Part shown: positions 1 to 64,000 of the stretch, one piece after another
Layout of the letters: every line of letters begins with the position of its first letter
Position numbering within the stretch: the stretch's first letter is position 1
Source of the DNA: an uncultured Trueperaceae bacterium
Lineage (GTDB): Bacteria; Deinococcota; Deinococci; Deinococcales; Trueperaceae
DNA length: 64,000 nucleotides
NCBI GenBank assembly: GCA_963727505.1
Contig: CAVSGP010000015.1
Span: 32,001 to 96,000, forward strand
Direction of reading: 5' to 3'
Notes under the pieces: generated by a model
What the model saw: only the letters and a program-made list of their open reading frames with translations
Database searches by the model: none
Told to the model about the DNA's origin: nothing
Made by a program: the position numbers and the translations under genes

Positions 1-194
1 CGATCATGCTGGTGATGGTCATCATCACGATCTTCTTCTTCCTGCCACTGCCGCTGGGCGTGCTCGGCCACGAGGGCGGCACCATCCTGGTGGTCGCCAA
101 CGGCCTCAGGCTGCTGGCCTTCCGGCCCAAGGCGGCGCCGGCGGGACGCGAGGTCGCGCCCGAGCCGGCGCGTGGGCTGGCCACCGAAGGCTGA
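1..194 (+). CDS. C-terminal end of a heavy-metal-translocating P1B-type ATPase (5' truncated by window)
   Basis: LPLPLGVLGHEGGTILVVANGLRLL matches the last TM helix (HEGxT..V..N.LRLL) of P1B-4-type ATPases. Confidence 0.8.
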   Translation, partial: IMLVMVIITIFFFLPLPLGVLGHEGGTILVVANGLRLLAFRPKAAPAGREVAPEPARGLATEG

Positions 195-240
195 GCAGCG
201 TGTGCTGAGCAGCGTGGGCTGAGCAGCCAGGGCTGAGCCA
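190..240 (+). repeat. Imperfect 14-nt tandem repeat (GCTGAGCAGCGTGT-like), about 3.6 copies
   Basis: gctgagcagcgtgt gctgagcagcgtgg gctgagcagccagg gctgagcca read directly. Confidence 0.85.
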
Positions 241-291
241 CGCCGGAGGGCGTCGCTGCGAGCCGTCCTGCTTGCGGAGGGCGCAGACGCC

Positions 292-1476
292 CTAGCCCAG
301 CGAGGGCCCGGCCAGGTCCACCTGCTCCCCCTTGCGCAGCAGCTCTGTCGCCGCCTCGACCTTGCCGAAGGTGTTCCACAGCAGCACCCCGCGCAGCCGC
401 TTGCCGTCGTGGTAGTAGACGATCCCCTTGCGCTCGGGTCCGTCGGCGGGGTCCGTCCAGTCCTCCACCATCTGCAGGTCGCCGCCCAGGTCGCCGACCG
501 CCTCGTAGCCGTTGTCGAACAGGTCGCTGAAGAAGAACGGGACGTGGTCGTAGGGCTCCTCGACGCCCGCCATGACGCGGCCGGCGTGGTGACCGCTGGC
601 GGTGGCGTTGTCCTCGTGCTCGACGCGCACGCGCCGCCCCAGCGCGGCGTGGGGGAACGCCATGGCGTCGCCGCAGGCGTAGACGTCGGGCTTGGCAGTA
701 CGCAGGAAGCGGTCGACATGGATCCCGCCCCCGACCTCGAGGCCGAGCTCGCGTGCGAGCGCGACGTTGGGCTCGGTGCCGATGCCCACGATCATCAGAT
801 CGGCCGTGAGCTCGGTGCCGTCGTCGAGCGCCAGCTCCACGAGGTCGGCTCGGCTGCGCGCCTGGCTCACCGTGCGACCCCCCAGGACGCGCACCCCGCG
901 GCGCTGGTAGTCGCGGTCGAGGGCGCTGGCCAGGCTCTCCGGGAAGCGGCCGGCGCCGAGGTTCGACTCGGGGAACACCATGGTCACCTCGGCCCCGGCG
1001 GTCCTCAGGCCCGCCGCCATCTCCGAGCCGATGAAGCCGCCGCCGACGACCACAGCACGCCCTCCGTCCGAGACCAGCGCGCGCGCCTGGCGGTAGTCGT
1101 CCAGGGTGCGGTAGGCCAGCACCCGCTCGCTGAGGGCCAGGCCCGGCAGCGACCGCGGCTTGGCGCCGGTGGCGAGCAGCAGCTTGCCGTAGCCGGCCAC
1201 GCCTCCCTGCGAATCCGTGACCGTCCGGGCGTCGGCGTCGACAGCGGTGACCCGCCGGCCGAGCCGCAGCTCGACGCCCTCGTCGCGGGTGCCGAGGTCG
1301 ACGTCGTCCTCGTCCCCCATCCACAACCCCTTGGAGAGCGGCGGGCGCTCGTAGGGCTCGTGCGGCTCCTCCCCGATGAGCAGGATGGAACCCTCTTCGT
1401 CGACGCTGCGGATGCCCTTCACCGCGGCATCGGCGCCCTGGCCGCCGCCGACGATGACGTAATCGAATCGCTGCAT
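292..1476 (-). CDS. FAD/NAD(P)-dependent oxidoreductase, ferredoxin-reductase/AIF-like family
   Basis: YVIVGGGQG, PYERPPLSK, LLLATGA, VVVGGGFIGSE, VYACGD motifs; ATG 1476 preceded by GAGGAGG. Confidence 0.9.
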   Translation of the reverse strand: MQRFDYVIVGGGQGADAAVKGIRSVDEEGSILLIGEEPHEPYERPPLSKGLWMGDEDDVDLGTRDEGVELRLGRRVTAVDADARTVTDSQGGVAGYGKLLLATGAKPRSLPGLALSERVLAYRTLDDYRQARALVSDGGRAVVVGGGFIGSEMAAGLRTAGAEVTMVFPESNLGAGRFPESLASALDRDYQRRGVRVLGGRTVSQARSRADLVELALDDGTELTADLMIVGIGTEPNVALARELGLEVGGGIHVDRFLRTAKPDVYACGDAMAFPHAALGRRVRVEHEDNATASGHHAGRVMAGVEEPYDHVPFFFSDLFDNGYEAVGDLGGDLQMVEDWTDPADGPERKGIVYYHDGKRLRGVLLWNTFGKVEAATELLRKGEQVDLAGPSLG

Positions 1477-1740
1477 GAGGACCTCCTCTTGAACCCAAGT
1501 ACGCACGGAGCGCTCTAACGGACGCACCCGGACGGACGCGCCCGGCGCTCCGGCTTCGCAGGCGCTCGCACCGGAGCCCGGCCCTCGCGGCCGGGCAGCA
1601 GCGTGGCGCCGCACCTCCTTCATAAGGCGGGGGGCCGGGGTGGACACGTTGCCCACGCACCGAGCTCGCCTCGCAACGCGGCGGCGCCCGACTCATCGCA
1701 CACTCCGGGACGCTCATCGGGCAGCGCCTATACTCGCGTC

Positions 1741-3680
<1,940 letters not shown>

Positions 3681-3754
3681 GCGCGACCTATAGGCGCGAC
3701 CTGAAGGCGCGGCGGCCGGGACGGCGGCGGGCGGCGGGGTCCTAGGGGGTCCTA

Positions 3755-3968
3755 GGGGGGGTCCGCAAGGCCCTAGGGTCGAACGTACAACCTCGCTTTC
3801 GGCGGTGGGCCCCGCGAGCCACGGGGCCGCGCTCGCTAGTGGGCTACGAATCGGCGCCCACGCGAACTCGCGGCCCTGGCGAGCGGCGCGCAGGCGCAGA
3901 CCCGCCCCCGGGATCGAAGCATGTTCCATCAGCCTTTACGTTCACCCCAGGGTCCCGGGAACACCCCC
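3755..3968. repeat. Inverted pair of a ~45-bp dispersed repeat (copy A 3755-3800 minus; copy B ~3931-3968 plus)
   Basis: Copy A reverse complement GAAAGCGAGGTTGTACGTTCGACCCTAGGGCCTTGCGGACCCCCC aligns without gaps to copies at 13.5-13.8 kb. Confidence 0.65.
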
Positions 3969-4027
3969 TGGCAACCGGGCTGGCAACCGGCTGGCAACCG
4001 GGCTCGCAACCGGGCTCGCAACCGGAC
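3968..4027 (+). repeat. Imperfect 12-nt tandem repeat CT(G/C)GCAACCGGG, about 5 copies
   Basis: Read directly from the sequence. Confidence 0.85.
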
Positions 4028-4035
4028 CCGCGCCG

Positions 4036-5937
4036 TCACAGCTCCACCTGGATGCCCAGCTCCACCACGCGATCGGGCGGGATGTGGAAGAACGCCGTGG
4101 CGCTGCGGGCGTTGCGTGACATCAGCGCGAACAGGCGCTCGCGCCACAGCGCCATGCCCGGCAGCTCGGTGGCCAGAAGCGTCTCGCGCCCGAGGAAGTA
4201 GCTGGTGTCCTCGGCCTCGATGCCGCGCCCGCCGACCTCCAGCACCGACAGGTCGCGCGGCACCCTCGCGCTCTGCATGAAGCCGTATCGCAGGACGATC
4301 TGGTAGAAGCCCCGTCCCAGGTCGGTGATGGTCGGGCGCTCGTCCGAGTCGATGCGCGGTACGTCCTCGGTGCGCACCGACACGAACAGCACGCGGTCGT
4401 GCAGCACCTTGTTGTGCCGCAGGTTGTGGGAGAACGCCGGCGGGGTGGTGTCCGGGTCGCCCGTCATGTACACGGCGGTGCCCGCCACGCGGGCGTAGAC
4501 GGAGGTGTCGATCTCCTGCAACAGCCGCTCCAGAGGGCGCGCAACGCTCCTGAGGCGCTCGCGGACGATCTGGCGGCCGCGCCGCCAGGTGGTCATCAGC
4601 GTGAACACGCCCGCCGCCATCACCAGCGGGAACCAGCCGCCGTCCGGCACCTTGAACAGGTTGGCGCCGAAGAACGACAGGTCGACCACGAAGAACGCTC
4701 CCGTCAGCAGCGCCGCCTTCCACACCGCCCAGCCCCAGCGCCGCGTCGCCACCACGTAGAGCAGCGCCGTGGTGATGACCATGGTCATCGTGACCGCCAC
4801 GCCGTAGGCGGCGGCCAGGTGGCTCGAGCTCCGGAACCCCAGCACCAGCCCCACGCAGGCCACCATCAGGATCCAGTTGATCGAGCCCACGTACACCTGC
4901 CCTATCTGGGTCTCCGAGGTGTGGCGGATGTGGAGCCTCGGCAGGTACCCGAGCTGCACGCTCTGCATCGCCAGCGAGAAGGCGCCCGAGATGAGCGCCT
5001 GCGAGGCGATGACGGTCGCGGCGGTGGCGATCAGCACCAGCGGGTACAGCGCCCAGCCGGGGGCCATGCGGTAGAAGGGGTCGGCCACGGCCGAGGGGTC
5101 GCGCAGCACCAGCGCGCCCTGCCCGAAGTAGTTGAGAAGCAGCCCGGGCAGCACCACCGTGAACCAGGCGAGCCGGATGGGGCGGCGCCCGAAGTGACCC
5201 ATGTCGGCGTACAGCGCCTCCCCGCCGGTGACCACCAGGAACACCGACCCCAGCACCAGGAAGCCTTGAGCGCCGTTGCGCAGGAAGAAGCCCACCGCCT
5301 GCAGCGGGTCGAGCGCCCAGAGCACGCCCGGCTGCCGCACGATCTGGCTCACCCCGAGCACCGCCAGGGTGGCGAACCACAGCAGCGTGACGGGTCCGAA
5401 CACCCGCCCCACGCCGCCCGTGCCGCGCCGCTGGAACAGGAACAGGCCGACCAGGATGGCGACGGTGATGGGCAGGACGAAGGGGGTCAGGGCGGGGGTG
5501 GCCACGTTCAGCCCCTCGACTGCCGAGAGCACCGAGATGGCCGGGGTGATCATGCCGTCGCCGTAGAGCAGCGCCGTCCCGAACAGGCCCAGCAGGAGCA
5601 GCAGCCACAACCCGCTGCGGCGCTTGGCGTGCGTCGGCGCCACCAGCGAGGTCAGCGCCAGGATGCCGCCCTCGCCGTTGTTGTCCGCGCGCATGACGAA
5701 CACCAGGTACTTGACGGTGATGACCACCACCAGCGACCAGAAGATGAGCGACAGCACCCCCAGCACGTTGTCGGGCGTGGGCCCGACCTGGTGCCGGAAG
5801 GACTCGCGCAGCGCGTAGAGCGGGCTGGTGCCGATGTCGCCGTAGACCACGCCCAGCGCCGCCAGCGACAGCGTGGCGAGTCGCCGGCCGGTAGGCGGTC
5901 CGCCGGGGGCGCCGTTCGTCTCGTCGGGAGCGGACAC
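4036..5937 (-). CDS. kup: KUP/HAK/KT family potassium uptake protein
   Basis: LGVVYGDIGTSPLY, YGDGMITPAISVLSAVEG, TGGEALYADMGHFG, SYFLGRET, VVELGIQVEL; GTG 5937 lies 6 nt after TATAAT. Confidence 0.96.
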   Translation of the reverse strand: MSAPDETNGAPGGPPTGRRLATLSLAALGVVYGDIGTSPLYALRESFRHQVGPTPDNVLGVLSLIFWSLVVVITVKYLVFVMRADNNGEGGILALTSLVAPTHAKRRSGLWLLLLLGLFGTALLYGDGMITPAISVLSAVEGLNVATPALTPFVLPITVAILVGLFLFQRRGTGGVGRVFGPVTLLWFATLAVLGVSQIVRQPGVLWALDPLQAVGFFLRNGAQGFLVLGSVFLVVTGGEALYADMGHFGRRPIRLAWFTVVLPGLLLNYFGQGALVLRDPSAVADPFYRMAPGWALYPLVLIATAATVIASQALISGAFSLAMQSVQLGYLPRLHIRHTSETQIGQVYVGSINWILMVACVGLVLGFRSSSHLAAAYGVAVTMTMVITTALLYVVATRRWGWAVWKAALLTGAFFVVDLSFFGANLFKVPDGGWFPLVMAAGVFTLMTTWRRGRQIVRERLRSVARPLERLLQEIDTSVYARVAGTAVYMTGDPDTTPPAFSHNLRHNKVLHDRVLFVSVRTEDVPRIDSDERPTITDLGRGFYQIVLRYGFMQSARVPRDLSVLEVGGRGIEAEDTSYFLGRETLLATELPGMALWRERLFALMSRNARSATAFFHIPPDRVVELGIQVEL

Positions 5938-6094
5938 CCGCCGATTATAGGTGCGCGGGGGGCCGGCCCACGTGCGCCACGAGCGCCACGAAAAGTCCGA
6001 AATGTGCCATAAGACTCGACCAAACGGCCCGTTCGGAGCTAATATGATCGGACGTCTTCGCGCGGGCCCCGCGTCCGCGCAGGTGGAGGAAGCC

Positions 6095-6382
6095 ATGCGT
6101 GTGCACGGCGTGTGGAACGTGGATCGGGCGCAAGCTGCGCTCAACGTCTTCGGTGGTGCGGCCTTCGCCGTCGGCAGCCTGTTCTTCCTGAACAGCGCGC
6201 TTCAGCGCTTGGGCATCGCCTTGTTCGTGGTGGGCAGCTTCGGGATGTTGTTCGGCGCCCTGGCGGTGTGGAACGAGCGCTACGCGCCCCGCCGCGAACG
6301 CCGCGCAGCGCTGGCGGTGCCCGACGTCGTCACTTCACCAGCAGCACCGGGCAGTCGGCCAGCAACCCCACCCGGTGACTGA
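6095..6382 (+). CDS. Small YrhK-like membrane protein
   Basis: Two hydrophobic segments F.VGS.FFL...GIALFVVGS; ATG 6095 after GGAGG; 3' end overlaps the usp gene. Confidence 0.55.
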   Translation: MRVHGVWNVDRAQAALNVFGGAAFAVGSLFFLNSALQRLGIALFVVGSFGMLFGALAVWNERYAPRRERRAALAVPDVVTSPAAPGSRPATPPGD

Positions 6383-6752
6383 TCGTGCCCCAGCCCCTGG
6401 TGGGCTCTTCCCGATCGATCCGGTGCGACTGCAGCACGATCAGCTCGACGGTGCGCTCCTCGGCCACACGCAGGATCTCGCTGACGCGGCGCCCGAAGAC
6501 CACCGTCGTCTCGACCTGCACGTCGTCGACGTCGAAGGGAGCGAGCATATCGTCCATCTCGCTCTTCGCCTGCGCCGCCAGTGAGTCGTAGAAGTCGCGG
6601 TAGTCGTCGTAGGTGGTGTCCTTGATGATCTCCACCACGTGCAGTAGCGTCACGCGCGCGCCGCCCTGCATGGCCGCCAGGCGGAAGGCCGCCTCCACCG
6701 CACTTGCCGCCCGCTGCGAGCGATCGACCGGAACCAGGATCGTAGCGAACAT
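6330..6752 (-). CDS. Universal stress protein (USP family)
   Basis: ILVPVD.S, VTLLHVV, ELIVLQSH, G.IS...ADCPVLLVK. Confidence 0.9.
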   Translation of the reverse strand: MFATILVPVDRSQRAASAVEAAFRLAAMQGGARVTLLHVVEIIKDTTYDDYRDFYDSLAAQAKSEMDDMLAPFDVDDVQVETTVVFGRRVSEILRVAEERTVELIVLQSHRIDREEPTRGWGTISHRVGLLADCPVLLVK

Positions 6753-6772
6753 GGTGCTTCCAGTATGGGCCC

Positions 6773-8656
6773 TCAGGCCCGCTGGGGGGTCTTGTCCACC
6801 AGCTCCAGGAACACCTCGGTCAACTCGGGGTCGAAGTGCGAGCCGGCCATGCCGCGGATCTCCTCGACGGCGGCGTCGTGCGTCCACGCCTGCTTGTACG
6901 GGCGCTGGCTCATGAGCGCGTCGTAGACATCGACGAGGGAGAACATGCGCGCGACCAGCGGGATGGCGTCGCGCACCAGCCCGTCGGGGTAGCCGTCACC
7001 CTGCCAGCGCTCGTGGTGGTTGCGGACCAGCGCGCGCGTGGCGTCCGGCAGGAAGGGGATGCCGCGCGTCATCTCGTAGCCGTAGACGGTGTGCTTCTTG
7101 ATGACCTCGAACTCGTCGTGCGTCAGCTTCCCCGGCTTGAGCAGGATGTCGTCGGGGATGGCGATCTTGCCGAGATCGTGGAGGTAGGCCCCCCACTGCA
7201 GCGCCTGCAGCTCGCCGTCGTGCATGTCGAGCGCGCGGCCGAACGCCAGCGCACGCTCCACCACGCGGTCGGTGTGCCCCTTGGTCTCGTAGTCGCGGTA
7301 TTCCAGCGCCACCCCCAGCGCCCGGAAGGTCTGCTCGCGGGTGGTGGTGAGCTCGCGGATGTACTCGACGCGCTCGAGCGCGTTCTCCAGGCGCTTCACG
7401 AAGCTCTCCGCCACCAGCCGGTCCTCGTCGTCGAGCTCGACCTTGCGGCCGAACGCCGCCAGGCTGATCACCCCGACGGTGGTGCCGTCGCGCTGGACCG
7501 GCAGGGTGAGCTGCGTCTGCAACCCCAGCCGCACGTAGCCGGGTAGCGCCCCCTCCCAGGCCGGGTAGTCGGTCATCAGGCGCCCCTCGCCCGTGGCCGC
7601 CACCGTGCCGACCAGTCCGGCGCCGACCGGCATCGGCTCCTCGTGCAGCGCGCTCAGTCCCTCCGGCCCCGGACCCCACTGCCGGGCGACGCGACAGGCG
7701 CCGCCTTCGATGAGGTAGTACACGCCCAGGTCGAGCCGGAGCTGACGCGCCAGGTCCTCGAGCCCGGCGTCGAGCAGGGCGTCGATGTCGTGGAGCTGTT
7801 CGATGCGCGCGCCGAAGTTGGCGAGCTGCCGGTAGGCGGCCGCCGTCTCCTGCAACGCGGCGTTGAGCCGGCGCACGCGGTCCAGGGCGTTCCTGCGCTC
7901 GGTGACGTCGGCGATGGCGCCGATGGTGCCGACGAGGGCGCCGCTGCCGTCGCGAGAGGGCGCGGCGCTCACGTGCACCCAGCGACGCTCGCCGTCGGCA
8001 CGCACGATCTCGGTCTCGTACTCCTCGGCCACTCCCTGCAGGCGGCGCCGGTTGCGGTCCTCCTGTACGGGCCACAGCTCTTCGGGCACCAGCAGGTGGT
8101 AGGCCACCGCTCCCTCGAGCTCCGCCACGCTCCACCCCGTCAGCTCCGCCATACGCGGGTTGGCGTAGACGATGTGCTCGTCGAGATCGGTGAGGATGAG
8201 CCCCTCCCGCATGCTCTCCACCACCGCTCGGAAGCGCAATTCGGAGCTCTCCAGGCTGGCGCGCTCCACCCGGCGTCGCCGCGCCTCGGCGAGCTCGCGC
8301 TCCACCGCCGGCCCCAGCCGGGCCCAGTTCCCCTTCACCAGGAAGTCCTGCGCGCCCGCCTTCAGCGCGCCCACCGCCGCTTCCTCGTCGATCTCGCCCG
8401 AAACCACGATGCAGGGGATGTCCGGCGCCGCCTCCTGCAGGATCGCAAGGCTGTCCAGCGCGCTCAGGCTGGGGACCTGATAGTCGGCGAAGACGATGTC
8501 CCAGGCCCCTTCGGCCAGCGCCTCGCGGAGCGCCCCGGCGCCGTCGACACGGCGACCCTCGACCACGTAACCCTCGCGCTCGAGCCGCAGGACCAGCAGA
8601 TCGGCGTCGTCGGGGTTGTCCTCGACGAACAGGGCGCGCAGCGGATGCGGTTCCAT
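6773..8656 (-). CDS. REC-PAS-GAF-HD-GYP response regulator (c-di-GMP phosphodiesterase)
   Basis: VEDNPDD/ADYQVP receiver; PAS (YANPRM...IADVTERR); GAF; GHTDRV, LHDLGK, HHERWQGDGYPDGL. Confidence 0.92.
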   Translation of the reverse strand: MEPHPLRALFVEDNPDDADLLVLRLEREGYVVEGRRVDGAGALREALAEGAWDIVFADYQVPSLSALDSLAILQEAAPDIPCIVVSGEIDEEAAVGALKAGAQDFLVKGNWARLGPAVERELAEARRRRVERASLESSELRFRAVVESMREGLILTDLDEHIVYANPRMAELTGWSVAELEGAVAYHLLVPEELWPVQEDRNRRRLQGVAEEYETEIVRADGERRWVHVSAAPSRDGSGALVGTIGAIADVTERRNALDRVRRLNAALQETAAAYRQLANFGARIEQLHDIDALLDAGLEDLARQLRLDLGVYYLIEGGACRVARQWGPGPEGLSALHEEPMPVGAGLVGTVAATGEGRLMTDYPAWEGALPGYVRLGLQTQLTLPVQRDGTTVGVISLAAFGRKVELDDEDRLVAESFVKRLENALERVEYIRELTTTREQTFRALGVALEYRDYETKGHTDRVVERALAFGRALDMHDGELQALQWGAYLHDLGKIAIPDDILLKPGKLTHDEFEVIKKHTVYGYEMTRGIPFLPDATRALVRNHHERWQGDGYPDGLVRDAIPLVARMFSLVDVYDALMSQRPYKQAWTHDAAVEEIRGMAGSHFDPELTEVFLELVDKTPQRA

Positions 8657-8659
8657 GCG

Positions 8660-9112
8660 CTAGCGGCCCGGCACGCCGATGTTGAGCACCAGCCAGTAGA
8701 GGCCGAGCTGCCGGGTGGCCTCCGCGAACTCCGCGAAGTCGACGGGCTTGCGCACGTAGCTGTTCGCGCCCAGCCGGTAGCTCTCCACCACGTCGCGCTC
8801 CTCCTGCGAGGAGGTGAGCACCACTACCGGCAGCAGCTCCGTGCGCTCGTTGGCGCGCAGCTCGCGCAGCACCTCGAGGCCGCCCAGCTTTGGCAGTTTC
8901 AGATCGAGCAGCACCAGGTGCGGATCGTCGGCACGCTCCCGTCCTTCGTGCGCACCGCGCGCCAGCAGCAGATCGAGCGCCTCGGCGCCGTCGCGCACCA
9001 CCTGCACCTCGTTGGCGATGTTGGCCTTCTCGAAAGCGCGCAGCGTGAGCTCGACGTCATCGGGATTGTCCTCGACCAGCACGATGGTCCTGCTCGCGTC
9101 CCCTGGGATCAT
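8660..9112 (-). CDS. Single-domain response regulator (Rcp1-like)
   Basis: LVEDNPDD, LLDLKLPK, VVLTSS, GANSYVRKPV, YWLVLN. Confidence 0.92.
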   Translation of the reverse strand: MIPGDASRTIVLVEDNPDDVELTLRAFEKANIANEVQVVRDGAEALDLLLARGAHEGRERADDPHLVLLDLKLPKLGGLEVLRELRANERTELLPVVVLTSSQEERDVVESYRLGANSYVRKPVDFAEFAEATRQLGLYWLVLNIGVPGR

Positions 9113-10824
9113 GCCGTCCCCTCTCCCAACGTGAAGTGGAAGGCGGCCCCCCGTCCGATCTCACCTTCCGCCCATACCCGCCCGCCGTGGCGTTGCACGA
9201 TGCGCCGCACGGTGGCGAGCCCGACCCCGGTGCCGGGGAACTCGTCGACGGTGTGGAGGCGCTGGAACGGAGTGAAGAGCTGCTCCGCGTAGCGCATATC
9301 GAAGCCGGCACCGTTGTCCCTGACAGTGTAGGCCATCTCGCCATCGACCCTCGCGGCGCTCAGCTCGATGCGAGCGCCCTCGGTCCTGGAAGTGAACTTC
9401 CAGGCATTGGCGAGCAGGTTGTGCAGCAGCACGGCCATCAGGTTGCGGTCGGCGGCGACCGGCAAAGTCGGCGGCACGACCACCTCCACACTGCGGCCGG
9501 GCCCGGTCTCCTGCAGCTCCGCCAGGATGCCGCGCGCCACCTCGGCGAGGTCGACCGCGCGCCGCTCCAGCGCCGCGCGCCCCACGCGCGAGAGCGCCAG
9601 CAGGTCGTCGATCAACCGGCCCATGTGCTGGGTGGCGGTGCGCACCCGGTTCAGGTAGTGTCTGCCGCGCTCGTCGAGGCCGTCGCCGTGGTCCTCGAGC
9701 AGCGCCAGGCTGAAGCCGTCGATGGCGCGAAGCGGCGCCCGCAGGTCGTGCGACACGCTGTAGCTGAAGCCCTCGAGCTCGCGATTGACGGCGCTGAGCT
9801 GGCGGGTGCGCTCGACCACGCGGCGTTCGAGTTCCTCGGCCTGGCGCGCGAGCTGCTCGCGCTGGCTCTCCCGCTCGCGCTCGAGCTCCCGCTCCGCGCG
9901 GAGCTGCTCCCCGATGTCGCGCGCCACCACCAGGCGCGCCTCGCGCCCCTCGAAGGTGGTGGCGTGGGAGGTCACGTCCACGTCGAGCAGACGGCCGTCG
10001 GCGGTGAGGTGGCGCCAGTGACCGGCGTGGTTGATCGGAGAGGGTTCGTCGCGCAGCATGGCGAGCAACGGCTCACGGTCCTCGGGCGGGCGGACGTCGA
10101 GGATGGTGCGGTCGAGGAACTCCTCGCGGCTGAAGCCGTAGAGGTCGATGGCCGCCTCGTTGACCTCCAAGAACGCGAAGGTGGTGGTGTCGAAGACCCA
10201 CATGGGGAGGGGGTTCTCCGCGAACAGCGTACGGAAGCTTCCCTCGCTGATCGCCAGCAGCGCCTGGTCGCGGTGACGGGCGTCGGTCTGGACGCGGCGC
10301 TCGAGCAGCCACGCCACCTGTGCCGCGGCCGTGCGCATGAGCCGCAACGCCTGCTCGTCGCGCTCCCGCGGCTCGGTGGCGAAGAACACCAGTACGGCCA
10401 GCGTGCGATCGCCCGCGTTGATCGGCACCAGCGCGCTGGCGCGCAGTCCGTGGCGTTCCGCGGCCTGCCAGCGCAGGAAGTCCTTGCGGTCGACGGCCAT
10501 GAGGTCCTCGTACCAGGCGACGCGCTGGCCCTCCCATACCCTGCGGACGATGCCGCGGTCCGGCCAGTAGCCGTGTCCTGCGGCGTCGCGCACGAAGGGC
10601 GCCAGCGCCTCGTCGCGGAGCCAGGAGGCGCCCATCTCGATGGTCCTGCCGTCGCTGTCGATCACCCAGGCTTCGCCCACGTCCCAGCCCTGCAGGCGCG
10701 CCAGCCCCTCCACCAGTTCCCGCAGCGCGGGCTCGAGCTCCTCGCGGGTCTGCACGCGTTGCGCGATGTCGAGCAGGAACTGCAGAGGATCGGCCACGGA
10801 GCTGCCGCGCCCAGGCGCCGTCAC
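9109..10824 (-). CDS. GAF-PAS sensor histidine kinase (start uncertain, 10797-10893)
   Basis: H box FSYSVSHDLRAPLR, N box NLLANAWKFT, DNGAGF, FQRLH, GTGVGLA. Confidence 0.92.
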   Translation of the reverse strand: MTAPGRGSSVADPLQFLLDIAQRVQTREELEPALRELVEGLARLQGWDVGEAWVIDSDGRTIEMGASWLRDEALAPFVRDAAGHGYWPDRGIVRRVWEGQRVAWYEDLMAVDRKDFLRWQAAERHGLRASALVPINAGDRTLAVLVFFATEPRERDEQALRLMRTAAAQVAWLLERRVQTDARHRDQALLAISEGSFRTLFAENPLPMWVFDTTTFAFLEVNEAAIDLYGFSREEFLDRTILDVRPPEDREPLLAMLRDEPSPINHAGHWRHLTADGRLLDVDVTSHATTFEGREARLVVARDIGEQLRAERELERERESQREQLARQAEELERRVVERTRQLSAVNRELEGFSYSVSHDLRAPLRAIDGFSLALLEDHGDGLDERGRHYLNRVRTATQHMGRLIDDLLALSRVGRAALERRAVDLAEVARGILAELQETGPGRSVEVVVPPTLPVAADRNLMAVLLHNLLANAWKFTSRTEGARIELSAARVDGEMAYTVRDNGAGFDMRYAEQLFTPFQRLHTVDEFPGTGVGLATVRRIVQRHGGRVWAEGEIGRGAAFHFTLGEGTA

Positions 10825-11175
10825 GGAGCGCGCCTCGGGCGCGGGTGGAAAGCGCCGGCCGCCACCCCCGACAGCAACTTCCGGTGGGCGCACACGCCCC
10901 GCGAGCCACTTCGACGCATCTACCCCACAGTCTAGGGTTCCGGATGCACGGGAGAGTCACTCCGGAACGCCGGCGGACGGCCCGGACCGCGGAAGCCGCG
11001 TCCCCGGCGTGCTTCCGGCGTGCTTCCGGCGCGGTGCCGGCGAGCGCTCGGCGCGTGGCCGGCCTGTGGTCGGCGCGGGGCCGGCACGAGGCCAGCGCCA
11101 TTCCAGCGCGACCCCGACGCGCTTCCGGCGTATCATGGGACGATCCGACGCACGCCACCGACGGAAGGGGGAACC

Positions 11176-11856
11176 ATGTACGCTCCCACCGGATTCGACC
11201 CATGGCAGTGGTGGACGGCGCTGCAACCGCAGGGCCGTCTGCTGGCCGGCCTGCTGCAGCTCGCCGTCGGCCTCGCCGTCACCTTCTTCGGGTTCCGCCT
11301 GTTCCGGGCGCTGCTCGCCCTGGCGGGCTTCGTGACCGGCGCCTCGTTCGGGTTGTCGCTGGGCTCGGGCGCGACCGTGCCGGCGACCGCCTGGCTGCTG
11401 GCGCTGGCGCTGGGCCTCGCCGGCGCGCTGCTGCTGTGGGCGCTGTTCCGCGTCGGCGCGCTGCTGGCGGGGGCGGCGCTGGGCGTGGCGGTGGCGGGCG
11501 GCGTGGCCGCCTCGCTCCCGGCCACCGCCAACGCGCAGTGGGGCTGGCTCCTGCTGCTGGTGGGCCTGGTGCTCGGCGCGGTGCTGGCCTGGCGTCTGCA
11601 GCGCCCGCTGATCGTGATCGCGACCGCGCTCATCGGCGCCTGGGGGGCGATGGTCGGGCTGGCCATGCTGCTCGGCCGCACCACGCCGACGGAGGCGGTC
11701 CCGGCCGCGCTCGGCGCCGACGTCTGGACGCTGGGGCTGCCCCATGCCTGGCAGGGCGTGGGCGGGTTGTGGCTGCTGGGGACGCTGGCGTTGTGGGTAC
11801 TGGGGACGGCCTTCCAGATACGCGACACGCTACGCCTGCGCAACCGGCGGTTCTGA
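11176..11856 (+). CDS. Multi-pass membrane protein (DUF4203/TMEM198-like)
   Basis: FFGFRLFR...GF..G pattern, IATALIGAW, 6-7 hydrophobic helices; ATG 11176 after GGGGGA. Confidence 0.65.
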   Translation: MYAPTGFDPWQWWTALQPQGRLLAGLLQLAVGLAVTFFGFRLFRALLALAGFVTGASFGLSLGSGATVPATAWLLALALGLAGALLLWALFRVGALLAGAALGVAVAGGVAASLPATANAQWGWLLLLVGLVLGAVLAWRLQRPLIVIATALIGAWGAMVGLAMLLGRTTPTEAVPAALGADVWTLGLPHAWQGVGGLWLLGTLALWVLGTAFQIRDTLRLRNRRF

Positions 11857-12010
11857 GGGCGGCCGGGGCGCGCGGCGTGAGCCCGTGGCGGAGGCGCGCG
11901 CCTCCGAACCCGGCGCGGGCCTCCGGACCCGGCGCGGGCCTCCGGACCCGGCGTCGACCCCGGGCCGCGATGCGAGCCGGGGTTCCGGGCACTTGCCGAG
12001 GGCCTCGACG

Positions 12011-12946
12011 CTAGCCCAGAGCCTCGGCGCGCCGCAGCGGCGCCAGCTCCGCCTCCTCCAGGCCTAGAAGGCCCAGGCTGATGTCCCACAACCGCGCCGC
12101 CGCGGCCGGGTCGCGCGCTCGGCGGGGCATCGGCAGCGCTCGGCCGTCCTTCCAGAAGCCTCCCGTGGTGCCCTCGACGCTTCCGTCGGCGGCGAGGAAG
12201 ACCGCTGTCTCCGCGGCCTCCGCGACCTCCCGGCCGAACCCCGCCTGGGCGACCCGGATGCAGAAGTTGAGGAACCCCGGCCCCGATCCCAGCGCCGTGC
12301 GGACCACGCCGGGATCGAACGCGTGAACGGCAAGGGCGTCGGCCGGCACCCGACGGGCCAGCTCGGTCGTGAACAGCACGTTGGCGAGCCGGGCCTGCGC
12401 GTAGGCGACCGCTCCGTTGTAGCCGCGGCGCCACTGGACGTCCCGGTGGAGCCACCCCCAGTGCGCGACGAGCGACGCCGTCGTCACGACCCGGCCGCCG
12501 GCCGCGGTGAGGGGGTCGAGCAGCAACAGCGTCAGCGCCATGGACGCGAGGTGGTCGAGTGCGAAGGTCATCTCGATGCCGTCTGCGGACACCCGGCGCT
12601 GCGGGAAGAAGCCGCCGGCGTTGTTCACCAGCACGTCGAGGCGCGGCGTCTCGCGGCGCACGCGGGCCGCCAGCGCGCGCACCTCGGCCTGGACCGACAG
12701 GTCTGCGGGCAGGAAGCGGTGACCGGCGTTGTCCGTGCGCCGCCGCAGGTCCGCCACTACCTCGGCGCCGGCGCCGCCAGCCCGCGACACCAGCAGCACG
12801 GTCGCGCCACGCTCCGCCAGTCCGGTCGCCACGGCGCGCCCTATTCCGGCGCTTCCGCCGGTGACCAGCGCCACCCGGCCCGCAAGGTCGCGGCCCGGGC
12901 GGTCGCGTCCGGGAACGTCCTGACCCGCCCGCGTCGTCATCGGCAT
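12011..12946 (-). CDS. Short-chain dehydrogenase/reductase (retinol dehydrogenase-like)
   Basis: VTGGSAGIG, LDVLVNNAG, YAQAR (YxxxK variant), PGVVRT. Confidence 0.9.
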   Translation of the reverse strand: MPMTTRAGQDVPGRDRPGRDLAGRVALVTGGSAGIGRAVATGLAERGATVLLVSRAGGAGAEVVADLRRRTDNAGHRFLPADLSVQAEVRALAARVRRETPRLDVLVNNAGGFFPQRRVSADGIEMTFALDHLASMALTLLLLDPLTAAGGRVVTTASLVAHWGWLHRDVQWRRGYNGAVAYAQARLANVLFTTELARRVPADALAVHAFDPGVVRTALGSGPGFLNFCIRVAQAGFGREVAEAAETAVFLAADGSVEGTTGGFWKDGRALPMPRRARDPAAAARLWDISLGLLGLEEAELAPLRRAEALG

Positions 12947-13009
12947 GCTTCACTCTAGCGCCGCCGGCCTGGCTGTCAGATTCGCTTCAGGGCACCATGG
13001 GTAACCTGA

Positions 13010-13675
13010 GTGGAGGGGAGGTTCTCCTTGCACTCGTTCGCCGACGCCACCCCCGCGGAGCCCGTCTGGCGCGCGCATGTCGCCGCGCTGCAGGACACCG
13101 CGCTGCAGGACACCGCGCCACAGGACACCGCGCCACAGGACACCGACGCCACCGTCCTTCTCCTCGTCTCCCGCGACACCGGTCTGGCCTCGGCCCTCCT
13201 GGACGGGACCTTTCCCGGCGCCCTCCGACTCCACATGGTGCGCACGCCCGCGGCGGCCCTCGCATTCCTCGCCCGGCACTCTCCCGACGCGGTCGTCCTC
13301 GATGCCGCCACTTGCCTCCCGGAGGAGCCGCGGCTCTCGGGCGACCTGGCCTTCGTGCTGCGCCGCCGCAACGTGCCGCTGGTCGTCGCGACCCCGGCGG
13401 GGCGAGCAGCTCAGGCCTTCCTGCGGACGTGCGCCGGGCGGGCTGGGTCGGGCGGCAGGTTGGGGGAGCACGCTTTGGGGTCTCCGGGGGGTCTTCGGGG
13501 CCCCTGGGTCGAAGGTAAAGCCTGGCTTCCAGACCGGGCCCTGGCAGGCGACCGCCCCGGGCCCGGCACGCCGTCCCGCGCCACCACCACGCCCGGGTCT
13601 CGAGCGATCGCGGGGCCGGACGGAGCGTTCATCGCCCTCCCCCACGCGCGATCATCCTGCGAAAGCCCCCCTTGA
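13010..13675 (+). CDS. Hypothetical protein, possibly a degenerate receiver-like domain; C-terminal part may be spurious
   Basis: VLLLVSRD...ALAFLARHSPDAVVLD...VPLVV resembles a REC fold without the acidic pocket; 3' part runs through intergenic-type repeats. Confidence 0.35.
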   Translation: MEGRFSLHSFADATPAEPVWRAHVAALQDTALQDTAPQDTAPQDTDATVLLLVSRDTGLASALLDGTFPGALRLHMVRTPAAALAFLARHSPDAVVLDAATCLPEEPRLSGDLAFVLRRRNVPLVVATPAGRAAQAFLRTCAGRAGSGGRLGEHALGSPGGLRGPWVEGKAWLPDRALAGDRPGPGTPSRATTTPGSRAIAGPDGAFIALPHARSSCESPP

Positions 13676-13818
13676 CGTTGCACCCCGACACCCCGGAGCA
13701 CCCCCTCCAAGCCCCCGCAGCGCCGAACGCAACGTCCAACGCAACGCCGAAGAAGGCGTCGAACGCAACTTCGAAAGTCCAGCTTTACGTTGCACCCCAG
13801 CCCCGCGGAACACCCCCC
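13486..13818. repeat. Three copies of the ~45-bp dispersed repeat (13486-13530 minus; 13661-13705 and 13773-13818 plus)
   Basis: GGAAGCCAGGCTTTACCTTCGACCCAGGGGCCCCGAAGACCCCCC / GAAAGCCCCCCTTGACGTTGCACCCCGACACCCCGGAGCACCCCC / GAAAGTCCAGCTTTACGTTGCACCCCAGCCCCGCGGAACACCCCC align without gaps. Confidence 0.7.
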
Positions 13819-13908
13819 GCACCCTCCGGTGCGCCACCCAATGCGCCACCCGCGGCGCCACCCGCGGCGCCATCCGCGGCCCCACCCGCGGCGCCCGAGC
13901 GCCCCGCC

Positions 13909-14268
13909 CTACTGTGCCGGCTGGTAGCGCAACACCCGCACGTTCTCGACAGTGATGAGCCCGCCGCCCTTCAGCAGGCGCTCGAGCCGCTCGACCAGGG
14001 CGTCGACGCGCTCGGCGCTGTCCACCACCTCGATCACCACCGGAAGGTCGCCCGACAGCCTCCAGGGCTCGGGGCGGTGGATGACGCTGTCCGCGCCGTA
14101 GCCGATCGAGCCGTGCAGGACGGTCGCGCCGGCCAGACCCAGCTCGCGGGCGGCCTCGACCACGGCCCGGAACGCCGGGATCCCTCCCGCCCGGTCGCGC
14201 TCACCCAGGAACACGCGCAGGAGCCGGCCGGTGGGAGCCTCGTCGCCCAGCTTCACGGTGGCTGTCAT
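13909..14268 (-). CDS. DUF190 family protein (PII-like)
   Basis: LLRVFLGE.D, GLAGATVL.G..GYG..S.IH...LS.DLPVVIEVVD, GGLITVENV. Confidence 0.9.
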   Translation of the reverse strand: MTATVKLGDEAPTGRLLRVFLGERDRAGGIPAFRAVVEAARELGLAGATVLHGSIGYGADSVIHRPEPWRLSGDLPVVIEVVDSAERVDALVERLERLLKGGGLITVENVRVLRYQPAQ

Positions 14269-14384
14269 GGTGGGCTCAGCCTAGCACCGGCCCCACGGAA
14301 TCCGGCCCCACAGAATCCGGCCCCACAGAATCCGGCCCACAGGATCCGGCCCCCCCAGAACCCTTTCCCTCAGCACCCGTTCCC

Positions 14385-14864
14385 TCAGAACGACGACGGC
14401 CGCGTCCCCAGGGCTCGCCCCGAGAAGCTGACCGCCCACGCGCCGGCGCGGCGCAGCTCGCCGTGAAGGATGGCCCCGGGCCCCTCGGACGCCATGAAGC
14501 TCGTCGGCGGGCTGATGACGTGCGCCCCCTTGCGGCTCAGGCGCTGCGCCAGCCCGCTGGCAGTCGACCCCATCATCCACTTCGCCCCGGGCCGCCAGGT
14601 GTCGAACGCCACGGCCAGCTTGCCCTTCAGGGCGTCGGCCGGCAACCGCTCGATGAAGTGCTGCAGATGGTGGATCTCCTCCAGGTGGCCGTGCGTGGGT
14701 GCGCCGATGACGATCAGGTCGGCCTCCAGCAGGGCGTCGCGCTGCGCCTGGAAGGGGCCTGCGATCACCCGCACCGGGCCGAACGGCTCCAGCGTTCGCG
14801 CCACGGCCCGTGCGACGTGCCCCGACGTGTCGCAGGTCGGGTCGTACAGAACCACCGTCTGCAT
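14385..14864 (-). CDS. Flavodoxin-like protein
   Basis: ADLIVIGAPTHG, LKGKLAVAFDT, GPGAILHGEL.RA.AWA; SD AGGAGG. Confidence 0.75.
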   Translation of the reverse strand: MQTVVLYDPTCDTSGHVARAVARTLEPFGPVRVIAGPFQAQRDALLEADLIVIGAPTHGHLEEIHHLQHFIERLPADALKGKLAVAFDTWRPGAKWMMGSTASGLAQRLSRKGAHVISPPTSFMASEGPGAILHGELRRAGAWAVSFSGRALGTRPSSF

Positions 14865-15099
14865 GTGCTCCTCCTAGGACCCGAACGCTGGAGCGACGGC
14901 TGCATCGCCCGCGCGCGGAGAGCGGCGACCCCCTTCGAGACAACGCGAGATTTGGGGGAGTGTAGGGACGCGGGAGGGGCCCGAACAAGGGCGCTTTGTC
15001 CCGCACGGGCTTCATGAGCCGAGGCCCGGTCGGCGCTGTGCGGTATGACTCTCGGCATGAGGGCCGAAGCCGGGGACGCGCCGTGACGGCAGGCCGTCC

Positions 15100-16008
15100 G
15101 TGACCGACGCCCTGCTGCAGGTCGGGCTGCTCATCGGGCTCGGTTTCCTGCTGCGGCGCTCGAACTTCCTAGAGCCCACCTTCTGGCGCAACTTCGAGCG
15201 CATGGTCTACTTCGTGCTCCTGCCGGTGCTGGTGTTCCAGGTGCTGGCCGACGCCTCCGTCGACAGCTCGGTGGCCGCGCGCCTCTCCGGTGCGGTAGCG
15301 CTCTCCATCCTGCTGCTGGCGCTGCTCCTGGTGCTGGTGAGGCGCCGCGTCGGTCTCTCCGGTCCGGCCTTCACCTCGGTGTTCCAGGGCAGCGTGCGCT
15401 TCAACAGCTACGTGGCGCTGGCCGTCATCCCGGCGGTGTTCGGCAAGGGCGGGCTCGAGCTGCTGGCCATCCTCATCGCCGTGGTCGTGCCGCTGGTGAA
15501 CGTCCTCAGCGTGTTGATGCTGTCCGTCTTCGCCGGGGGCCCCTCCCCCACCCCCTGGCGGGTGGTGCGCTCGATCGCCACGAACCCGCTGATCGTGGCC
15601 AGCGTGCTCGGCATCCTCGCCAACCTCTCCCTCCACGGCCTGCCCGGCACGCTGGACGGCGCGCTGTCGGTGCTCGCCCGCGCCGCCCTGCCATCGGGGC
15701 TGATGGCGGTGGGCGCGGCCCTCGTGCCGGGCGCGTTCCGCTCACACGCCCGCGGCCTGAGCGTGTCGCTGGCCGCGCGCTTCGCGCTGCTGCCCGTCCT
15801 GTCCTTCGGCGTCGGCACGCTGTTCCACCTGCCGGCCGAGGCACTGGGCGTGCTGGTCCTGTTCCAGGCGCAGCCCACCGCCACCTCGGCCTACCTGCTC
15901 GCCCGCCAGCTCGGCGGCGACGCCGAGCTGATGGCCAGCATCATCACCGGCCAGACGCTGCTGGCGTTCGGCGTGCTGCCGGTGGTGGTGGCCCTGGTGC
16001 CGGGCTGA
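15100..16008 (+). CDS. AEC (auxin efflux carrier-like) family transporter
   Basis: YFVLLPVLVF, FQGSVRFNSY, NPLIVA, PTATSAYLLARQLGGDAELMASII. Confidence 0.9.
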   Translation: MTDALLQVGLLIGLGFLLRRSNFLEPTFWRNFERMVYFVLLPVLVFQVLADASVDSSVAARLSGAVALSILLLALLLVLVRRRVGLSGPAFTSVFQGSVRFNSYVALAVIPAVFGKGGLELLAILIAVVVPLVNVLSVLMLSVFAGGPSPTPWRVVRSIATNPLIVASVLGILANLSLHGLPGTLDGALSVLARAALPSGLMAVGAALVPGAFRSHARGLSVSLAARFALLPVLSFGVGTLFHLPAEALGVLVLFQAQPTATSAYLLARQLGGDAELMASIITGQTLLAFGVLPVVVALVPG

Positions 16009-16205
16009 GCTACCGGGTCGAGCTGCCGGCGTGAACCATCAGCGTGAACCATCAGCACCAACCGTCAACGCCAACCGTCAACGTGAGCCCCGAAGCCACC
16101 GCGCCGGCAGGAGGCCGGGACTCGACCCTCCGCGCGACCGGCGCGACATTCAGCCCGCGGACCTCAGGCGGCGGACCTCAGCCCGCGTACCTCAGACCGC
16201 GTACC

Positions 16206-16715
16206 TCAGCGCCACTCCCCGGCGTACTCGAGACGCAGCGGCTGCACCTCGCGCGCCCAGAAGTCGTAGTGCAGCTTGGCGATCTGCCGCACGTGCAGCA
16301 GGTCGTGGGCCACCCAGGCCGCGAGCAGCTCGCCGGCGCTGCGGCCGGTGGGCGAGACGACCCGCAGATCGGGGGACTCCAGAGTGCCGAGCCACGCCAG
16401 CGAGGCTCGGCGCTCGACCACGAAGCTCTCCAGCGAGGGCTCCAGCTCGCGCTCGTTGTAGCGGCGCTCGACGACCCAGCGAGGCGGGTCGATCGGAGCC
16501 ACGGGCTCGTCCGGCCGTTCCAGCAGGTGCCGGAAGCGGTCGCGGAAGTCCTCGCGTTCCTCGTCGTACAGGTGGTTGACGACCTCCACGATCGACCACC
16601 GCTCCGGGCCCGGCTTCCAGCGCGCCTGCGCGTCGCTCACGCCCTTGACGAGATCCTGGATCACCTGCACGGTGGCGGCCAGGCGGGCCGCGGCGCTCTC
16701 AACGGTCACGGACAT
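16206..16715 (-). CDS. DinB family protein
   Basis: WSIVEVVNHL.DEE and HDLLHVRQI metal-binding His motifs. Confidence 0.88.
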   Translation of the reverse strand: MSVTVESAAARLAATVQVIQDLVKGVSDAQARWKPGPERWSIVEVVNHLYDEEREDFRDRFRHLLERPDEPVAPIDPPRWVVERRYNERELEPSLESFVVERRASLAWLGTLESPDLRVVSPTGRSAGELLAAWVAHDLLHVRQIAKLHYDFWAREVQPLRLEYAGEWR

Positions 16716-16952
16716 CGTGGACGCAGTCTAGCCCGGCGGACCGCCGGTGCCGCGCCGCCAACGCTGCATTCCTGCCATGCCGGCGCCGTGCCGGACCGGG
16801 CGCGTCCTCACCGCGATCGCACCGGCACCCGCAGTACGCACCCGGAGTACCATGACCCCAACGCGACCCGCGCGCCCAGTACGCCACCGATCTTGGCCGA
16901 GAGGGCGCCGGCATCGCGGACCACCACACCTGGGAGGGGGTCGACCCTGGCC

Positions 16953-18473
16953 ATGACACAACCAGACCGTTCGCGACCGGCGGGAGGACGCTGCCGGCTC
17001 GTCCTGCTGGCGTTCATCTGCCTGGCAGCAGCCCTGCTGCCGTCCGCGTTGGCGCAAGACCTCGCGTCGCGCGTGCACACCGCCACCCTCGACAACGGCC
17101 TGCGCATCCTCCTGGTCGAGCAGCACGCCGCACCGGTGGCGAGCTTCGACCTGATGTTCGACGTCGGCGGCATCGACGAGCCGCCGGGCCTGGGCGGCAT
17201 CGCCCACATGGTCGAGCACATGGCCTTCAAGGGCACCGAGACCATCGGGACGGATCACCCGCAGCAGGAGCAGCAGGCGCTCACCGACGTCGAGATCCTC
17301 GCCTACGCCCTGAAGAACGCGCAGGACTCGGGCGACGCGGCGCTCACCGAGCGGCTCCAGCAGGCGTTCCTGGCGGCCCGCAAGCACGCCCAGTCGCTCG
17401 CCTCGCAGGCCCCGCTCGACAGCATCCTGTCGGTCAACGGCGCCGTCGGGCTGAACGCCTCCACCGGCTACGACTACACCCACTACGTGGTGTCGCTGCC
17501 GGCCAACCGCGTGGAGCTCTACGCCCGCATCTATGCCGACGAGATGGCGAACGCGGTGTTCCGCTCCTTCTACGAGGAACGCGACGTGGTGCGCGAGGAG
17601 CGGCGGCAGCGCAGCGAGGACGACCCTCAGGGAGTCCTGTTCGAGGCGTTCCTGGGCGAGGCCTTCAAGGGCACGCCCTACGCGCGCCCGTTGATCGGCT
17701 CCGCCTCGGCCATCGAGGGCTACACGGCCACCCAGGCGCACGCCTTCTACCAGTCCTTCTACGCCCCCGACCGCGCGGTGCTGGTGGCGGTCGGTGACCT
17801 CGACCCGGTCAAGGACATGGCCACGCTCGAGAAGTACTTCGGCGCGGTGCCCGCCCACCCCACCCTGAACACGAAGTTCCCGACGCCGCCTGCCCAGACC
17901 GCCGAGCGGCGCGTGTCGGTGACCTTCGATGCGCAGCCGCAGCTCGTCATCGGCTACCACAAGCCCACCTACCCGTCGCGTGAAGCCTACGTGCTCGACC
18001 TGGTCGACGCGCTGCTCGGCAACGGGCGCACGTCGCGGCTGTACAAGCGCCTGGTGGTGCAGGACCAGGTGGCGGCCGGCGTCAGCACCGCCAGCAGCTT
18101 CCCCGGCACGCGCCTGCCCGACGTCTTCATCGTCTACGCCCTGCCGCGCGCCCCGCACACCACCGCGGACGTGGAGGCGGCGGTCTACGACGAGTTGAGC
18201 AAGCTGGCCAGCCAGCCGGTCGGGGAGCGTGAGCTGCAGAAGGTCAAGAACCTGGTGCGGGCCGACACCCTGCGCACCTGGTCGTCGAACGCCGGCCTGG
18301 CGCAGAACCTCGCCTACAACGAGCTCTTCGCCGGCGGCTGGCAGCACCTGATGAGCGATCTCGACACCTACGACTCGGTCACGGCCGCGGAGATCCAGGC
18401 GGTGGCCCGGAAGGTGTTCGCGGCCCGGAACCGCACCGTGGCGGTGCTCGAGCCGCCGAAGGGAGGCAACTGA
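16953..18473 (+). CDS. Exported M16 family zinc metallopeptidase, catalytic subunit
   Basis: Signal peptide (...PSALA|QD), LDNGLRILL, inverted zinc motif HMVEH, NASTG.D.T.Y, ERDVVREERRQR. Confidence 0.92.
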   Translation: MTQPDRSRPAGGRCRLVLLAFICLAAALLPSALAQDLASRVHTATLDNGLRILLVEQHAAPVASFDLMFDVGGIDEPPGLGGIAHMVEHMAFKGTETIGTDHPQQEQQALTDVEILAYALKNAQDSGDAALTERLQQAFLAARKHAQSLASQAPLDSILSVNGAVGLNASTGYDYTHYVVSLPANRVELYARIYADEMANAVFRSFYEERDVVREERRQRSEDDPQGVLFEAFLGEAFKGTPYARPLIGSASAIEGYTATQAHAFYQSFYAPDRAVLVAVGDLDPVKDMATLEKYFGAVPAHPTLNTKFPTPPAQTAERRVSVTFDAQPQLVIGYHKPTYPSREAYVLDLVDALLGNGRTSRLYKRLVVQDQVAAGVSTASSFPGTRLPDVFIVYALPRAPHTTADVEAAVYDELSKLASQPVGERELQKVKNLVRADTLRTWSSNAGLAQNLAYNELFAGGWQHLMSDLDTYDSVTAAEIQAVARKVFAARNRTVAVLEPPKGGN

Positions 18474-19909
18474 TGCGCCGCGCCCTGGCGCTGGCACGGA
18501 CCGCGCTCGCCCTGGCGGCACTGGCGGCCCTGGCGCCGGCACGGACCGCGCAAGCGCAACCCGCGAGCTGGCCGGATCCGACCGCCATGACCTTCCCGCC
18601 CATCCAGTTCCAGGCCCCCGCCCCCCAGAAGGCCGTGCTCTCCAACGGCATCACCGTCTACCTGGCCGAGGATCACGCGCTGCCGCTGGTGCGCGGCGTG
18701 GCCTACGTGGAGGCGCCCAGCGTCTACGACCCGCCCGGCAAGACCGGGCTGGCGAGCTTCACCGCCCAGCTGCTGCGTGACGGCGGTGCCGGCGGGCGCA
18801 CGCCCGACGCCATCGACGAGCAGCTGGCGTACCTGGGCGCGTCGGTCGAGGCGAGCTCGTCCGATGTCTACGCCGCCGTGTCGTTCTCCGCCCTGGCCAG
18901 CAACGTCGATCAGGTGCTGCCCCTGTGGCAGGACGTGCTCACCAGGCCCGACTTCGCACAGGGGCGCATCGACATCGAGCGCCAGCGCCAGCTCGAGGCG
19001 ATCCGGCGGGTGGTGGACAACCCGGTGCAGCTCGCGGTGCGCGAGTTCTCCTACCGCGTCGCCGAGGGGCACCCGTCGGGCGCCTATCCCACCGCCGACA
19101 CCATCGACGCCATCCAGCGCAGCGACCTCGTCGCCTTCCACGACGCCTACTACGCGCCGGCCTCGACGGTGGTGGCCATCACCGGCGACTTCGACGCCGC
19201 GCAGATGCTCGGGACGCTCGAGGCCACGCTGGGGACCTGGCGGCACCCGCTGAAGAGCGCGCCGCAGCTCCCCGCGTTCAACCAGCACCCCACGCCGAAG
19301 GTCTACTTCGTGCAGAAGGACGTGCAGCAATCGATCATCCTGGTCGGCCAGCCGGCCATGAAGGCCTACACCCCGAGCTACAACGCCTTCACCGTCGCCA
19401 ACCAGATCCTCGGCGCCGGCGGCTTCACCAGCCGGCTGTTCACCGACATCCGCACCAAGCGCGGCCTGGCCTACAGCACCGGCTCGCAGCTCACCCAGGG
19501 CTTCGACTACCCGGGCACCTTCCTGACCTACGCCTTCACCCGCGCCGACGCCACCGGCCAGGTGCTGCACCTGCTCCTGGACGAGATCGGCCGCCTGGGC
19601 ACGGACGGCGTGACACCCGCCGAGGTGGCGCAGGCGCGCGAGCAGATCGTCAACCAGGCGCTGTTCCGTGACACCTCGGTGGCGGCCACCACCGAGCGCA
19701 CCGCCCGGGTCCAGCTCCTCGGTCTACCCGACGGCTACTTCCAGACCTTCCTGAACACGGTCCAGGGCATCACCCCGGCCGAGGTGCAGGCCGCGGCGAA
19801 GCAGGTCCTCGACCCCAGCGGCCTGGTGATCATGGTGGTGGGCAACGCCAGCGCCTTCGACGAACCGCTGAGCGACTTCGGGGTCGTGGAGAGCATCCCG
19901 CTGCAGTAG
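18473..19909 (+). CDS. Exported M16 family peptidase, non-catalytic partner subunit
   Basis: LSNGITVYLAEDHALP, no HxxEH, SRLFTDIRTKRGLAYS; overlaps the upstream stop codon. Confidence 0.9.
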   Translation: MRRALALARTALALAALAALAPARTAQAQPASWPDPTAMTFPPIQFQAPAPQKAVLSNGITVYLAEDHALPLVRGVAYVEAPSVYDPPGKTGLASFTAQLLRDGGAGGRTPDAIDEQLAYLGASVEASSSDVYAAVSFSALASNVDQVLPLWQDVLTRPDFAQGRIDIERQRQLEAIRRVVDNPVQLAVREFSYRVAEGHPSGAYPTADTIDAIQRSDLVAFHDAYYAPASTVVAITGDFDAAQMLGTLEATLGTWRHPLKSAPQLPAFNQHPTPKVYFVQKDVQQSIILVGQPAMKAYTPSYNAFTVANQILGAGGFTSRLFTDIRTKRGLAYSTGSQLTQGFDYPGTFLTYAFTRADATGQVLHLLLDEIGRLGTDGVTPAEVAQAREQIVNQALFRDTSVAATTERTARVQLLGLPDGYFQTFLNTVQGITPAEVQAAAKQVLDPSGLVIMVVGNASAFDEPLSDFGVVESIPLQ

Positions 19910-20094
19910 AACGTCCGCCCGCGTGGGAACGGCCCGGCGCGCCAGGTGGTGCGCCGGGCCGTTCCCTGGGGCAGGTAGGCGGGCTCGTTCCCGGCGGCGG
20001 CGGCGGCCGAGCTGCCGATCTGTGAGCCGTGGCGGCGGTTCGCGCGCGACCCGCAGCGGCGGCCGAAACGCTCCCCTCTGGCACGGACGGTATG

Positions 20095-20127
20095 TCTGAT
20101 TCCCGCCATACCAGGGTGGGAATCAGA
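20095..20127. promoter_or_regulatory. 13-bp inverted repeat upstream of acs (operator or RNA hairpin)
   Basis: TCTGATTCCCGCC-7 nt-GGTGGGAATCAGA, one mismatch. Confidence 0.4.
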
Positions 20128-20252
20128 TGGTGGTATGCGCCTGAGTACCCATAACGAGGCGAACAACCTTGCATCCGGGGCATTTGTCCCACTATGGTTG
20201 GGGGGTATTTGAAACCTTAAGGCTTGATGAAGCCGCGAACGGGAGGCAATCG

Positions 20253-22277
20253 ATGGCTGACAAGCGGACCCCCGATCAGACCGGTCTCGACGTGCTGTGG
20301 CGAGAGGAGGACTACTTCCACCCCTCTGCCAAGTTCATCGGGCAGGCGAACCTCACCGACCCGTCGATCTTCGACCGCTTCGCGCTCGAGAACATCCCCG
20401 AGGCGTTCCGCGAGTACGCCGACCTCCTCAGCTGGGACAAGTACTGGACCCAGACCATCGATACCAGCGATCCGCCCTTCTGGAAGTGGTTCGTCGGAGG
20501 GCGTCTGAACGCGGCGTACAACTGCGTCGACCGCCATCTCGAGAGCAGCCGCAACAAGACGGCCATCCATTTCGTGGCCGAGCCCGAAGAAGAAGCCATC
20601 CAGCACATCACCTACCAGGAGCTGTGGGTGCGCGTCAACGAGTTCGCAGCCCTGCTCAAGGACATGGGGCTGAAGGCCGGCGACCGCGTCACCATCCACA
20701 TGCCGATGGTCCCCGAGCTGCCCATCACCATGCTGGCGTGCGCACGACTGGGCGTCATCCACTCGGTGGTGTTCGGCGGCTTCAGCGGCAAGGCCGCGGC
20801 CGAGCGCGCCGAGGACTCGCAGAGCCGGCTCCTCATCAGCATGGACAGCTACTGGCGCGCCGGCAAGCTCCTCGACCACAAGGAGAAGGCCGACATCGCC
20901 TACGACGAGGCCGAGAAGCTGGGGCACAAGCTCGAGGCGGTGCTGGTCTGGCAGCGCTACCCGGGCAAGTACTCGAGCCCCACGGCCCTGGTGAAGGGCC
21001 GCGACGTGGTCGTCAACGAGCGCCTGGAGGCGCTGAAGGGCAAGCGCGTCAAGGCGGTCTCCATGCCGGCCGAAGCGCCGCTGTTCCTGATGTACACCAG
21101 CGGCACCACCGGGCGCCCCAAGGGCATGCAGCACTCCATCGGCGGCTACCTCTCCTACGTCACCGGCACCTCCAAGTTCATCCAGGACATCCAGCCCGAA
21201 GACGTCTACTGGTGCATGGCCGACATCGGCTGGATCACCGGTCACTCCTACATCGTCTACGGGCCGCTGTCCCTGGGCGCCTCCTCGGTGATGTACGAGG
21301 GCGCGCCGACCTTCCCCGACCCCGGCCGCCCCTGGCGCATCGCTCAGGAGCTCGGCGTCACCATCTTCCACACCTCCCCCACCGCGGTGCGCTCGCTGCG
21401 CAAGGTGGGGCCCGACGAGCCCGCCAAGTACGAGTTCCACTTCAAGCACATGACCACCGTGGGCGAACCGATCGAGCCCGAGGTGTGGCGCTGGTACTAC
21501 GACACCGTCGGCAAGAAGGAAGCCGTCATCGTCGACACCTGGTGGCAGACCGAGACGGGCGGATTCCTGTGCAGCACCACGCCCGCGCTGCACAAGATGA
21601 AGCCCGGCAGCGCCGGCCCGGCCGTCGCCGGCATCCACCCGATCGTCTACGACGACGACGGCAACGTGGTGCCGATGGGCTCCGGCCGCGCCGGGAACAT
21701 CTGCATCCAGAACCCCTGGCCGGGCCTGGCGCAGACCATCTGGGGACAGCCCGAGCGCTTCGTGGAGACCTACTTCGCGCGCTACTGCAAGGACCGCAGC
21801 AGCACCGACTGGCGCGACTGGCCGTACATGGCCGGCGACGCCGCCATGCAGTCCGCGGACGGCTACTACCGCATCCTGGGCCGCATCGACGACGTCATCA
21901 ACGTGGCCGGGCACCGCCTCGGCACCAAGGAGATCGAGTCCGCTGCGCTGACCGTCAAGGAGGTCGCCGAAGCCGCCGTGGTGGCGGCCAAGGACGAGAT
22001 CAAGGGCGTGGTGCCCGAGCTCTACGTCTCGCTCCAGCCCGGCTACGAGCCCTCGAAGGCGTTGCAGGACAAGATCATCCAGGCGGTCGCGACCGAGCTC
22101 GGCCCGATCGCCAAGCCCCGGAAGGTCTGGATCGTGTCCGATATGCCGAAGACCCGTTCGGGCAAGATCATGCGCCGCGTGCTGCGTTCGCTGAGCGATC
22201 ACGGCGAAGCGGGCGACGTCACTACTCTGGCCAATCCCGAGGTCGTCGAGGCGATCCGCACCCAGGTGAAAGAGTGA
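20253..22277 (+). CDS. acs: Acetate--CoA ligase (AMP-forming acetyl-CoA synthetase)
   Basis: YTSGTTGRPKG, ADIGWITGHSY, DTWWQTETGG, GRIDDVINVAGHRLG, PKTRSGKIMRR; SD GGGAGG. Confidence 0.96.
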   Translation: MADKRTPDQTGLDVLWREEDYFHPSAKFIGQANLTDPSIFDRFALENIPEAFREYADLLSWDKYWTQTIDTSDPPFWKWFVGGRLNAAYNCVDRHLESSRNKTAIHFVAEPEEEAIQHITYQELWVRVNEFAALLKDMGLKAGDRVTIHMPMVPELPITMLACARLGVIHSVVFGGFSGKAAAERAEDSQSRLLISMDSYWRAGKLLDHKEKADIAYDEAEKLGHKLEAVLVWQRYPGKYSSPTALVKGRDVVVNERLEALKGKRVKAVSMPAEAPLFLMYTSGTTGRPKGMQHSIGGYLSYVTGTSKFIQDIQPEDVYWCMADIGWITGHSYIVYGPLSLGASSVMYEGAPTFPDPGRPWRIAQELGVTIFHTSPTAVRSLRKVGPDEPAKYEFHFKHMTTVGEPIEPEVWRWYYDTVGKKEAVIVDTWWQTETGGFLCSTTPALHKMKPGSAGPAVAGIHPIVYDDDGNVVPMGSGRAGNICIQNPWPGLAQTIWGQPERFVETYFARYCKDRSSTDWRDWPYMAGDAAMQSADGYYRILGRIDDVINVAGHRLGTKEIESAALTVKEVAEAAVVAAKDEIKGVVPELYVSLQPGYEPSKALQDKIIQAVATELGPIAKPRKVWIVSDMPKTRSGKIMRRVLRSLSDHGEAGDVTTLANPEVVEAIRTQVKE

Positions 22278-22364
22278 CCGGTGCAACCGTGACGCTAGAG
22301 CGAAGGCCTCGGTGATGGGGGCGACCGCCGTGCCCAGCGGAGGCGCCGTAAGGAGGCGGATCGG

Positions 22365-22946
22365 ATGAACGCAAAGCTCGCCAACCCTGCACCGCTAGGC
22401 CTTGCAGGCTTCGCATTCACCACCTGGATGCTCAGCATGATCAACGTCGGCTGGTTCGACGCCAAGAGCATGGGACTGGTGATCGCCCTGGCGCTGGCCT
22501 ACGGCGGCACGGCACAGATGGTCGCCGGCGTCCTGGAATTCCCGCGCGGCAACACCTTCGGCACCGTGGCGTTCTTCTCCTACGGCTCGTTCTGGTGGTC
22601 GTTCGCCCTGTTCGTGTTCTTCTTCGGGACCGGCGTTTCGGGAGCCTTCGTCGGCTGGTACCTCTTCGTGTGGGGCGTCTTCACCTTCTACATGTGGATC
22701 GCGAGCATGAAGGCCAATACCGCGCTGATGCTGGTGTTCCTGGCGCTGTGGATCACCTTCCTGTTCCTGGCGCTGGGCGAGTGGGGCCTCACCGCCTTCC
22801 ACACCATCGGCGGCTACGTGGGCCTGATCACCGCCGTGCTGGCGTTCTACCTGTCCGCGGCAGAAGTCATCAACGAGTCCTACGGCCGCACCGTGCTGCC
22901 CATCTCGGGCGGCGCGTCCGCGCAGAAGGCGGCGGCCGGGGACTGA
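22365..22946 (+). CDS. satP: Acetate uptake transporter, GPR1/FUN34/YaaH (SatP) family
   Basis: LANPAPLGLAGF, YGG.AQ, GNTFG..AF.SYG.FW; directly downstream of acs. Confidence 0.92.
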   Translation: MNAKLANPAPLGLAGFAFTTWMLSMINVGWFDAKSMGLVIALALAYGGTAQMVAGVLEFPRGNTFGTVAFFSYGSFWWSFALFVFFFGTGVSGAFVGWYLFVWGVFTFYMWIASMKANTALMLVFLALWITFLFLALGEWGLTAFHTIGGYVGLITAVLAFYLSAAEVINESYGRTVLPISGGASAQKAAAGD

Positions 22947-22963
22947 ACCTTCGGGACGACCCG

Positions 22964-22995
22964 CGTTGCGCGCCGCCGGTCGGCGGCGCGCAACG
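22964..22995. terminator. GC-rich hairpin between convergent satP and glycosidase genes
   Basis: CGTTGCGCGCCGCCG-GT-CGGCGGCGCGCAACG perfect inverted repeat; no clear U-tract. Confidence 0.6.
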
Positions 22996-23117
22996 GTGAG
23001 CCGACCGGGAGCGCGCGGGGGCGCGCTCCCGGTCTGGTGTTGTCGGCCCTCGGCGGCGGGCGTCATCACGCGAGCGCCACCACGCAGGCGCCACCACGCG
23101 GGCACGAGAGCCGGCGT

Positions 23118-24596
23118 CTAGCGCTCGCCGACCTCCTCGAAGGCAACGCGCCGACCGTCCACCCGGAAGACGTTCCCCTCGATGCGCTCGATCCGTGGCT
23201 CGCCGACGAGCCACGCCGCCAACGCCTTGCGCTCGTCGGGGTCCAGCCAGGCCGGCGGGTCGGAGCAACCCTTGAAGCCCGCCACCAGGCCCAGATCCTG
23301 GAGGGCGCCTCGCTGCTCCGGCGTGAGCAGGTCGTAGCGCGAGCGGAAGAACGCCACGTCGGGGTCGGTATGCACCAGCGGACGCAGCCACAGCCGCGCG
23401 ACGCTGGTACGGATCGCGCCGCGCGCCGCAGGCCCCGTCGGGTCGTGGAGCAGCAGCCGGCGGTCCTCGTTGTCCCAGTACGGCGCCGTGTCCGGGCCGA
23501 CGCGAAGTCCGTCGGCCAGGCCGAGCGAGGCCAGCACCGGAGCCCCGCAGGCCAGCAGGTAGGCGTCCTCGCCGCAGGCCGCGCGCACCAGCGCCAGCGC
23601 CTCGCGGTAGGCCCGCTCGCGCCCCATCGGCCGGTGGCGCACGCCGGGCAGGGCGGCGGCGTACAGGAAGTCCAGCTTGAGCAGATCGAAGCCCCAGCCG
23701 CGGGCCCGCCGCACGGTCGCCTCGAGCCACACCCGCACCTCGGGATGCGTGGTGTCGAGGGCGTGGAAGGGCCCACCCCAGTTCACGCCCGCCGGCACCG
23801 GCTCGCCGGAAGCGTCGCGCAGCAACCAAGACGGATGGTCGCGGTGGAGGCGGCTGCCCGGGCGCGCGATGAACGGCGCCAGCCACAGCCCGGGCGTGAC
23901 ACCGGCGGCGCGGATGCGCGTCGCCAGGCTCTCCATGCCGGAGCCGAAGGCGTCGTTGGGCTCCCAGTCGCCGATGGCCCGCTGCCAGCCGTCGTCGATC
24001 TGGAAGGCGTCGAAGGCCAGCTCCCCCAGTCCGTCGAGGACCTCGAGCAGGGCGTCTTCAGAGATGTCGCGGTAGAAGCCGTACCAGCTCGACCACAGGC
24101 GCGGCGCGGCGGAGGCGCCGCGGCGCCCGAAGCGCTCGGCGAGCCGCTCGGCGTAGGCGCCGAACACCTCCGCCTCCGTTCCGAAGGCCACGAACCAGTC
24201 CCCCGGGCCCTGCTCGTAGCCACCCTCGATCCCGCGTGCGTCGGCCTCGACGCGAGCTTCCAGCTCGAGCGCGCCGAGCAGCAGCACGCCGTCGGCCGTG
24301 GCGAGGGCGCCCACCCCGCTGCCGCCGTGGCGGATGGCCTCGGCGTAGCGCGGGTCCTCCCCTTGCGGGCGGCGCGAGGGAGGCTCGATGGCGCGTACCG
24401 GCTCGGTGAGCTCGAGCCAGCGCGCCTCGCTCCAGCTCTGCCAGCCGTGCCGGTAGAAGCGCGTGGCGCCGCCGCCGGCCAGGGCGATCCGCTCGGCGCG
24501 GACCCGGAAGCCTCCCGTCACCGGCTCGGCGCCGGACGGCAGCTCGGCCGGGCCGAGCCTCACGGGCGCTTCCTCATCGGGGTCGCTCACCGGCAT
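23118..24596 (-). CDS. Glycoside hydrolase family 36 (alpha-galactosidase-like)
   Basis: HGWQSWS, WSSWY, FQIDDGWQ, GLWLAPF, LKLDFLY, LRVGPD. Confidence 0.9.
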   Translation of the reverse strand: MPVSDPDEEAPVRLGPAELPSGAEPVTGGFRVRAERIALAGGGATRFYRHGWQSWSEARWLELTEPVRAIEPPSRRPQGEDPRYAEAIRHGGSGVGALATADGVLLLGALELEARVEADARGIEGGYEQGPGDWFVAFGTEAEVFGAYAERLAERFGRRGASAAPRLWSSWYGFYRDISEDALLEVLDGLGELAFDAFQIDDGWQRAIGDWEPNDAFGSGMESLATRIRAAGVTPGLWLAPFIARPGSRLHRDHPSWLLRDASGEPVPAGVNWGGPFHALDTTHPEVRVWLEATVRRARGWGFDLLKLDFLYAAALPGVRHRPMGRERAYREALALVRAACGEDAYLLACGAPVLASLGLADGLRVGPDTAPYWDNEDRRLLLHDPTGPAARGAIRTSVARLWLRPLVHTDPDVAFFRSRYDLLTPEQRGALQDLGLVAGFKGCSDPPAWLDPDERKALAAWLVGEPRIERIEGNVFRVDGRRVAFEEVGER

Positions 24597-24635
24597 CGCT
24601 CACCGGCATCGCTCACCGGCATCGCTCATCGGCAT
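24584..24635 (+). repeat. 13-nt tandem repeat CGCTCACCGGCAT x4 over the start of the GH36 gene
   Basis: Copies at 24584, 24597, 24610 and 24623 (last has one mismatch). Confidence 0.9.
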
Positions 24636-25130
24636 CGGGGTGTGCACGACCCCAGTCTACGGAGTGCCGCAGCAGGAACACAGCAGGGGCGCAGCAGGAA
24701 CACAGCAGGGCCGCAGCAGGGCCGACCAAACAGGGCCGAAGGAACAGGACCGAACGAACAGGACCGCGAGAACAAGGGGCACCGCGGCCCCGCCCTGCGA
24801 ACCCGCCCCGCGAACCCGCCCCGCGAACCCGCCCTGCGAACCGGGCCGCCGAAGCCTTGTTAAGGACCTAACCGCACCCCCTGTCTCGATGGGGTACCTT
24901 GCTCGCTGCCTCCCTCTGCGGAGGCCCCCAATCGATGGCCGCGGCGGCAAGAGAGCCCCGCACCATCACCCACGCCCCCTTCCGAGGGGTCTGGAGCGCG
25001 CAGCGGCCCCCCACGCTGCGCGCTCCGTTTTCGGGTCCCTCGGGCCCGGGGCCTGCCCGGGGCCTGCCCGGGGCGGCGAACGCCGGCGCCGCGGCCGCCT
25101 GGGCCCCGCGCCGCGCGATAGACTGGCTCC

Positions 25131-27209
25131 ATGGAAGCTGGGGCGGAGAAGCGGGAGGCGGACGCCGCCGACCGTACCCAAGCGTCCCCTTCACCTCCGA
25201 GCGCAGGCGCACCCGCCATCATCAACCTCAAGCGACAGTTGTACCTGTTCCTGCTGCCGGCGCTCGCGGTCGTGACGCTGGTCACCGGGCTGCTCGGCGC
25301 GCCTGGCTCCTACGATCGCCTCGTCCTGCCCATGCTCAGCGTCGTCCTTCTGGTGACGTTGCTGTTGGTGTCGTTCCGATGGGTCCAGCCGCGTCACTTG
25401 GAAGCAGCCCTCTTCAGCGTGTTCGCGGTGACCTACCTGAGCAAGCTGGGGGCCAGCCTCGCCGCCGGCACCACCGACCAGATCTTCGTGTGGACGCCCC
25501 TGCTGTACGCGCTGGCGTTCCTGCTGTTCGAGCCGTTGCCGGCGCTGCTCACCTCGGCGGGCGTGCTCACCGCATCGCTCGTTGTGACGGTGGCCGTGGC
25601 ACATCTCGCGCCGATCCCGGTGCGCAGCTTGTTCGAGTTCTACCTCGCGAACGTCCTACTCGTCCAGATCATCTACGGCATGGCCCGGCTGCGGAGCAAC
25701 GTCGCGTCCCTGCAGCGCGAGCTCCTGGACATGCAGCTGCTCGCCCATCAGGACATCCTGACGCGGCTCCCCAACCGCCGCGCGCTGCAGGACACCCTCG
25801 CCCAGGCGATCGCGTTGGCCGAACGCCGAATGCAGGGCGTGGCCGTCATCCTCTTCGACCTCGACGACTTCAAACGCGTCAACGACGAGCACGGCCACGA
25901 CGCCGGAGACCGCATCCTTCGCGATGTGGCGACCCGGGGCGAGAGCGTCCTGCGGCGCCCCGACACCCTGGGGCGCTGGGGCGGAGAGGAGTTCCTGGTC
26001 ATCGCGCCGGGGATCGACCTGCCCGGGGCCATGCGGGTGGCGGAGCGCCTGCGGGCGGCCCTCGGCTCCCACCCGTTCGGCGGCGTCGGAGCGGTGACGG
26101 CGAGCTACGGGGTGACGACCTACCACCCGGGCGACACCGCAGAGACGCTCCTGAAGCGCGCCGACGACGCGCTCTACCTCGCCAAGCAGAGCGGCAAGGA
26201 CCGGGTCGAGGCGCTGGTGCGCGAGAGGGTCCAGCACGTGGTGCTGCCCGTCCTCGCCCGTCCCTTCCCGCCATTGGAGCGCGACACCGACCAGCTCCAG
26301 CGCGACACCCTGACGTGGCTGAAGGACTTCGAGGTGGCCCCCTCCGAGACGCTCTACCGCTGGGTGGCGGCGGTGCAGCCCGGTTGGCTCGCCGGTCACA
26401 TGCAGCGCAGCAACGACGCCACCCGGCTGCAGATCGTGTCGGACTGGACGTTCTGGATGTTCCTGCACGACGACCACTGCGACACCAGCGCCGCCGGACG
26501 CCATCCCCGCTACCTGATCGACCTGCACCAACGCCTGCTCGGGGTTCTGGCCGGCGACGCGGCCGAGCCGCAGGACGGCGCCCTGGCGACGCTGCTGGCG
26601 GACCTGCGCGATCGCCTGGCGGTCGCCGGCGGCGACGACGCCGTCCCGCGCTTCGCCGACGCCACCGATCGCTACTTCGCGGCCACCCGCTGGGAGGCGG
26701 CCAACCGCGCGAGCAACACCACGCCCGACCTGGAGACCTACGAGCGCATGCGCCTGCTGACCAGCGGCCTGCCCGTGCACACGGTCCTGCTGGAGACCCT
26801 CGACGACGTGCCGGTGTCCGACCAACCGCTGGCGAAGGCTCTCTATGCAGCGGCCGATCGCGCCGTGTGCTGGGCGAACGACATCTACTCGCTGAACAAG
26901 GAGGTCCAGGAGGAGGACGTCCACAACCTGGTGGTCGCCCTGCAGGCGAGCCACCACCTGGGCCTCGACGACGCCCTCGAGCGCGCCGCCCGCATGCACG
27001 ACGAGCAGGTCGCGCGCTACCAGCAGCTCCGCGCCACGGTCGACGAGCAGGAAGGCCCGGAGCGCGAGGCCCTGGAAACCATCGCGCAGGCGCTGGAGGC
27101 GCGCATGGGCGCCAACGTGGCCTGGTCCGAGCGCTGCAGCCGCTACCGGGCCGCCGTCACCGTGCGGGTGGAGCCGGAGACCGAGGCGGTTCCCAAGGCT
27201 TCCGACTGA
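25131..27209 (+). CDS. Membrane-anchored diguanylate cyclase (GGDEF) fused to a class I terpene synthase domain
   Basis: About 5-6 N-terminal TM helices; DILTRLPNRR, FDLDDFKRVND, RRPD-x5-GGEEF (25980-25994), RADDALYLAK; then DDHCD (26469-26483), YERMRLLTSG, NDIYSLNKE (26877-26903), WSERCSRY (27123-27146). Confidence 0.9.
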   Translation: MEAGAEKREADAADRTQASPSPPSAGAPAIINLKRQLYLFLLPALAVVTLVTGLLGAPGSYDRLVLPMLSVVLLVTLLLVSFRWVQPRHLEAALFSVFAVTYLSKLGASLAAGTTDQIFVWTPLLYALAFLLFEPLPALLTSAGVLTASLVVTVAVAHLAPIPVRSLFEFYLANVLLVQIIYGMARLRSNVASLQRELLDMQLLAHQDILTRLPNRRALQDTLAQAIALAERRMQGVAVILFDLDDFKRVNDEHGHDAGDRILRDVATRGESVLRRPDTLGRWGGEEFLVIAPGIDLPGAMRVAERLRAALGSHPFGGVGAVTASYGVTTYHPGDTAETLLKRADDALYLAKQSGKDRVEALVRERVQHVVLPVLARPFPPLERDTDQLQRDTLTWLKDFEVAPSETLYRWVAAVQPGWLAGHMQRSNDATRLQIVSDWTFWMFLHDDHCDTSAAGRHPRYLIDLHQRLLGVLAGDAAEPQDGALATLLADLRDRLAVAGGDDAVPRFADATDRYFAATRWEAANRASNTTPDLETYERMRLLTSGLPVHTVLLETLDDVPVSDQPLAKALYAAADRAVCWANDIYSLNKEVQEEDVHNLVVALQASHHLGLDDALERAARMHDEQVARYQQLRATVDEQEGPEREALETIAQALEARMGANVAWSERCSRYRAAVTVRVEPETEAVPKASD

Positions 27210-27378
27210 GCAACCCCGCCGGAGCAACACGGCGCGACGGCCACTGCCCCGGGGACCCCTGCCCGATCCTGCCCGAGTCCCTCCCGCCGAGCCTCACCCG
27301 CCCCGAGCCTCACCCGCCTGAGCGCCCCGCGCGGGTCGCCCCCCGATCCAGACGAGGCACGCAACCGAACGAAGGCAA

Positions 27379-27413
27379 CGGAAGGGGGGCGCCCATCGGG
27401 CGCCCCCCTTCCG
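27379..27413. terminator. Probable bidirectional terminator hairpin between convergent genes
   Basis: CGGAAGGGGGGCGCCC-ATC-GGGCGCCCCCCTTCCG, perfect 16-bp stem. Confidence 0.75.
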
Positions 27414-27459
27414 CCCCCCGTAGCTTCCGGGGGCCGATCTGACGTTGCTCAGGCGTTCG

Positions 27460-28959
27460 CTACTGCGTCACCTTGAAGGCGAAGCGGAAGTGGAACTTGT
27501 GGGGGTGATCCTGCCAGGTGAGCACGGCCTGGCGGTACAGGAAGGGCTGCTCCTCGACCGCGCTGTAGTCCTTGTTTCGGTAGAACGACGGGTACAGGTC
27601 GATGTAGTGCCAGCCGGGCGCCCAGCTCGCAGTGACGGGCACGACCACATCGCCGTTGGTACTGAAACCGCAGCCATATCCCAGGTAAGTGTTGTCGATG
27701 ACGACGGCGAAGATGTTGGTGGTCTGGGTCCATCCCAGGCCCTTGACGTGGATCGTGATCTTGGTGCCGACCGGCCCTTCGGACGGCTGCAGCGGGAGCG
27801 CGACGACGCCGATGTCGAAGTGCGTGCTGGCCACGACCTTGTCACCGACCATGGCCTGGAGCCGGTGCTCGCCGCCGAGGGCGTCGGGGTACTGGAAGGG
27901 GAGGTCGAAGGCGCCGCTGGCGTCCGTCTTCACCGTCTTCACGGGCACGGTGGCCGCCGAGTAGAGCGACTCCGTCACGCGCGACCCACTCATGGTGGAG
28001 AAGGCGAGCGCTACGTCGCTGTTGGCAGGGAGGTCGCGACCGTGGATCTGCGCGTCGGCGAAGACACCGGCATGCTTGGGGTCGACCCACAGCTTCGGCC
28101 CGCTCGTGCTGGGCTCAGCACCGGCGATCGGCGCCTGGCTCTGCTGCTCGATCGGCTTGGGCATCACGGGCGCGCCGTCGGTGACCGTGAACATGAACTG
28201 CGGCTCGGGCAGGAAGCCGTACGGCGAGGAGGCGAGCGCCAGGTAGGGCGCGTCGAAGGGCGAGTTGCGAAGCTCGACGAGGTGCTTGCCGACCCTTCCC
28301 GTGGCCGGGATCACGAAGTTGGCCGTGCCGTGCGTCTCGACGGCGGTGATGAAACCCGTGATGGCGTTGTCGTAGGTGAGGGCGTACCAGCCAGCGATGT
28401 TGTTGATCGAGTCGATGCCGGTAACGGTCATGTGGATGTCCGTACCGACGGGTCCACTGTCCGGCGACATGGTGGTGTGCATCTGCACGTAGTAGCCGGC
28501 CTTGTTGACGTTGTCGCCGTTCTCCTGCACGTAGATGTCGTGGTTGCCCCCGAAGCCCTCGGGAACGGTGAAGGGAGCTGAGAAGCTACCGTCGGAGCCG
28601 ACCGTCACCGTCGCGAGCGGGACGCTCCGCTGCTCGAACTGGCGTCCCAGGAAGTTGCCGGTGTAGTCGCCGTCCTTCATCTCGAGCTTCCACTGGCCAT
28701 CGAAGGCAGCCCATACGACGTTCAGGCTGGCGCCGGACTCGAAGCCCGAGCCCGTCAGCGTCGCCTGCGATCCGACGATGCCCTTGGCGGGGGTCACCTG
28801 GACCTCACCCTTGAGGCCGTTGGGGAAGGTGGCCTGGCTGGTGGCCGCGTTGCCCTGGGCGAAGGCTGCCGCCAGGATCGTCGCGATGGCCAGTAGCAAT
28901 ACCGCACGTCCGGCCGTATCGAGGGCGTTTCTCAGGGGCTTGCGAAGGTTCCGTACCAT
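27460..28959 (-). CDS. Exported beta-rich protein with repeated Ig/IPT-like modules and a GYGCGF Cys motif
   Basis: Signal peptide (...AAAFA|QG); repeated P..GPVGT.I...V.G and T.....G.F...F..P...GG.H units; ATG 28959 after GGAG. Confidence 0.75.
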   Translation of the reverse strand: MVRNLRKPLRNALDTAGRAVLLLAIATILAAAFAQGNAATSQATFPNGLKGEVQVTPAKGIVGSQATLTGSGFESGASLNVVWAAFDGQWKLEMKDGDYTGNFLGRQFEQRSVPLATVTVGSDGSFSAPFTVPEGFGGNHDIYVQENGDNVNKAGYYVQMHTTMSPDSGPVGTDIHMTVTGIDSINNIAGWYALTYDNAITGFITAVETHGTANFVIPATGRVGKHLVELRNSPFDAPYLALASSPYGFLPEPQFMFTVTDGAPVMPKPIEQQSQAPIAGAEPSTSGPKLWVDPKHAGVFADAQIHGRDLPANSDVALAFSTMSGSRVTESLYSAATVPVKTVKTDASGAFDLPFQYPDALGGEHRLQAMVGDKVVASTHFDIGVVALPLQPSEGPVGTKITIHVKGLGWTQTTNIFAVVIDNTYLGYGCGFSTNGDVVVPVTASWAPGWHYIDLYPSFYRNKDYSAVEEQPFLYRQAVLTWQDHPHKFHFRFAFKVTQ

Positions 28960-29002
28960 ACTGCGCTCCATTCTTTCAGTCGGGCCAGCGGCCCGCAGGG
29001 CG

Positions 29003-30528
29003 TCACTCCGTGACCGTGAAGACGTAGCGGAAGTGGAAGGGTGTTGGGGTGGTCGTGCCAGGTGAGCGTGGCCTGGCGGTAGAGGAAGGGCTGCTCGTCG
29101 GCCGCCCCGTAGTCGTTGTTGCGGTAGAAGGACGGGTAGAGGTCGATGAAGTGCGGGCCCGGCGCCCAGCTGGCAGCGATCGGGCACGATCACATCGCCG
29201 TTGGTGCTGAAGCCGCAGGCGTAGCCGTAGAAGGTGTTGTCGATCACCACGCGCGAAGATGTTGTTGGTCTGGGTCCAGCCGATACCCTTGACGTGGAGC
29301 GTGGATGGCGGTACCGACCGGCCCCTCGGCCGGCTCGAGCGGCAGCCCGACCGCCTGGATGGTGAAGTGCGCGGTCGCAACGACTGGTCGCTGTTCACCT
29401 TGGCCTCGAGCCGGTGCTGGCCACCGAGCGCGTCGGGGATCGGGAAGGGCGTGTCGAAGGCGCCCTCGGCGTCGGTGGTGACCGTCTTGAACGGCACCGT
29501 GGTCGCCTGAGTAAACCGGCCGCCGTGACCCGCGAACCGCTCATCTCGGTGTAGGCGAGCGTCCACGCTCGGCGTCGGCGGGCAGGCCGCGGCCGTGTAC
29601 CTGGGCGTCGCCGAAGACGCCGGCCGCCTCGGGATCGACCCACAGCTGGGGGCCGTCACGCGCTGGGCTCGGCGCCGGGCGACCGCCGGCGGCTCCTGCT
29701 GGGCGATGGGCGCGGGCATCACCGGCGCACCGTCGGTCACGGTGAAGATGAACTGTGGCGAGGGCAGCTTGGCGTAGGGGGATGAGGTGAGCGCGAGATA
29801 GGGCTGTCCGAAGGGCGACCTGAGCAGCTCGATGACGTGCTTTCCCACGCGGCCGGTGGCGGGGATGACGACGTCGGCGGTGCCGTGCGTGGTGACGGCG
29901 GTGATGAAGCCGGTGTTGGTGCTGTCGTAGAGTGACGCCATACCAGCCGGAGATGTTGTTGAGGTCGGTCGAGGCCGGTGACGTGTGAGGGTGATGTCGG
30001 AACCGAGCGGGACCGCTCTGGGGCGTCATTGTGGCGTGCATGCGGACGCTAGAAGCCGGACTTGTTGATGTTGGTCGCCGTTCTCGCGCACGTAGATGTC
30101 GTGCGTCCCGCCGAAGCCCTCGGGCACGAGAATGGGTAGCTGAGAAGCTTCCGTCCGAGCCGACCGTCACCGTGGCGAGCGGGACCGAGCGGCTGATGGA
30201 ACTGACGGCCGAGGAAGTTGCCGGTCGTACTCGCCGTCCTTCATCTCCAGCTTCCAGCTGCCGTCGAAGGCGCCCCATACGACGTTCGAAGCTGGCCCCG
30301 GCGTCGAAGCCGGAGCCCTGCAACGTCGCCTGCGATCCGACGAAGCCCTTGGCTGGGGGCCACCTGGAGTTCGCCCTTGAGGCCGTTCGGGAAGGTCAAT
30401 TGGCTGGTGGCAGCACTGCCCTGCGCCGAGGCGCTGGCGAACAACATGCCGACGGCCAGGAAGAGTACCGCTAGCAGGGTGCGGGCACCCATACGGGTTC
30501 CACGAATGCTTGTGTTCACGAGTTCCAT
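29003..30528 (-). pseudogene. Tandem paralog of 27460-28959 broken by many frameshifts (pseudogene or sequencing error)
   Basis: Fragments TFPNGLKGELQV, SVPLATVTVGSDGSFSA, GFITAVTTHGTA..VIPATGRVGKH, PDALGGQHRL, GYACGFSTNGDV, FHFRYVFTVTE are spread across all three minus frames. Confidence 0.85.
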
Positions 30529-30680
30529 CTCCTTGTCGGGGGTGTGCCGGTCATATTCGTACGTTCTCATCCAGATTGGGAACATAGGACGGGCGCCCTC
30601 GCTGCCGCTCGTTGAGCAACATGCATTGATTCGCGGTAGGGGGCGCCCGGGAGCTACGGGTCTCGCGGCTCGGCGGAAAC

Positions 30681-31253
30681 CTATCCGAGCATCCAGTACC
30701 ACCAGCGGTGCTTCTCGTAGCGCCGCAGGAGGGAGTCGATCCCCCAGATGTGGCCTGCACCCATCGACGCCAGCGTGAAGAAGGCGAAGATGGCGATGAG
30801 TTGGACGTCGAACCAGCCGCTGGTCGGCGGCAGGCAGGCGGTGTAGAAGCTGAGCATGATCAGCGTGCCGGCCAGGGCCGCGAGGCGGGTGAGGAAGCCC
30901 GTGACCATGGCGAGGCCGATGGCTCCCGTTCCCAGGATCAGCAGCCAGAGCACGAGCTGGTTTCCCCACAGTGCCGTGTAGACCTGTCCGATGGGGCCCT
31001 GAACGACCCCTGGCAACAGCGCGCTGGCGCTGGTCCAGCCGTCCCAGCCGCCGCGCATGAGCTTGTACGCGACCTGCAGCATGCTCAGGCCGAGCGCCAT
31101 GCGAAGCGCGAAGAGCGCGAACTCACCGACCGAGAGCCTGGCGCTCTGGCCGAGCTGCTCCTCGGGCCGGTCGAAGCGGGAGCCGCCCCGGACGCGAGCG
31201 GCCGGCTCCTCGGCAGCGAGGCCGGACATCCGTTGACGATCCGGAGCGGCCAT
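30681..31253 (-). CDS. DoxX family membrane protein (DoxD/TQO-like)
   Basis: LRMALG.......YKL, IGLAMVTGFLTRLAA, GAGHIWGIDSLL; four TM helices. Confidence 0.8.
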   Translation of the reverse strand: MAAPDRQRMSGLAAEEPAARVRGGSRFDRPEEQLGQSARLSVGEFALFALRMALGLSMLQVAYKLMRGGWDGWTSASALLPGVVQGPIGQVYTALWGNQLVLWLLILGTGAIGLAMVTGFLTRLAALAGTLIMLSFYTACLPPTSGWFDVQLIAIFAFFTLASMGAGHIWGIDSLLRRYEKHRWWYWMLG

Positions 31254-31257
31254 CTCG

Positions 31258-31755
31258 TTACCTCTTCTCGACCGTGATCAGGGTCGGGTAGCCTTCGGCG
31301 GCGGGGAAGTCCTGGTTCATGGGCGTCCACGTCACCGTGTTGCCGGCGCTGTCCTTGATGATGAGGTCGTACTTGAGCACGCCCGTGGGGTACACCGGAG
31401 GAATGGTCCAGCCGGCGGCCCACATCCAGACCTTGTTGGCGCCGTCCTTGGGGTGCTCGCCGAGCGCCAGGTCCACCGTCGAGCCGCTCTCGAGCTTGGC
31501 CTGCACGGTCATGCCGAGCTGCTTGGCCTGGTCGGGCGTGACCACTTCGCCGGTCGTGGTGCTGTACACCTTGGCCAGCCACACGACCTGCTCGCCGGTC
31601 TTGAACGTCGACACCAGCACGCAACTCGGGCCGCTAGCGTTCTTGCTGCCGCGCACGACCTCGGCCTGGACGTAGTAGGCCGGGCCGGCAGCGAACGCCG
31701 CTCCGACGGTAGCCGCGAGCACCAGCGCAATGACGAGGAATTTGATCTTACGCAT
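31258..31755 (-). CDS. Exported hypothetical protein with a single Cys (SCVLVSTFKTGEQVVW)
   Basis: Signal peptide MRKIKFLVIALVLAATVGAAFA|A; SD AGGAGG; typical codon usage. Confidence 0.8.
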   Translation of the reverse strand: MRKIKFLVIALVLAATVGAAFAAGPAYYVQAEVVRGSKNASGPSCVLVSTFKTGEQVVWLAKVYSTTTGEVVTPDQAKQLGMTVQAKLESGSTVDLALGEHPKDGANKVWMWAAGWTIPPVYPTGVLKYDLIIKDSAGNTVTWTPMNQDFPAAEGYPTLITVEKR

Positions 31756-31882
31756 CACTGATTCGCCTCCTAATGAACTTCCTAGAGAACTGAACGATCC
31801 CGCTCCACGGAAATCATCCGGGTCGATCATCCTCCCGCGGGCCCTCGGGAAAAAAGGGACAAACATACCCTTCGGGACGCCA

Positions 31883-31901
31883 GACACCCCTATGGGGTAT
31901 C
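31883..31901. promoter_or_regulatory. CsoR/CstR-family-like operator palindrome
   Basis: GACACCCC-TAT-GGGGTATC (C-tract/G-tract flanked by TAC/GTA-like ends); a partial second site ATACCCTTCGGG at 31865. Confidence 0.5.
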
Positions 31902-31924
31902 CGACCTGCACGGCACACATAGCG

Positions 31925-31942
31925 TCGTGAAGGCCTTCACGA
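31925..31942. promoter_or_regulatory. Rex-like operator (perfect 18-bp palindrome)
   Basis: TCGTGAA-GGCC-TTCACGA versus the Rex consensus TTGTGAA-N4-TTCACAA. Confidence 0.6.
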
Positions 31943-32233
31943 GCATGCCTCGCCGAGCGAGAAGCTCGATGATGAGCGGGGTTCGCGTGGTCGTTCGGGA
32001 CGGTCTGAACCTGTGCCACGGGACGATTGACCCCCTTCAAGGATCCCGAGGGCGGGAGGACTCCTTCGATGCTAGCCGACGTGGGGGGTGGCACAGGGTA
32101 GCAAACTGCATGAAATCGGTCAGGATTCGTTCATCGACGCCTCATGGATCCGCACGGCCCGGGCCGATTCGTGCGCGCAGGGTGGTGAGGCAGCCACCAC
32201 CATGGGCCTGCTCGGCGCGGGGCCGGGAGCGGC

Positions 32234-34468
32234 TCAGCCCTCCTCGTACAGCGCCAGGAACGCCTCCACCACGGCGGGATCGAAGTGGCGCCCGGCCTCC
32301 CCACGGATGTGGTCGATGGCCTCGTCGTGGGTCCACGCCGCCCGGTAGGGGCGATCGCTGGTGAGCGCGTCGTACACGTCCGCCACCGCGAAGATCCGGG
32401 CGGAGAGAGGGATCGCGTCGCCCGCCAGGCCGAGGGGGTAGCCCGACCCGTCCCAGCACTCGTGGTGGGCGGCCGGGATGGCCAGAGCGGGATTCAGGAA
32501 ATCGATCGGCGCCAACAGGTCGGCGGCGTAGATGGTGTGCTGCCGCATGCGCCCCCACTCCTCGTCGGTCAACGGGCCGGGCTTCTGCAGGATGGCGTCA
32601 GGCACGCCCATCTTGCCGATGTCGTGGAGCAGCGCGCCGCGCCGGACGTGAACGAGATCCTCCTCGGAGAGCCCCATCTCGCGCGCGAGGCGCAACGTCA
32701 GCTCGGTGACCCGGCGCGAGTGCCCCTCGGTCTCCTTGTCGCGCAGGTCGAGCGCGCGCGACCACCCCTCGATGGTGGCGTCGTAGGCGACGCGCAACTC
32801 CCGGTTCCTGGTCGCCAGATCCGACACCAGCGCGGCGTTGTCGATGAGGATGGCCCCCTGCGTCGCCACGGTGGTGAGGAACTCCGTCCAGTCGTCGCCG
32901 ACGTCGAGCGGGCTGCGGTGCGCCACCACCAGGCCGCCGCGCAGGCCGCCGCGGGCGCGCATCGGCGTGGCCGCGAGCAACTCGAGGCGCTGCCCGTCGA
33001 CGGCCGCCCCCATACGCAACGCGCCCTCGATCTGCTCCCGCCCTCGCACCACATAGGGCTCGCCGTGGCGCATCGCGCGCCCCACCAACCCGGTGCCCGC
33101 CGGCAGCCGCTGCGCCTCCAGCGGGAAGGTGCCTCCCTGCGCCTCGATCAGCTCCAGCGCGGCTCCGTCCGCCGTCGTCACGTACACCGCGGCCACGTCG
33201 ACCCCGAGGCCCGCACGGGCGGCCTCCACGAAGGCCGCCACCGCCGCTCGGAAGTCGGCGCCGGCCGTGATCGCCGCGTCGATCCGGCGCAGGGTCATCA
33301 GGCGCTGCACCTGCGTCTCCAGGTCGCGGTTGAGCGTTCGAATGCTCTCGCGGGCTCGCGCCTGCTCGGTGACGTCGCGCTTGGCCGCCACGAAGTGTTC
33401 GATCGTGCCGTGCGGGCCGATGACGGGCGTGATGCTCATCGCCTCCCGGTACTCGCTGCCGTCCTTGCGCCGGTTGATGAGCTCTCCGCTCCACGGCTCC
33501 CCCGCGGTGATGGTCTCCCACAGGGGGCGGTAGAAGTCCGCCCCCTGCCGGCCGGACCCCAGCATGCGTGTGTGCGACCCCACCAGCGCGTCCTCGTCGT
33601 AGCCCGTGAGGCTCAGCGCGTGCGGGTTCGCCCACTCGATGGTGCCCCCGGGGTCGGTCACGACGATGCCCACCGGAGCGGCTCGCAGGGCGGTGAGCTG
33701 GAGCCGGAGCCGCGCCTCGCCCTCCTCCTCCCGGGTCCGGTCGATGAGCGTGCCCACCACGGTGCGTTCCCCTTCGAGCGTCACCACCTGCTCCAGCACC
33801 TCCACCGGCACCACGGACCCGTCCCGACGCAGGCCCCGGAAGCGGAAGCGTCGGGATTCGTCCGCATCCGGGTGCGAGCTTGCCATCGCTTCGTCGGCCC
33901 AGGGCTGGTCGTCCGGGTGCACCACGTCGCCCGGACGGAGCCGGTCGATGACCTCCTCGGGCGCGTAGTCGAAGATCGTCGCGAAGGCGGCGTTGACGTA
34001 GGCGAAGCGCCCGTCCCGGATGGAGTAGGTGCCGGCCAGCGTGTTGGCCGCGATCTGCTCAAGCCGCCGCTCGCTGATCCGGAGCTCGTGCTCGAGCGCC
34101 CGGCGCCGCTCGAAGGCGGCCGCGAGCTGGCGGTCGCGGCGCCGGAAGAGCCCGACGGCGACGCCGAACGCAACCGTGACGAGCGCCGTCGGGAACCCCG
34201 GCAGCGCCAGGCGTGAGAAGGGAGCGCCGTGGTCGATCATCGACACGGTCAGGACCGAGTGGAGCAGCAGCGCGACCAGCGCCGCGGCGACCCCGCCCGC
34301 CACCCCGAACAACCAGGCCGCAAGCGTCACCGGCAGCAGCATGAGGGCCGCGGTGTTCATGGCCAGGGACGGTTCCAGCGCGACGAACGCCAGGACATAG
34401 ACGACGAAGCCCCCGATCACGGAGGCGACCTCCCCGGCGGTCCGCCTGTGCCTGCGCATCATCGACAA
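32234..34468 (-). CDS. Membrane-bound PAS-PAS-GAF-HD-GYP c-di-GMP phosphodiesterase
   Basis: N-terminal TM helices, two PAS domains, GAF, GHSRRV, LHDIGK, HHECWDGSGYPLGL. Confidence 0.9.
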   Translation of the reverse strand: MSMMRRHRRTAGEVASVIGGFVVYVLAFVALEPSLAMNTAALMLLPVTLAAWLFGVAGGVAAALVALLLHSVLTVSMIDHGAPFSRLALPGFPTALVTVAFGVAVGLFRRRDRQLAAAFERRRALEHELRISERRLEQIAANTLAGTYSIRDGRFAYVNAAFATIFDYAPEEVIDRLRPGDVVHPDDQPWADEAMASSHPDADESRRFRFRGLRRDGSVVPVEVLEQVVTLEGERTVVGTLIDRTREEEGEARLRLQLTALRAAPVGIVVTDPGGTIEWANPHALSLTGYDEDALVGSHTRMLGSGRQGADFYRPLWETITAGEPWSGELINRRKDGSEYREAMSITPVIGPHGTIEHFVAAKRDVTEQARARESIRTLNRDLETQVQRLMTLRRIDAAITAGADFRAAVAAFVEAARAGLGVDVAAVYVTTADGAALELIEAQGGTFPLEAQRLPAGTGLVGRAMRHGEPYVVRGREQIEGALRMGAAVDGQRLELLAATPMRARGGLRGGLVVAHRSPLDVGDDWTEFLTTVATQGAILIDNAALVSDLATRNRELRVAYDATIEGWSRALDLRDKETEGHSRRVTELTLRLAREMGLSEEDLVHVRRGALLHDIGKMGVPDAILQKPGPLTDEEWGRMRQHTIYAADLLAPIDFLNPALAIPAAHHECWDGSGYPLGLAGDAIPLSARIFAVADVYDALTSDRPYRAAWTHDEAIDHIRGEAGRHFDPAVVEAFLALYEEG

Positions 34469-34678
34469 CCCATCCCCTGCCCGGGCATTCTACGGCCGGC
34501 CCCTCCTCGCGGGCCCCCGGAATCCTTACAGATCCCCTGCAGGGCCTCGTAGCGGCCGGCAGGCCCCCCGGCGGACCGGCAGGTCGCCGGCCGAACACGT
34601 CGGCGGGCCGACCAGGTCGGCCTGAGAACAGGCCCGCGCCCAAGCGGCTCTGTAGAGTGGGCCGAGACGGAGGCGAGC

Positions 34679-35752
34679 ATGCGCTACAGACCCCTCGGCA
34701 GGACCGGAACGCTCGTGTCGGAACTGTGCCTCGGAACCATGACCTTCGGCGGCGAAGGCTTCTGGGAGCACATCGGCAAGCAGCAGCAGGCGGAGGCGAC
34801 CGGCCTGGTGCGGCGCGCCCTCGAAGGCGGCGTGAACTTCATCGATACCGCCAACGTCTACTCCCACGGCACCAGCGAACGCATGCTCGGGAGCGCCCTG
34901 GTCGACCTCGGCGTGGACCGCAGCCAGGTCGTGCTGGCCACCAAGGTGCGCGGCCGCATGGCGCCCGGCGCCAACCAGTCGGGGCTCAGCCGCGGCCACA
35001 TCGTCGACCAGGTGCACCGCAGCCTGGAACGGCTCCAGACCGACCACATCGACCTCTACCAGATCCACGGCTTCGATCCGCTGACGCCGCTGGAGACGAC
35101 GCTACGCGCGCTCAGCGATCTGGTTCGCGAGGGTACGGTGCGCGCCATCGGCGCCAGCAACCTGGCGGCGTGGCAGCTCGCCAGGGCGTTGTGGATCAGC
35201 GACGTCGAAGGGCTCGAGCGCTTCGAGAGCCTGCAGGCCTATTACACCGTGGCGGGGCGTGACCTGGAACGCGAGCTCGCCCCCCTGCTGAAGGACCAGG
35301 ACCTGGGCCTGATGGTGTGGAGCCCGCTGGCCGGCGGGCTGTTGTCGGGCAAGTACGACCGCAACACCGACAAGGCCGGCGGCGCCCGTCGCGACGACTT
35401 CGACTTCCCCCCGGTGAACCGCGAGCGGGCATGGGACGTCGTGGACGTCATGCGCGAGATCGGCGAGTCGAAGGGCGCCAGCGTGGCGCAGATCGCGCTC
35501 GCCTGGCTGCTCCATCAGGACGTCGTCACCAGTGTCATCATCGGCGCCAAGACGATGAGCCAGCTCGAGGCCAACCTCGGCAGCGCCGCCATCACCCTGT
35601 CGGCCGACGAGCTGGCCCGGCTCGACGAGGTCAGCGCGCTGCCGCCCGAGTACCCGGGCTGGATGGTCGCACGCCAGGGCGGAGACCGCGCCCTCGACCG
35701 CCTGGCGGAGAACGTGCCGCCCGTGCTGGAGGCGAAGGAAGCGGCGGACTAG
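34679..35752 (+). CDS. Aldo/keto reductase
   Basis: LCLGTMTFG, FIDTANVY, LATKV, DHIDLYQIH, WSPLAGGLLSGK. Confidence 0.95.
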   Translation: MRYRPLGRTGTLVSELCLGTMTFGGEGFWEHIGKQQQAEATGLVRRALEGGVNFIDTANVYSHGTSERMLGSALVDLGVDRSQVVLATKVRGRMAPGANQSGLSRGHIVDQVHRSLERLQTDHIDLYQIHGFDPLTPLETTLRALSDLVREGTVRAIGASNLAAWQLARALWISDVEGLERFESLQAYYTVAGRDLERELAPLLKDQDLGLMVWSPLAGGLLSGKYDRNTDKAGGARRDDFDFPPVNRERAWDVVDVMREIGESKGASVAQIALAWLLHQDVVTSVIIGAKTMSQLEANLGSAAITLSADELARLDEVSALPPEYPGWMVARQGGDRALDRLAENVPPVLEAKEAAD

Positions 35753-35795
35753 GGCCGGAACGCCATGGCCGGCCTCACTTCCGGCCCGCCCCAGC

Positions 35796-35951
35796 ACCGG
35801 CCTGGTGCAGCCCGGCAGCATCGACATCTGGAACCCCACGCGCACGGTCCTCCAACCAGACCCCGAACACCGCGCCCTCTACGACCAGCGCTACCGGCTC
35901 TACCAGGGGCTCTACGAGGGAACACGCGACGCGGTGCACGCGCTCGCCCTG
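35796..35951 (+). pseudogene. C-terminal remnant resembling an FGGY carbohydrate kinase
   Basis: TGLV......WNP....QPDPEHRALYDQRYRLYQGLYEGTRDAVHAL resembles the terminal helix of xylulokinase-like kinases; rest of the gene absent. Confidence 0.55.
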
Positions 35952-36028
35952 ACGTCGCGCAGTGCACGGGGCGGTCATGACACTTTCATGACACTCCCCG
36001 CGCCACCCCCTCCGTACGATGGGCCCCC

Positions 36029-37207
36029 GTGGAACGACTGGCATTGATGGGAGTGTCGCACCGCCGGGGCGGCGCCCGAGCGCTCGAGGCCTACCAGCAG
36101 GCGTACGACGGCGAGGGAGCGGACCTCCTCCGACGCGCCGGCCTGCAGGAGTTCGTGCCCATCGTCACCTGCAACCGCTGGGACGTGGCGATGGTTCTCC
36201 CCGAGGGCCGGGAGCTGGCGGACGTGCGCCGTCGCCTGGCGCTCGACGGGCAGCAGCGCCCCTACGCCTTCATGGCGGACGGCGCGCTGGAGCAACTCGC
36301 CCGCGTAGCCTCCTCGCTCGATTCCCTGAACCCCGGCGAGGACCAGATCATGCGCCAGGTGCGCGAGGCCTACGGCGCCGCTCAGCGCTCCGGCAGCACC
36401 GGCGCCACCACCGCGTTCGCGTTCGAGACCGCGCTGCGGGTGGCCAAGCGGGTGCGCCGCGAGGTGGCGCTGGCCCCCGTCCACGCTTCGCTGTTCAGCC
36501 TGGCGCGGCCCGAGCTCGAGCCGCTCCTGACCCCCGGCAGCACGGTCGCGGTGCTCGGCGCAGGCGAGATGGGCGCCCTGGCCGCCCGCTCGCTGTCCGA
36601 GCTGGCAGGCGTGCGCGTGGTCGTCGTCAACCGCACACTCGAGCGCGCCGAGGCGGTGGCGCGCCGCAGCGGGGCCGAGGCCATGCCGCTGTCGAGCTTC
36701 GTGAGCGATCCCCCCGACGTCACGGCGCTGGTCTGCGCCACCCCCGTACGACACCTGGCGGACGCGGTGCTGCTCGGCCGCCTGCCGTCGCTGAAGCTGG
36801 CCGTCGACCTGGGCATCCCGCGCAACGTCGACCCCGCGGCGGCGCGGCGGCGCGGCGTGCGGGTGCTCGACGTCGACGGTCTGCAGGCCGCCGGCCGCGA
36901 GCGCCGCAGCGAGCTCTCCGGCAAGCTGGCCGAGGCCGAGCGCATCGTGCGCATGGAGCTCGACGAGGCGGTCCGGGCCTGGACGGAGCGGCAGCTCGGC
37001 CCCTCCATCCGCCGGCTGCGGGCTCTCTACCTCGACACCATCGGCGACGCCCTGCCGCCCGAAGCCGCCGAGCGGCTGGCCCACAAGTTCGCCCACGTGC
37101 CGGTCAAGGGCCTGCGGGCGCTGGCCCGCGAGCACGGCCTGGACGCGGCCCGAACCTTCCTGACCGAAGCCGGCCTGGCCGACGCCGGATCGGGGGACGC
37201 GTCATGA
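36029..37207 (+). CDS. hemA: Glutamyl-tRNA reductase
   Basis: GVSHR, TCNR, SLDSLNPGEDQI, VLGAGEMG, VDLGIPRNVD. Confidence 0.93.
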   Translation: MERLALMGVSHRRGGARALEAYQQAYDGEGADLLRRAGLQEFVPIVTCNRWDVAMVLPEGRELADVRRRLALDGQQRPYAFMADGALEQLARVASSLDSLNPGEDQIMRQVREAYGAAQRSGSTGATTAFAFETALRVAKRVRREVALAPVHASLFSLARPELEPLLTPGSTVAVLGAGEMGALAARSLSELAGVRVVVVNRTLERAEAVARRSGAEAMPLSSFVSDPPDVTALVCATPVRHLADAVLLGRLPSLKLAVDLGIPRNVDPAAARRRGVRVLDVDGLQAAGRERRSELSGKLAEAERIVRMELDEAVRAWTERQLGPSIRRLRALYLDTIGDALPPEAAERLAHKFAHVPVKGLRALAREHGLDAARTFLTEAGLADAGSGDAS

Positions 37208-38154
37208 GCCAGCTCCCGGACTACCTGCGAGGCGTGCGCGGGCGCCCCGGCGAGGGCAGGCACGTCCGCATCGCCACGCGCAGCAGCGAGCTTGCGCTGC
37301 ACCAGGCGGAGAGCATCCGGGCCGAGCTGGAGGCGCTCGGCTGCAGCGTCGAGCTGGTGCGCGTCGAGACGCAAGGGGACCGCGACATGGCGCCGTTCGC
37401 CTCGCTGCAGGGGCAGGGCTTCTTCACCAAGGCCGTGCAGGAGGCGGTGCTGGACGGGCGCGCCGACCTGGCGGTGCACTCGCACAAGGACCTGCCGAGC
37501 GCGCCCACACCGGGGCTGGAGATCGCCGCGGTGCCGGGCCGGGCCGACCCACGGGACGTGCTGGTGATCCGCCCGGACGCCGTCGACGCCGGCGAGGAGC
37601 CCTTCGCGTTGCGTCCCGGCGCGGCGGTCGGCACCAGCGCCGCCCGGCGGCGCGACCAACTCGGCCGCGTACGCCCGGACCTGGAGCTGCGCGAGATGCG
37701 CGGCAACGTGCCGACGCGCCTGCGCAAGCTGCGCGAGGGAGCCGCCGACGCCCTGGTGCTGGCGGCCGCCGGCATCGACCGGCTCGAGCCCGATGTGAGC
37801 GGGCTGCGCGTCGTGCGGCTCGAGCCCGAGGTCTTCGTGCCGGCGCCGGCCCAGGGGGCGCTCGCCCTCGAGATCCGCCGCGGCGACGACGCGCTGGCCT
37901 CGCTCCTCACCGAGGTTCACGACCTGGAGACGGCCCGCACCGTCTCCGCCGAGCGCGGCCTGATGGCCATGCTGCAGGGCGGCTGCCAGCTCGCGCTCGG
38001 AGCCCACGCCCGCTTCGAGGGCGGCACGGTCCGCCTGCGGGCGTACTACGAGGGCGCCACCGTCGAGACGGAGCATCCCACCGGTGAGGGCGCCGCCATG
38101 CTGGCGTTCGACGCGCTCGGCCGGCCCCACCCCGCCGGGACCGGCGCCGGATGA
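37204..38154 (+). CDS. hemC: Hydroxymethylbilane synthase (porphobilinogen deaminase)
   Basis: IATRSSELALHQ, GFFTK, DLAVHSHKDLP, RGNVPTRL, PAPAQGAL, LQGGCQ. Confidence 0.95.
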   Translation: MSQLPDYLRGVRGRPGEGRHVRIATRSSELALHQAESIRAELEALGCSVELVRVETQGDRDMAPFASLQGQGFFTKAVQEAVLDGRADLAVHSHKDLPSAPTPGLEIAAVPGRADPRDVLVIRPDAVDAGEEPFALRPGAAVGTSAARRRDQLGRVRPDLELREMRGNVPTRLRKLREGAADALVLAAAGIDRLEPDVSGLRVVRLEPEVFVPAPAQGALALEIRRGDDALASLLTEVHDLETARTVSAERGLMAMLQGGCQLALGAHARFEGGTVRLRAYYEGATVETEHPTGEGAAMLAFDALGRPHPAGTGAG

Positions 38155-39203
38155 GGATCATCCTGACGCACGCGCCCGGGCGCTTCGAAGGCCTCGAAAC
38201 CGGGCTGAGGCGGCGCGGGCACACGGTCGTGCATGCGCCGCTGATCACGACCCGGCCGAGGACCGGCGAGGAGGTGCGCGCGGCGGCGGAAGCGCTGCTG
38301 TCGCTGCCCTGGCTGCTGTTCACCAGCCGCTCCGCCGTGGAGGCCTGGAGCGCGCTGGGAGTGGGGTGGCAGGCGCCCGGAGGACGGAGCCCGGGAGCGC
38401 CCCGCGTGGGCGCGGTGGGCCGCAAGACGGCGTCGGCACTGCGCGCGGCCGGCGCGGAGCCGGCGCTGGTCGCCGAACGCGCGTCGCGCGCCACCGGCCT
38501 CGCCGACGCCTTCCTGCAACATCCGGAGGCGGCCTCACCGGTGGGCCTGCCCCAGGGCGACCGGGCGCTGTCGACGCTGCGTCGGGCGCTGGAGCAAGCG
38601 GGCTTCGATACCCGGCCGCTGGTGTTGTACGAGACCGTCACACAGCCGTGGACGGGCGACGCTGCAGGCAGCGGCGTCGCAGCGAGCGGCGTCCCAGCGA
38701 GCGATGCGGCGAGCGATGCGGCGGGCGATGCGGCGGGCGATGAGGCGGGCGATGCGGCGGGCGATGGGGCGACGCCGGGCCCCGAGCTGGTCGTGCTGGC
38801 GAGCCCGTCGGCCGTCGACGCCCTACCGGGGGAGGTCGCCGAGCGCGCCGCACTGGTCGCCATCGGGCCCACCACCGCGGCGGCGCTGGAGCGCCGCGGG
38901 CTGGCCTGCCGGCAGGCGCGGGCGCCGAGCGTCGGGGGCGTTCTCGACGCGATCGCGGCCGTCGCGGCGGAGCATGCTGGAGTGGACGCGTCGGAGGACG
39001 GTGCAGAGGACGCTGGAGTGGACGCTGGAGTGGACGCGTCGGGCGAAGCGGCGTTGAACGCGGCAGGGCTGGACACGGCAGGGCTGGACACGGCGAACGC
39101 CGGCCGCGACGAGGCACGCGCGGCGCGCGCCGTCGACGGGGGCCGACACGCGGGCAGACGCAGGGACGGCCACGGAGACGGCCGAGAAGGAGGCAGCGCA
39201 TGA
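38151..39203 (+). CDS. hemD: Uroporphyrinogen-III synthase with low-complexity repeat insertions
   Basis: WLLFTSRSAV, AVGRKTA..L, LYET, LASPSAV, AIGPTTA; position in hem operon. Confidence 0.85.
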   Translation: MRIILTHAPGRFEGLETGLRRRGHTVVHAPLITTRPRTGEEVRAAAEALLSLPWLLFTSRSAVEAWSALGVGWQAPGGRSPGAPRVGAVGRKTASALRAAGAEPALVAERASRATGLADAFLQHPEAASPVGLPQGDRALSTLRRALEQAGFDTRPLVLYETVTQPWTGDAAGSGVAASGVPASDAASDAAGDAAGDEAGDAAGDGATPGPELVVLASPSAVDALPGEVAERAALVAIGPTTAAALERRGLACRQARAPSVGGVLDAIAAVAAEHAGVDASEDGAEDAGVDAGVDASGEAALNAAGLDTAGLDTANAGRDEARAARAVDGGRHAGRRRDGHGDGREGGSA

Positions 39204-40402
39204 GTCGAACCCTGGAACGCAGAGCGGGCGCGGCCCCTCGGGACCGGGACGCCCGCGAGGACGAGGACGTGCGGCAGGTGAGTGGCGTCGACGGAGGGGC
39301 GCTGCCGACCCCACTGGCGCGTCCCCGGCGGCTGCGCACCACGGCCGCGATGCGCGCGCTGGCCAGCGAGACCGGGGTGCAGCCCCACCAGCTGGTGGCG
39401 CCCTTCTTCGTGACGGCGGGGCGCGACACCGTGCAGCCGATCGGCGCGCTGCCCGGGGTGTCGCGGCTCGGCACCGAACCGTTGCTGCGCGAGCTCGAGC
39501 GCGCGCTGAAGCTCGGCATCCGCTCGACGGTGCTCTTCGGGGTGGTGGACTCCGGCGCCAAGGACGCTCACGCCCACGCCGCCGACGACCCGGAGGGGCC
39601 CGTGGCGGCGGCGCTGCGGGCGGCCCGCGCCGCCTTCGGTGACGACCTGGTGCTCATCACCGACGTGTGCCTGTGCGGTTACACCGACCACGGCCACTGC
39701 GGCCTGCTCGCCCCCACGCCACGCGGGCTGGTGGTCGACAACGACGCCAGCCTGGACCGGCTCGCCGCCATGGCCCTCGCCCACGCGGAGGCCGGCGCCG
39801 ATCTGGTCTCCCCTAGCGACATGATGGACGGCCGCGTGGCCGCGCTCCGCGCCGCGCTCGACGGCGCCGGCTTCGAGAACGTCGGGGTGCTGTCCTACGC
39901 CGTGAAGTACGCCTCGGCCTTCTACGGGCCGTTCCGCGACGCGGCGGGCTCGGCGCCCAGCGCCGGCGGCGACGGCGCCGGCGGAGAGAGCGCCGCGAAG
40001 GACCGTCTGGCGGCCTCGGGCGGCTGGGGGCGCGACCGTCCTGTCCACCACGACCTGGTGCCGCCCGCCGACCGCGCCAGCTACCAGATGGACTACCGCA
40101 ACGCCCGTGAGGCGTTGCGCGAGGCCGCGCTGGACGAGGCCGAGGGCGCCGACATGCTGATGGTGAAGCCTGCTCTCCCCTACCTCGACATCCTGGCGCG
40201 CCTGCGCCCGCGCACGCAGCTCCCGCTGGTCGCCTACTTCGTGTCGGGCGAGTACGCCATGATCAAGGCGGCGGCCGCCGCCGGAGCGCTCGACGAGCCC
40301 TCGGCGGTACGCGAGGCGCTCACCGGCATCCGGCGCGCCGGCGCCGACCTGATCATCACGTATCACGGTATCGAGGCGTTGGAGAAGGGCTGGCTGGGGT
40401 GA
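39200..40402 (+). CDS. hemB: Porphobilinogen synthase (ALA dehydratase), Zn-type
   Basis: RPRRLR, DVCLCGYTDHGHCG, SPSDMMDGR, KYASAFYGPFRDA, MVKPA, VSGEYAMI. Confidence 0.96.
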   Translation: MSRTLERRAGAAPRDRDAREDEDVRQVSGVDGGALPTPLARPRRLRTTAAMRALASETGVQPHQLVAPFFVTAGRDTVQPIGALPGVSRLGTEPLLRELERALKLGIRSTVLFGVVDSGAKDAHAHAADDPEGPVAAALRAARAAFGDDLVLITDVCLCGYTDHGHCGLLAPTPRGLVVDNDASLDRLAAMALAHAEAGADLVSPSDMMDGRVAALRAALDGAGFENVGVLSYAVKYASAFYGPFRDAAGSAPSAGGDGAGGESAAKDRLAASGGWGRDRPVHHDLVPPADRASYQMDYRNAREALREAALDEAEGADMLMVKPALPYLDILARLRPRTQLPLVAYFVSGEYAMIKAAAAAGALDEPSAVREALTGIRRAGADLIITYHGIEALEKGWLG

Positions 40403-40580
40403 TCCGCCGGAGGGGCGGCGACGTGCGGATCGTCGTGCCCGGCGGTGTGCGCGCGTTCTCGGGGGGCGACCAGGGCGACCAGGGCGGCCAGCGTTTCTTG
40501 ACGCAACATCCGTTTTCTCAGAGAGATAGAGTGCTCCGCCGGGCCGGCCCGCACCGCCTGCGCCGGAGGAACGCCTGCCC

Positions 40581-41837
40581 GTGGAGGGTGGGCTGACCGT
40601 GCCCGACCCAGGCTCCTCTGCGCGCCCTTCTGCGCGCCCCCTGCGCACTCGGCGTGGCGCCCGCTGGGCCCGTTCCCGGGCAGCCACCCGCCTGGCCTTC
40701 GGTGTCATCGTGGTGTTCGTGCTGAGCCAGGCAGCGTGGTGGATCGTCTTCGAGTTCCGCACCATCCACCAGGCGACGCAGGAGCAGCTCACCTCCTGGC
40801 AGCACGACGCGCGCCTCGCCAACGAGGTCCTGGCGCAGGCGGGCAGCGGGGCGGACGCGCAGGCGGCGCTGCAGCAGCGCATCCTCAGCCGCTACCCCCA
40901 CCTCGCCTACCAGGGGAGCCTGACGGACGGCGGCTTCGTGGTCGACCCCGCGAGCCGGCAGCGCTTCCTGGCCGCGCAGGACCGGCACCTGCGGATGTTC
41001 GCCTTCGAGGGGCCGACGTTCGCGCTGGTGGTGCTATCGATGCTGTTGCTCATCGGCGTCACGCTGCGAAGCGAACGCGAGCTCAAGCGTCGCCAGCAGA
41101 ACTTCCTGTCGGCCATCACGCACGAGTTCAAGACGCCCATCAGCACGCTCAAGTTGCTGGTGCAGACGGCCCAGATGCGCAGCCTGCCGCCTCAGAAGCA
41201 GGAGGAGTACCTGCGCCGCATGGAGGCCGAGCTCGACCGGCTCGAGCGCACCAGCGAGCAGGTGCTGGCCAGCGCCCGCCTCGAGCACGCCGAGCAAACC
41301 CCCGGCTTCGCGCCGTTGGAGCTCAACCACGTCGTCCAGGGCGTCGTCGGCGCGGCCCGCTCCGGCCTGGAGGCCCGCGGGGCCCTGCTCAAGGTCGACT
41401 ACGCGCCCGAGCCGCTGCCCGTGTCCATCGACCCCGACGCCTTCACCGTGGTCCTGAACAACCTGCTGGACAACGCCGTGAAGTACACTCCCGGGGCGGA
41501 GCGGCCGGTGCGCGTGAAGCTCGAGCGCCGGGGCGACGTGATCGAGGTCCACGTGGACGACCACGGCGTGGGGCTGAAAGAGGGCGAGGAGGAACGCGTG
41601 TTCGAGCGCTTCTACCGGACCGGCGACGAGATGACCCGTGAGTCCGAGGGCGTCGGCCTGGGCCTGCACCTGGTGCGCAGCATCACCGAGGCGATGAACG
41701 GCTGGGTGCGCTCCGGCGCCAACCCCGACGCCGAGCGCGGCTCGCGCTTCACCGTGGTGCTGCCGCGGCGCGTCGTCGCCACCGAGCTGGAGCGCGGCGG
41801 GACCGGCGCCCCCAAGGCGCCCGAGGGGGCGCCGTGA
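40581..41837 (+). CDS. Membrane sensor histidine kinase
   Basis: Two TM segments, ITHEFKTP, NLLDNAVKY, DHGVG, FERFYR, GVGLGL. Confidence 0.92.
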   Translation: MEGGLTVPDPGSSARPSARPLRTRRGARWARSRAATRLAFGVIVVFVLSQAAWWIVFEFRTIHQATQEQLTSWQHDARLANEVLAQAGSGADAQAALQQRILSRYPHLAYQGSLTDGGFVVDPASRQRFLAAQDRHLRMFAFEGPTFALVVLSMLLLIGVTLRSERELKRRQQNFLSAITHEFKTPISTLKLLVQTAQMRSLPPQKQEEYLRRMEAELDRLERTSEQVLASARLEHAEQTPGFAPLELNHVVQGVVGAARSGLEARGALLKVDYAPEPLPVSIDPDAFTVVLNNLLDNAVKYTPGAERPVRVKLERRGDVIEVHVDDHGVGLKEGEEERVFERFYRTGDEMTRESEGVGLGLHLVRSITEAMNGWVRSGANPDAERGSRFTVVLPRRVVATELERGGTGAPKAPEGAP

Positions 41838-42595
41838 CGGCGGCCCCTCGCCCGGCCGCGAGCACGCGCTCGAGCGCCGCCAGGGTCCTGATCGTCGAGG
41901 ACGAGGCGGGGCTGGCCGCTGTGCTGGCCGACAACCTACGCGAAGAGGGGCTGGCCGTGAGCACGGCGCCCGACGGGGTGACCGGGGAACAGATGTGGGC
42001 CGACGAGCGCCCCGACCTGGTGGTCCTCGACGTGATGCTGCCCCGCCTCGACGGCTTCGCGCTGTGCGAACGCATGCGCGACGCCGGCTACGACACGCCG
42101 GTGCTCTACCTCAGCGCCCGCGGCGAGGCCGACGACCGCGTGCGCGGCCTGCGCGTCGGGGGCGACGACTACCTCCCCAAGCCCTTCCACCTGCCGGAGT
42201 TCCTGCTGAGGGTCAAGGCGCTGCTCCGCCGCCGTGGCTGGGCCCGGGAAGCGCCGCGCGCCGGCTTCCGCTTCGCCGGCCACTTCGTCGACTACCGCTC
42301 CTGGACCGCCGAGCTGGCCGGCGGCGGGCACGAGCCGCTGGGCGAGCGCGAGCTGGGCATCTTCCGGGTGCTGGCCGAGCGCGCCGGTGAGGTGGTGAGC
42401 CGCGACGACATCCTGGACGCCGTCTGGGGCGACGACGCCTTCCCGTCCAGCCGCACCGTGGACAACTTCGTACTGCGCCTGCGCAAGCTGTTCGAACCCG
42501 ATCCCTCCGCGCCGCGCTACTTCCATACCGTCTGGGGCGTGGGGTACCGCTTCACGCCCGACGGCGAGGCCGAGGAGGCCGCCTACGATGCCTGA
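41834..42595 (+). CDS. OmpR/PhoB family response regulator
   Basis: LIVEDE, LDVMLP, DDYLPKPF, RTVDNFVLRLRK, TVWGVGYRF. Confidence 0.94.
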   Translation: MTAAPRPAASTRSSAARVLIVEDEAGLAAVLADNLREEGLAVSTAPDGVTGEQMWADERPDLVVLDVMLPRLDGFALCERMRDAGYDTPVLYLSARGEADDRVRGLRVGGDDYLPKPFHLPEFLLRVKALLRRRGWAREAPRAGFRFAGHFVDYRSWTAELAGGGHEPLGERELGIFRVLAERAGEVVSRDDILDAVWGDDAFPSSRTVDNFVLRLRKLFEPDPSAPRYFHTVWGVGYRFTPDGEAEEAAYDA

Positions 42596-43676
42596 CGCGA
42601 CCACCGACGAGCCCCTCTTCCTGCGCGCCGCCCGCGGCGAGGACACGCCGCGCGCTCCGATCTGGATCATGCGTCAGGCGGGCCGCTACCTGCCCGAGTA
42701 CCGCGCCCTGAAGGAGCGTCACAGCTTCTGGGAGATGGTGCGCACGCCCGAGCTCGCCGTCGAGGTCACCCTGCAGCCCGTGAAGCGCTTCTCGCTGGAC
42801 GCCGCCATCCTGTTCAGCGACATCATGACGCCGCTGCCCCCGATGGGCGTCGCCATCGAGTTCGACCCCGGGCCGGTGTTCGCCGAGCCGCTGCGCACGC
42901 GCGCGCAGGTCGACGCGCTGGACGTGCCCGATGGGGGAGAGCTGGCCCCGTTCGTGGCCGACGCACTGCGGCTGCTGCGCGCGGCTTCGCCGGTGCCCGT
43001 GATCGGCTTCGGCGGAGCGCCCCTGACGCTGGCCGCCTACGCCGTACAGGGCGGCGGCAGCAAGGACTTCGCGGCCTTCCGCGGCTTCCTCCGCGCCGAG
43101 CGCGCCGCCGCCCACGCCCTGCTGGAGAAGCTGGCCGAGGTGACGCTGCGCTACCTGCGCATGCAGGTGGACGCCGGCGCGCAGGCGCTGCAACTCTTCG
43201 ATTCCTGGGCGGGCTTGCTCGACGAGCGCAGCTACCGCGAGTTCGGCCAACCCTACGCGCAGCGCGTGCTGGAGGGGCTCTCCGATACGGGTGTGCCGCG
43301 CATCTACCTGGCGGTCGACGCCGGCCACCTCTACCCGGCCATCGACGAGCTGCCCGCGGACGTCATCAGCGTCGACTGGCGCCGTCCGCTCTCCGCCGTG
43401 CGCCGCGTGCTGCCGGGCAAGGCGCTGCAGGGCAACCTCGACCCCGCCGCCCTGCTGGGGCCGCAAGAGGAGCTGGCGCAGGAGGCCGAGCGGGTGCTGC
43501 ACGAGGGGCTCGGCGGTCCGCACGTCTTCAACCTCGGCCACGGCATCCTGCGGCAGACCGACCCCGATGCCGTGGCGCGGCTGATCGACGTGGTACACGG
43601 TTTCGACCGGCGCGCCGCGGCCTGGGGCGACACGCTGCCCCGGCGTCCGTCCACGGCCGGCGGAGGCCGCGCATGA
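42588..43676 (+). CDS. hemE: Uroporphyrinogen decarboxylase
   Basis: PIWIMRQAGRYLPEY, AILFSDI, QLFDSWAG, LQGNLDP, FNLGHGI. Confidence 0.97.
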   Translation: MPDATTDEPLFLRAARGEDTPRAPIWIMRQAGRYLPEYRALKERHSFWEMVRTPELAVEVTLQPVKRFSLDAAILFSDIMTPLPPMGVAIEFDPGPVFAEPLRTRAQVDALDVPDGGELAPFVADALRLLRAASPVPVIGFGGAPLTLAAYAVQGGGSKDFAAFRGFLRAERAAAHALLEKLAEVTLRYLRMQVDAGAQALQLFDSWAGLLDERSYREFGQPYAQRVLEGLSDTGVPRIYLAVDAGHLYPAIDELPADVISVDWRRPLSAVRRVLPGKALQGNLDPAALLGPQEELAQEAERVLHEGLGGPHVFNLGHGILRQTDPDAVARLIDVVHGFDRRAAAWGDTLPRRPSTAGGGRA

Positions 43677-44671
43677 GCCGGCGCGAGCGCGTCGTCGAGG
43701 TCATGCGCGCCGGGCAGGCCGCGCTGATCGACGGCTTCGAGGCGATCGACGGCGAGGGCCGCTTCCTGGAGCACGCCTGGGAGCGCCCCGGCGGAGGCGG
43801 CGGCAGCGCGCGGGTGCTCGAGGGGGGCCGCGTGTTCGAGCGCGCCGGGGTCAACCTCTCGGTCGTGCACGGCGAATCCGTCCCGGACAGCCTGGCCCGC
43901 CAGCACCCCTCCGCTGCCGGTAAGCCCTTCTTCGCCACCGGGGTGTCGATGGTCCTGCACCCGGCGAACCCCTACGTGCCGGCCTTCCACGCCAACTTCC
44001 GCTACTTCGAGACCGGCCCAGCGGAGCACACAGGGAACGGCACAGGGAGCGACGCAGGGAACGAAGCTGCGGACGACCCCGACGCGATCTGGTGGTTCGG
44101 CGGCGGCGCCGACATGACGCCCAGCTACCCCTTCGCCGAGGACGCCGTGCACTTCCATCGCAGCCTCCAGGCGCTCTGCGAGCGGCACGCCGAGGTGGCC
44201 GACTACCCGCGCTGGAAGGCGACCTGCGACGACTACTTCACCATCCGGCATCGCGGCGAGATGCGCGGCGTGGGCGGCATCTTCTTCGACGAGATCAGCG
44301 CTCCGGAGGCCGGCGACTTCGCCGGCGAGCTGGCGTTCGTCGAGGACGGCCTCGGGTCGCTACTGGACAGCTACCTGCCGGTGGTGGGGCGCCGGGCGGA
44401 GCTGCCGTTCGGCGAGCGCGAGCGCGACTGGCAGCTCTACCGCCGGGGTCGCTACGTCGAGTTCAACCTGGTCTACGATCGGGGGACCCTGTTCGGGCTG
44501 CAGACGAAGGGCAACATCGAGGCCATCCTCATGTCGATGCCGCCGCTGGCGCGTTGGACCTTCGACCTGCACCCCGAACCCGCGACCCCCGAGGAGCAGG
44601 CGCTGGCCTTCTTCCAACCGCGCGACTGGGCGGGCGCGGAGGCGCAGGCGCTCGAGGACGGCACGCCGTGA
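43673..44671 (+). CDS. hemF: Oxygen-dependent coproporphyrinogen III oxidase
   Basis: VFERAGVN.S, HPANPYVP..HAN.R, WWFGGGAD.TP, RGVGGIFFD, RRGRYVEFNLVYDRGTLFGL. Confidence 0.96.
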   Translation: MSRRERVVEVMRAGQAALIDGFEAIDGEGRFLEHAWERPGGGGGSARVLEGGRVFERAGVNLSVVHGESVPDSLARQHPSAAGKPFFATGVSMVLHPANPYVPAFHANFRYFETGPAEHTGNGTGSDAGNEAADDPDAIWWFGGGADMTPSYPFAEDAVHFHRSLQALCERHAEVADYPRWKATCDDYFTIRHRGEMRGVGGIFFDEISAPEAGDFAGELAFVEDGLGSLLDSYLPVVGRRAELPFGERERDWQLYRRGRYVEFNLVYDRGTLFGLQTKGNIEAILMSMPPLARWTFDLHPEPATPEEQALAFFQPRDWAGAEAQALEDGTP

Positions 44672-44755
44672 CCGGCGAACGACGCGTCGCGGTGCGCCCC
44701 AGCCGGCAGCGGCTCGGCAGCTGCCGCGCCAGACCCCTGAGAGGACGGTGACCGC

Positions 44756-45868
44756 ATGGGCAACGGACCCACGGGAATCGTGATGATGAACCTGGGAGGG
44801 CCGAAGGACCTGAGCGAGGTCCAGCCCTTCCTGCTCGAGCTCTTCGCCGACCGCGAGATCATCCAGCTGCCGGCGCAGGACTGGCTCGGCCCCTTCATCG
44901 CCCGCCGCCGCACGAAGAGCGTGCAGCGCAACTACACCGACATCGGCGGCGGCTCGCCCATCCTGAAGTGGACCGAGGAGCAGGGGAGAGGGATGGTCGA
45001 GCGGCTCGATCGGCTGTCGCCCGACACCGCGCCGCACAAGTTCTACGTGGCGTTCCGCTACGTCAACCCCAAGAGCGAGGACGCACTGAAGGCCATGAAG
45101 GCCGACGGCGTGACGCGGGCGGTGGCGTTCACGCAGTACCCGCAGTTCTCTTGCTCGACCACCGGCTCGTCGCTCAACGAGCTGTGGCGCGCCGCCACGC
45201 GCCTCGACCTGGCGGACGCCTTCGACTGGAGCGTGTTGGACCGCTGGCCCACCCATCCCCGGTTCGTCGAGGCGATGGCGAAGACGGTCGAGGACGGCCT
45301 GGCGCAGTTCAGCGAGGACGACCGCGAGGACGCCCTGATCGTGTTCAGCGCGCACTCCCTGCCGATGAGCGTGATCAACCGCGGCGACGCCTACCCCGGC
45401 GAGATCGGCGCCACCGTCCACGAGGTCATGGAGCGCCTGGACTACGGCTACGAGTACATGATCAGCTACCAGAGCTCGGTCGGGCCGGTGCCCTGGCTGG
45501 GGCCTTCGACCGAGCAGGTGGTCAAGGACCTCGGCGCCAAGGGCCGCAAGAACGTGCTGGTGGTGGGCATCGCCTTCACCAGCGACCACATCGAGACGCT
45601 CCACGAGCTCGACATCGAGTACGGCGAGCTGGCCCACGAGGTCGGTGTCACCAACTTCAAGCGCGCGCCTGCCCTGAACGGGCTACCGCTCTTCCAGGAC
45701 GCGCTCGCCGAGGTCGTGGCCGAGCACCTCGCCTCCGGCGAGGCGTGCACCCGCCAGTACGGCCTTCGTTGCCCGGGCTGCACCAACGAGCAGTGCCGCG
45801 CCATCCTGAACCCGATCGCAAGCTACCGCCGCACGCCGCTCGGCGCGAACGGCAAGGGGCGGACCTGA
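44756..45868 (+). CDS. hemH: Ferrochelatase with animal-type [2Fe-2S] Cys motif
   Basis: MMNLGGP, GGGSPI, FTQYPQFSCSTTGSSLN, FSAHSLP, GDAYP, WLGP, FTSDHIETLHELD, C-terminal CPGCTNEQC. Confidence 0.95.
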   Translation: MGNGPTGIVMMNLGGPKDLSEVQPFLLELFADREIIQLPAQDWLGPFIARRRTKSVQRNYTDIGGGSPILKWTEEQGRGMVERLDRLSPDTAPHKFYVAFRYVNPKSEDALKAMKADGVTRAVAFTQYPQFSCSTTGSSLNELWRAATRLDLADAFDWSVLDRWPTHPRFVEAMAKTVEDGLAQFSEDDREDALIVFSAHSLPMSVINRGDAYPGEIGATVHEVMERLDYGYEYMISYQSSVGPVPWLGPSTEQVVKDLGAKGRKNVLVVGIAFTSDHIETLHELDIEYGELAHEVGVTNFKRAPALNGLPLFQDALAEVVAEHLASGEACTRQYGLRCPGCTNEQCRAILNPIASYRRTPLGANGKGRT

Positions 45869-46101
45869 GTCGGTCACGAGGCGAACCGGACGAGAGCCGG
45901 GCGCGAACCATACGCGAAGCAGGCGCGGTCCTGACGCGGCCCTGTTCCGATCCGTGCCCCTGACGCGCCCCTGACGTGCCCCTGACGTGCCCCCACGACC
46001 CGCCCTCCGGGCACCAGCCGAGACCCCGTTGACGACGACCTAGCGCGCCGCGCCGCGCTCCCGCCGGCCCCCTAGCCTTCTCCCAGGAGAGGAGGTGGGC
46101 C

Positions 46102-47037
46102 GTGGGGCGCGGCGGCATCGAACGGACCGGCAAGCACGGGGGTGCGGCGGCCCGCGGCAGGACGGCCCGGGGTGGGGCGGCCCGCGGCAGGACGGGCCGC
46201 CGTGCAGCGGCGCCAGGCGCGACCGCGCAGCCTGCGGCGCCGCGTGCCGTGCAGCGTGCGGTGCAGCGGGGCGTGCAGCGTGCGGTGCAGCGGGGCGCGA
46301 CGCCGCCGGGCACGCCGGCGCGGGGCGCGCGCGTCGCCAATCTCGTCGGCGCCTGCTTCGCGGTTGCGCTCCTGGCCGCCGGCCCCGGCGTCAGCGCGCT
46401 CGGCGTGGCCCGCAGCATGCGGTGGCGGGCACGTCCCTACCTCGTCGCGCCGGGGTCGGCCGCTCTCCCCAGTGCGTTGCTCCAGCGCGGCCCGCAAGAC
46501 TGCGGGCCGGCGGCGCTCGCCACCGTGCTCGCCTGGCGCGGTCGCCCGGTGGGGGAGGGGCCGATCCTCCGCGTCGCTCACCTGCGCGCCGACGGGGTCA
46601 GCCTCGCCGAGTTGGTGCGGCTGGCGGCCGCGTTCGAGCTGCCGGGCGCCTGGTACGCCGTTCCCCGTCGGAGACTCGACACGCTCCCGACGCCCTTCAT
46701 CGCGCATGTGCGGGCGGGTCGTCACCTCTTCGGCCTTCCTGCCGGAGACGGCGGGCCCGAGCACTTCGTCGCGGTGCGCCGGGTGCTACGTGGGTTCGTC
46801 CTCCTGGCCGATCCGGCGCGCGGGCTGGTGCTCGAGCGCGAGGCGCGCTTCGCACGCTCCTGGACCGGCCGCGTCCTGCTCTTCGACGCGGTGGTGGCAG
46901 CGGTGGTGGCAGTCGCGGGGTCCCGCGCACCGCTCGCTTCGCACAGCGCTTGGCAGAACACCGCCCAGAACGCCGCCCAGAAGGCGGCCCAGAAGGCCCG
47001 GCAGAACACCGTGGCGGCCCCGGAGGGAGCGCCGTGA
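46102..47037 (+). CDS. Stand-alone C39 family cysteine peptidase (double-glycine leader peptidase-like), no ABC domain
   Basis: Q-x4-DCGPAAL, G.SLAELVRLA, HFVAV, LADPARG (Q/C/H/D catalytic set); hydrophobic N-terminal segment; SD AGGAGG before GTG 46102. Confidence 0.85.
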   Translation: MGRGGIERTGKHGGAAARGRTARGGAARGRTGRRAAAPGATAQPAAPRAVQRAVQRGVQRAVQRGATPPGTPARGARVANLVGACFAVALLAAGPGVSALGVARSMRWRARPYLVAPGSAALPSALLQRGPQDCGPAALATVLAWRGRPVGEGPILRVAHLRADGVSLAELVRLAAAFELPGAWYAVPRRRLDTLPTPFIAHVRAGRHLFGLPAGDGGPEHFVAVRRVLRGFVLLADPARGLVLEREARFARSWTGRVLLFDAVVAAVVAVAGSRAPLASHSAWQNTAQNAAQKAAQKARQNTVAAPEGAP

Positions 47038-48704
47038 GGGCCACCGGTCGCATCGGTCGCGTGCTCGGCCGCGTCCCGGGCCGCGCGCTGGGGCACGTGC
47101 TGGGACACGTGCTGGCCCGCCGCCCCTGGGCCGGCGCACTCGCCAGCGGCGCTCTGCTCGTCGTCGCCGCCCGCCCCTGGGGCACGGCATGGCTGGCGAC
47201 GGCATGGCTGGCGACCGTGGCCCTCGTTCCGCTGCTCGCCGCGCTGCGCTCGGAACGGAGCGCCACGCGGGCGGCGCTCCTGGTCGCCGTCACGGTATCG
47301 GGCGCCGCCTACGTGGTCTACGAGGCGCTCGGCCCGTTCACGCCGGCGCTGGTGCCGCTCCTGGCGGCGGCCGCCACCCTCCCCTTCGCCGCGGCCGGCG
47401 CGCTCGCGCCGCGCCTGCGCAGGGCGCTGGGCACCCGCGCCCTGCTGGCCACGTTCCCGCTCTTGTGGCTGGCGGCCGAGGCGCTGCCGGGCCGGAGCTG
47501 GCTGCTGGGCCCGTTCGCCACGCCGCTGTTCGCGGTGGGCTACAGCCAGGCCGGCCTGCCCGCCATGCACTTGGCCCGCTTCGGGGGCGTCGAGGCCGTA
47601 GGGCTGGCGGTGCTGGCCTGCAACGCGCTGCTGGTCCTGGCGCTCGTCGAGCGCGCCGGCTGGGCCTGGGGAGTGCTGGCGGCGCTGGGCGCCGCGGTGG
47701 CAGTGGCGGCGCTCACGGCGCCCGCCCCGCTCGACGACGTGCACGTGCTCGGCACGGGAACGCTGGGCACGGGGCGTGTGGGCACGGGGCCAATCGGCAC
47801 GGGACCAATCGGCACGGGGCCGGTCGATGCCGCGGTGGGCCCAAGAGTGCGCGACGCGGCGACGCCCGACGCGGCGACCCCCGACGCAACGACGCCCGTC
47901 GTGGCCGCCGTCCGCGTGGTGCAGGCGGCCCTGCCCGACGCAGCCTATGCCGCGGCCGCGGCGCTTCCCGCCGCCCGCGCGGCCCTGCTGCGCTCCATCG
48001 TGGCCGGCGCGCTCGCCGCGCCGCTGCCCGCCGGTGCCGGCCTGACGGTCGCGCCCGAGGGCGCGCTCCCCGGTCCGCTGCCGGAGCGTGGGAGCAGCGG
48101 GCTCGAGCCTCTGCTCGCAGGGTTGGGGCCGGCCCTGCTGGGCGGCGCAGCGTACGTCGAGGGGGGCATCGCCAACGCCGCCTTCGCCTGGCGGGACGGC
48201 ACGCTGACACGCGTCTACGCCAAGCAACATCTCGCTCCCATCACTGAGGCCTCCCTCGTACCAGGCCGGAAACCCGGCCTGGTGGCGATCGGCGGCGTGC
48301 GCGTGGCTCCGCTGATCTGCTTCGAGGCGGCCTTCCCCGAGCTGGCGCGGCGCGCGGCCCGCGACGGCGCCCAGCTTCTGGCCGTCCTCACCAACGACGC
48401 CTTCGGGCGCTACCTCGGCACCCCCTGGCAGCACCTCCGCATGGCCCGCTTCCGCGCGGTGGAGACCGGCCGGCCGCTGGCGTTCGCCTCGAACGCCGGT
48501 CCCAGCGCCGTCGTGGACGGTGCCGGGCGCGTCCTCACGCGAACCGCGATCGGTCGGCCCGCCGTGGCCGTGGCCATGGCGAGGCTCGATACCCGGCCGA
48601 CCCCCTACCTCCGGTGGGGGGGCTGGCCGGGCACGCTCGCGCTGGTGGGCAGCGGCCTGCTGGCGCTCGTGGCGGGGGCGAAGGGAGGTCCGCCCAGGCC
48701 CTGA
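47034..48704 (+). CDS. Apolipoprotein N-acyltransferase (Lnt)-like membrane nitrilase-family protein
   Basis: N-terminal TM helices, VGYSQ, catalytic E (APEGAL), K (YAKQHLAP), C (LICFEAAFP), TNDAFG, QHLRMARFRAVETGRP. Confidence 0.85.
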   Translation: MRATGRIGRVLGRVPGRALGHVLGHVLARRPWAGALASGALLVVAARPWGTAWLATAWLATVALVPLLAALRSERSATRAALLVAVTVSGAAYVVYEALGPFTPALVPLLAAAATLPFAAAGALAPRLRRALGTRALLATFPLLWLAAEALPGRSWLLGPFATPLFAVGYSQAGLPAMHLARFGGVEAVGLAVLACNALLVLALVERAGWAWGVLAALGAAVAVAALTAPAPLDDVHVLGTGTLGTGRVGTGPIGTGPIGTGPVDAAVGPRVRDAATPDAATPDATTPVVAAVRVVQAALPDAAYAAAAALPAARAALLRSIVAGALAAPLPAGAGLTVAPEGALPGPLPERGSSGLEPLLAGLGPALLGGAAYVEGGIANAAFAWRDGTLTRVYAKQHLAPITEASLVPGRKPGLVAIGGVRVAPLICFEAAFPELARRAARDGAQLLAVLTNDAFGRYLGTPWQHLRMARFRAVETGRPLAFASNAGPSAVVDGAGRVLTRTAIGRPAVAVAMARLDTRPTPYLRWGGWPGTLALVGSGLLALVAGAKGGPPRP

Positions 48705-48744
48705 CGTCGCTATGGCTCACGCCTCACGCCCCTTGGGAGGAAGC

Positions 48745-49557
48745 ATGTACCGACTCCGGCTCCGTCAAGACCCTGTCGGCAGCGCGCCCGATCAGCTCGC
48801 CCCGGCCCGCGCCGCCACCCGAACCGGCACGCGCCATGGCACGCGCCCTTCCGGCGCGACCCGCGCCCTGGTCATCGCCCTGGTCCGCGCCGCGTTCCTC
48901 GTCACGGCCCTGCTCGCCTCCGCGAGCCTCGCCGCCACCACCGTTCCGGCCTCGGAGGGTGGGCACCGTTCCCACCCCGCGCGCGCCGGCGCCGAAGCGC
49001 TCCACCTCGCCGCGCTCGACATCACCTTGTACCGCGTCGCGCCCGACGACCTCGCCCGCATCCACGGCGGGTTCTGTACCACCTGCTCGGACGGCGGTGG
49101 CGGGGGCGGCGGCGGAGGCGGCACCGGCTCCAGCGGCTCGCCCACCGCGACCGGAACTCCCTACTGGGAGACCTACCGCGTGTCGCTCAGCTCGAGCTCC
49201 ACGACGCCCTCGTCGCTGGTCAACAAGATCAACAATTACTCCGACTACCTCATCAACGGCACCTTCCAGTACACGCGCAAGATCGTGCGGGACGTGCAGT
49301 TCTCCGGTGGATACGCCAGCTTTGTGAAGGCGTCCATCGGCGGCGAAGTGAGCGAGTCCATCCAGACCTCGGTCACCTACCCGATCGCGGCGCACACCTA
49401 CGGCAAGCTCTACGTGAAGTACCGGACCGAACGACGAACCTACTACGGGCACGAGTACCAGGACTTCACCGACGGCACCCGAACCGTGGTGGGCAGTGAG
49501 TCGGGCCCCTACCTCAGCACCTCGACCGTCCTCGGCTACGTGACGGGCGCGCTGTAG
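48745..49557 (+). CDS. Exported precursor protein: signal-like segment, double-glycine motif, CxxC, poly-Gly linker and Ser/Thr/Tyr-rich beta domain
   Basis: SD GGGAGG; hydrophobic segment ending ASLA|A; VAPDDLARIHGG (GG at 49066-49071) followed by FCTTCSDG10. Confidence 0.8.
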   Translation: MYRLRLRQDPVGSAPDQLAPARAATRTGTRHGTRPSGATRALVIALVRAAFLVTALLASASLAATTVPASEGGHRSHPARAGAEALHLAALDITLYRVAPDDLARIHGGFCTTCSDGGGGGGGGGGTGSSGSPTATGTPYWETYRVSLSSSSTTPSSLVNKINNYSDYLINGTFQYTRKIVRDVQFSGGYASFVKASIGGEVSESIQTSVTYPIAAHTYGKLYVKYRTERRTYYGHEYQDFTDGTRTVVGSESGPYLSTSTVLGYVTGAL

Positions 49558-49624
49558 CGGCGCGCGGCGGCCGCTGGGGACGCGTCGCGTCCCCGGCGGC
49601 ACGCCGAACCGAAAGGAGAGATCC

Positions 49625-50695
49625 ATGTCCAGCCCGCACGCAGAAGCGGGCCCCGGTCCCGCGGGTCTCCTCGAAGCGATCGGCTGCATGATCAAGACGG
49701 CCACCACCAGCGCCGTCTCCAGCACCGTCGCCAGCACCGTCGCCAGCACCGTCGCCACTGCCATCCTGGCCCTCGCCGTCGCCGCGGGCCCGTCGACGGC
49801 CCGGGCCGAGGCCGGCCTCACGCTCGCCCCGGGCATCGCTTTCGCCTGGACCGCTCCCACCGCCGAAGGGCTGCTGACGTTCCGGTTCGAGCGCGGGCCC
49901 TCGCCCCGGGAGCCGATCACGGGTGTCGGTGTCACCGCACGCCATCTCACGATCACCGGCTACCGGCTGGGGCCCGATGACGACCGGCTCAGCCTGCGCG
50001 TCCGCGCCGACGCGACCGGCGTGATCGAGGTGCCGTCATTGGTGATCCGCACCCGCTACGCGCCCCCGCAGCGGCTCCGAACCGGTGCCGCCGAGGTGAT
50101 CGCGCTGACGCGGGCGGACGGCCCGCTGCGGCTCATGAGTTGGACGAGCGACGACGAGCTGGGTCTGTACGCGGTCTTCGCGCTGGTCAACGACGCGGCG
50201 GTTCCCGTGACGGTGCGGAGCCTGCGCTACGCACCGGAACCGCTGGACCGTGGCCTGGCGCTGGTGGGGACGGGCCCTCCGGCCTCGTTCCCCGCCTGGA
50301 AGACGGCCGTGCTGCGACGCATGGCGCCCGCCTTCGCCGCCTACCTCGAGGGCCATGGGCGAACATCCGCCATGTCGGCCCGGCCGGTGCCACCGCCCTC
50401 GCTGGCCTTCCCGCTGCGCGGCGACCTCGCCGGAGCGTCGTGGAACGCGCCCGACGCGCTCGCGGTGCAGCTCGAGCCGGGCGCCGCCCTCTTCGTCGCC
50501 ATCACCCCCGCCGCCTTCAAGAGCTACGTGCACGACCTGGCCATCCACGCGTCGCCGGTGGTGGGATTCACGCTCGGGGCCGACGCGGATTGTTGCGAGC
50601 TCCAGGGCGTCCCTGCCGCGATCCAGCACCCGCCGCGGCTCCCTCCGTCCGGCGCACGGTCGCGCAGGGCAGGGCCGCACAGGGCAGGGCGATGA
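49625..50695 (+). CDS. Hypothetical exported protein
   Basis: SD AAAGGAG; hydrophobic segment AILALAVAAGPSTARA; stop overlaps the next start (ATGA). Confidence 0.65.
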   Translation: MSSPHAEAGPGPAGLLEAIGCMIKTATTSAVSSTVASTVASTVATAILALAVAAGPSTARAEAGLTLAPGIAFAWTAPTAEGLLTFRFERGPSPREPITGVGVTARHLTITGYRLGPDDDRLSLRVRADATGVIEVPSLVIRTRYAPPQRLRTGAAEVIALTRADGPLRLMSWTSDDELGLYAVFALVNDAAVPVTVRSLRYAPEPLDRGLALVGTGPPASFPAWKTAVLRRMAPAFAAYLEGHGRTSAMSARPVPPPSLAFPLRGDLAGASWNAPDALAVQLEPGAALFVAITPAAFKSYVHDLAIHASPVVGFTLGADADCCELQGVPAAIQHPPRLPPSGARSRRAGPHRAGR

Positions 50696-52038
50696 GCGCG
50701 CTCACCCGGGGCGGCGGCGTCAGGCACGTCAACGCCCCGGCCGCCACCCTGGCCGCGATCCTGGCCGCCGTCCTTCCGTCGGTCGCGGTGGCGGCCGCCC
50801 CGGCGTGGCTCACCGACGTCAGGGACGCCGCCTACTCCCGCGCACGAGCGCCCCTGGAGGGCGAGATCCTCGACGCCGCCGTGCGAGAACGGCGGCGCGC
50901 CGCCGCGGGCGCGCTCCCATCGCTCCGCCTCAACGAACGCAGCCATCTGGGGCTCGACGGCGTCTACGGGCTCACGCTGGACGCCGGCGTCGCCATCCCC
51001 CTCCTGGCCCCCACGGTCCCGGCCGATGCCCTCGTCACGACGCTGCGCCTCGCCATCACCCGGCGCCAGCTCGCCGCCCAGCGTCGGGCCGAGGTCCATG
51101 ACGCTCTCGCTCAGGCCGCCGCGCTGCTGGCCGCGCGGGCGCGCAGGCGGGCTCTGGACGGCCTCGCGAGCGCACTCGCTGGCCGCGGCCCGCCCGCGGG
51201 TGCCGGCAGCCGCATGCCCGGCCGAGCCGAGACGCCGGCTCGGTTCGGCGCGGACACCTCCCCGAGCCTGACGAGCGACCGCATGCGCGCCGTCGTCGAC
51301 GCCCGCCTCCTGCTGGCCGGGCGCGAAGCTCAGGGGAGGGAAGCGCGGCGTACGCGCGCGGAGCTCGTGAGGTCGTTGTCGCTCACGCTGCCCGCCGTCG
51401 ATCGGCTGGCCGCTCCACCGCGGGCTGCCCACGGTCCCCTGCTCGGCGTGCTCGGCTTCACCGCGGCCGAGCTCCAGCCACGCCGTTGCCAGGTCGCCAG
51501 CGACGCGGTCGTGCTGGCCCACCTGTCCGCAGCCGAGCAGCGCGCCAGTAGCCGTCTCCGGGAGGCACGTGCGGCGCCGCGGGTCGACCTCGAGCTCGGT
51601 GGCGCGGTCGATCTCGGCGGCACCGAGCCCGTCGCCCGCTACACCTTGCGCGTGGCCGCTTCGGTCCGGCTTCCGCCGTGGAGCCCCGCTTCGGGCGCCG
51701 CCTCGCTGTCTGCCGGCGCGTCGGGCCTGGAGCAGGAGACGACGCTGACCTGGCCGAACCGCACGCCCGGACCGCCGCCGCCACCGGGCCCCTCGACGGA
51801 TCCTGTCGTCGAGGCGGAGCGCGCCGTGCGCGCCCAGCTCGCTCGCCTGCAGGGCCAGGAGGCTGACCTGGCGCGCCGCCGCGCCGTGCTTCGTGCGGCG
51901 CTGGCGACCGTTCGCGGCGATCCGCCCGACGGTGCCTACCTGCGCGCCACCCTCGCGCTACAGCTCGCCGACACCGAGCAGGCCCTCGACCTCACCGCGC
52001 TCGACGCAGCCCTGTTGTGCAGCGCGCTGCCCCCGTGA
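50692..52038 (+). CDS. Divergent TolC/outer-membrane efflux-like protein
   Basis: Signal peptide; two repeats of helix-P.L.L beta hairpin (LPSLRLN...GLTLDAGVAIPLL; APRVDLELGG...LRVAASVRLP) followed by long Ala/Arg/Leu coiled-coil helices. Confidence 0.5.
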   Translation: MSALTRGGGVRHVNAPAATLAAILAAVLPSVAVAAAPAWLTDVRDAAYSRARAPLEGEILDAAVRERRRAAAGALPSLRLNERSHLGLDGVYGLTLDAGVAIPLLAPTVPADALVTTLRLAITRRQLAAQRRAEVHDALAQAAALLAARARRRALDGLASALAGRGPPAGAGSRMPGRAETPARFGADTSPSLTSDRMRAVVDARLLLAGREAQGREARRTRAELVRSLSLTLPAVDRLAAPPRAAHGPLLGVLGFTAAELQPRRCQVASDAVVLAHLSAAEQRASSRLREARAAPRVDLELGGAVDLGGTEPVARYTLRVAASVRLPPWSPASGAASLSAGASGLEQETTLTWPNRTPGPPPPPGPSTDPVVEAERAVRAQLARLQGQEADLARRRAVLRAALATVRGDPPDGAYLRATLALQLADTEQALDLTALDAALLCSALPP

Positions 52039-53738
52039 TCGACCAGGAACCGGACCGAGACGCCGGCCCACCGCGTCCCTCCCCGGCGACGGGCGGCGTC
52101 GCCGCCGCGCGCCTCCCGGTCCGGTATCGTGCTGGACGTGGACGACCCCCGTCAGGACCCCGGGCGACGCACCGTGGACCCTGCCCACGTGGACCCAGCC
52201 CAGTGGACCCTGCCCCCGAGCGGTCCGGGGGCACGGCGCGCCCGCGAGTTTCACGTCCGCGCCGCGTGGGCGTGGTCGGCGCCGGCATCACCGGGCTGAC
52301 GGCCGCCTACCGCCTGGAACGCAATCACCCGGATTGGGAGGTGGTCGTGTTCGAGGCCGAACCGCACGTAGGCGGCAAGGCGCGCACCTCCGTGAAGGAC
52401 GGCTACACCGTCGATTGGGGGCCCAACGGGTTCCTCGCGTCCGCGCCGGAGACGCTGGACCTCGTGCGCGACCTCGGCCTGGACGAAGCGCTCCAGCCCG
52501 CCGCCGACAGCGCGCGCCGGCGCTTCCTCTACCGCGACGGCAGCCTGCGACCCCTGCCCACGAGCCCGCCGGGCTTCCTCGCCAGCGAGGTCGTGCCCCT
52601 CCACGGGCGCGTGCGGGCCGCGCTGGAGGTCGTGCTGGCGTCCCGCGGCGCCGGCGAGGAGACCGTCCACGCTTTCCTGGCGCGGCACTTCGGGCGCAGC
52701 TTCGCCGATGCGCTGGCCGACGCCTTCGTCTCGGGCGTCACCGCCGGCGACGCGCGCGAGCTGAGCGTCGACGCGCTGTTCCCGCGCCTTCGAGCCCTGG
52801 AGCGCGGGCACCGGAGCCTCGTGCGGGCGATGATCGCGCAGCAGCAAGCGGCGAGACGCGCGCGCACAGCGGCCGATCCGGCGCGGGAAGCGACCATCCC
52901 GAGCGGCCGCCTGACGTCGTTCCGGGGCGGCGGCATGCAGCGCCTGGTCGACGCGCTTCGCGCCGCGCTGAAGGGCGAGGTCCGTCTCGGCACGCGCGTC
53001 GAGGGGCTCGAGCCTCTCGGCAGCGAGCACGTTGGCGGGCCCGGCGACGGGGACCGTGACGGGAACCGCTACCGCCTCCGGGTCGCCGCTGTCGCGCCGG
53101 CCCAGGTATCGCGGACCGGCGCGGCAGGGCGCGCCGGAGGCAGCTTCGATGCCTTCGACGACGTCGTCCTCACCACTCCGGCAGCGGCCACCGCGGCGCT
53201 GCTGCGGCCGCACCTCCCGGCCGCCGCCGAGGCGCTGGCCGCCATCCCCTACGCCGGCGTGCGCGTCTTCGGCCTCGGCTTCGACCGCATCGACGTTCCG
53301 CGCGCGCTCGACGGCTTCGGCTTCCTGGTGCCGCGCGGGCAGGGCGTGCGCAGCCTCGGGGTGCTGTGGACCTCGAGCCTCTACCCCGAGCGCGCGCCGG
53401 CGGGAAAGGTGCTCCTCAGGGTGCTGGCGGGCGGACGGCTCGACCCCTCGATGCTCGAGCTCGACGACGATGCGGCGCTCGCCAGCGTGCGACGCGACCT
53501 CCGCGTCAGCATGGGCATCACCGTGGCGCCGTCGTTCGTGGAGACGGTGCGCTGGCCGCAGGCCATCCCCCAGTACACGCTGGGCCACGCCGAACGCCTC
53601 AGCGCCGTCGAGGTGGCGCTCGAAGCGCTGCCCGGCGTCCACCTGGCGGGCAACGCCTACCGCGGGGTAGGCGTCAACGACTGCGTGCGGGATGCGGTGC
53701 GGGTGGAAGAGCTGCTGTCCGGCGGACGCTCCGCCTGA
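52035..53738 (+). CDS. hemY: HemY-type protoporphyrinogen/coproporphyrinogen oxidase (start uncertain)
   Basis: VVGAGITGLTAAY, GG.ART, DWGPNGF, GFGFLVPR, RWPQAIPQY..GH, AGNAYRGVGVNDC. Confidence 0.92.
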   Translation: MIDQEPDRDAGPPRPSPATGGVAAARLPVRYRAGRGRPPSGPRATHRGPCPRGPSPVDPAPERSGGTARPRVSRPRRVGVVGAGITGLTAAYRLERNHPDWEVVVFEAEPHVGGKARTSVKDGYTVDWGPNGFLASAPETLDLVRDLGLDEALQPAADSARRRFLYRDGSLRPLPTSPPGFLASEVVPLHGRVRAALEVVLASRGAGEETVHAFLARHFGRSFADALADAFVSGVTAGDARELSVDALFPRLRALERGHRSLVRAMIAQQQAARRARTAADPAREATIPSGRLTSFRGGGMQRLVDALRAALKGEVRLGTRVEGLEPLGSEHVGGPGDGDRDGNRYRLRVAAVAPAQVSRTGAAGRAGGSFDAFDDVVLTTPAAATAALLRPHLPAAAEALAAIPYAGVRVFGLGFDRIDVPRALDGFGFLVPRGQGVRSLGVLWTSSLYPERAPAGKVLLRVLAGGRLDPSMLELDDDAALASVRRDLRVSMGITVAPSFVETVRWPQAIPQYTLGHAERLSAVEVALEALPGVHLAGNAYRGVGVNDCVRDAVRVEELLSGGRSA

Positions 53739-53848
53739 GACACAACGGCGCGCCGCCGGGGACAGCATCCTGCAGAGCTCTCGACGAACGTCGGCGCGGA
53801 CCTCCGGGTCCGCGCCGACGCGTCAAGGGATCTGTGATCAGCTCGCGC

Positions 53849-54700
53849 TCAGTACACGGTGCTCCCGTTGTACGTGAGGCTGAAGCTGTTGCAACCCGTG
53901 TAGTTGATGGCCATCGTGTTGCCCGAGGTGTCCTTGTAGTTCACCGTGCCGCTGTCGAAGCCGCCGCACGAGTTCGAGTAGTGGACGCCGCCGGACTGAC
54001 GGGTCAGCTCGTAGGTGCCGTCGCTGTCCTGGAAGGTCACCTTGCCGTCGAACATGAAGGTGCCGGCGTCGAACGGATTGGTGGTCCCGGCATCGGCCAT
54101 GTACGTCGGGGTGCCCTGCACCTCGAAGGACGCGTTGCCGCTCGAGTCGGAGACGTCGATGCGGAAGTCGTAGCTCAGCGCATAGTCGCCCGGGGCGTTC
54201 CTGGTGAGATCCCAGGTCAGGTTCTCCGTGAAGCTACTGGTACCGCTACTGTCGGTGAGCGTCATCTTGAGGTCCTTGATGGTCGCCGTGGTTCCGCTGT
54301 AGGGGTCGGCGTCGTTCTTGTCCTGCTCCGTCATGGAACCGGTGATCGAGTACGTGGTCCCGCCACTGGAGTTGCTGCAGTTGTAGGTAACGGTGGCGTT
54401 CGCGTACCAACCATCGCCGTCGGCGTCAACGGGACTGGCGGGGCTGCTCGTCGTGCAACTCGCTTGCGGCTGGAGCCCCGCGACACCCAGCGTCTGGAGG
54501 CCGATGCTCATCGGCGAGAACCCGGTCGGCGAGATCATGCTCGCCACGAGCTGATCGCCGATCAGCCCGGTGCTCGCCACCTGCGTCGCCGCCGCCTGGG
54601 TGAGCGGCTTCACGGGCGGGGTCGCGGAACCACAGCTCGCCAGAAGGATCGTCAAGACCACGCTCGACGCGGCGAGGATGCCAACAGAAATGCGTCTCAT
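53849..54700 (-). CDS. Hypothetical beta-rich lipoprotein
   Basis: Signal peptide with lipobox LAS|C; SD AAAGGAGA; Ser/Thr-rich; DADGDG motif. Confidence 0.8.
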   Translation of the reverse strand: MRRISVGILAASSVVLTILLASCGSATPPVKPLTQAAATQVASTGLIGDQLVASMISPTGFSPMSIGLQTLGVAGLQPQASCTTSSPASPVDADGDGWYANATVTYNCSNSSGGTTYSITGSMTEQDKNDADPYSGTTATIKDLKMTLTDSSGTSSFTENLTWDLTRNAPGDYALSYDFRIDVSDSSGNASFEVQGTPTYMADAGTTNPFDAGTFMFDGKVTFQDSDGTYELTRQSGGVHYSNSCGGFDSGTVNYKDTSGNTMAINYTGCNSFSLTYNGSTVY

Positions 54701-54821
54701 ATACTCTCTCCTTTCGGCCTGCCCACCCTAGTCGCTCGGCCCGTTCGCCTGCTGTGCATTTCTCACGGAAGACTCATGGCATCTCCGCTTAGGGCCCAGA
54801 TCGATTTGCTGGGTCACGACG

Positions 54822-54830
54822 TGCTACAAT
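54822..54830 (+). promoter_or_regulatory. Extended -10 promoter element for the rpsF operon
   Basis: TG-C-TACAAT about 230 nt upstream of rpsF. Confidence 0.55.
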
Positions 54831-54917
54831 TCGAATTTGCCGCGCCAGCCAACGGCTACCGGGTGCTCACAGCATCCCGGAACCAGGTGACGCGGCATGC
54901 GAGCCCACGCTGGGGAG

Positions 54918-55055
54918 GGCTGTGAATCGAACCGAGGGCCGGCCGCGAGGTCGGGCCCGGTCGTTGCATGTCGGATGGGTAAGACGGGAGGCGCCAACGC
55001 CTCGACACCCGCTCTTCGCATCCGACGCGCCGCAGCCACCAGCCTCGAAAGGAGG
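54918..55055 (+). ncRNA. Structured 5' leader of rpsF (candidate cis-regulatory RNA)
   Basis: Closing stem GGCTGTG/CGCAGCC, a GCGA-tetraloop hairpin, GTCGGATG/CATCCGAC stem with nested helices, and CCTC-GAAAG-GAGG hairpin over the SD. Confidence 0.4.
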
Positions 55056-55060
55056 TGCCT

Positions 55061-55408
55061 ATGTCCGATACGACCTACGACCTGAACGTCATCCTGGAAC
55101 CGAATCTGAGCGAGCAACAGCTCCAGACCGAGAAGGATGCCGTCACGGCCCAGGTGGAACGCGCCGAAGGAGAGATCGTGGGGTTGGACGAGTGGGGCAA
55201 CCGTCGCCTCGCCTATCCGATCCGCAAGCTCAACGAGGGCTACTACCTGATCTACCGCCTACGCCTTTCCAGCGAAAAGCCGAAGGCGATCGAAACCGCC
55301 TTGCGTCAGCGTGATAACGTGATGCGCGTACTGGTGGTCAAGGACCGTCCCGAGTGGAAGACCCGCAAGGAGTCGCGGGAGAAGGTGGAGGCCGAGGCCG
55401 GCGCCTAG
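55061..55408 (+). CDS. rpsF: 30S ribosomal protein S6
   Basis: YDLNVILEP, WGNRRLAYPIRK, GYY, VMRVLVVK; SD GGAGGT. Confidence 0.97.
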   Translation: MSDTTYDLNVILEPNLSEQQLQTEKDAVTAQVERAEGEIVGLDEWGNRRLAYPIRKLNEGYYLIYRLRLSSEKPKAIETALRQRDNVMRVLVVKDRPEWKTRKESREKVEAEAGA

Positions 55409-55449
55409 CCGGCAGCGCGCCCCGTCTTCCTTGAGTCGAGGAGAGCTCC

Positions 55450-56271
55450 ATGGCACGAGGCCTGAACAACGTGTACCTGGCCGGCACCCTGGTGCAGGCG
55501 CCCGAGTTGCGCTATACACCCGGCGGCCTGGCCATCCTGGAGCTCAACCTGGCGGGCAACGACCACGTCCTCGGGGACGACGAGAAGATGCGTGAGTTGG
55601 CCTGGTACCACCGCGTCACCGTCTTCGGTGCGCAGGGCGAGTCCCTGGTGAACCAGCTCGAGGCCGGTACGCCCGTGTTCGTGGAGGGCCGGCTCAACTA
55701 CCGCAGCTGGGAGTCGCAGGAGGGGCAGCGTCGCGCCGCACTCGACGTGGTGGCGCAGCGCGTCGAGGTCCTCACCGTCGGCGCGCGGGGTGCCGAGTCC
55801 ACCGTGACCGACGCGAAGGGTCAGCATCGCCTGCGCGACGCGCTCAACGAGGTGCTTGTCATCGGCAACCTCACGCGCGACGCGGAGCTGCGCTACACCC
55901 CCAGCGGCAGCGCCGTGACCCGCTTCAGCGTCGCCGTGAACGATCGCTTCCGCGACCGTAGCGGCAACGACCAGGAGCGCACGCACTACGTCGACATCAA
56001 CGTGTGGCGCGAGCTGGCGGAGGCCACCGCGGAGCTCTCCAAGGGCGACCCGGTGTTCGTGATCGGCCGCCTCGTCAACGACTCATGGACGGACAAGGAA
56101 GGAAATCGGCGGTTCACGACGCGCGTGGAAGGCTCGCGCGTCGAGTTCCTGACCCGCGGTCCCGGTAGTGGTGGAGCCGGGACCCGCCCCGAGAAGGTGT
56201 CTCAGGGTGCCCAGGCGAGTCAGCTTGACATCGATGAAGAGTTCCCACCGGAAGAGGATCTGCCTTTCTAG
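55450..56271 (+). CDS. ssb: Single-stranded DNA-binding protein, Deinococcus-Thermus two-OB-fold type
   Basis: Two tandem ELRYTP OB folds, acidic tail EEDLPF. Confidence 0.97.
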   Translation: MARGLNNVYLAGTLVQAPELRYTPGGLAILELNLAGNDHVLGDDEKMRELAWYHRVTVFGAQGESLVNQLEAGTPVFVEGRLNYRSWESQEGQRRAALDVVAQRVEVLTVGARGAESTVTDAKGQHRLRDALNEVLVIGNLTRDAELRYTPSGSAVTRFSVAVNDRFRDRSGNDQERTHYVDINVWRELAEATAELSKGDPVFVIGRLVNDSWTDKEGNRRFTTRVEGSRVEFLTRGPGSGGAGTRPEKVSQGAQASQLDIDEEFPPEEDLPF

Positions 56272-56547
56272 ATGCCACGAGAACGAGATGCAAAAGACAA
56301 GCGCCGCCGCGGTGGCGGACGCCGCGGTCGTAGGCCGAAGGTTTGTGCGTTCTGCACGGGTGAACAAGAGATCATGGACTACCACGACGGGAGGATGTTG
56401 CGGCGCTTCATCTCCGACACCGCCAAGATCCTGCCCCGTCGTCGCACAGGCACGTGCGCCAAGCATCAGCGCCGGCTCGCGACCACCATCAAGCGCGCCC
56501 GGTCGCTAGCCATCATCCCGATCACGGAGAAGTTGGTGCGGAAGTGA
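56272..56547 (+). CDS. rpsR: 30S ribosomal protein S18
   Basis: CAFC, FISDTAKILPRRRTG, HQRRLATTIKRAR. Confidence 0.97.
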   Translation: MPRERDAKDKRRRGGGRRGRRPKVCAFCTGEQEIMDYHDGRMLRRFISDTAKILPRRRTGTCAKHQRRLATTIKRARSLAIIPITEKLVRK

Positions 56548-56993
56548 ACGTCATCCTGCTCGAACCCGTCGATGGCCTCGGTGAAGCCGGCGAGGTCGTG
56601 CGGGTGCGTCCAGGGTACGCCCGCAACTTCCTGGTACCGCAGGGGCTAGCGCTGCCGGCCACCGACACCAACCGCGCAGAACTCCAGGCGCGGCTGGCGC
56701 AACGCGCCCGCGTCCTCTCCGAACGCAAGGGCGACGCGGAGCGCTTGCAGCAGATGCTCGGCGAGGCCACCCTCGAGATCAGCGTGAAGGCCGGCGAGGA
56801 GCGCATCTACGGCTCGGTCGGCAACAAGGACATCGCGCAGGCGCTCAAGGCCGCGTACGACGTCGAGGTCGATCGCCGCAAGATCCTCTTGCAGGATCCG
56901 ATCAAGACGCTGGGCGAGTACGTCGTGCCCTACCGCCCCCACCCGGACGTCACCATCGACCTCAAGGTCCTGGTAAGGGCCGAGGAGGCCTAG
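56544..56993 (+). CDS. rplI: 50S ribosomal protein L9
   Basis: VILLE.V.GLG..G.VV.V.PGYARNFL.P, IYGSV, PIKTLG. Confidence 0.97.
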   Translation: MNVILLEPVDGLGEAGEVVRVRPGYARNFLVPQGLALPATDTNRAELQARLAQRARVLSERKGDAERLQQMLGEATLEISVKAGEERIYGSVGNKDIAQALKAAYDVEVDRRKILLQDPIKTLGEYVVPYRPHPDVTIDLKVLVRAEEA

Positions 56994-57112
56994 GGCGCGA
57001 TCCCCGCGGCCGTCTTCGGCCGCGGTCCGGGGTTCCCCCCAACGATCGCAACGCGGCCGGCAGGCTCCTAAAGAGCCTGCCGGCCGCGTTCTCGTGGTCG
57101 TCGGAGAGGCGC

Positions 57113-61021
<3,909 letters not shown>

Positions 61022-61169
61022 GCGTCTCTCCCGTACGGCATTGTCTACGAGCATACCCGATAGGGGCGTTGGTCAACGCGTTTCGGGTGCTTTCTCGAGG
61101 GTCGGGGTGAGTTCGGAGCGAGGTCGCCAGAACGGATGGGGGTGAGGTTTTCTCCAGGAAGGGACGGAG

Positions 61170-61384
61170 CCTCTATAACCGTAGGGGCTGTGGAAACTGT
61201 GGAGAAGTGCAACGATTCGCGATGGCGACGCATTTCACGGTGTGGACCGGATTGTGGAGAAGACGAAGTGCGCTGTGGACAACACTTCTGGTCATCCACA
61301 GGTCTCCACAGGGCGCCGTCGGGGGCGGGTTGTGCACAGGGAAGTCCACAGCCTCTCCACACGTTATCCACAGAGTTGTCCACA
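61170..61384. other. oriC: Chromosomal replication origin oriC (DnaA-box cluster)
   Basis: About 12 DnaA-box-like 9-mers in the dnaA-dnaN spacer: perfect TTATCCACA 61364-61372; TTGTCCACA 61376; TGTGGACAA 61274; TCATCCACA 61292; TGTGGAGAA 61198 and 61253; TGTGGAAAC 61189; others. Confidence 0.9.
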
Positions 61385-61583
61385 GCGGGGTCGAAGGTAC
61401 GGCGGAACTGCGGCGCAGGCGGGATCCGGCCGCAACGTACTGGAGTGAGCGGGGGGAACGGACGGCGGGCCGGCTCCGGGCCGGCCCGGAGGGACGGTCG
61501 TCGTGGGCGCCGGACGTGGGCGCTGCACCGGAAGCGGGAGCGAACGGCCGCGCGACGGGGGACGACGTGCCGCCCCGGGGACG

Positions 61584-62918
61584 TCACATCAGGCTGGACT
61601 TGAGGTCGCGCACGGTGCTGGCCAGCGCCTTGTCTGACTCGATCTGGTCGGTGACCTTGTGGACGGCGTAGATCACGGTGGAGTGGTCGCGGCCGGAGAA
61701 GAACTGGCCGATCTCGGGATACGAGTGGGGCGTCAGCTCGCGGATGAGAAACATAGCGATCTGGCGCGGCACCACCAGCTCCTGCCGGCGGCCCTTGCCC
61801 CGGACGTCGGCCGTGTTGACCTCGAAGCGCTCAGCGGTGACGCGCAGGATGTCGTCCATGGTGAGGTTCAACTCGCCCGGCGCGAAGACGTCCGAGAGCG
61901 CCTTGGCGACCGTTTGCTGGTCGAGGGTCGCCTGGTTCATCGAGGCGAACACGATGGCGCGCACCAGCGCTCCCTCGAGCTCGCGGATGTTCGAGGTCAC
62001 ATGGCGCGCGATGTAGTCGATGACCTCCGAGGGCACCTTCACGCCGCGGTACTCGGCGTTCATCTTCAGGATCGCCATGCGCGTCTCCAGTTCTGGTGCC
62101 TGGATGTCGGTGATGAGGCCCCACTCGAAGCGGCTGCGCAGCCGCTTCTCGAGCGTGGGAATGTCCTTCGGGGGACGATCGGAGGACAGGATGATCTGCT
62201 TGCCGGACTCGTAGAGCGCGTTGAAGGTGTGGAAGAACTCCTCCTGGGTACGCTCCTTGCCCGCGATGAACTGGATGTCGTCGATCAGAAGGAGGTCGAT
62301 GCTGCGGTAGCGGTCACGGAAGGACACCATGCGATCCTCGCGGATCGCGTTGATCATCTCGTTGGTGAAGGCTTCCGTGGTGGCATATTCGACGACAAGG
62401 TTCGGATAGCGCTCCGCGACCGCGTGGCCGACGGCGTGCATCAGGTGCGTCTTGCCGAGGCCGGCATCCCCGTAGAGGAACAGGGGGTTGTAGGCGCGGC
62501 CCGGCGACTCGGCCACGGCCAGGGCGGCGGCGTGCGCCAGGTTGTTGTTCGGCCCCACTACGAAATTCGTGAAGACGTACTTGGGGTTGAGACGGGCCTT
62601 GGGGGCGCGCACTGCCGGAGCGGTCTCCTGGTGCGCACTGAACATGTCCTGCTGTTCGATGGTCTGGAAGGGCACGACCTGGAAGGCGACGCGCGGTGTG
62701 TCCGCACCGAGGTCGGCCAGCGCACGCTCGATGACCTCCGCGTAGTGCCCCTTGAGCCAGTCGCGAGCGAAGGAGTGGGGCACCCCCACCAGGAAGGCGC
62801 CGTTCTCGAAGCCGAGCGGTTTCACCTGGCGGAACCAGGTGTGGAACTCGACCTCCGGGATCTCCTCCCGGAGCGCCTCGAGGATGTCCTCCCAGATCGC
62901 TTCGTCGCGGCTCAACAT
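61584..62918 (-). CDS. dnaA: Chromosomal replication initiator DnaA
   Basis: [51 protein letters not shown]. Confidence 0.99.
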
Positions 62919-63181
62919 TCCAGCGGTGTTCCTCTCGCCCGCCCAGCGGCAGGTCCTGTCAATTGCCTGGCGGGACGAGTGCGACCGAGGACGGTCCCGG
63001 TCGGACGGTCCCGGCCTACAGCGTCACGTTGCTGCGCCGAGGGCGATCCTGGCGCGGGCCGCACCCGGCGGGCGCCAGGCCGTGCCGATGCGGAGCTTCA
63101 GGGAGGCAGTCTATCAGAAGGCGACGGCCGGTCTGGGGGTTGGCCGCGGAGGCCTCGGAAGCCACCGCGGGGCCTGGTCGC

Positions 63182-63240
63182 GGGGCCTGTTACGGGGCCT
63201 GTTACGGGGCCTGTTGGGGGGCCTGTTGGGGGGCCGTTGC
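63182..63240 (+). repeat. Imperfect 12-nt tandem repeat GGGGCCTGTT(AC/GG), about 5 copies
   Basis: Read directly in the dnaA-mnmG spacer. Confidence 0.85.
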
Positions 63241-63445
63241 GGGGCTCGGGCGGGGCCTGGTCGCGGGACCGGATGCAAGGGGTTGAGACGGGGGGCGAGG
63301 CGGCGGCGCGCGGAGGCGGGACGCGTTGCGGAGGGGGCGGCGCGGGGCGTGGTTGCGGGGTAGGCTGCAGGGCAAAGGATGTGCGGCACGGGAGCGCGCG
63401 AGGCGGCCCCGTGCCGCACCGCCAACAGGGAAGGGTGGAAAGGGC

Positions 63446-64000
63446 ATGCAGTTCGACGTGATTGTCGTCGGAGGCGGTCACGCCGGGATCGAGGCGAGCG
63501 TCGCTGCGGCGAGGCTGGGGGCGCGCACAGCGCTGGTGCTCCCGAATCCCGACAAGATCGGCGTGATGCCGTGCAACCCCGCCATCGGCGGGCCCGGGAA
63601 GTCGCAGCTCGTGTACGAGATCGTCGCGCTCGGGGGCGTGATGGGACAGCTCGCCGACGAGACGGCCATCCACGCTCGAACGCTGAACGCCAGCAAGGGG
63701 CCCGCGGTCCAATCGCTACGCGTGCAGAACGAGCGCGACGGGTACGCCGCCGCGGCCCGTGCCCTGGTGGAGTCGACGGCCGGGGTGGAGATCGTGCGGG
63801 CCGAGGTGGCGGCAGTGTCGGTGGAGGACGGCGCCGTTGCCGGGGTCGAGACCACGGATGGAAGGGTCCTGCGTGCGCCCAGCGTCGTGCTGTGTACCGG
63901 CACGTTCCTGGCGGGGGTCGTGTGGTACGGCAAGCAACAGCGTCCGGCCGGCAGGCAGGGGGAGGCGCCGGCGCGTCATCTGTCGGGCAGCCTGCGGGCT
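63446..64000 (+). CDS. mnmG: tRNA uridine 5-carboxymethylaminomethyl modification enzyme MnmG/GidA (3' truncated by window)
   Basis: Translated by hand: [48 protein letters not shown]. Confidence 0.95.

What the first reader, a model, noticed from the sequence alone, without database searches (positions are those of the whole stretch)
25131..27209. Diguanylate cyclase-terpene synthase fusion protein
Seen: one uninterrupted 692-aa ORF with TM helices, a GGDEF domain with intact GGEEF and an RxxD I-site five residues upstream, a linker of about 10 aa, and a full class I terpene cyclase domain (DDxxD = DDHCD, sensor Arg in RMRLLTSG, NSE/DTE = NDIYSLNKE, WxxxxxRY = WSERCSRY). Known: these are the catalytic motifs of bacterial mono/sesquiterpene cyclases and of active DGCs. 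I am not aware of a characterised fusion of the two. Inference: terpene production is directly coupled to c-di-GMP signalling. Either c-di-GMP or dimerisation gates the cyclase, or the cyclase domain senses prenyl diphosphate and controls the DGC. No prenyltransferase or tailoring gene is adjacent. A possible internal GTG at 26238 with a weak SD might also give a free cyclase.
Basis: partly seen in the sequence, partly recalled or inferred. Interest (0 to 1): 0.85.

Follow-up and report, generated by a model that had tools for sequence, protein, structure and literature searches.

The report
Diguanylate cyclase fused to terpene synthase
One membrane protein, kept intact in a small group of Deinococcus-related bacteria, joins an enzyme that makes the signalling molecule c-di-GMP to an enzyme that makes a sesquiterpene; I found no description of this pairing, and it may tie cell signalling directly to terpene production.

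Summary
Window 25131-27209(+) is one 692-aa ORF (GC3 0.93). It holds six hydrophobic helices, a stalk helix, a GGDEF domain (Pfam E 5e-42), an 11-residue tether and a complete class I terpene synthase (Pfam E 7e-41).

- **Junction:** contigs of independent metagenome runs cross it without an indel.
- **Conservation:** 30 relatives (36-91% identity) share the architecture. In 29 aligned members GGEEF, DDxCD, the sensor Arg, NDxxSxxxE and RY are invariant, and the I-site RxxD is kept in 27 of 29.
- **Distribution:** in 364 genomes of the phylum the terpene-synthase domain occurs in 22. It is in frame with GGEEF in 20, cut by contig ends in one, and an unrelated weak hit in one.
- **Rarity:** among 1.84 billion representatives only 6 cover both domains.
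- **Closest enzyme:** (+)-T-muurolol synthase (model TM 0.89-0.90), so FPP is the likely substrate.
- **Context:** a divergent P450 in one genus. PAS-GGDEF-EAL genes lie directly upstream in three genomes of another genus, and an HD-GYP gene lies 5 kb away here.

The most likely reading is a bifunctional membrane enzyme. Allosteric coupling between the domains is inferred, not shown. Seven full-text searches found no description of such a fusion. I rate it a new variant of known kinds, interest 0.68.

The parts
25131..27209 (+). Whole ORF, 692 aa plus stop: 6-TM module, stalk, GGDEF, tether, class I terpene synthase.
25131..25211 (+). N-terminal tail, residues 1-27. Low confidence and poorly conserved (mean pairwise identity 0.17).
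25212..25619 (+). Membrane module, residues 28-163, five of the six hydrophobic helices. L42, P43, L66, P67, K105, W121 and P123 are invariant. The module is shared with a family of stand-alone 339-423-aa membrane GGDEF proteins. It is not a recognised Pfam family for this protein.
25620..25742 (+). Sixth helix running on as a cytoplasmic stalk helix into the GGDEF domain (residues 164-204). E169 is invariant in the fusions but Gln in 29 of 44 stand-alone relatives.
25743..26213 (+). GGDEF diguanylate cyclase domain, residues 205-361.
25953..25964 (+). I-site RxxD (R275-R-P-D278), five residues before GGEEF. R is kept in 29 of 29 and D in 27 of 29.
25980..25994 (+). Active-site GGEEF (284-288), invariant in 29 of 29.
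26214..26246 (+). Tether, residues 362-372. The sequence varies (identity 0.26) but the length is nearly fixed across the family. It holds the in-frame GTG 26238 (V370).
26247..27152 (+). Class I (alpha-fold) sesquiterpene-synthase-like domain, residues 373-674.
26469..26483 (+). Asp-rich motif DDHCD (447-451). D447, D448, C450 and D451 are invariant.
26751..26753 (+). R541, aligned with the pyrophosphate-sensor R175 of (+)-T-muurolol synthase. Invariant.
26877..26903 (+). NSE triad NDIYSLNKE (583-591). N, D, S and E are invariant.
27141..27146 (+). RY pair (671-672), invariant.
32234..34468 (-). Context, not part of the protein: a PAS-GAF-HD-GYP gene (HDIGK, HHE and GYP motifs), a candidate c-di-GMP phosphodiesterase 5 kb downstream. 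It is syntenic in the same-genus genome G330.

Best explanation
The gene encodes a bifunctional inner-membrane enzyme.

**Layout.** A six-helix membrane module and a long stalk helix carry a catalytically competent GGDEF domain into the cytoplasm. An 11-residue tether of nearly fixed length links it to a complete class I sesquiterpene cyclase.

**Proposed working.**
1. As in other diguanylate cyclases, two subunits pair, and the membrane module and stalk set how the two GGEEF sites meet. This is inferred from established GGDEF mechanism and from structural likeness to coiled-coil-linked cyclases.
2. The GGDEF pair turns 2 GTP into c-di-GMP and is feedback-inhibited at the RxxD I-site. This is inferred from the motifs.
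3. The C-terminal domain ionises farnesyl diphosphate, which is made by a polyprenyl synthase encoded elsewhere. It releases a cadinane- or muurolane-type sesquiterpene at the inner face of the membrane. This is inferred from homology; the product is unknown.
4. The fusion makes the two outputs co-expressed, co-localised and equimolar. Most likely the state of the GGDEF domain (GTP or c-di-GMP bound, paired or immobilised) also tunes the cyclase through the short tether. That would resemble the way GGDEF domains regulate EAL domains placed at the same C-terminal position. Step 4 is the least supported.
For: **Shown.**
- One intact ORF with both domains far above Pfam cut-offs.
- The junction is crossed without an indel by contigs from 2 studies.
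- 30 relatives at 36-91% identity carry both Pfam domains.
- In the 29 full-length ones aligned, these residues are 29 of 29:
  - GGDEF side: D243, D245, K248, N251, D252, D260, R282 and GGEEF.
  - Terpene synthase side: DDxCD, R526, R541, NDxxSxxxE and RY.
  - The I-site D278 is 27 of 29.
- Both domains are well conserved: mean pairwise identity 0.58 for GGDEF and 0.49 for the terpene synthase.
- The GGDEF domain aligns with PleD residue for residue at the DxD...NDxxGHxxGD, RxxD and GGEEF stretches.
- The terpene synthase domain aligns with (+)-T-muurolol synthase (E 6e-47) at its DDQCD, R175, NDVLSYPKE and RY.
- The AlphaFold2 model has mean pLDDT 85.9 and superposes on that enzyme at TM 0.89-0.90, rmsd 2.1 A over 302 columns.
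- The stalk plus GGDEF matches the coiled-coil-linked cyclases IsPadC and DgcB.
- Of 22 phylum genomes with the terpene synthase domain, 20 have it in frame with GGEEF. One is cut by contig ends and one is an unrelated weak hit. No split form was seen.
- The closest stand-alone terpene synthases are at most 40% identical.
- The fusion terpene synthase domains form one clade.

**Context.**
- A divergent cytochrome P450 lies next to the gene in G259 and G257. This fits a real terpene product.
- PAS-GGDEF-EAL genes with intact EALLR and DDFGTG motifs lie directly upstream on the same strand in G042, G075 and G113.
- 7 of 13 loci hold a second GGDEF gene within about 8 kb.
- An HD-GYP gene lies 5 kb away in this window.
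- The genome has two polyprenyl synthases, 21 GGDEF matches and only this one terpene synthase.
- The tether length varies by only about 2 residues across the family.
Against: - There is no biochemical or expression evidence for either activity.
- The model's pTM is only 0.59, so the mutual placement of the domains is not defined.
- The immediate neighbours differ between genera, and no prenyltransferase is nearby. Gene context therefore gives no pathway.
- Two members (P0019, P0020) have lost the I-site Asp, so I-site control cannot be universal.
- Support for one origin of the fusion is moderate (SH-aLRT 80, quick tree).
- The enrichment of c-di-GMP genes near the fusion rests on related genomes, which are not independent.
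- No PilZ receptor was found in this genome, which is 97% complete.
- The product class rests on 33-39% identity, which does not predict terpene products reliably.
Confidence: 0.55

Rival explanations
1. **c-di-GMP-gated cyclase.** The GGDEF domain acts mainly as a receptor through its RxxD I-site. It reads the cellular c-di-GMP pool set by the many other cyclases and phosphodiesterases, and it switches the terpene cyclase on or off. Its own synthesis of c-di-GMP is minor.
For: - The I-site is kept in 27 of 29 members.
- The genome has 21 GGDEF matches.
- PAS-GGDEF-EAL or HD-GYP genes lie beside or near the fusion in several genera.
- No PilZ receptor was found, so other receptor types are expected.
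- The tether is short and of fixed length.
Against: Every active-site residue of the GGDEF domain is invariant, which a pure receptor would not need. Two members lack the I-site Asp. There is no binding data.
Confidence: 0.15
2. **The cyclase domain is a sensor.** It binds a prenyl diphosphate or a terpene and controls the diguanylate cyclase, reporting isoprenoid status to the c-di-GMP network, with little catalytic turnover.
For: Enzyme-derived sensor domains are common in signalling proteins (established knowledge). No prenyltransferase or tailoring gene lies nearby in this window.
Against: - All motifs for Mg binding and diphosphate ionisation are invariant over 36-91% identity: DDxCD, R541, the NSE triad and RY.
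- It is the only Terpene_syn_C_2 gene of the genome.
- A P450 lies divergently next to it in G259 and G257.
- Sensor domains usually lie N-terminal of GGDEF, whereas this one lies C-terminal (established knowledge).
Confidence: 0.12
3. **No mechanistic coupling.** Two independent enzymes became joined once. The fusion persists only because it gives co-expression and membrane tethering of the cyclase.
For: - The sequence of the tether is poorly conserved (identity 0.26).
- Neighbours are not conserved between genera.
- Both halves exist elsewhere as complete stand-alone proteins: 44 membrane GGDEF proteins and 4 terpene synthases among the 150 best representatives.
- pTM of 0.59 gives no fixed interdomain arrangement.
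Against: No split form was seen in the 21 genomes of at least 6 genera that carry the family. The tether length is nearly fixed. K105 and E169 in the membrane module are invariant in the fusions but not in the stand-alone relatives, which suggests adaptation after fusion.
Confidence: 0.15
4. **Artefact.** The ORF is an assembly chimera or a decaying pseudogene.
For: The window comes from a 15-contig assembly. The runs that hold the stretch are metagenomes.
Against: - Contigs from two studies cross the junction without an indel.
- The same architecture is found in 20 other genomes, counting G005, where contig ends cut the gene, and in 30 database proteins.
- GC3 is 0.93 over the whole ORF.
- All motifs are intact.
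Confidence: 0.01

Closest known systems
(+)-T-muurolol synthase of Roseiflexus castenholzii (PDB 9hqd and 9hqi; Rabe et al. 2016, PMC5082573, passages read)
   Same: It is the best solved relative of residues 384-673 (E 6e-47, 164 bits). The model superposes at TM 0.89-0.90, rmsd 2.1 A, 33% identity. All four motifs named in the paper align: DDQCD, R175, NDVLSYPKE and RY.
   Different: That enzyme is a stand-alone soluble protein of about 330 aa. Here the domain is the C-terminal third of a membrane GGDEF protein. At 33-39% identity the product cannot be assumed to be the same.
Stand-alone membrane GGDEF proteins of 339-423 aa with the same six-helix module (uncharacterised; 44 of the 150 best representatives)
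   Same: They share the membrane module, stalk and GGDEF, ending about 77 residues after GGEEF. E91 and W121 are kept in 42 of 44. RxxD is kept in 38 of 44.
   Different: They have no terpene synthase. K105 and E169 are invariant in the fusions, but K is present in only 9 of 44 and the E position is Gln in 29 of 44 of these proteins. None of the 44 matches MASE6 or any other Pfam membrane family at E 0.001 or better.
Coiled-coil-linked diguanylate cyclases: IsPadC (5llw), DgcB (6ttr), PleD (1w25)
   Same: They are the best sequence and structure matches for the stalk plus GGDEF. They share GGEEF and the I-site RxxD at the same spacing.
   Different: Their sensors are a phytochrome, a coiled coil alone, or receiver domains, and nothing follows the GGDEF domain.
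GGDEF-EAL tandem proteins (for example the PAS-GGDEF-EAL genes next to the fusion in G042, G075 and G113)
   Same: A second catalytic domain follows GGDEF after a short linker. In such proteins the GGDEF nucleotide state is known to regulate the C-terminal domain (established knowledge, recalled).
   Different: The C-terminal domain here is a terpene cyclase, not a c-di-GMP phosphodiesterase. No EAL or HD-GYP domain is in the ORF.
Terpene synthases linked to cyclic-nucleotide sensing: 2-methylisoborneol clusters with a cNMP-binding protein, and family 2 encapsulin terpene-cyclase cargo (recalled; NCBIfam NF041168 matched at 76 bits, cut-off 1200)
   Same: They are a precedent for tying bacterial volatile terpene synthesis to nucleotide second messengers.
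   Different: Those are separate proteins or encapsulin cargo using cAMP- or cGMP-type binding domains. None holds a nucleotide cyclase and a terpene cyclase in one polypeptide.

Membership tests
GGDEF diguanylate cyclases (PF00990) | GGDEF domain above the curated cut-off. | tested here: met
   143.8 bits against 23.8. TIGR00254 gives 143.4 against 37.4.
GGDEF diguanylate cyclases (PF00990) | Active-site GG(D/E)EF. | tested here: met
   GGEEF at 284-288, in 29 of 29 members.
GGDEF diguanylate cyclases (PF00990) | Metal- and guanine-binding residues of the PleD type (their roles are recalled). | tested here: met
   DLDDFKRVNDEHGHDAGD aligns with PleD DIDFFKKINDTFGHDIGD. D243, D245, K248, N251, D252 and D260 are 29 of 29.
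GGDEF diguanylate cyclases (PF00990) | Inhibitory I-site RxxD five residues before GG(D/E)EF. This is optional in the family. | tested here: met
   RRPD at 275-278. R is 29 of 29 and D is 27 of 29.
GGDEF diguanylate cyclases (PF00990) | Synthesis of c-di-GMP from GTP by a dimer. | not testable with these tools
   This needs an enzyme assay. A full-length dimer (1384 residues) exceeds the 1000-residue limit of the complex tool.
Named diguanylate cyclase equivalogs (SiaD, PleD, DgcN and others, NCBIfam) | Score above the equivalog cut-off. | tested here: not met
   The best is SiaD, 153.6 bits against 290.
Bacterial class I terpene synthases (PF19086) | Domain above the curated cut-off. | tested here: met
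   140.7 bits against 23.7. 29 of 29 members match.
Bacterial class I terpene synthases (PF19086) | Asp-rich motif DDxxD. | tested here: met
   DDHCD at 447-451 aligns with DDQCD of T-muurolol synthase. D447, D448 and D451 are 29 of 29.
Bacterial class I terpene synthases (PF19086) | NSE triad NDxxSxxxE. | tested here: met
   NDIYSLNKE at 583-591. N, D, S and E are 29 of 29.
Bacterial class I terpene synthases (PF19086) | Pyrophosphate-sensor Arg and C-terminal RY pair. | tested here: met
   R541 aligns with R175. R671-Y672 aligns with the RY pair that the paper numbers 309. All are 29 of 29.
Bacterial class I terpene synthases (PF19086) | All-helical alpha fold. | tested here: met
   The model superposes on 9hr0 and 9hqd at TM 0.89-0.90 and rmsd 2.1 A.
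Bacterial class I terpene synthases (PF19086) | Cyclisation of a prenyl diphosphate, and the identity of the product. | not testable with these tools
   This needs incubation with FPP, GPP and GGPP followed by GC-MS and NMR.
Product-specific sesquiterpene synthase equivalogs (selinadiene, 4-epi-cubebol, isoafricanol, delta-cadinene; NCBIfam) | Score above the equivalog cut-off. | tested here: not met
   83-108 bits against cut-offs of 400-500.
MASE6 membrane sensor domain (PF20966) | Pfam match in the N-terminal module. | tested here: not met
   Residues 1-205 give no family at E 1 or better. 2 of 29 family members match (best 7.3e-7, 29.8 bits against 27.4). 0 of 44 stand-alone relatives match.
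GGDEF-EAL / GGDEF-HD-GYP tandem c-di-GMP enzymes | A phosphodiesterase domain after GGDEF. | tested here: not met
   The ORF has no EAL or HD-GYP match.
Bifunctional prenyltransferase-terpene cyclase fusions | A polyprenyl synthase domain in the same polypeptide. | tested here: not met
   The ORF has no PF00348 match. The genome's two polyprenyl synthases lie on another contig.

The most novel reading that the evidence does not exclude
The protein is a dual-output signal transducer. One membrane sensor sets an intracellular second messenger (c-di-GMP) and, through the nucleotide state of the GGDEF domain, switches a tethered sesquiterpene cyclase. A single stimulus would then produce both an internal signal and a diffusible or membrane-active terpene. 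As far as my searches show, this would be the first terpene synthase controlled post-translationally by a second messenger. The hydrophobic product may also feed back on the membrane module, where K105 and E169 are specific to the fusions.
Probability: 0.3. Interest if true: 0.85.

Novelty: new variant of a known kind. Interest (0 to 1): 0.68.

Why it matters
As far as I recall, characterised bacterial terpene synthases are almost all free-standing soluble enzymes regulated at transcription, and the biological role of most of their products is unknown.

- **For the terpene field.** A conserved fusion to an active-looking diguanylate cyclase on a membrane sensor ties a terpene to a defined signalling pathway. 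It gives a direct test: does GTP or c-di-GMP change cyclase kinetics?
- **For the c-di-GMP field.** This would be an output domain of a new kind, a biosynthetic enzyme placed where EAL domains usually sit. It is a compact example of local signalling. In several genomes a phosphodiesterase gene lies next door.
- **For Deinococcus-group biology.** It points to an unstudied volatile or membrane terpenoid in organisms known mainly for stress resistance.

Tried and rejected
- **Genome-contig scan.** The GGDEF peptide pattern swamped it. None of the 79 loci kept extended past query residue 391, so it gave no context for the fusion. I used the genome search and the fetch from genomes instead.
- **Complex prediction.** GGDEF (198-366) against the terpene synthase (367-676), each with the 29-row alignment, scored 0.00 twice. 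The verdict was 'no answer' and the controls were not run. It carries no weight either way.
- **Full-length or cytoplasmic homodimer prediction.** Not attempted. The full length exceeds the 1000-residue limit, and the piece that fits would lose the stalk.
- **RNA evidence.** No RNA holder was listed. The 8 runs are DNA metagenomes from 2 studies. Expression and the proposed internal start therefore remain untested.
- **Internal GTG 26238.** It is a Val codon with a purine-rich GAGAGGG 8 nt upstream. The aligned residue is Leu in the distant half of the family, so it is not a conserved feature. I set it aside as unsupported, not disproved.
- **MASE6 identity of the membrane module.** Rejected for this protein.
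- **Paralogue of the membrane module in the own genome.** None was found at E 0.01 or better.
- **Earlier findings of this scan.** Nothing was on record for this sequence.
- **Literature.**
  - Seven full-text searches returned no paper on such a fusion, judged from titles and the starts of abstracts. They combined GGDEF, diguanylate or c-di-GMP with terpene synthase or cyclase. One used Deinococcus with terpene synthase, and one looked for the paper behind the T-muurolol synthase structures.
  - One candidate (PMC2447192) was opened and proved irrelevant.
  - Subscription journals and InterPro or CDART architecture tables could not be searched.
Full report
**1. The observation**

Window 25131-27209(+) is a single ATG-to-TGA ORF of 692 codons. 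Its GC by codon position is 0.74/0.45/0.93. That is the coding signature of this 71% GC window, and none of the overlapping shadow ORFs shows it.

Pfam places a GGDEF domain at residues 205-358 (143.8 bits, cut-off 23.8). It places Terpene_syn_C_2 at 438-628 (140.7 bits, cut-off 23.7). NCBIfam agrees at domain level. No product-specific or named equivalog reaches its cut-off.

- RRPD at 275-278, five residues before GGEEF at 284-288.
- DDHCD at 447-451.
- R541.
- NDIYSLNKE at 583-591.
- RY at 671-672.

The stretch between the last GGDEF strand and the first conserved terpene synthase segment (LPxLxxPF) is 11 residues.

The AlphaFold2 model was built on a 29-row alignment and has mean pLDDT 85.9 and pTM 0.59. 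It shows six long helices in residues 28-206, the last running on as a stalk into the GGDEF domain. Their best 19-residue Kyte-Doolittle means are 1.46-2.36, and nothing after residue 200 exceeds 1.09. With six spans, both catalytic domains lie on the N-terminal side. I take that side to be the cytoplasm, because both enzymes use cytoplasmic substrates. I ran no dedicated topology predictor.

**2. Is the junction real?**

Eight DNA metagenome runs from two studies hold the stretch. Contigs of four of them were laid on 24600-27500.
- X3 record 18 covers 26047-26592 without a difference.
- X1 and X2 cover 26108-26399 with overlapping records.
- No insertion or deletion lies inside the ORF.
- One run may be the source of the window.

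The stronger argument is comparative and follows in section 3.

**3. Relatives**

*Word-indexed search of 5.8 billion proteins.* Of the 120 best hits listed, P0001 and 30 others (P0002-P0031, 36-91% identity) carry both PF00990 and PF19086. The other 89 have GGDEF without a terpene synthase. The source names among the 30 are:
- 'diguanylate cyclase (GGDEF)-like protein [Deinococcus metalli]';
- 'terpene synthase family protein [Deinococcus sp.]';
- 'diguanylate cyclase, partial [Deinococcales bacterium]';
- for two JGI records, 'diguanylate cyclase (GGDEF)-like protein' with no organism named.

The proteins are therefore deposited but named after one half only.

*Alignment.* I aligned 29 of the 31, leaving out the partial P0008 and P0012. 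The following are 29 of 29:
- GGDEF side: D243, D245, K248, N251, D252, D260, R282 and GGEEF.
- Terpene synthase side: DDxCD, R526, R541, N583, D584, S587, E591, R671 and Y672.

The I-site Asp is 27 of 29. Mean pairwise identity is 0.39 for the membrane part, 0.58 for GGDEF, 0.26 for the tether and 0.49 for the terpene synthase. The tether's length varies by only about two residues.

*Exhaustive HMMER search of 1.84 billion representatives.* Six proteins cover both domains (360-996 bits), and then the scores drop to 224 bits. With HMMs built from my own alignment, the 150 best split as follows:
- 6 fusions;
- 4 stand-alone terpene synthases of 324-335 aa;
- 44 stand-alone proteins of 339-423 aa with the same membrane module plus GGDEF;
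- 96 other GGDEF proteins.

A search restricted to short proteins found no close free terpene synthase. The 88%-identical P0270 sits on a 1216-bp contig and is a fragment. The other 31 hits are 29-40% identical.

*Tree.* A quick maximum-likelihood tree used 31 fusion terpene synthase domains and 33 stand-alone ones. I left out the two partial fusions, P0270 and two stand-alone hits under 300 aa. The fusions fall in one clade with SH-aLRT 80. That agrees with one fusion event but does not prove it.

**4. Distribution**

The own genome (3.26 Mb, 15 contigs, 97% complete) has only this one Terpene_syn_C_2 gene. None of the 14 control genomes, which include Deinococcus radiodurans and Thermus thermophilus, has one.

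In 364 genomes of the phylum the terpene synthase domain matches in 22. Leaving out the window's own genome, the counts by family are:

| Family | Genomes with a match |
|---|---|
| f1 (the window's own family) | 12 of 127 |
| f2 | 9 of 125 |
| Four other families | 0 of 111 |

Of the 22 genomes:
- 20 have GGEEF and the NSE triad in the same open frame. One of these, G065, has a frame change near the C-terminus in a 290-contig assembly.
- G005 has the gene cut by two contig ends.
- G316 has an unrelated 315-aa weak hit (E 1e-7).

I found no split pair. The family is therefore patchy, confined to one order, and always fused.

**5. What each part resembles**

*Terpene synthase domain.* Its best solved relative is (+)-T-muurolol synthase of Roseiflexus castenholzii (E 6e-47). 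10-epi-cubebol synthase, selinadiene synthase and others follow.
- The model superposes on the T-muurolol synthase structures at TM 0.89-0.90, rmsd 2.1 A, 33% identity.
- The paper that characterised that enzyme names its DDQCD, R175, NDVLSYPKE and RY, and shows it converts FPP mainly to T-muurolol (PMC5082573, passages read).
- All four features align with the fusion.
- A sesquiterpene from FPP, perhaps of cadinane or muurolane type, is the best guess. The product is unknown.

*GGDEF domain.* It aligns with PleD at the metal and guanine-binding stretch, the I-site and GGEEF. Together with the stalk it resembles the coiled-coil-linked cyclases IsPadC and DgcB.

*Membrane module.*
- It is not a recognised family for this protein.
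- 2 of 29 family members match MASE6 just above its cut-off, and 0 of 44 stand-alone relatives match it.
- The stand-alone relatives share E91 and W121 (42 of 44).
- K105 and E169, invariant in the fusions, are K in 9 of 44 and Gln in 29 of 44 of the stand-alone proteins.
- The own genome has no paralogue of the module.

**6. Context**

*In the window.*
- Upstream lie an acetyl-CoA synthetase, a GPR1/FUN34/YaaH protein and a divergent melibiase-like gene.
- Downstream lies a 596-aa ORF with no Pfam match.
- 5 kb away lies a PAS-GAF-HD-GYP gene with HDIGK, HHE and GYP motifs.
- This arrangement is shared with the same-genus genome G330.

*In other genera.*
- G259 and G257 have a cytochrome P450 divergently adjacent. 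This is the classic bacterial terpene pair.
- G042, G075 and G113 have a PAS-GGDEF-EAL gene of about 1000 aa directly upstream on the same strand, with intact EALLR and DDFGTG motifs.
- G247 has a PAS-GAF-GGDEF-EAL gene convergent and adjacent.
- In all, 7 of 13 loci hold a second GGDEF gene within about 8 kb. From the 21 GGDEF matches in the 3.26-Mb own genome I expect about 0.1 per 16 kb. Related genomes are not independent, so this is only suggestive.

*Elsewhere in the own genome.* Two polyprenyl synthases lie on another contig. No PilZ domain was found.

**7. Reading**

The invariance of every catalytic residue in both domains over 36-91% identity, the P450 neighbour and the phosphodiesterase neighbours make a doubly active enzyme the best reading (0.55). 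In that reading a membrane sensor and stalk control a dimeric GGDEF, and each subunit carries a sesquiterpene cyclase at the membrane.

Three observations hint at functional coupling beyond co-expression:
- The cyclase sits where EAL domains sit in tandem proteins.
- The tether has a nearly fixed length.
- No split form was ever seen.

None of this is tested. A docking attempt gave no answer.

The rivals are:
- a mainly receptor GGDEF that gates the cyclase (0.15);
- a sensor-only terpene synthase domain (0.12);
- no coupling at all (0.15);
- an artefact (0.01).

**8. Novelty**

Both enzyme families are well known. The three-part architecture is not described in any paper that my seven full-text searches reached. 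It is rare (6 of 1.84 billion representatives) and lineage-restricted. I class it as a new variant of known kinds. InterPro or CDART architecture tables and subscription journals could not be checked.

Noticed in passing
window 24583-24842 and 25044-25074: The 535-bp divergent intergenic region upstream of the fusion gene holds five short tandem arrays, with units of 13, 22 (or 11), 14, 13 and 11 nt. Run X1 lacks 11 nt at 25046, which is one unit of the last array. The copy number therefore varies between populations. The first array overlaps the 5' end of the melibiase-like ORF as called from its first start codon.
   Followed up: partly
window 27460-29250 (-): A 596-aa ORF (GC3 0.86) directly downstream and convergent has no Pfam match. 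A 508-aa counterpart sits at the same place in the same-genus genome G330 (L107:10189-11715), also without a Pfam match.
   Followed up: partly
window 32234-34468 (-): A PAS-PAS-GAF-HD-GYP protein of 744 aa with HDIGK, HHE and GYP motifs is a candidate c-di-GMP phosphodiesterase 5 kb from the fusion. It is syntenic in G330.
   Followed up: partly
G000 contig C15:23671-29907 (just before the window's start at 32001): Three further GGDEF-domain genes lie within about 6 kb. The genome has 21 GGDEF matches in 3.26 Mb and no PilZ match.
   Followed up: no
L109:10874-12268 (G259) and L110:6086-7480 (G257): A 464-aa cytochrome P450 lies divergently next to the fusion gene, 64 nt away in both. In G259 another GGDEF-domain ORF follows at L109:12617-14419.
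   Followed up: partly
P0001 residues K105 and E169 (window 25443-25445 and 25635-25637): These two charged residues in the membrane module are invariant in 29 of 29 fusions. In the 44 stand-alone relatives of the module, K105 is K in only 9, and E169 is Gln in 29.
   Followed up: partly
G330 contigs C1:32919-33893 and C9:1168-2142: The same-genus genome G330 shows the fusion twice, with identical scores, on two contigs. This may be a real duplication or an assembly duplicate.
   Followed up: no
window 16044-19909 (+) and 20169-22946 (+): Upstream lie two adjacent M16 (insulinase-type) peptidase genes, then an acetyl-CoA synthetase followed by a GPR1/FUN34/YaaH family membrane protein.
   Followed up: no

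Follow-up and report, generated by a model that had tools for sequence, protein, structure and literature searches.

The Aat system of enteric E. coli comprises the Lnt homolog AatD, the TolC homolog AatA, AatB and AatPC, with CexE and dispersin as substrates (PMC7943197). AatD acylates the N-terminal Gly of CexE, which is exported by Sec, and CexE has been examined by click labelling with an alkyne fatty acid (PMC7943197). FapD of the Fap amyloid system of Pseudomonas is an active periplasmic C39 peptidase, described as having an unclear target and as belonging to an uncharacterised class, and the Fap proteins have no canonical GG leader according to the same paper (PMC5557850).

The locus described here lies in a window of 64,000 nucleotides, the whole stretch of DNA that was analysed, from an uncultured Trueperaceae bacterium. 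The gene order is C39-Lnt2-X-Y-Z, with C39 and Lnt2 directly upstream of the precursor gene X, and Y and Z downstream. The five genes and the parts of X are:

46102..47037, + strand: stand-alone C39 cysteine peptidase (PF03412, E 4.8e-16, residues 127-262)
47040..48704, + strand: Lnt2, a divergent second apolipoprotein N-acyltransferase with a membrane part and a CN-hydrolase domain (TIGR00546, PF00795)
48745..49557, + strand: X precursor, 270 aa (translation, relatives, AlphaFold2 model)
48859..48918, + strand: h-region of a Sec-type signal or signal anchor, about residues 39-58 of X (modelled helix 39-58, preceded by a basic stretch)
49036..49071, + strand: double-glycine leader motif, X residues 98-109, V98...D102 L103...I106 H G108 G109 (family column counts)
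49072..49086, + strand: presumed new N-terminus of X, F110, followed by the Cys pair C111-T-T-C114 (family alignment)
49093..49140, + strand: low-complexity tether of X, Gly10 (117-126) and then TGSSGS (translation; pLDDT < 50)
49141..49554, + strand: predicted aerolysin-fold beta module, X residues 133-270 (AlphaFold2 model; Foldseek, VIA-align)
49285..49344, + strand: candidate membrane-insertion loop, X residues 181-200 (low-confidence model loop between two long strands)
49625..50695, + strand: Y, secreted protein, novel to sequence models, 356-aa ORF (family conserved)
50692..52038, + strand: Z, predicted TolC-fold outer-membrane factor, 448 aa (AlphaFold2 model, Foldseek)

Like the Aat system, the set combines a Sec-exported substrate, an Lnt-family acyltransferase encoded beside the substrate gene and a TolC-type protein; in the X set the acylation itself is presumed. 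Compared with Aat, the N-terminus of X would be made by C39 and not by signal peptidase, and it has no conserved Gly. The five-gene set also differs in having neither a Lol-like ABC transporter (AatPC) nor a recognisable adaptor (AatB), a protein of predicted aerolysin fold takes the place of a small coat protein as cargo, and the host belongs to the Deinococcota and not to the Enterobacterales. The C39 of the X locus resembles FapD in being stand-alone, in not being fused to an ABC transporter, and in sharing its gene set with an outer-membrane channel and with proteins secreted through Sec. The Fap channel is the FapF barrel, whereas Z has a predicted TolC fold, and X has a canonical GG leader, whereas the Fap proteins have none according to PMC5557850. 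We give an even chance to the reading in which X is a small aerolysin-fold precursor which the four neighbour genes mature and route (through Sec, C39, Lnt2 and Z).

Translation of 48745-49557 (+ strand) gave 270 aa followed by a stop. The protein reads ...DDLARIHGG (the glycines being residues 108-109), then FCTTCSD, ten glycines (G117-G126), TGSSGSP and a Ser/Thr/Tyr-rich C-terminal part, which confirmed the architecture given in the original prediction. Both RDVQFSGGYASFVKASIGGEVSESIQTSVTYPI and AHTYGKLYVKYRTERRTYYG lie within the Ser/Thr/Tyr-rich part. If X is cut after G109, 161 residues beginning with FCTTCSD are left. Comparison with relatives indicates that the X ORF is a real gene: an identical 270-aa protein is present in the protein collection, with 22 relatives at E <= 1e-25, and 20 representatives (50%-identity clusters) were found at E <= 0.001. 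An ORF of 410 aa on the opposite strand (48724-49956) is a putative high-GC shadow frame of X, of the usual kind. A metagenome scan gave 17 loci, and a scan with three remote members as queries found no relative. No promoter or terminator was found in a scan of 45800-52400.

The conserved columns of the X family are G108, G109, C111, C114, W141, N164 and G199. All full-length relatives have a basic-then-hydrophobic N-terminus, and the shorter relatives carry classical signal peptides with a terminal Ala-x-Ala site. C114 was invariant in the family (35/35); C111 was present in 32/35 members, and in the other three the first Cys is placed one residue earlier. Additional members read GGCxxxC or GGGCxxxC. 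The residue right after GG is variable, and the Cys is mostly found at +2, not at +1. The Gly10 tether is replaced in the relatives by poly-Asp/Glu, poly-Pro or mixed Gly/Ser segments of varying length; its composition is variable, and it is always low-complexity. A type IV prepilin-like site between Gly and Phe was considered and rejected by eye, as no hydrophobic helix follows F110.

The double-glycine leader consensus has a hydrophobic residue at -12, an acidic residue at -8, Leu at -7, Ile or Val at -4 and Gly-Gly at -2/-1. Residues 98-109 of X match this consensus, yet they sit behind a Sec-type signal. In the family, L, V or I was found at -12 in 34/35 members, E or D at -8 in 27/35, L at -7 in 30/35, V, I or L at -4 in 33/35, G at -2 in 32/35 (A in 3) and G at -1 in 33/35 (A in 2). 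The C39 gene, two genes upstream of X, is the sole C39 match in the genome and lies in an open frame of 334 aa that has no ABC part. Its true start is probably further inside the ORF 46102..47037, to judge from the relatives, whose alignment begins near residue 80-100. The peptidase domain (at 46480-46887) comes after a hydrophobic segment at the N-terminus, and the orthologs in two other loci (L034 and L070) have an N-terminus that is first basic and then hydrophobic. In an alignment with the LahT double-glycine protease domain (6mpz), the catalytic Cys, His and Asp coincide. The FapD model NF058616 gave 16.4 bits on the C39 protein, against a cut-off of 330. It is likely that C39 cuts X after GG. 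The protease activation put forward in the original prediction fits the canonical motif and the adjacent C39, whose catalytic residues appear intact.

The same prediction had allowed for a large bacteriocin. X might be the precursor of a classical double-glycine bacteriocin, with cleavage in the cytoplasm and a peptidase-containing ABC transporter as its exporter; the leader motif of X is canonical, and the weak NCBIfam matches of the C39 domain include bacteriocin ABC exporters. In leader consensus and in the catalytic residues of C39 the locus does resemble the class II bacteriocins and PCAT (LahT, 6mpz). It differs from them in that the leader stands behind a Sec-type signal in all full-length members, in that C39 lies in a 334-aa frame with a hydrophobic N-terminal segment and not a peptidase fused to an ABC exporter with cytoplasmic-side cleavage, and in that the cargo is a folded, beta-rich protein of 161 residues, which far exceeds the size of a class II bacteriocin. 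The PCAT-type reading was rejected as being in conflict with the anatomy of both X and C39, and a bacteriocin precursor of this kind is highly improbable. On the export side the earlier claim is not supported by the Sec-type signal of X, the stand-alone C39 with its N-terminal membrane segment and the lack of a bacteriocin-type ABC transporter. On the genomic side the X locus is single-copy, syntenic and vertically kept in one family, unlike a typical bacteriocin or mobile toxin.

X matched no family in Pfam or NCBIfam. The ETX_MTX2 and Aerolysin models of Pfam matched 0/35 X members at E <= 1, and the kinship to these two families that had been proposed was not borne out by the sequence models. 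One member (P0037) gave a weak match to DUF6426 (E 0.001, 19.2 bits against a cut-off of 25); DUF6426 was unmatched in the source genome even at E 10. The proposal of an aerolysin-like fold was upheld by structure prediction and search, in which residues 133-270 matched aerolysin-family pore-formers almost exclusively. The AlphaFold2 model of this module has six long strands (135-153, 157-164, 170-184, 201-214, 218-241 and 246-269), with pLDDT values of 82-96 for most of the 10-residue blocks of residues 133-270. Comparison with 48,161 chains by VIA-align placed aerolysin-family proteins at ranks 1-13, with Z values of 8.2-6.2; examples are 6lhz (Z 8.2 over 122 residues), 5zu4 (Z 8.0) and 1w3a (Z 7.5). 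Lysenin followed at rank 14 (Z 5.6). The tool itself calls Z values of 6-8 common, and the result carries weight because the hits are uniform, not because of the height of Z. Foldseek gave 20 matches in the PDB at E <= 0.001, the best with E 1.4e-5 and the top probability about 1.0, and the matches listed belonged to the aerolysin, ETX, parasporin, CPE, Dln1, LSL and Cry families only. The best matches of the X family profile to PDB sequences were non-significant and were to the pore module of Sarol-1 (E 0.033) and to residues 70-138 of CPE (E 1.7). The predicted structure makes it very probable that residues 133-270 have an aerolysin-type fold.

In predicted fold and size the module is similar to the minimal aerolysin modules, namely the Bombina protein (6lhz) and the C-terminal modules of LSL (1w3a), lamprey LIP (5zu4), Sarol-1 (7qe3) and a Bacteroides protein (3kog). 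Common to all are a length of about 135 residues, long twisted strands rich in Ser and Thr, and a loop between two long strands. The profile similarity of X to Sarol-1 and CPE, weak as it is, lies around this loop. X differs from the aerolysin modules in having no significant sequence similarity to them, no Pfam membership, no lectin or receptor-binding domain and a shorter loop, and its N-terminus, with Sec signal, double-glycine leader, Cys pair and tether, is unique in the comparison.

The candidate insertion loop, residues 181-200, reads V-R-D-V-Q-F-S-G-G-Y-A-S-F-V-K-A-S-I-G-G, and its two Gly pairs could serve as hinges. It has a conserved, partly alternating hydrophobic pattern, in which hydrophobic and polar residues do not alternate perfectly, and it is short, with about 17 uncharged residues and one Lys. 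The loop aligned with the pore module of Sarol-1 in the non-significant match of the family profile, and with residues 81-106 of the enterotoxin CPE, 26 residues long, only with gaps and at a non-significant E of 1.7. Residues 81-106 of CPE are the TM1 region according to a review (PMC9501580). The loop of X is shorter than the known insertion hairpins. In a distant subfamily a natural Cys pair suggests a place for a disulfide that would lock the loop. Pore formation by X is predicted with slightly less than even confidence.

Upstream of X, the Lnt2 protein scored 140.7 bits with TIGR00546, above the cut-off of 132.9, and also matched PF00795. Its exact start is uncertain, and the gene either adjoins the end of C39 or overlaps it. 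The source genome has two Lnt genes, scoring 268.8 and 150.2 bits, and the better-scoring copy is found on contig 2. The Glu-Lys-Cys triad was intact in 6/6 aligned Lnt2 sequences, with C387 of E. coli Lnt (5xhq) as the aligned counterpart of the Cys. Relative to four housekeeping Lnts, about 23 residues between Lys and Cys are missing from Lnt2. No useful alignment with PDB entries was obtained for the N-terminal part of the hydrolase. Both Lnt copies were clear in 3/5 related genomes, and in a fourth the housekeeping copy is cut by a contig end; the second copy adjoins C39 in all 4 of the 5 related genomes that have C39. Across the 103 family genomes examined, matches of the Lnt2 type were almost entirely confined to the genera that carry C39, with one genome (G222) having an Lnt2-like gene with neither C39 nor X nearby. 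The possible lipid anchor of the original prediction gains support from this Lnt paralog, which appears to be dedicated and always to travel with the C39 gene.

A lipobox stands directly after the hydrophobic core of the signal and has Gly, Ala or Ser before the Cys. No lipobox was found at the Cys pair of X. The residue before C111 was T in 12/35 members, F in 6/35 and V in 5/35, and in most members it is F, T, V, I or L; the GG-Cys motif lies 16-60 residues past the hydrophobic core of the signal. X was therefore rejected as a classical Lgt/LspA lipoprotein. With the Lgt/LspA/Lnt pathway the locus shares an Lnt-family enzyme with the Glu-Lys-Cys triad, and a Cys near the mature N-terminus of X that is followed by a disordered tether; it departs from that pathway in the missing lipobox, in the distance of the motif from the hydrophobic core and in the shortened Lnt2. 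Since the Cys is mostly not at +1, the +1 residue is variable and there is no lipobox, Lnt2 would need an acceptor of a kind that no characterised Lnt uses. N-terminal lipidation of X by Lnt2 is a tentative proposal, to which we give somewhat less than an even chance.

The same features can be read in another way. X could be a soluble secreted pore-former, or a factor against competitors or predators, that is activated by C39 and never lipidated; the Cys pair would form a small disulfide cap, and Lnt2 would serve another substrate or modify C39, Y or Z. The evidence from fold and leader is equal for this reading and for the main one. Aerolysin-family toxins are commonly activated by proteolysis, there is no lipobox, the Cys is off +1 in most X members, and in an exported protein two cysteines spaced as C-x-x-C or C-x-x-x-C make a natural disulfide. 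We nevertheless consider it rather improbable. C39 and Lnt2 were adjacent in 36/36 genomes for which the places of both matches were listed, sharing contig and strand and with match ends no more than 1.1 kb apart, and overlapped in several. X directly followed this pair in all extended loci inspected, save where the X-Y-Z block has moved; C39-Lnt2 overlap in G001 and are adjacent in G137, with X-Y-Z on another contig in both. No other candidate substrate with a GG-Cys motif was found in the six loci scanned by pattern, and the tether of X is always low-complexity, like the tethers of lipoproteins.

Downstream of X, the Y frame has an internal ATG at 49688 as a possible alternative start. Y had no match in Pfam or NCBIfam (Pfam, 0/15 members), nothing below E 0.25 among PDB sequences and no useful neighbour in the Atlas feature search (best 0.76). 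The family is restricted to the lineage of the source genome. In hhalign the neighbouring protein of locus L007 was matched with Prob 84% (E 7.5e-6), and matches of the Y HMM adjoin X in other loci. A complex prediction of X(110-270) with Y(62-340) scored 0.00, which counts neither for nor against pairing.

The start of Z overlaps the stop of Y by 4 nt. Z carries a signal peptide, and its cysteines C266 and C443 are invariant. The OEP model PF02321 did not match Z, a genome-wide search with it giving other loci only; hhalign against four OEPs of the source genome gave Prob 0.3%, with Y and X as controls also negative, and hmmsearch against PDB sequences gave nothing. The TolC identity was indicated solely by the Atlas feature search (0.97 to clusters of 'outer membrane efflux protein', a score that carries a caveat as to family agreement) and then by the predicted fold. 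The AlphaFold2 model (pLDDT 82, pTM 0.74) shows the pattern of a TolC protomer, predicted beta strands and long helical hairpins repeated twice. In Foldseek all listed matches down to E 8e-3 were of the TolC/OprM/CusC/MtrE type, the best having E 6.4e-9 over about 475 columns. An ABC transporter and a periplasmic adaptor are normally needed by Aat and by TolC-dependent systems; neither an ABC transporter nor a recognisable adaptor was found among the five genes with Pfam and NCBIfam. The involvement of Z in the export of X is slightly favoured.

The five genes are conserved together across many genera of one family of the Deinococcota. The set is kept within a row of haem genes, and in L070 also outside it; in L073 and L076 it is kept with the order X-Z-Y, and it persists at X identities as low as about 20-30%. 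All of the genomes come from one family, so the conserved linkage partly reflects shared ancestry. Of the 27 X-positive genomes, three show no C39 (G241, G276 and G305, 89-95% complete). The set is absent from many genera of the same family, with for example 0/8 and 0/6 sampled genomes in two of them. X itself is single-copy, with one match in the genome, and has a stable chromosomal place among haem-biosynthesis genes.

Such stability would also suit a housekeeping component of the envelope. X might then be, for example, a surface protein on a lipid tether, a channel that oligomerises in the bacterium's own outer membrane, or a surface structure that polymerises through the aerolysin-like sheet, and no weapon. 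X and its four partners have stayed together through deep divergence in the family; no small gene of the immunity type, no mobile element and no patchiness of the kind typical for toxins was seen; and the insertion loop is short. However, the close structural matches are all pore-formers that act on foreign membranes, the absence of the system from many genera of the family means that it is not essential, and nothing in the analysis points to a filament; for the fibre subunit of the original prediction, evidence was found on neither side. An envelope role of this kind is judged unlikely.

In the main reading, X as a small aerolysin-fold precursor handled by its neighbours, we infer cleavage, lipidation and pore formation, and the steps would be as follows. 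Sec would carry the precursor across the inner membrane. The periplasm-facing, FapD-like C39 would cut X after G109 to give the 161-aa product F-C-T-T-C.... By analogy with AatD and CexE, Lnt2 may then move a fatty acyl chain from phospholipid to the new N-terminus, and X would become a non-classical lipoprotein tethered by its Gly-rich segment. Transport to or through the outer membrane would be the task of Y and the TolC-like Z, and the module, once on the surface or on vesicles, may form oligomers and insert the Gly-hinged loop 181-200 into a target membrane. Taken as a whole, this would be a third lipoprotein route, in which a periplasmic C39 cuts behind a Sec signal, Lnt2 acylates a non-lipobox N-terminus, and an ABC-independent Lnt2/Y/Z path places a lipid-tethered pore-former of the aerolysin type on the surface or on vesicles; the complete route is doubtful. 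In the open-access papers searched, no description was found of the combination of Sec signal, GG leader, C39, Lnt and aerolysin fold, nor of the pairing of a C39 peptidase with an apolipoprotein N-acyltransferase, of aerolysin with Truepera, or of aerolysin with double-glycine and C39.

The class of periplasmic C39 peptidases to which FapD belongs has no established substrate (PMC5557850), and X is a neighbour with a textbook motif, which makes the question directly testable. If it is true that Lnt2 acylates cut X, Lnt-family lipidation outside the lipobox pathway would occur in a second, unrelated phylum after Aat/AatD, and the N-terminus for acylation would be made in a different way than in the Aat/AatD case. 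X adds to the aerolysin-fold proteins a branch in the Deinococcota that is an orphan in sequence and, as proposed here, unusual in biogenesis, and the X set may hint that a TolC-fold channel is used here independently of ABC transporters.

A 270-aa translation product, designated X, was obtained from the third gene of a five-gene set lying within a row of haem genes. The set and its surroundings are as follows.

42588-45868: hemE, hemF and hemH, the upstream haem row
46102-47037: ORF of a C39 peptidase (PF03412, E 4.8e-16)
about 47040-48704: Lnt2, a second, divergent apolipoprotein N-acyltransferase (NCBI lnt model, 140.7 bits against a cut-off of 132.9)
48745-49557 (+): X
49625-50695: Y, with a signal peptide
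50692-52038: protein Z, its start overlapping the stop of Y
about 52290-53738: protoporphyrinogen-oxidase-like hemY, downstream
53849-54700 (-): beta-rich 283-aa protein with a classical lipobox (...LLASC...)

The architecture claimed in the original prediction was found in the translation, including G108-G109, FCTTCSD, ten glycines (117-126), TGSSGSP and a Ser/Thr/Tyr-rich C-terminal part enclosing both quoted stretches. The X gene is real and conserved. A word-indexed search gave 22 relatives at E <= 1e-25, of which the few with names were Deinococcales or Trueperaceae MAGs, and when 1.84 billion cluster representatives were searched exhaustively, 20 were found at E <= 0.001. X is single-copy in its source genome. 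Family alignments held 23 sequences at first and 35 later.

All full-length members share one plan: signal, spacer, leader motif, cysteine pair, linker and beta domain. The N-terminus is basic, then hydrophobic (modelled helix 39-58 in X), and takes the form of a classical signal peptide with a terminal Ala-x-Ala site in the shorter members. The spacer varies from 16 to about 60 residues. The leader motif is conserved, with Gly-Gly at its end, and its columns, counted back from the presumed cut after G109, follow the double-glycine leader consensus.

-12: L/V/I in 34/35 members
-8: E/D in 27/35
-7: L in 30/35
-4: V/I/L in 33/35
-2: G in 32/35, A in 3
-1: G in 33/35, A in 2

Both cysteines lie within six residues of Gly-Gly, as C-x-x-C or, with the first directly after GG, as C-x-x-x-C. 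C114 is invariant in the 35-member alignment; C111 is present in 32 members and lies one position off in the remaining three. The low-complexity linker varies in composition (poly-Gly, poly-Asp/Glu or Pro-rich) and leads into a beta domain of about 135 residues. A distant subfamily, found at the following related loci, carries an extra cysteine pair either side of a Gly-rich loop, which would clamp the loop base if disulfide-bonded.

L047: 6012-6605
L048: 5928-6563
L049: 7328-7954 (-)
L055: 6215-6841

Residues 91-159 of one family protein (P0037) gave a weak, sub-threshold match (E 0.001) to DUF6426, a Pfam family whose length of about 200 residues resembles that of X. This could reflect a remote sister family or noise; DUF6426 had no match in the source genome.

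Pfam and NCBIfam models gave no match to X, and none of the 35 members matched ETX_MTX2 or Aerolysin. AlphaFold2 was run on the 23-row alignment, and its model was confident for residues 133-270 only (pLDDT 82-96 in most 10-residue blocks); it shows six long strands, and confidence drops in a loop at 185-200. The aerolysin-like fold proposed originally was supported when this part was searched with VIA-align and Foldseek. Against 48,161 representative chains, VIA-align ranks 1-13 were all aerolysin-family proteins with Z-scores of 8.2-6.2, although values of 7-8 are by themselves common according to the tool's own warning. Lysenin ranked 14th (5.6), and unrelated folds began at about 3.6. Foldseek against the whole PDB gave 20 matches at E <= 0.001, and those listed belong to one superfamily: 3kog, parasporin-2, lamprey LIP, Dln1, epsilon toxin, Sarol-1, aerolysin, CPE and Cry23. 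The assignment carries weight because the matches are uniform and cover the whole domain. The best matches of the family profile to PDB sequences were non-significant, namely the Sarol-1 pore module (E 0.033) and residues 70-138 of C. perfringens enterotoxin (E 1.7). In the latter alignment, X residues of about 181-200 stand opposite enterotoxin 81-106, which a review identifies as TM1, the region that makes the membrane hairpin (PMC9501580). Compared with TM1, the loop of X is shorter and only in part amphipathic, and this shortness counts against pore formation. The aerolysin fold is thus well supported by modelling, albeit through predictions, and pore formation is plausible.

The sole C39 match of the source genome lies in a 334-aa frame without an ABC part, and in alignment its Cys, His and Asp coincide with those of the double-glycine protease LahT. 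In this peptidase, as in its L034 and L070 orthologs, the N-terminal segment is basic and then hydrophobic, and therefore the domain should face the periplasm, by analogy with FapD, for which there is experimental evidence of this orientation (PMC5557850). Ahead of the C39 domain, the 5' part of the long ORFs (about 46100-46400) translates into short repeated units, in one frame for example AVQRAVQRGVQRAVQRG, which points to tandemly repeated DNA between hemH and the true start of C39.

Lnt2 is a second copy, the higher-scoring Lnt lying on contig 2 (268.8 bits). The catalytic Glu, Lys and Cys were present in 10/10 aligned sequences (six Lnt2, four housekeeping Lnt), the Cys aligning with C387 of E. 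coli Lnt. Relative to the housekeeping enzymes, the stretch from Lys to Cys is shorter by about 23 residues in all six Lnt2 (Lnt2 residues about 360-430, window about 48120-48330), and this difference may reshape the substrate entrance. Genome G222 has an Lnt2-like gene (L077, 3748-5157) with 37% identity to the hydrolase part; no C39 or X was found in the surrounding 11 kb or matched in the whole genome.

Pfam, NCBIfam, feature and PDB-sequence searches revealed no recognisable family for Y. The 448-aa protein Z, with two invariant cysteines, likewise showed no sequence relation to TolC by PF02321, PDB profile search or hhalign to the genome's own OEPs. Its AF2 model from 18 sequences was confident (pLDDT 82, pTM 0.74), and all listed Foldseek matches down to E 8e-3 were TolC/OprM/CusC/MtrE-type outer-membrane factors, aligned over about 475 columns. 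Protein Z is, on this model, a sequence-orphan outer-membrane factor with a predicted TolC-like fold.

The order C39-Lnt2-X-Y-Z within the haem row was found in 6/7 genome loci (L006 is truncated at a contig edge) and in metagenome loci of sufficient reach. C39, Lnt2 and X were contiguous in eight loci, and Lnt2 and X in three more cut upstream; X-Y-Z was contiguous in eight, with Y and Z also in two loci starting inside or just after X. Among close relatives such order could be plain synteny. The linkage goes beyond this, because it persists through splitting, new surroundings, changed order and deep divergence. In G001 (locus L007) and G137, X-Y-Z and C39-Lnt2 lie on separate contigs with both halves intact, the C39 and Lnt2 genes overlapping in G001. 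Most related loci, though not L070 or G001, have the set inserted at the same point of the haem row; L070 keeps all five genes together in a different upstream context. The order is C39-Lnt2-X-Z-Y in two genera (L073, 3706-9645 (-); L076, 50-6643 (+)), and in L047, L048, L049, L055 and L073-L076 X directly follows Lnt2 even though its identity has fallen to about 20-30%.

Downstream of hemY, the 283-aa lipobox protein had no Pfam or NCBIfam match; it is conserved there in relatives, with a tandem duplicate in L003 and L058. An rpsF-like ORF and a 273-aa SSB with two OB-fold halves by eye, presumably of the Deinococcus-Thermus type, follow at 55055-56271 (+). In L047, L049, L055 and L070, too, the set has an SSB-like ORF downstream.

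The X model matched 27 of 301 phylum genomes, all of one family (26/102 plus the window's genome). This is a lower bound, as ORF-level searches added five: G165 with a narrower model and G130, G166, G169 and G299 with a wider one. C39 was matched in 24 of the 27 and not found in G241, G276 and G305. Lnt2 searches of 103 family genomes gave two classes of match. Full-length matches (E < 1e-25) occurred almost only in C39-bearing genera; elsewhere the matches were confined to the housekeeping Lnt's C-terminal domain (E 1e-12 to 1e-19). In 36/36 genomes with both places listed, non-independent as members of one family, C39 and Lnt2 matches lay on one contig and strand, at most 1.1 kb apart. G234 at first seemed to deviate, but its C39 and Lnt2 lie together at the end of a contig; the exceptions were G222, its Lnt2-like gene having no C39 or X nearby, and G186, with an ABC-type C39.

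Anatomy, predicted folds, intact catalytic residues and linkage are what was observed, and the following pathway is proposed. Sec would export the precursor, and periplasmic C39 would cut it after G109. Lnt-type enzymes acylate a free alpha-amine; acylation of the new N-terminus by Lnt2 would be chemically fitting, because C39 cleavage leaves such an amine. The Gly-rich segment would serve as a tether, Y and protein Z would convey the product as far as the outer membrane or across it, and the aerolysin-like module could then form oligomeric pores. TolC-type channels normally require an inner-membrane partner, which counts against this reading.

The closest precedent, by analogy, is the Aat system (PMC7943197), in which CexE, exported by Sec, is acylated on its N-terminal glycine by the Lnt homolog AatD, and the machine includes a TolC homolog. 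The N-terminus is produced by signal peptidase in Aat, whereas C39 is proposed here, and the cargo differs, X having the predicted aerolysin fold. Aat has a Lol-like ABC transporter/adaptor, but none is encoded in the five-gene set. Unlike the acylated glycine of CexE, the first mature residue of X is not conserved; this variability, and the lack of a lipobox in X, argue against lipidation, so that a cleaved, non-lipidated, secreted pore-former is a live alternative to the acylated one. A non-toxic envelope component is also a live explanation, since a locus that is stable, present once and inherited vertically resembles one with an envelope function more than one for a typical toxin or bacteriocin; the aerolysin fold stands on the side of a pore-former.

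No publication linking these elements was found among the open-access full texts searched. The kinds of component are already known. What appears to be new is their combination: an aerolysin-fold cargo whose double-glycine leader stands behind a Sec signal, a periplasmic C39 teamed with an Lnt paralog of its own, and a TolC-fold protein that is a sequence orphan.
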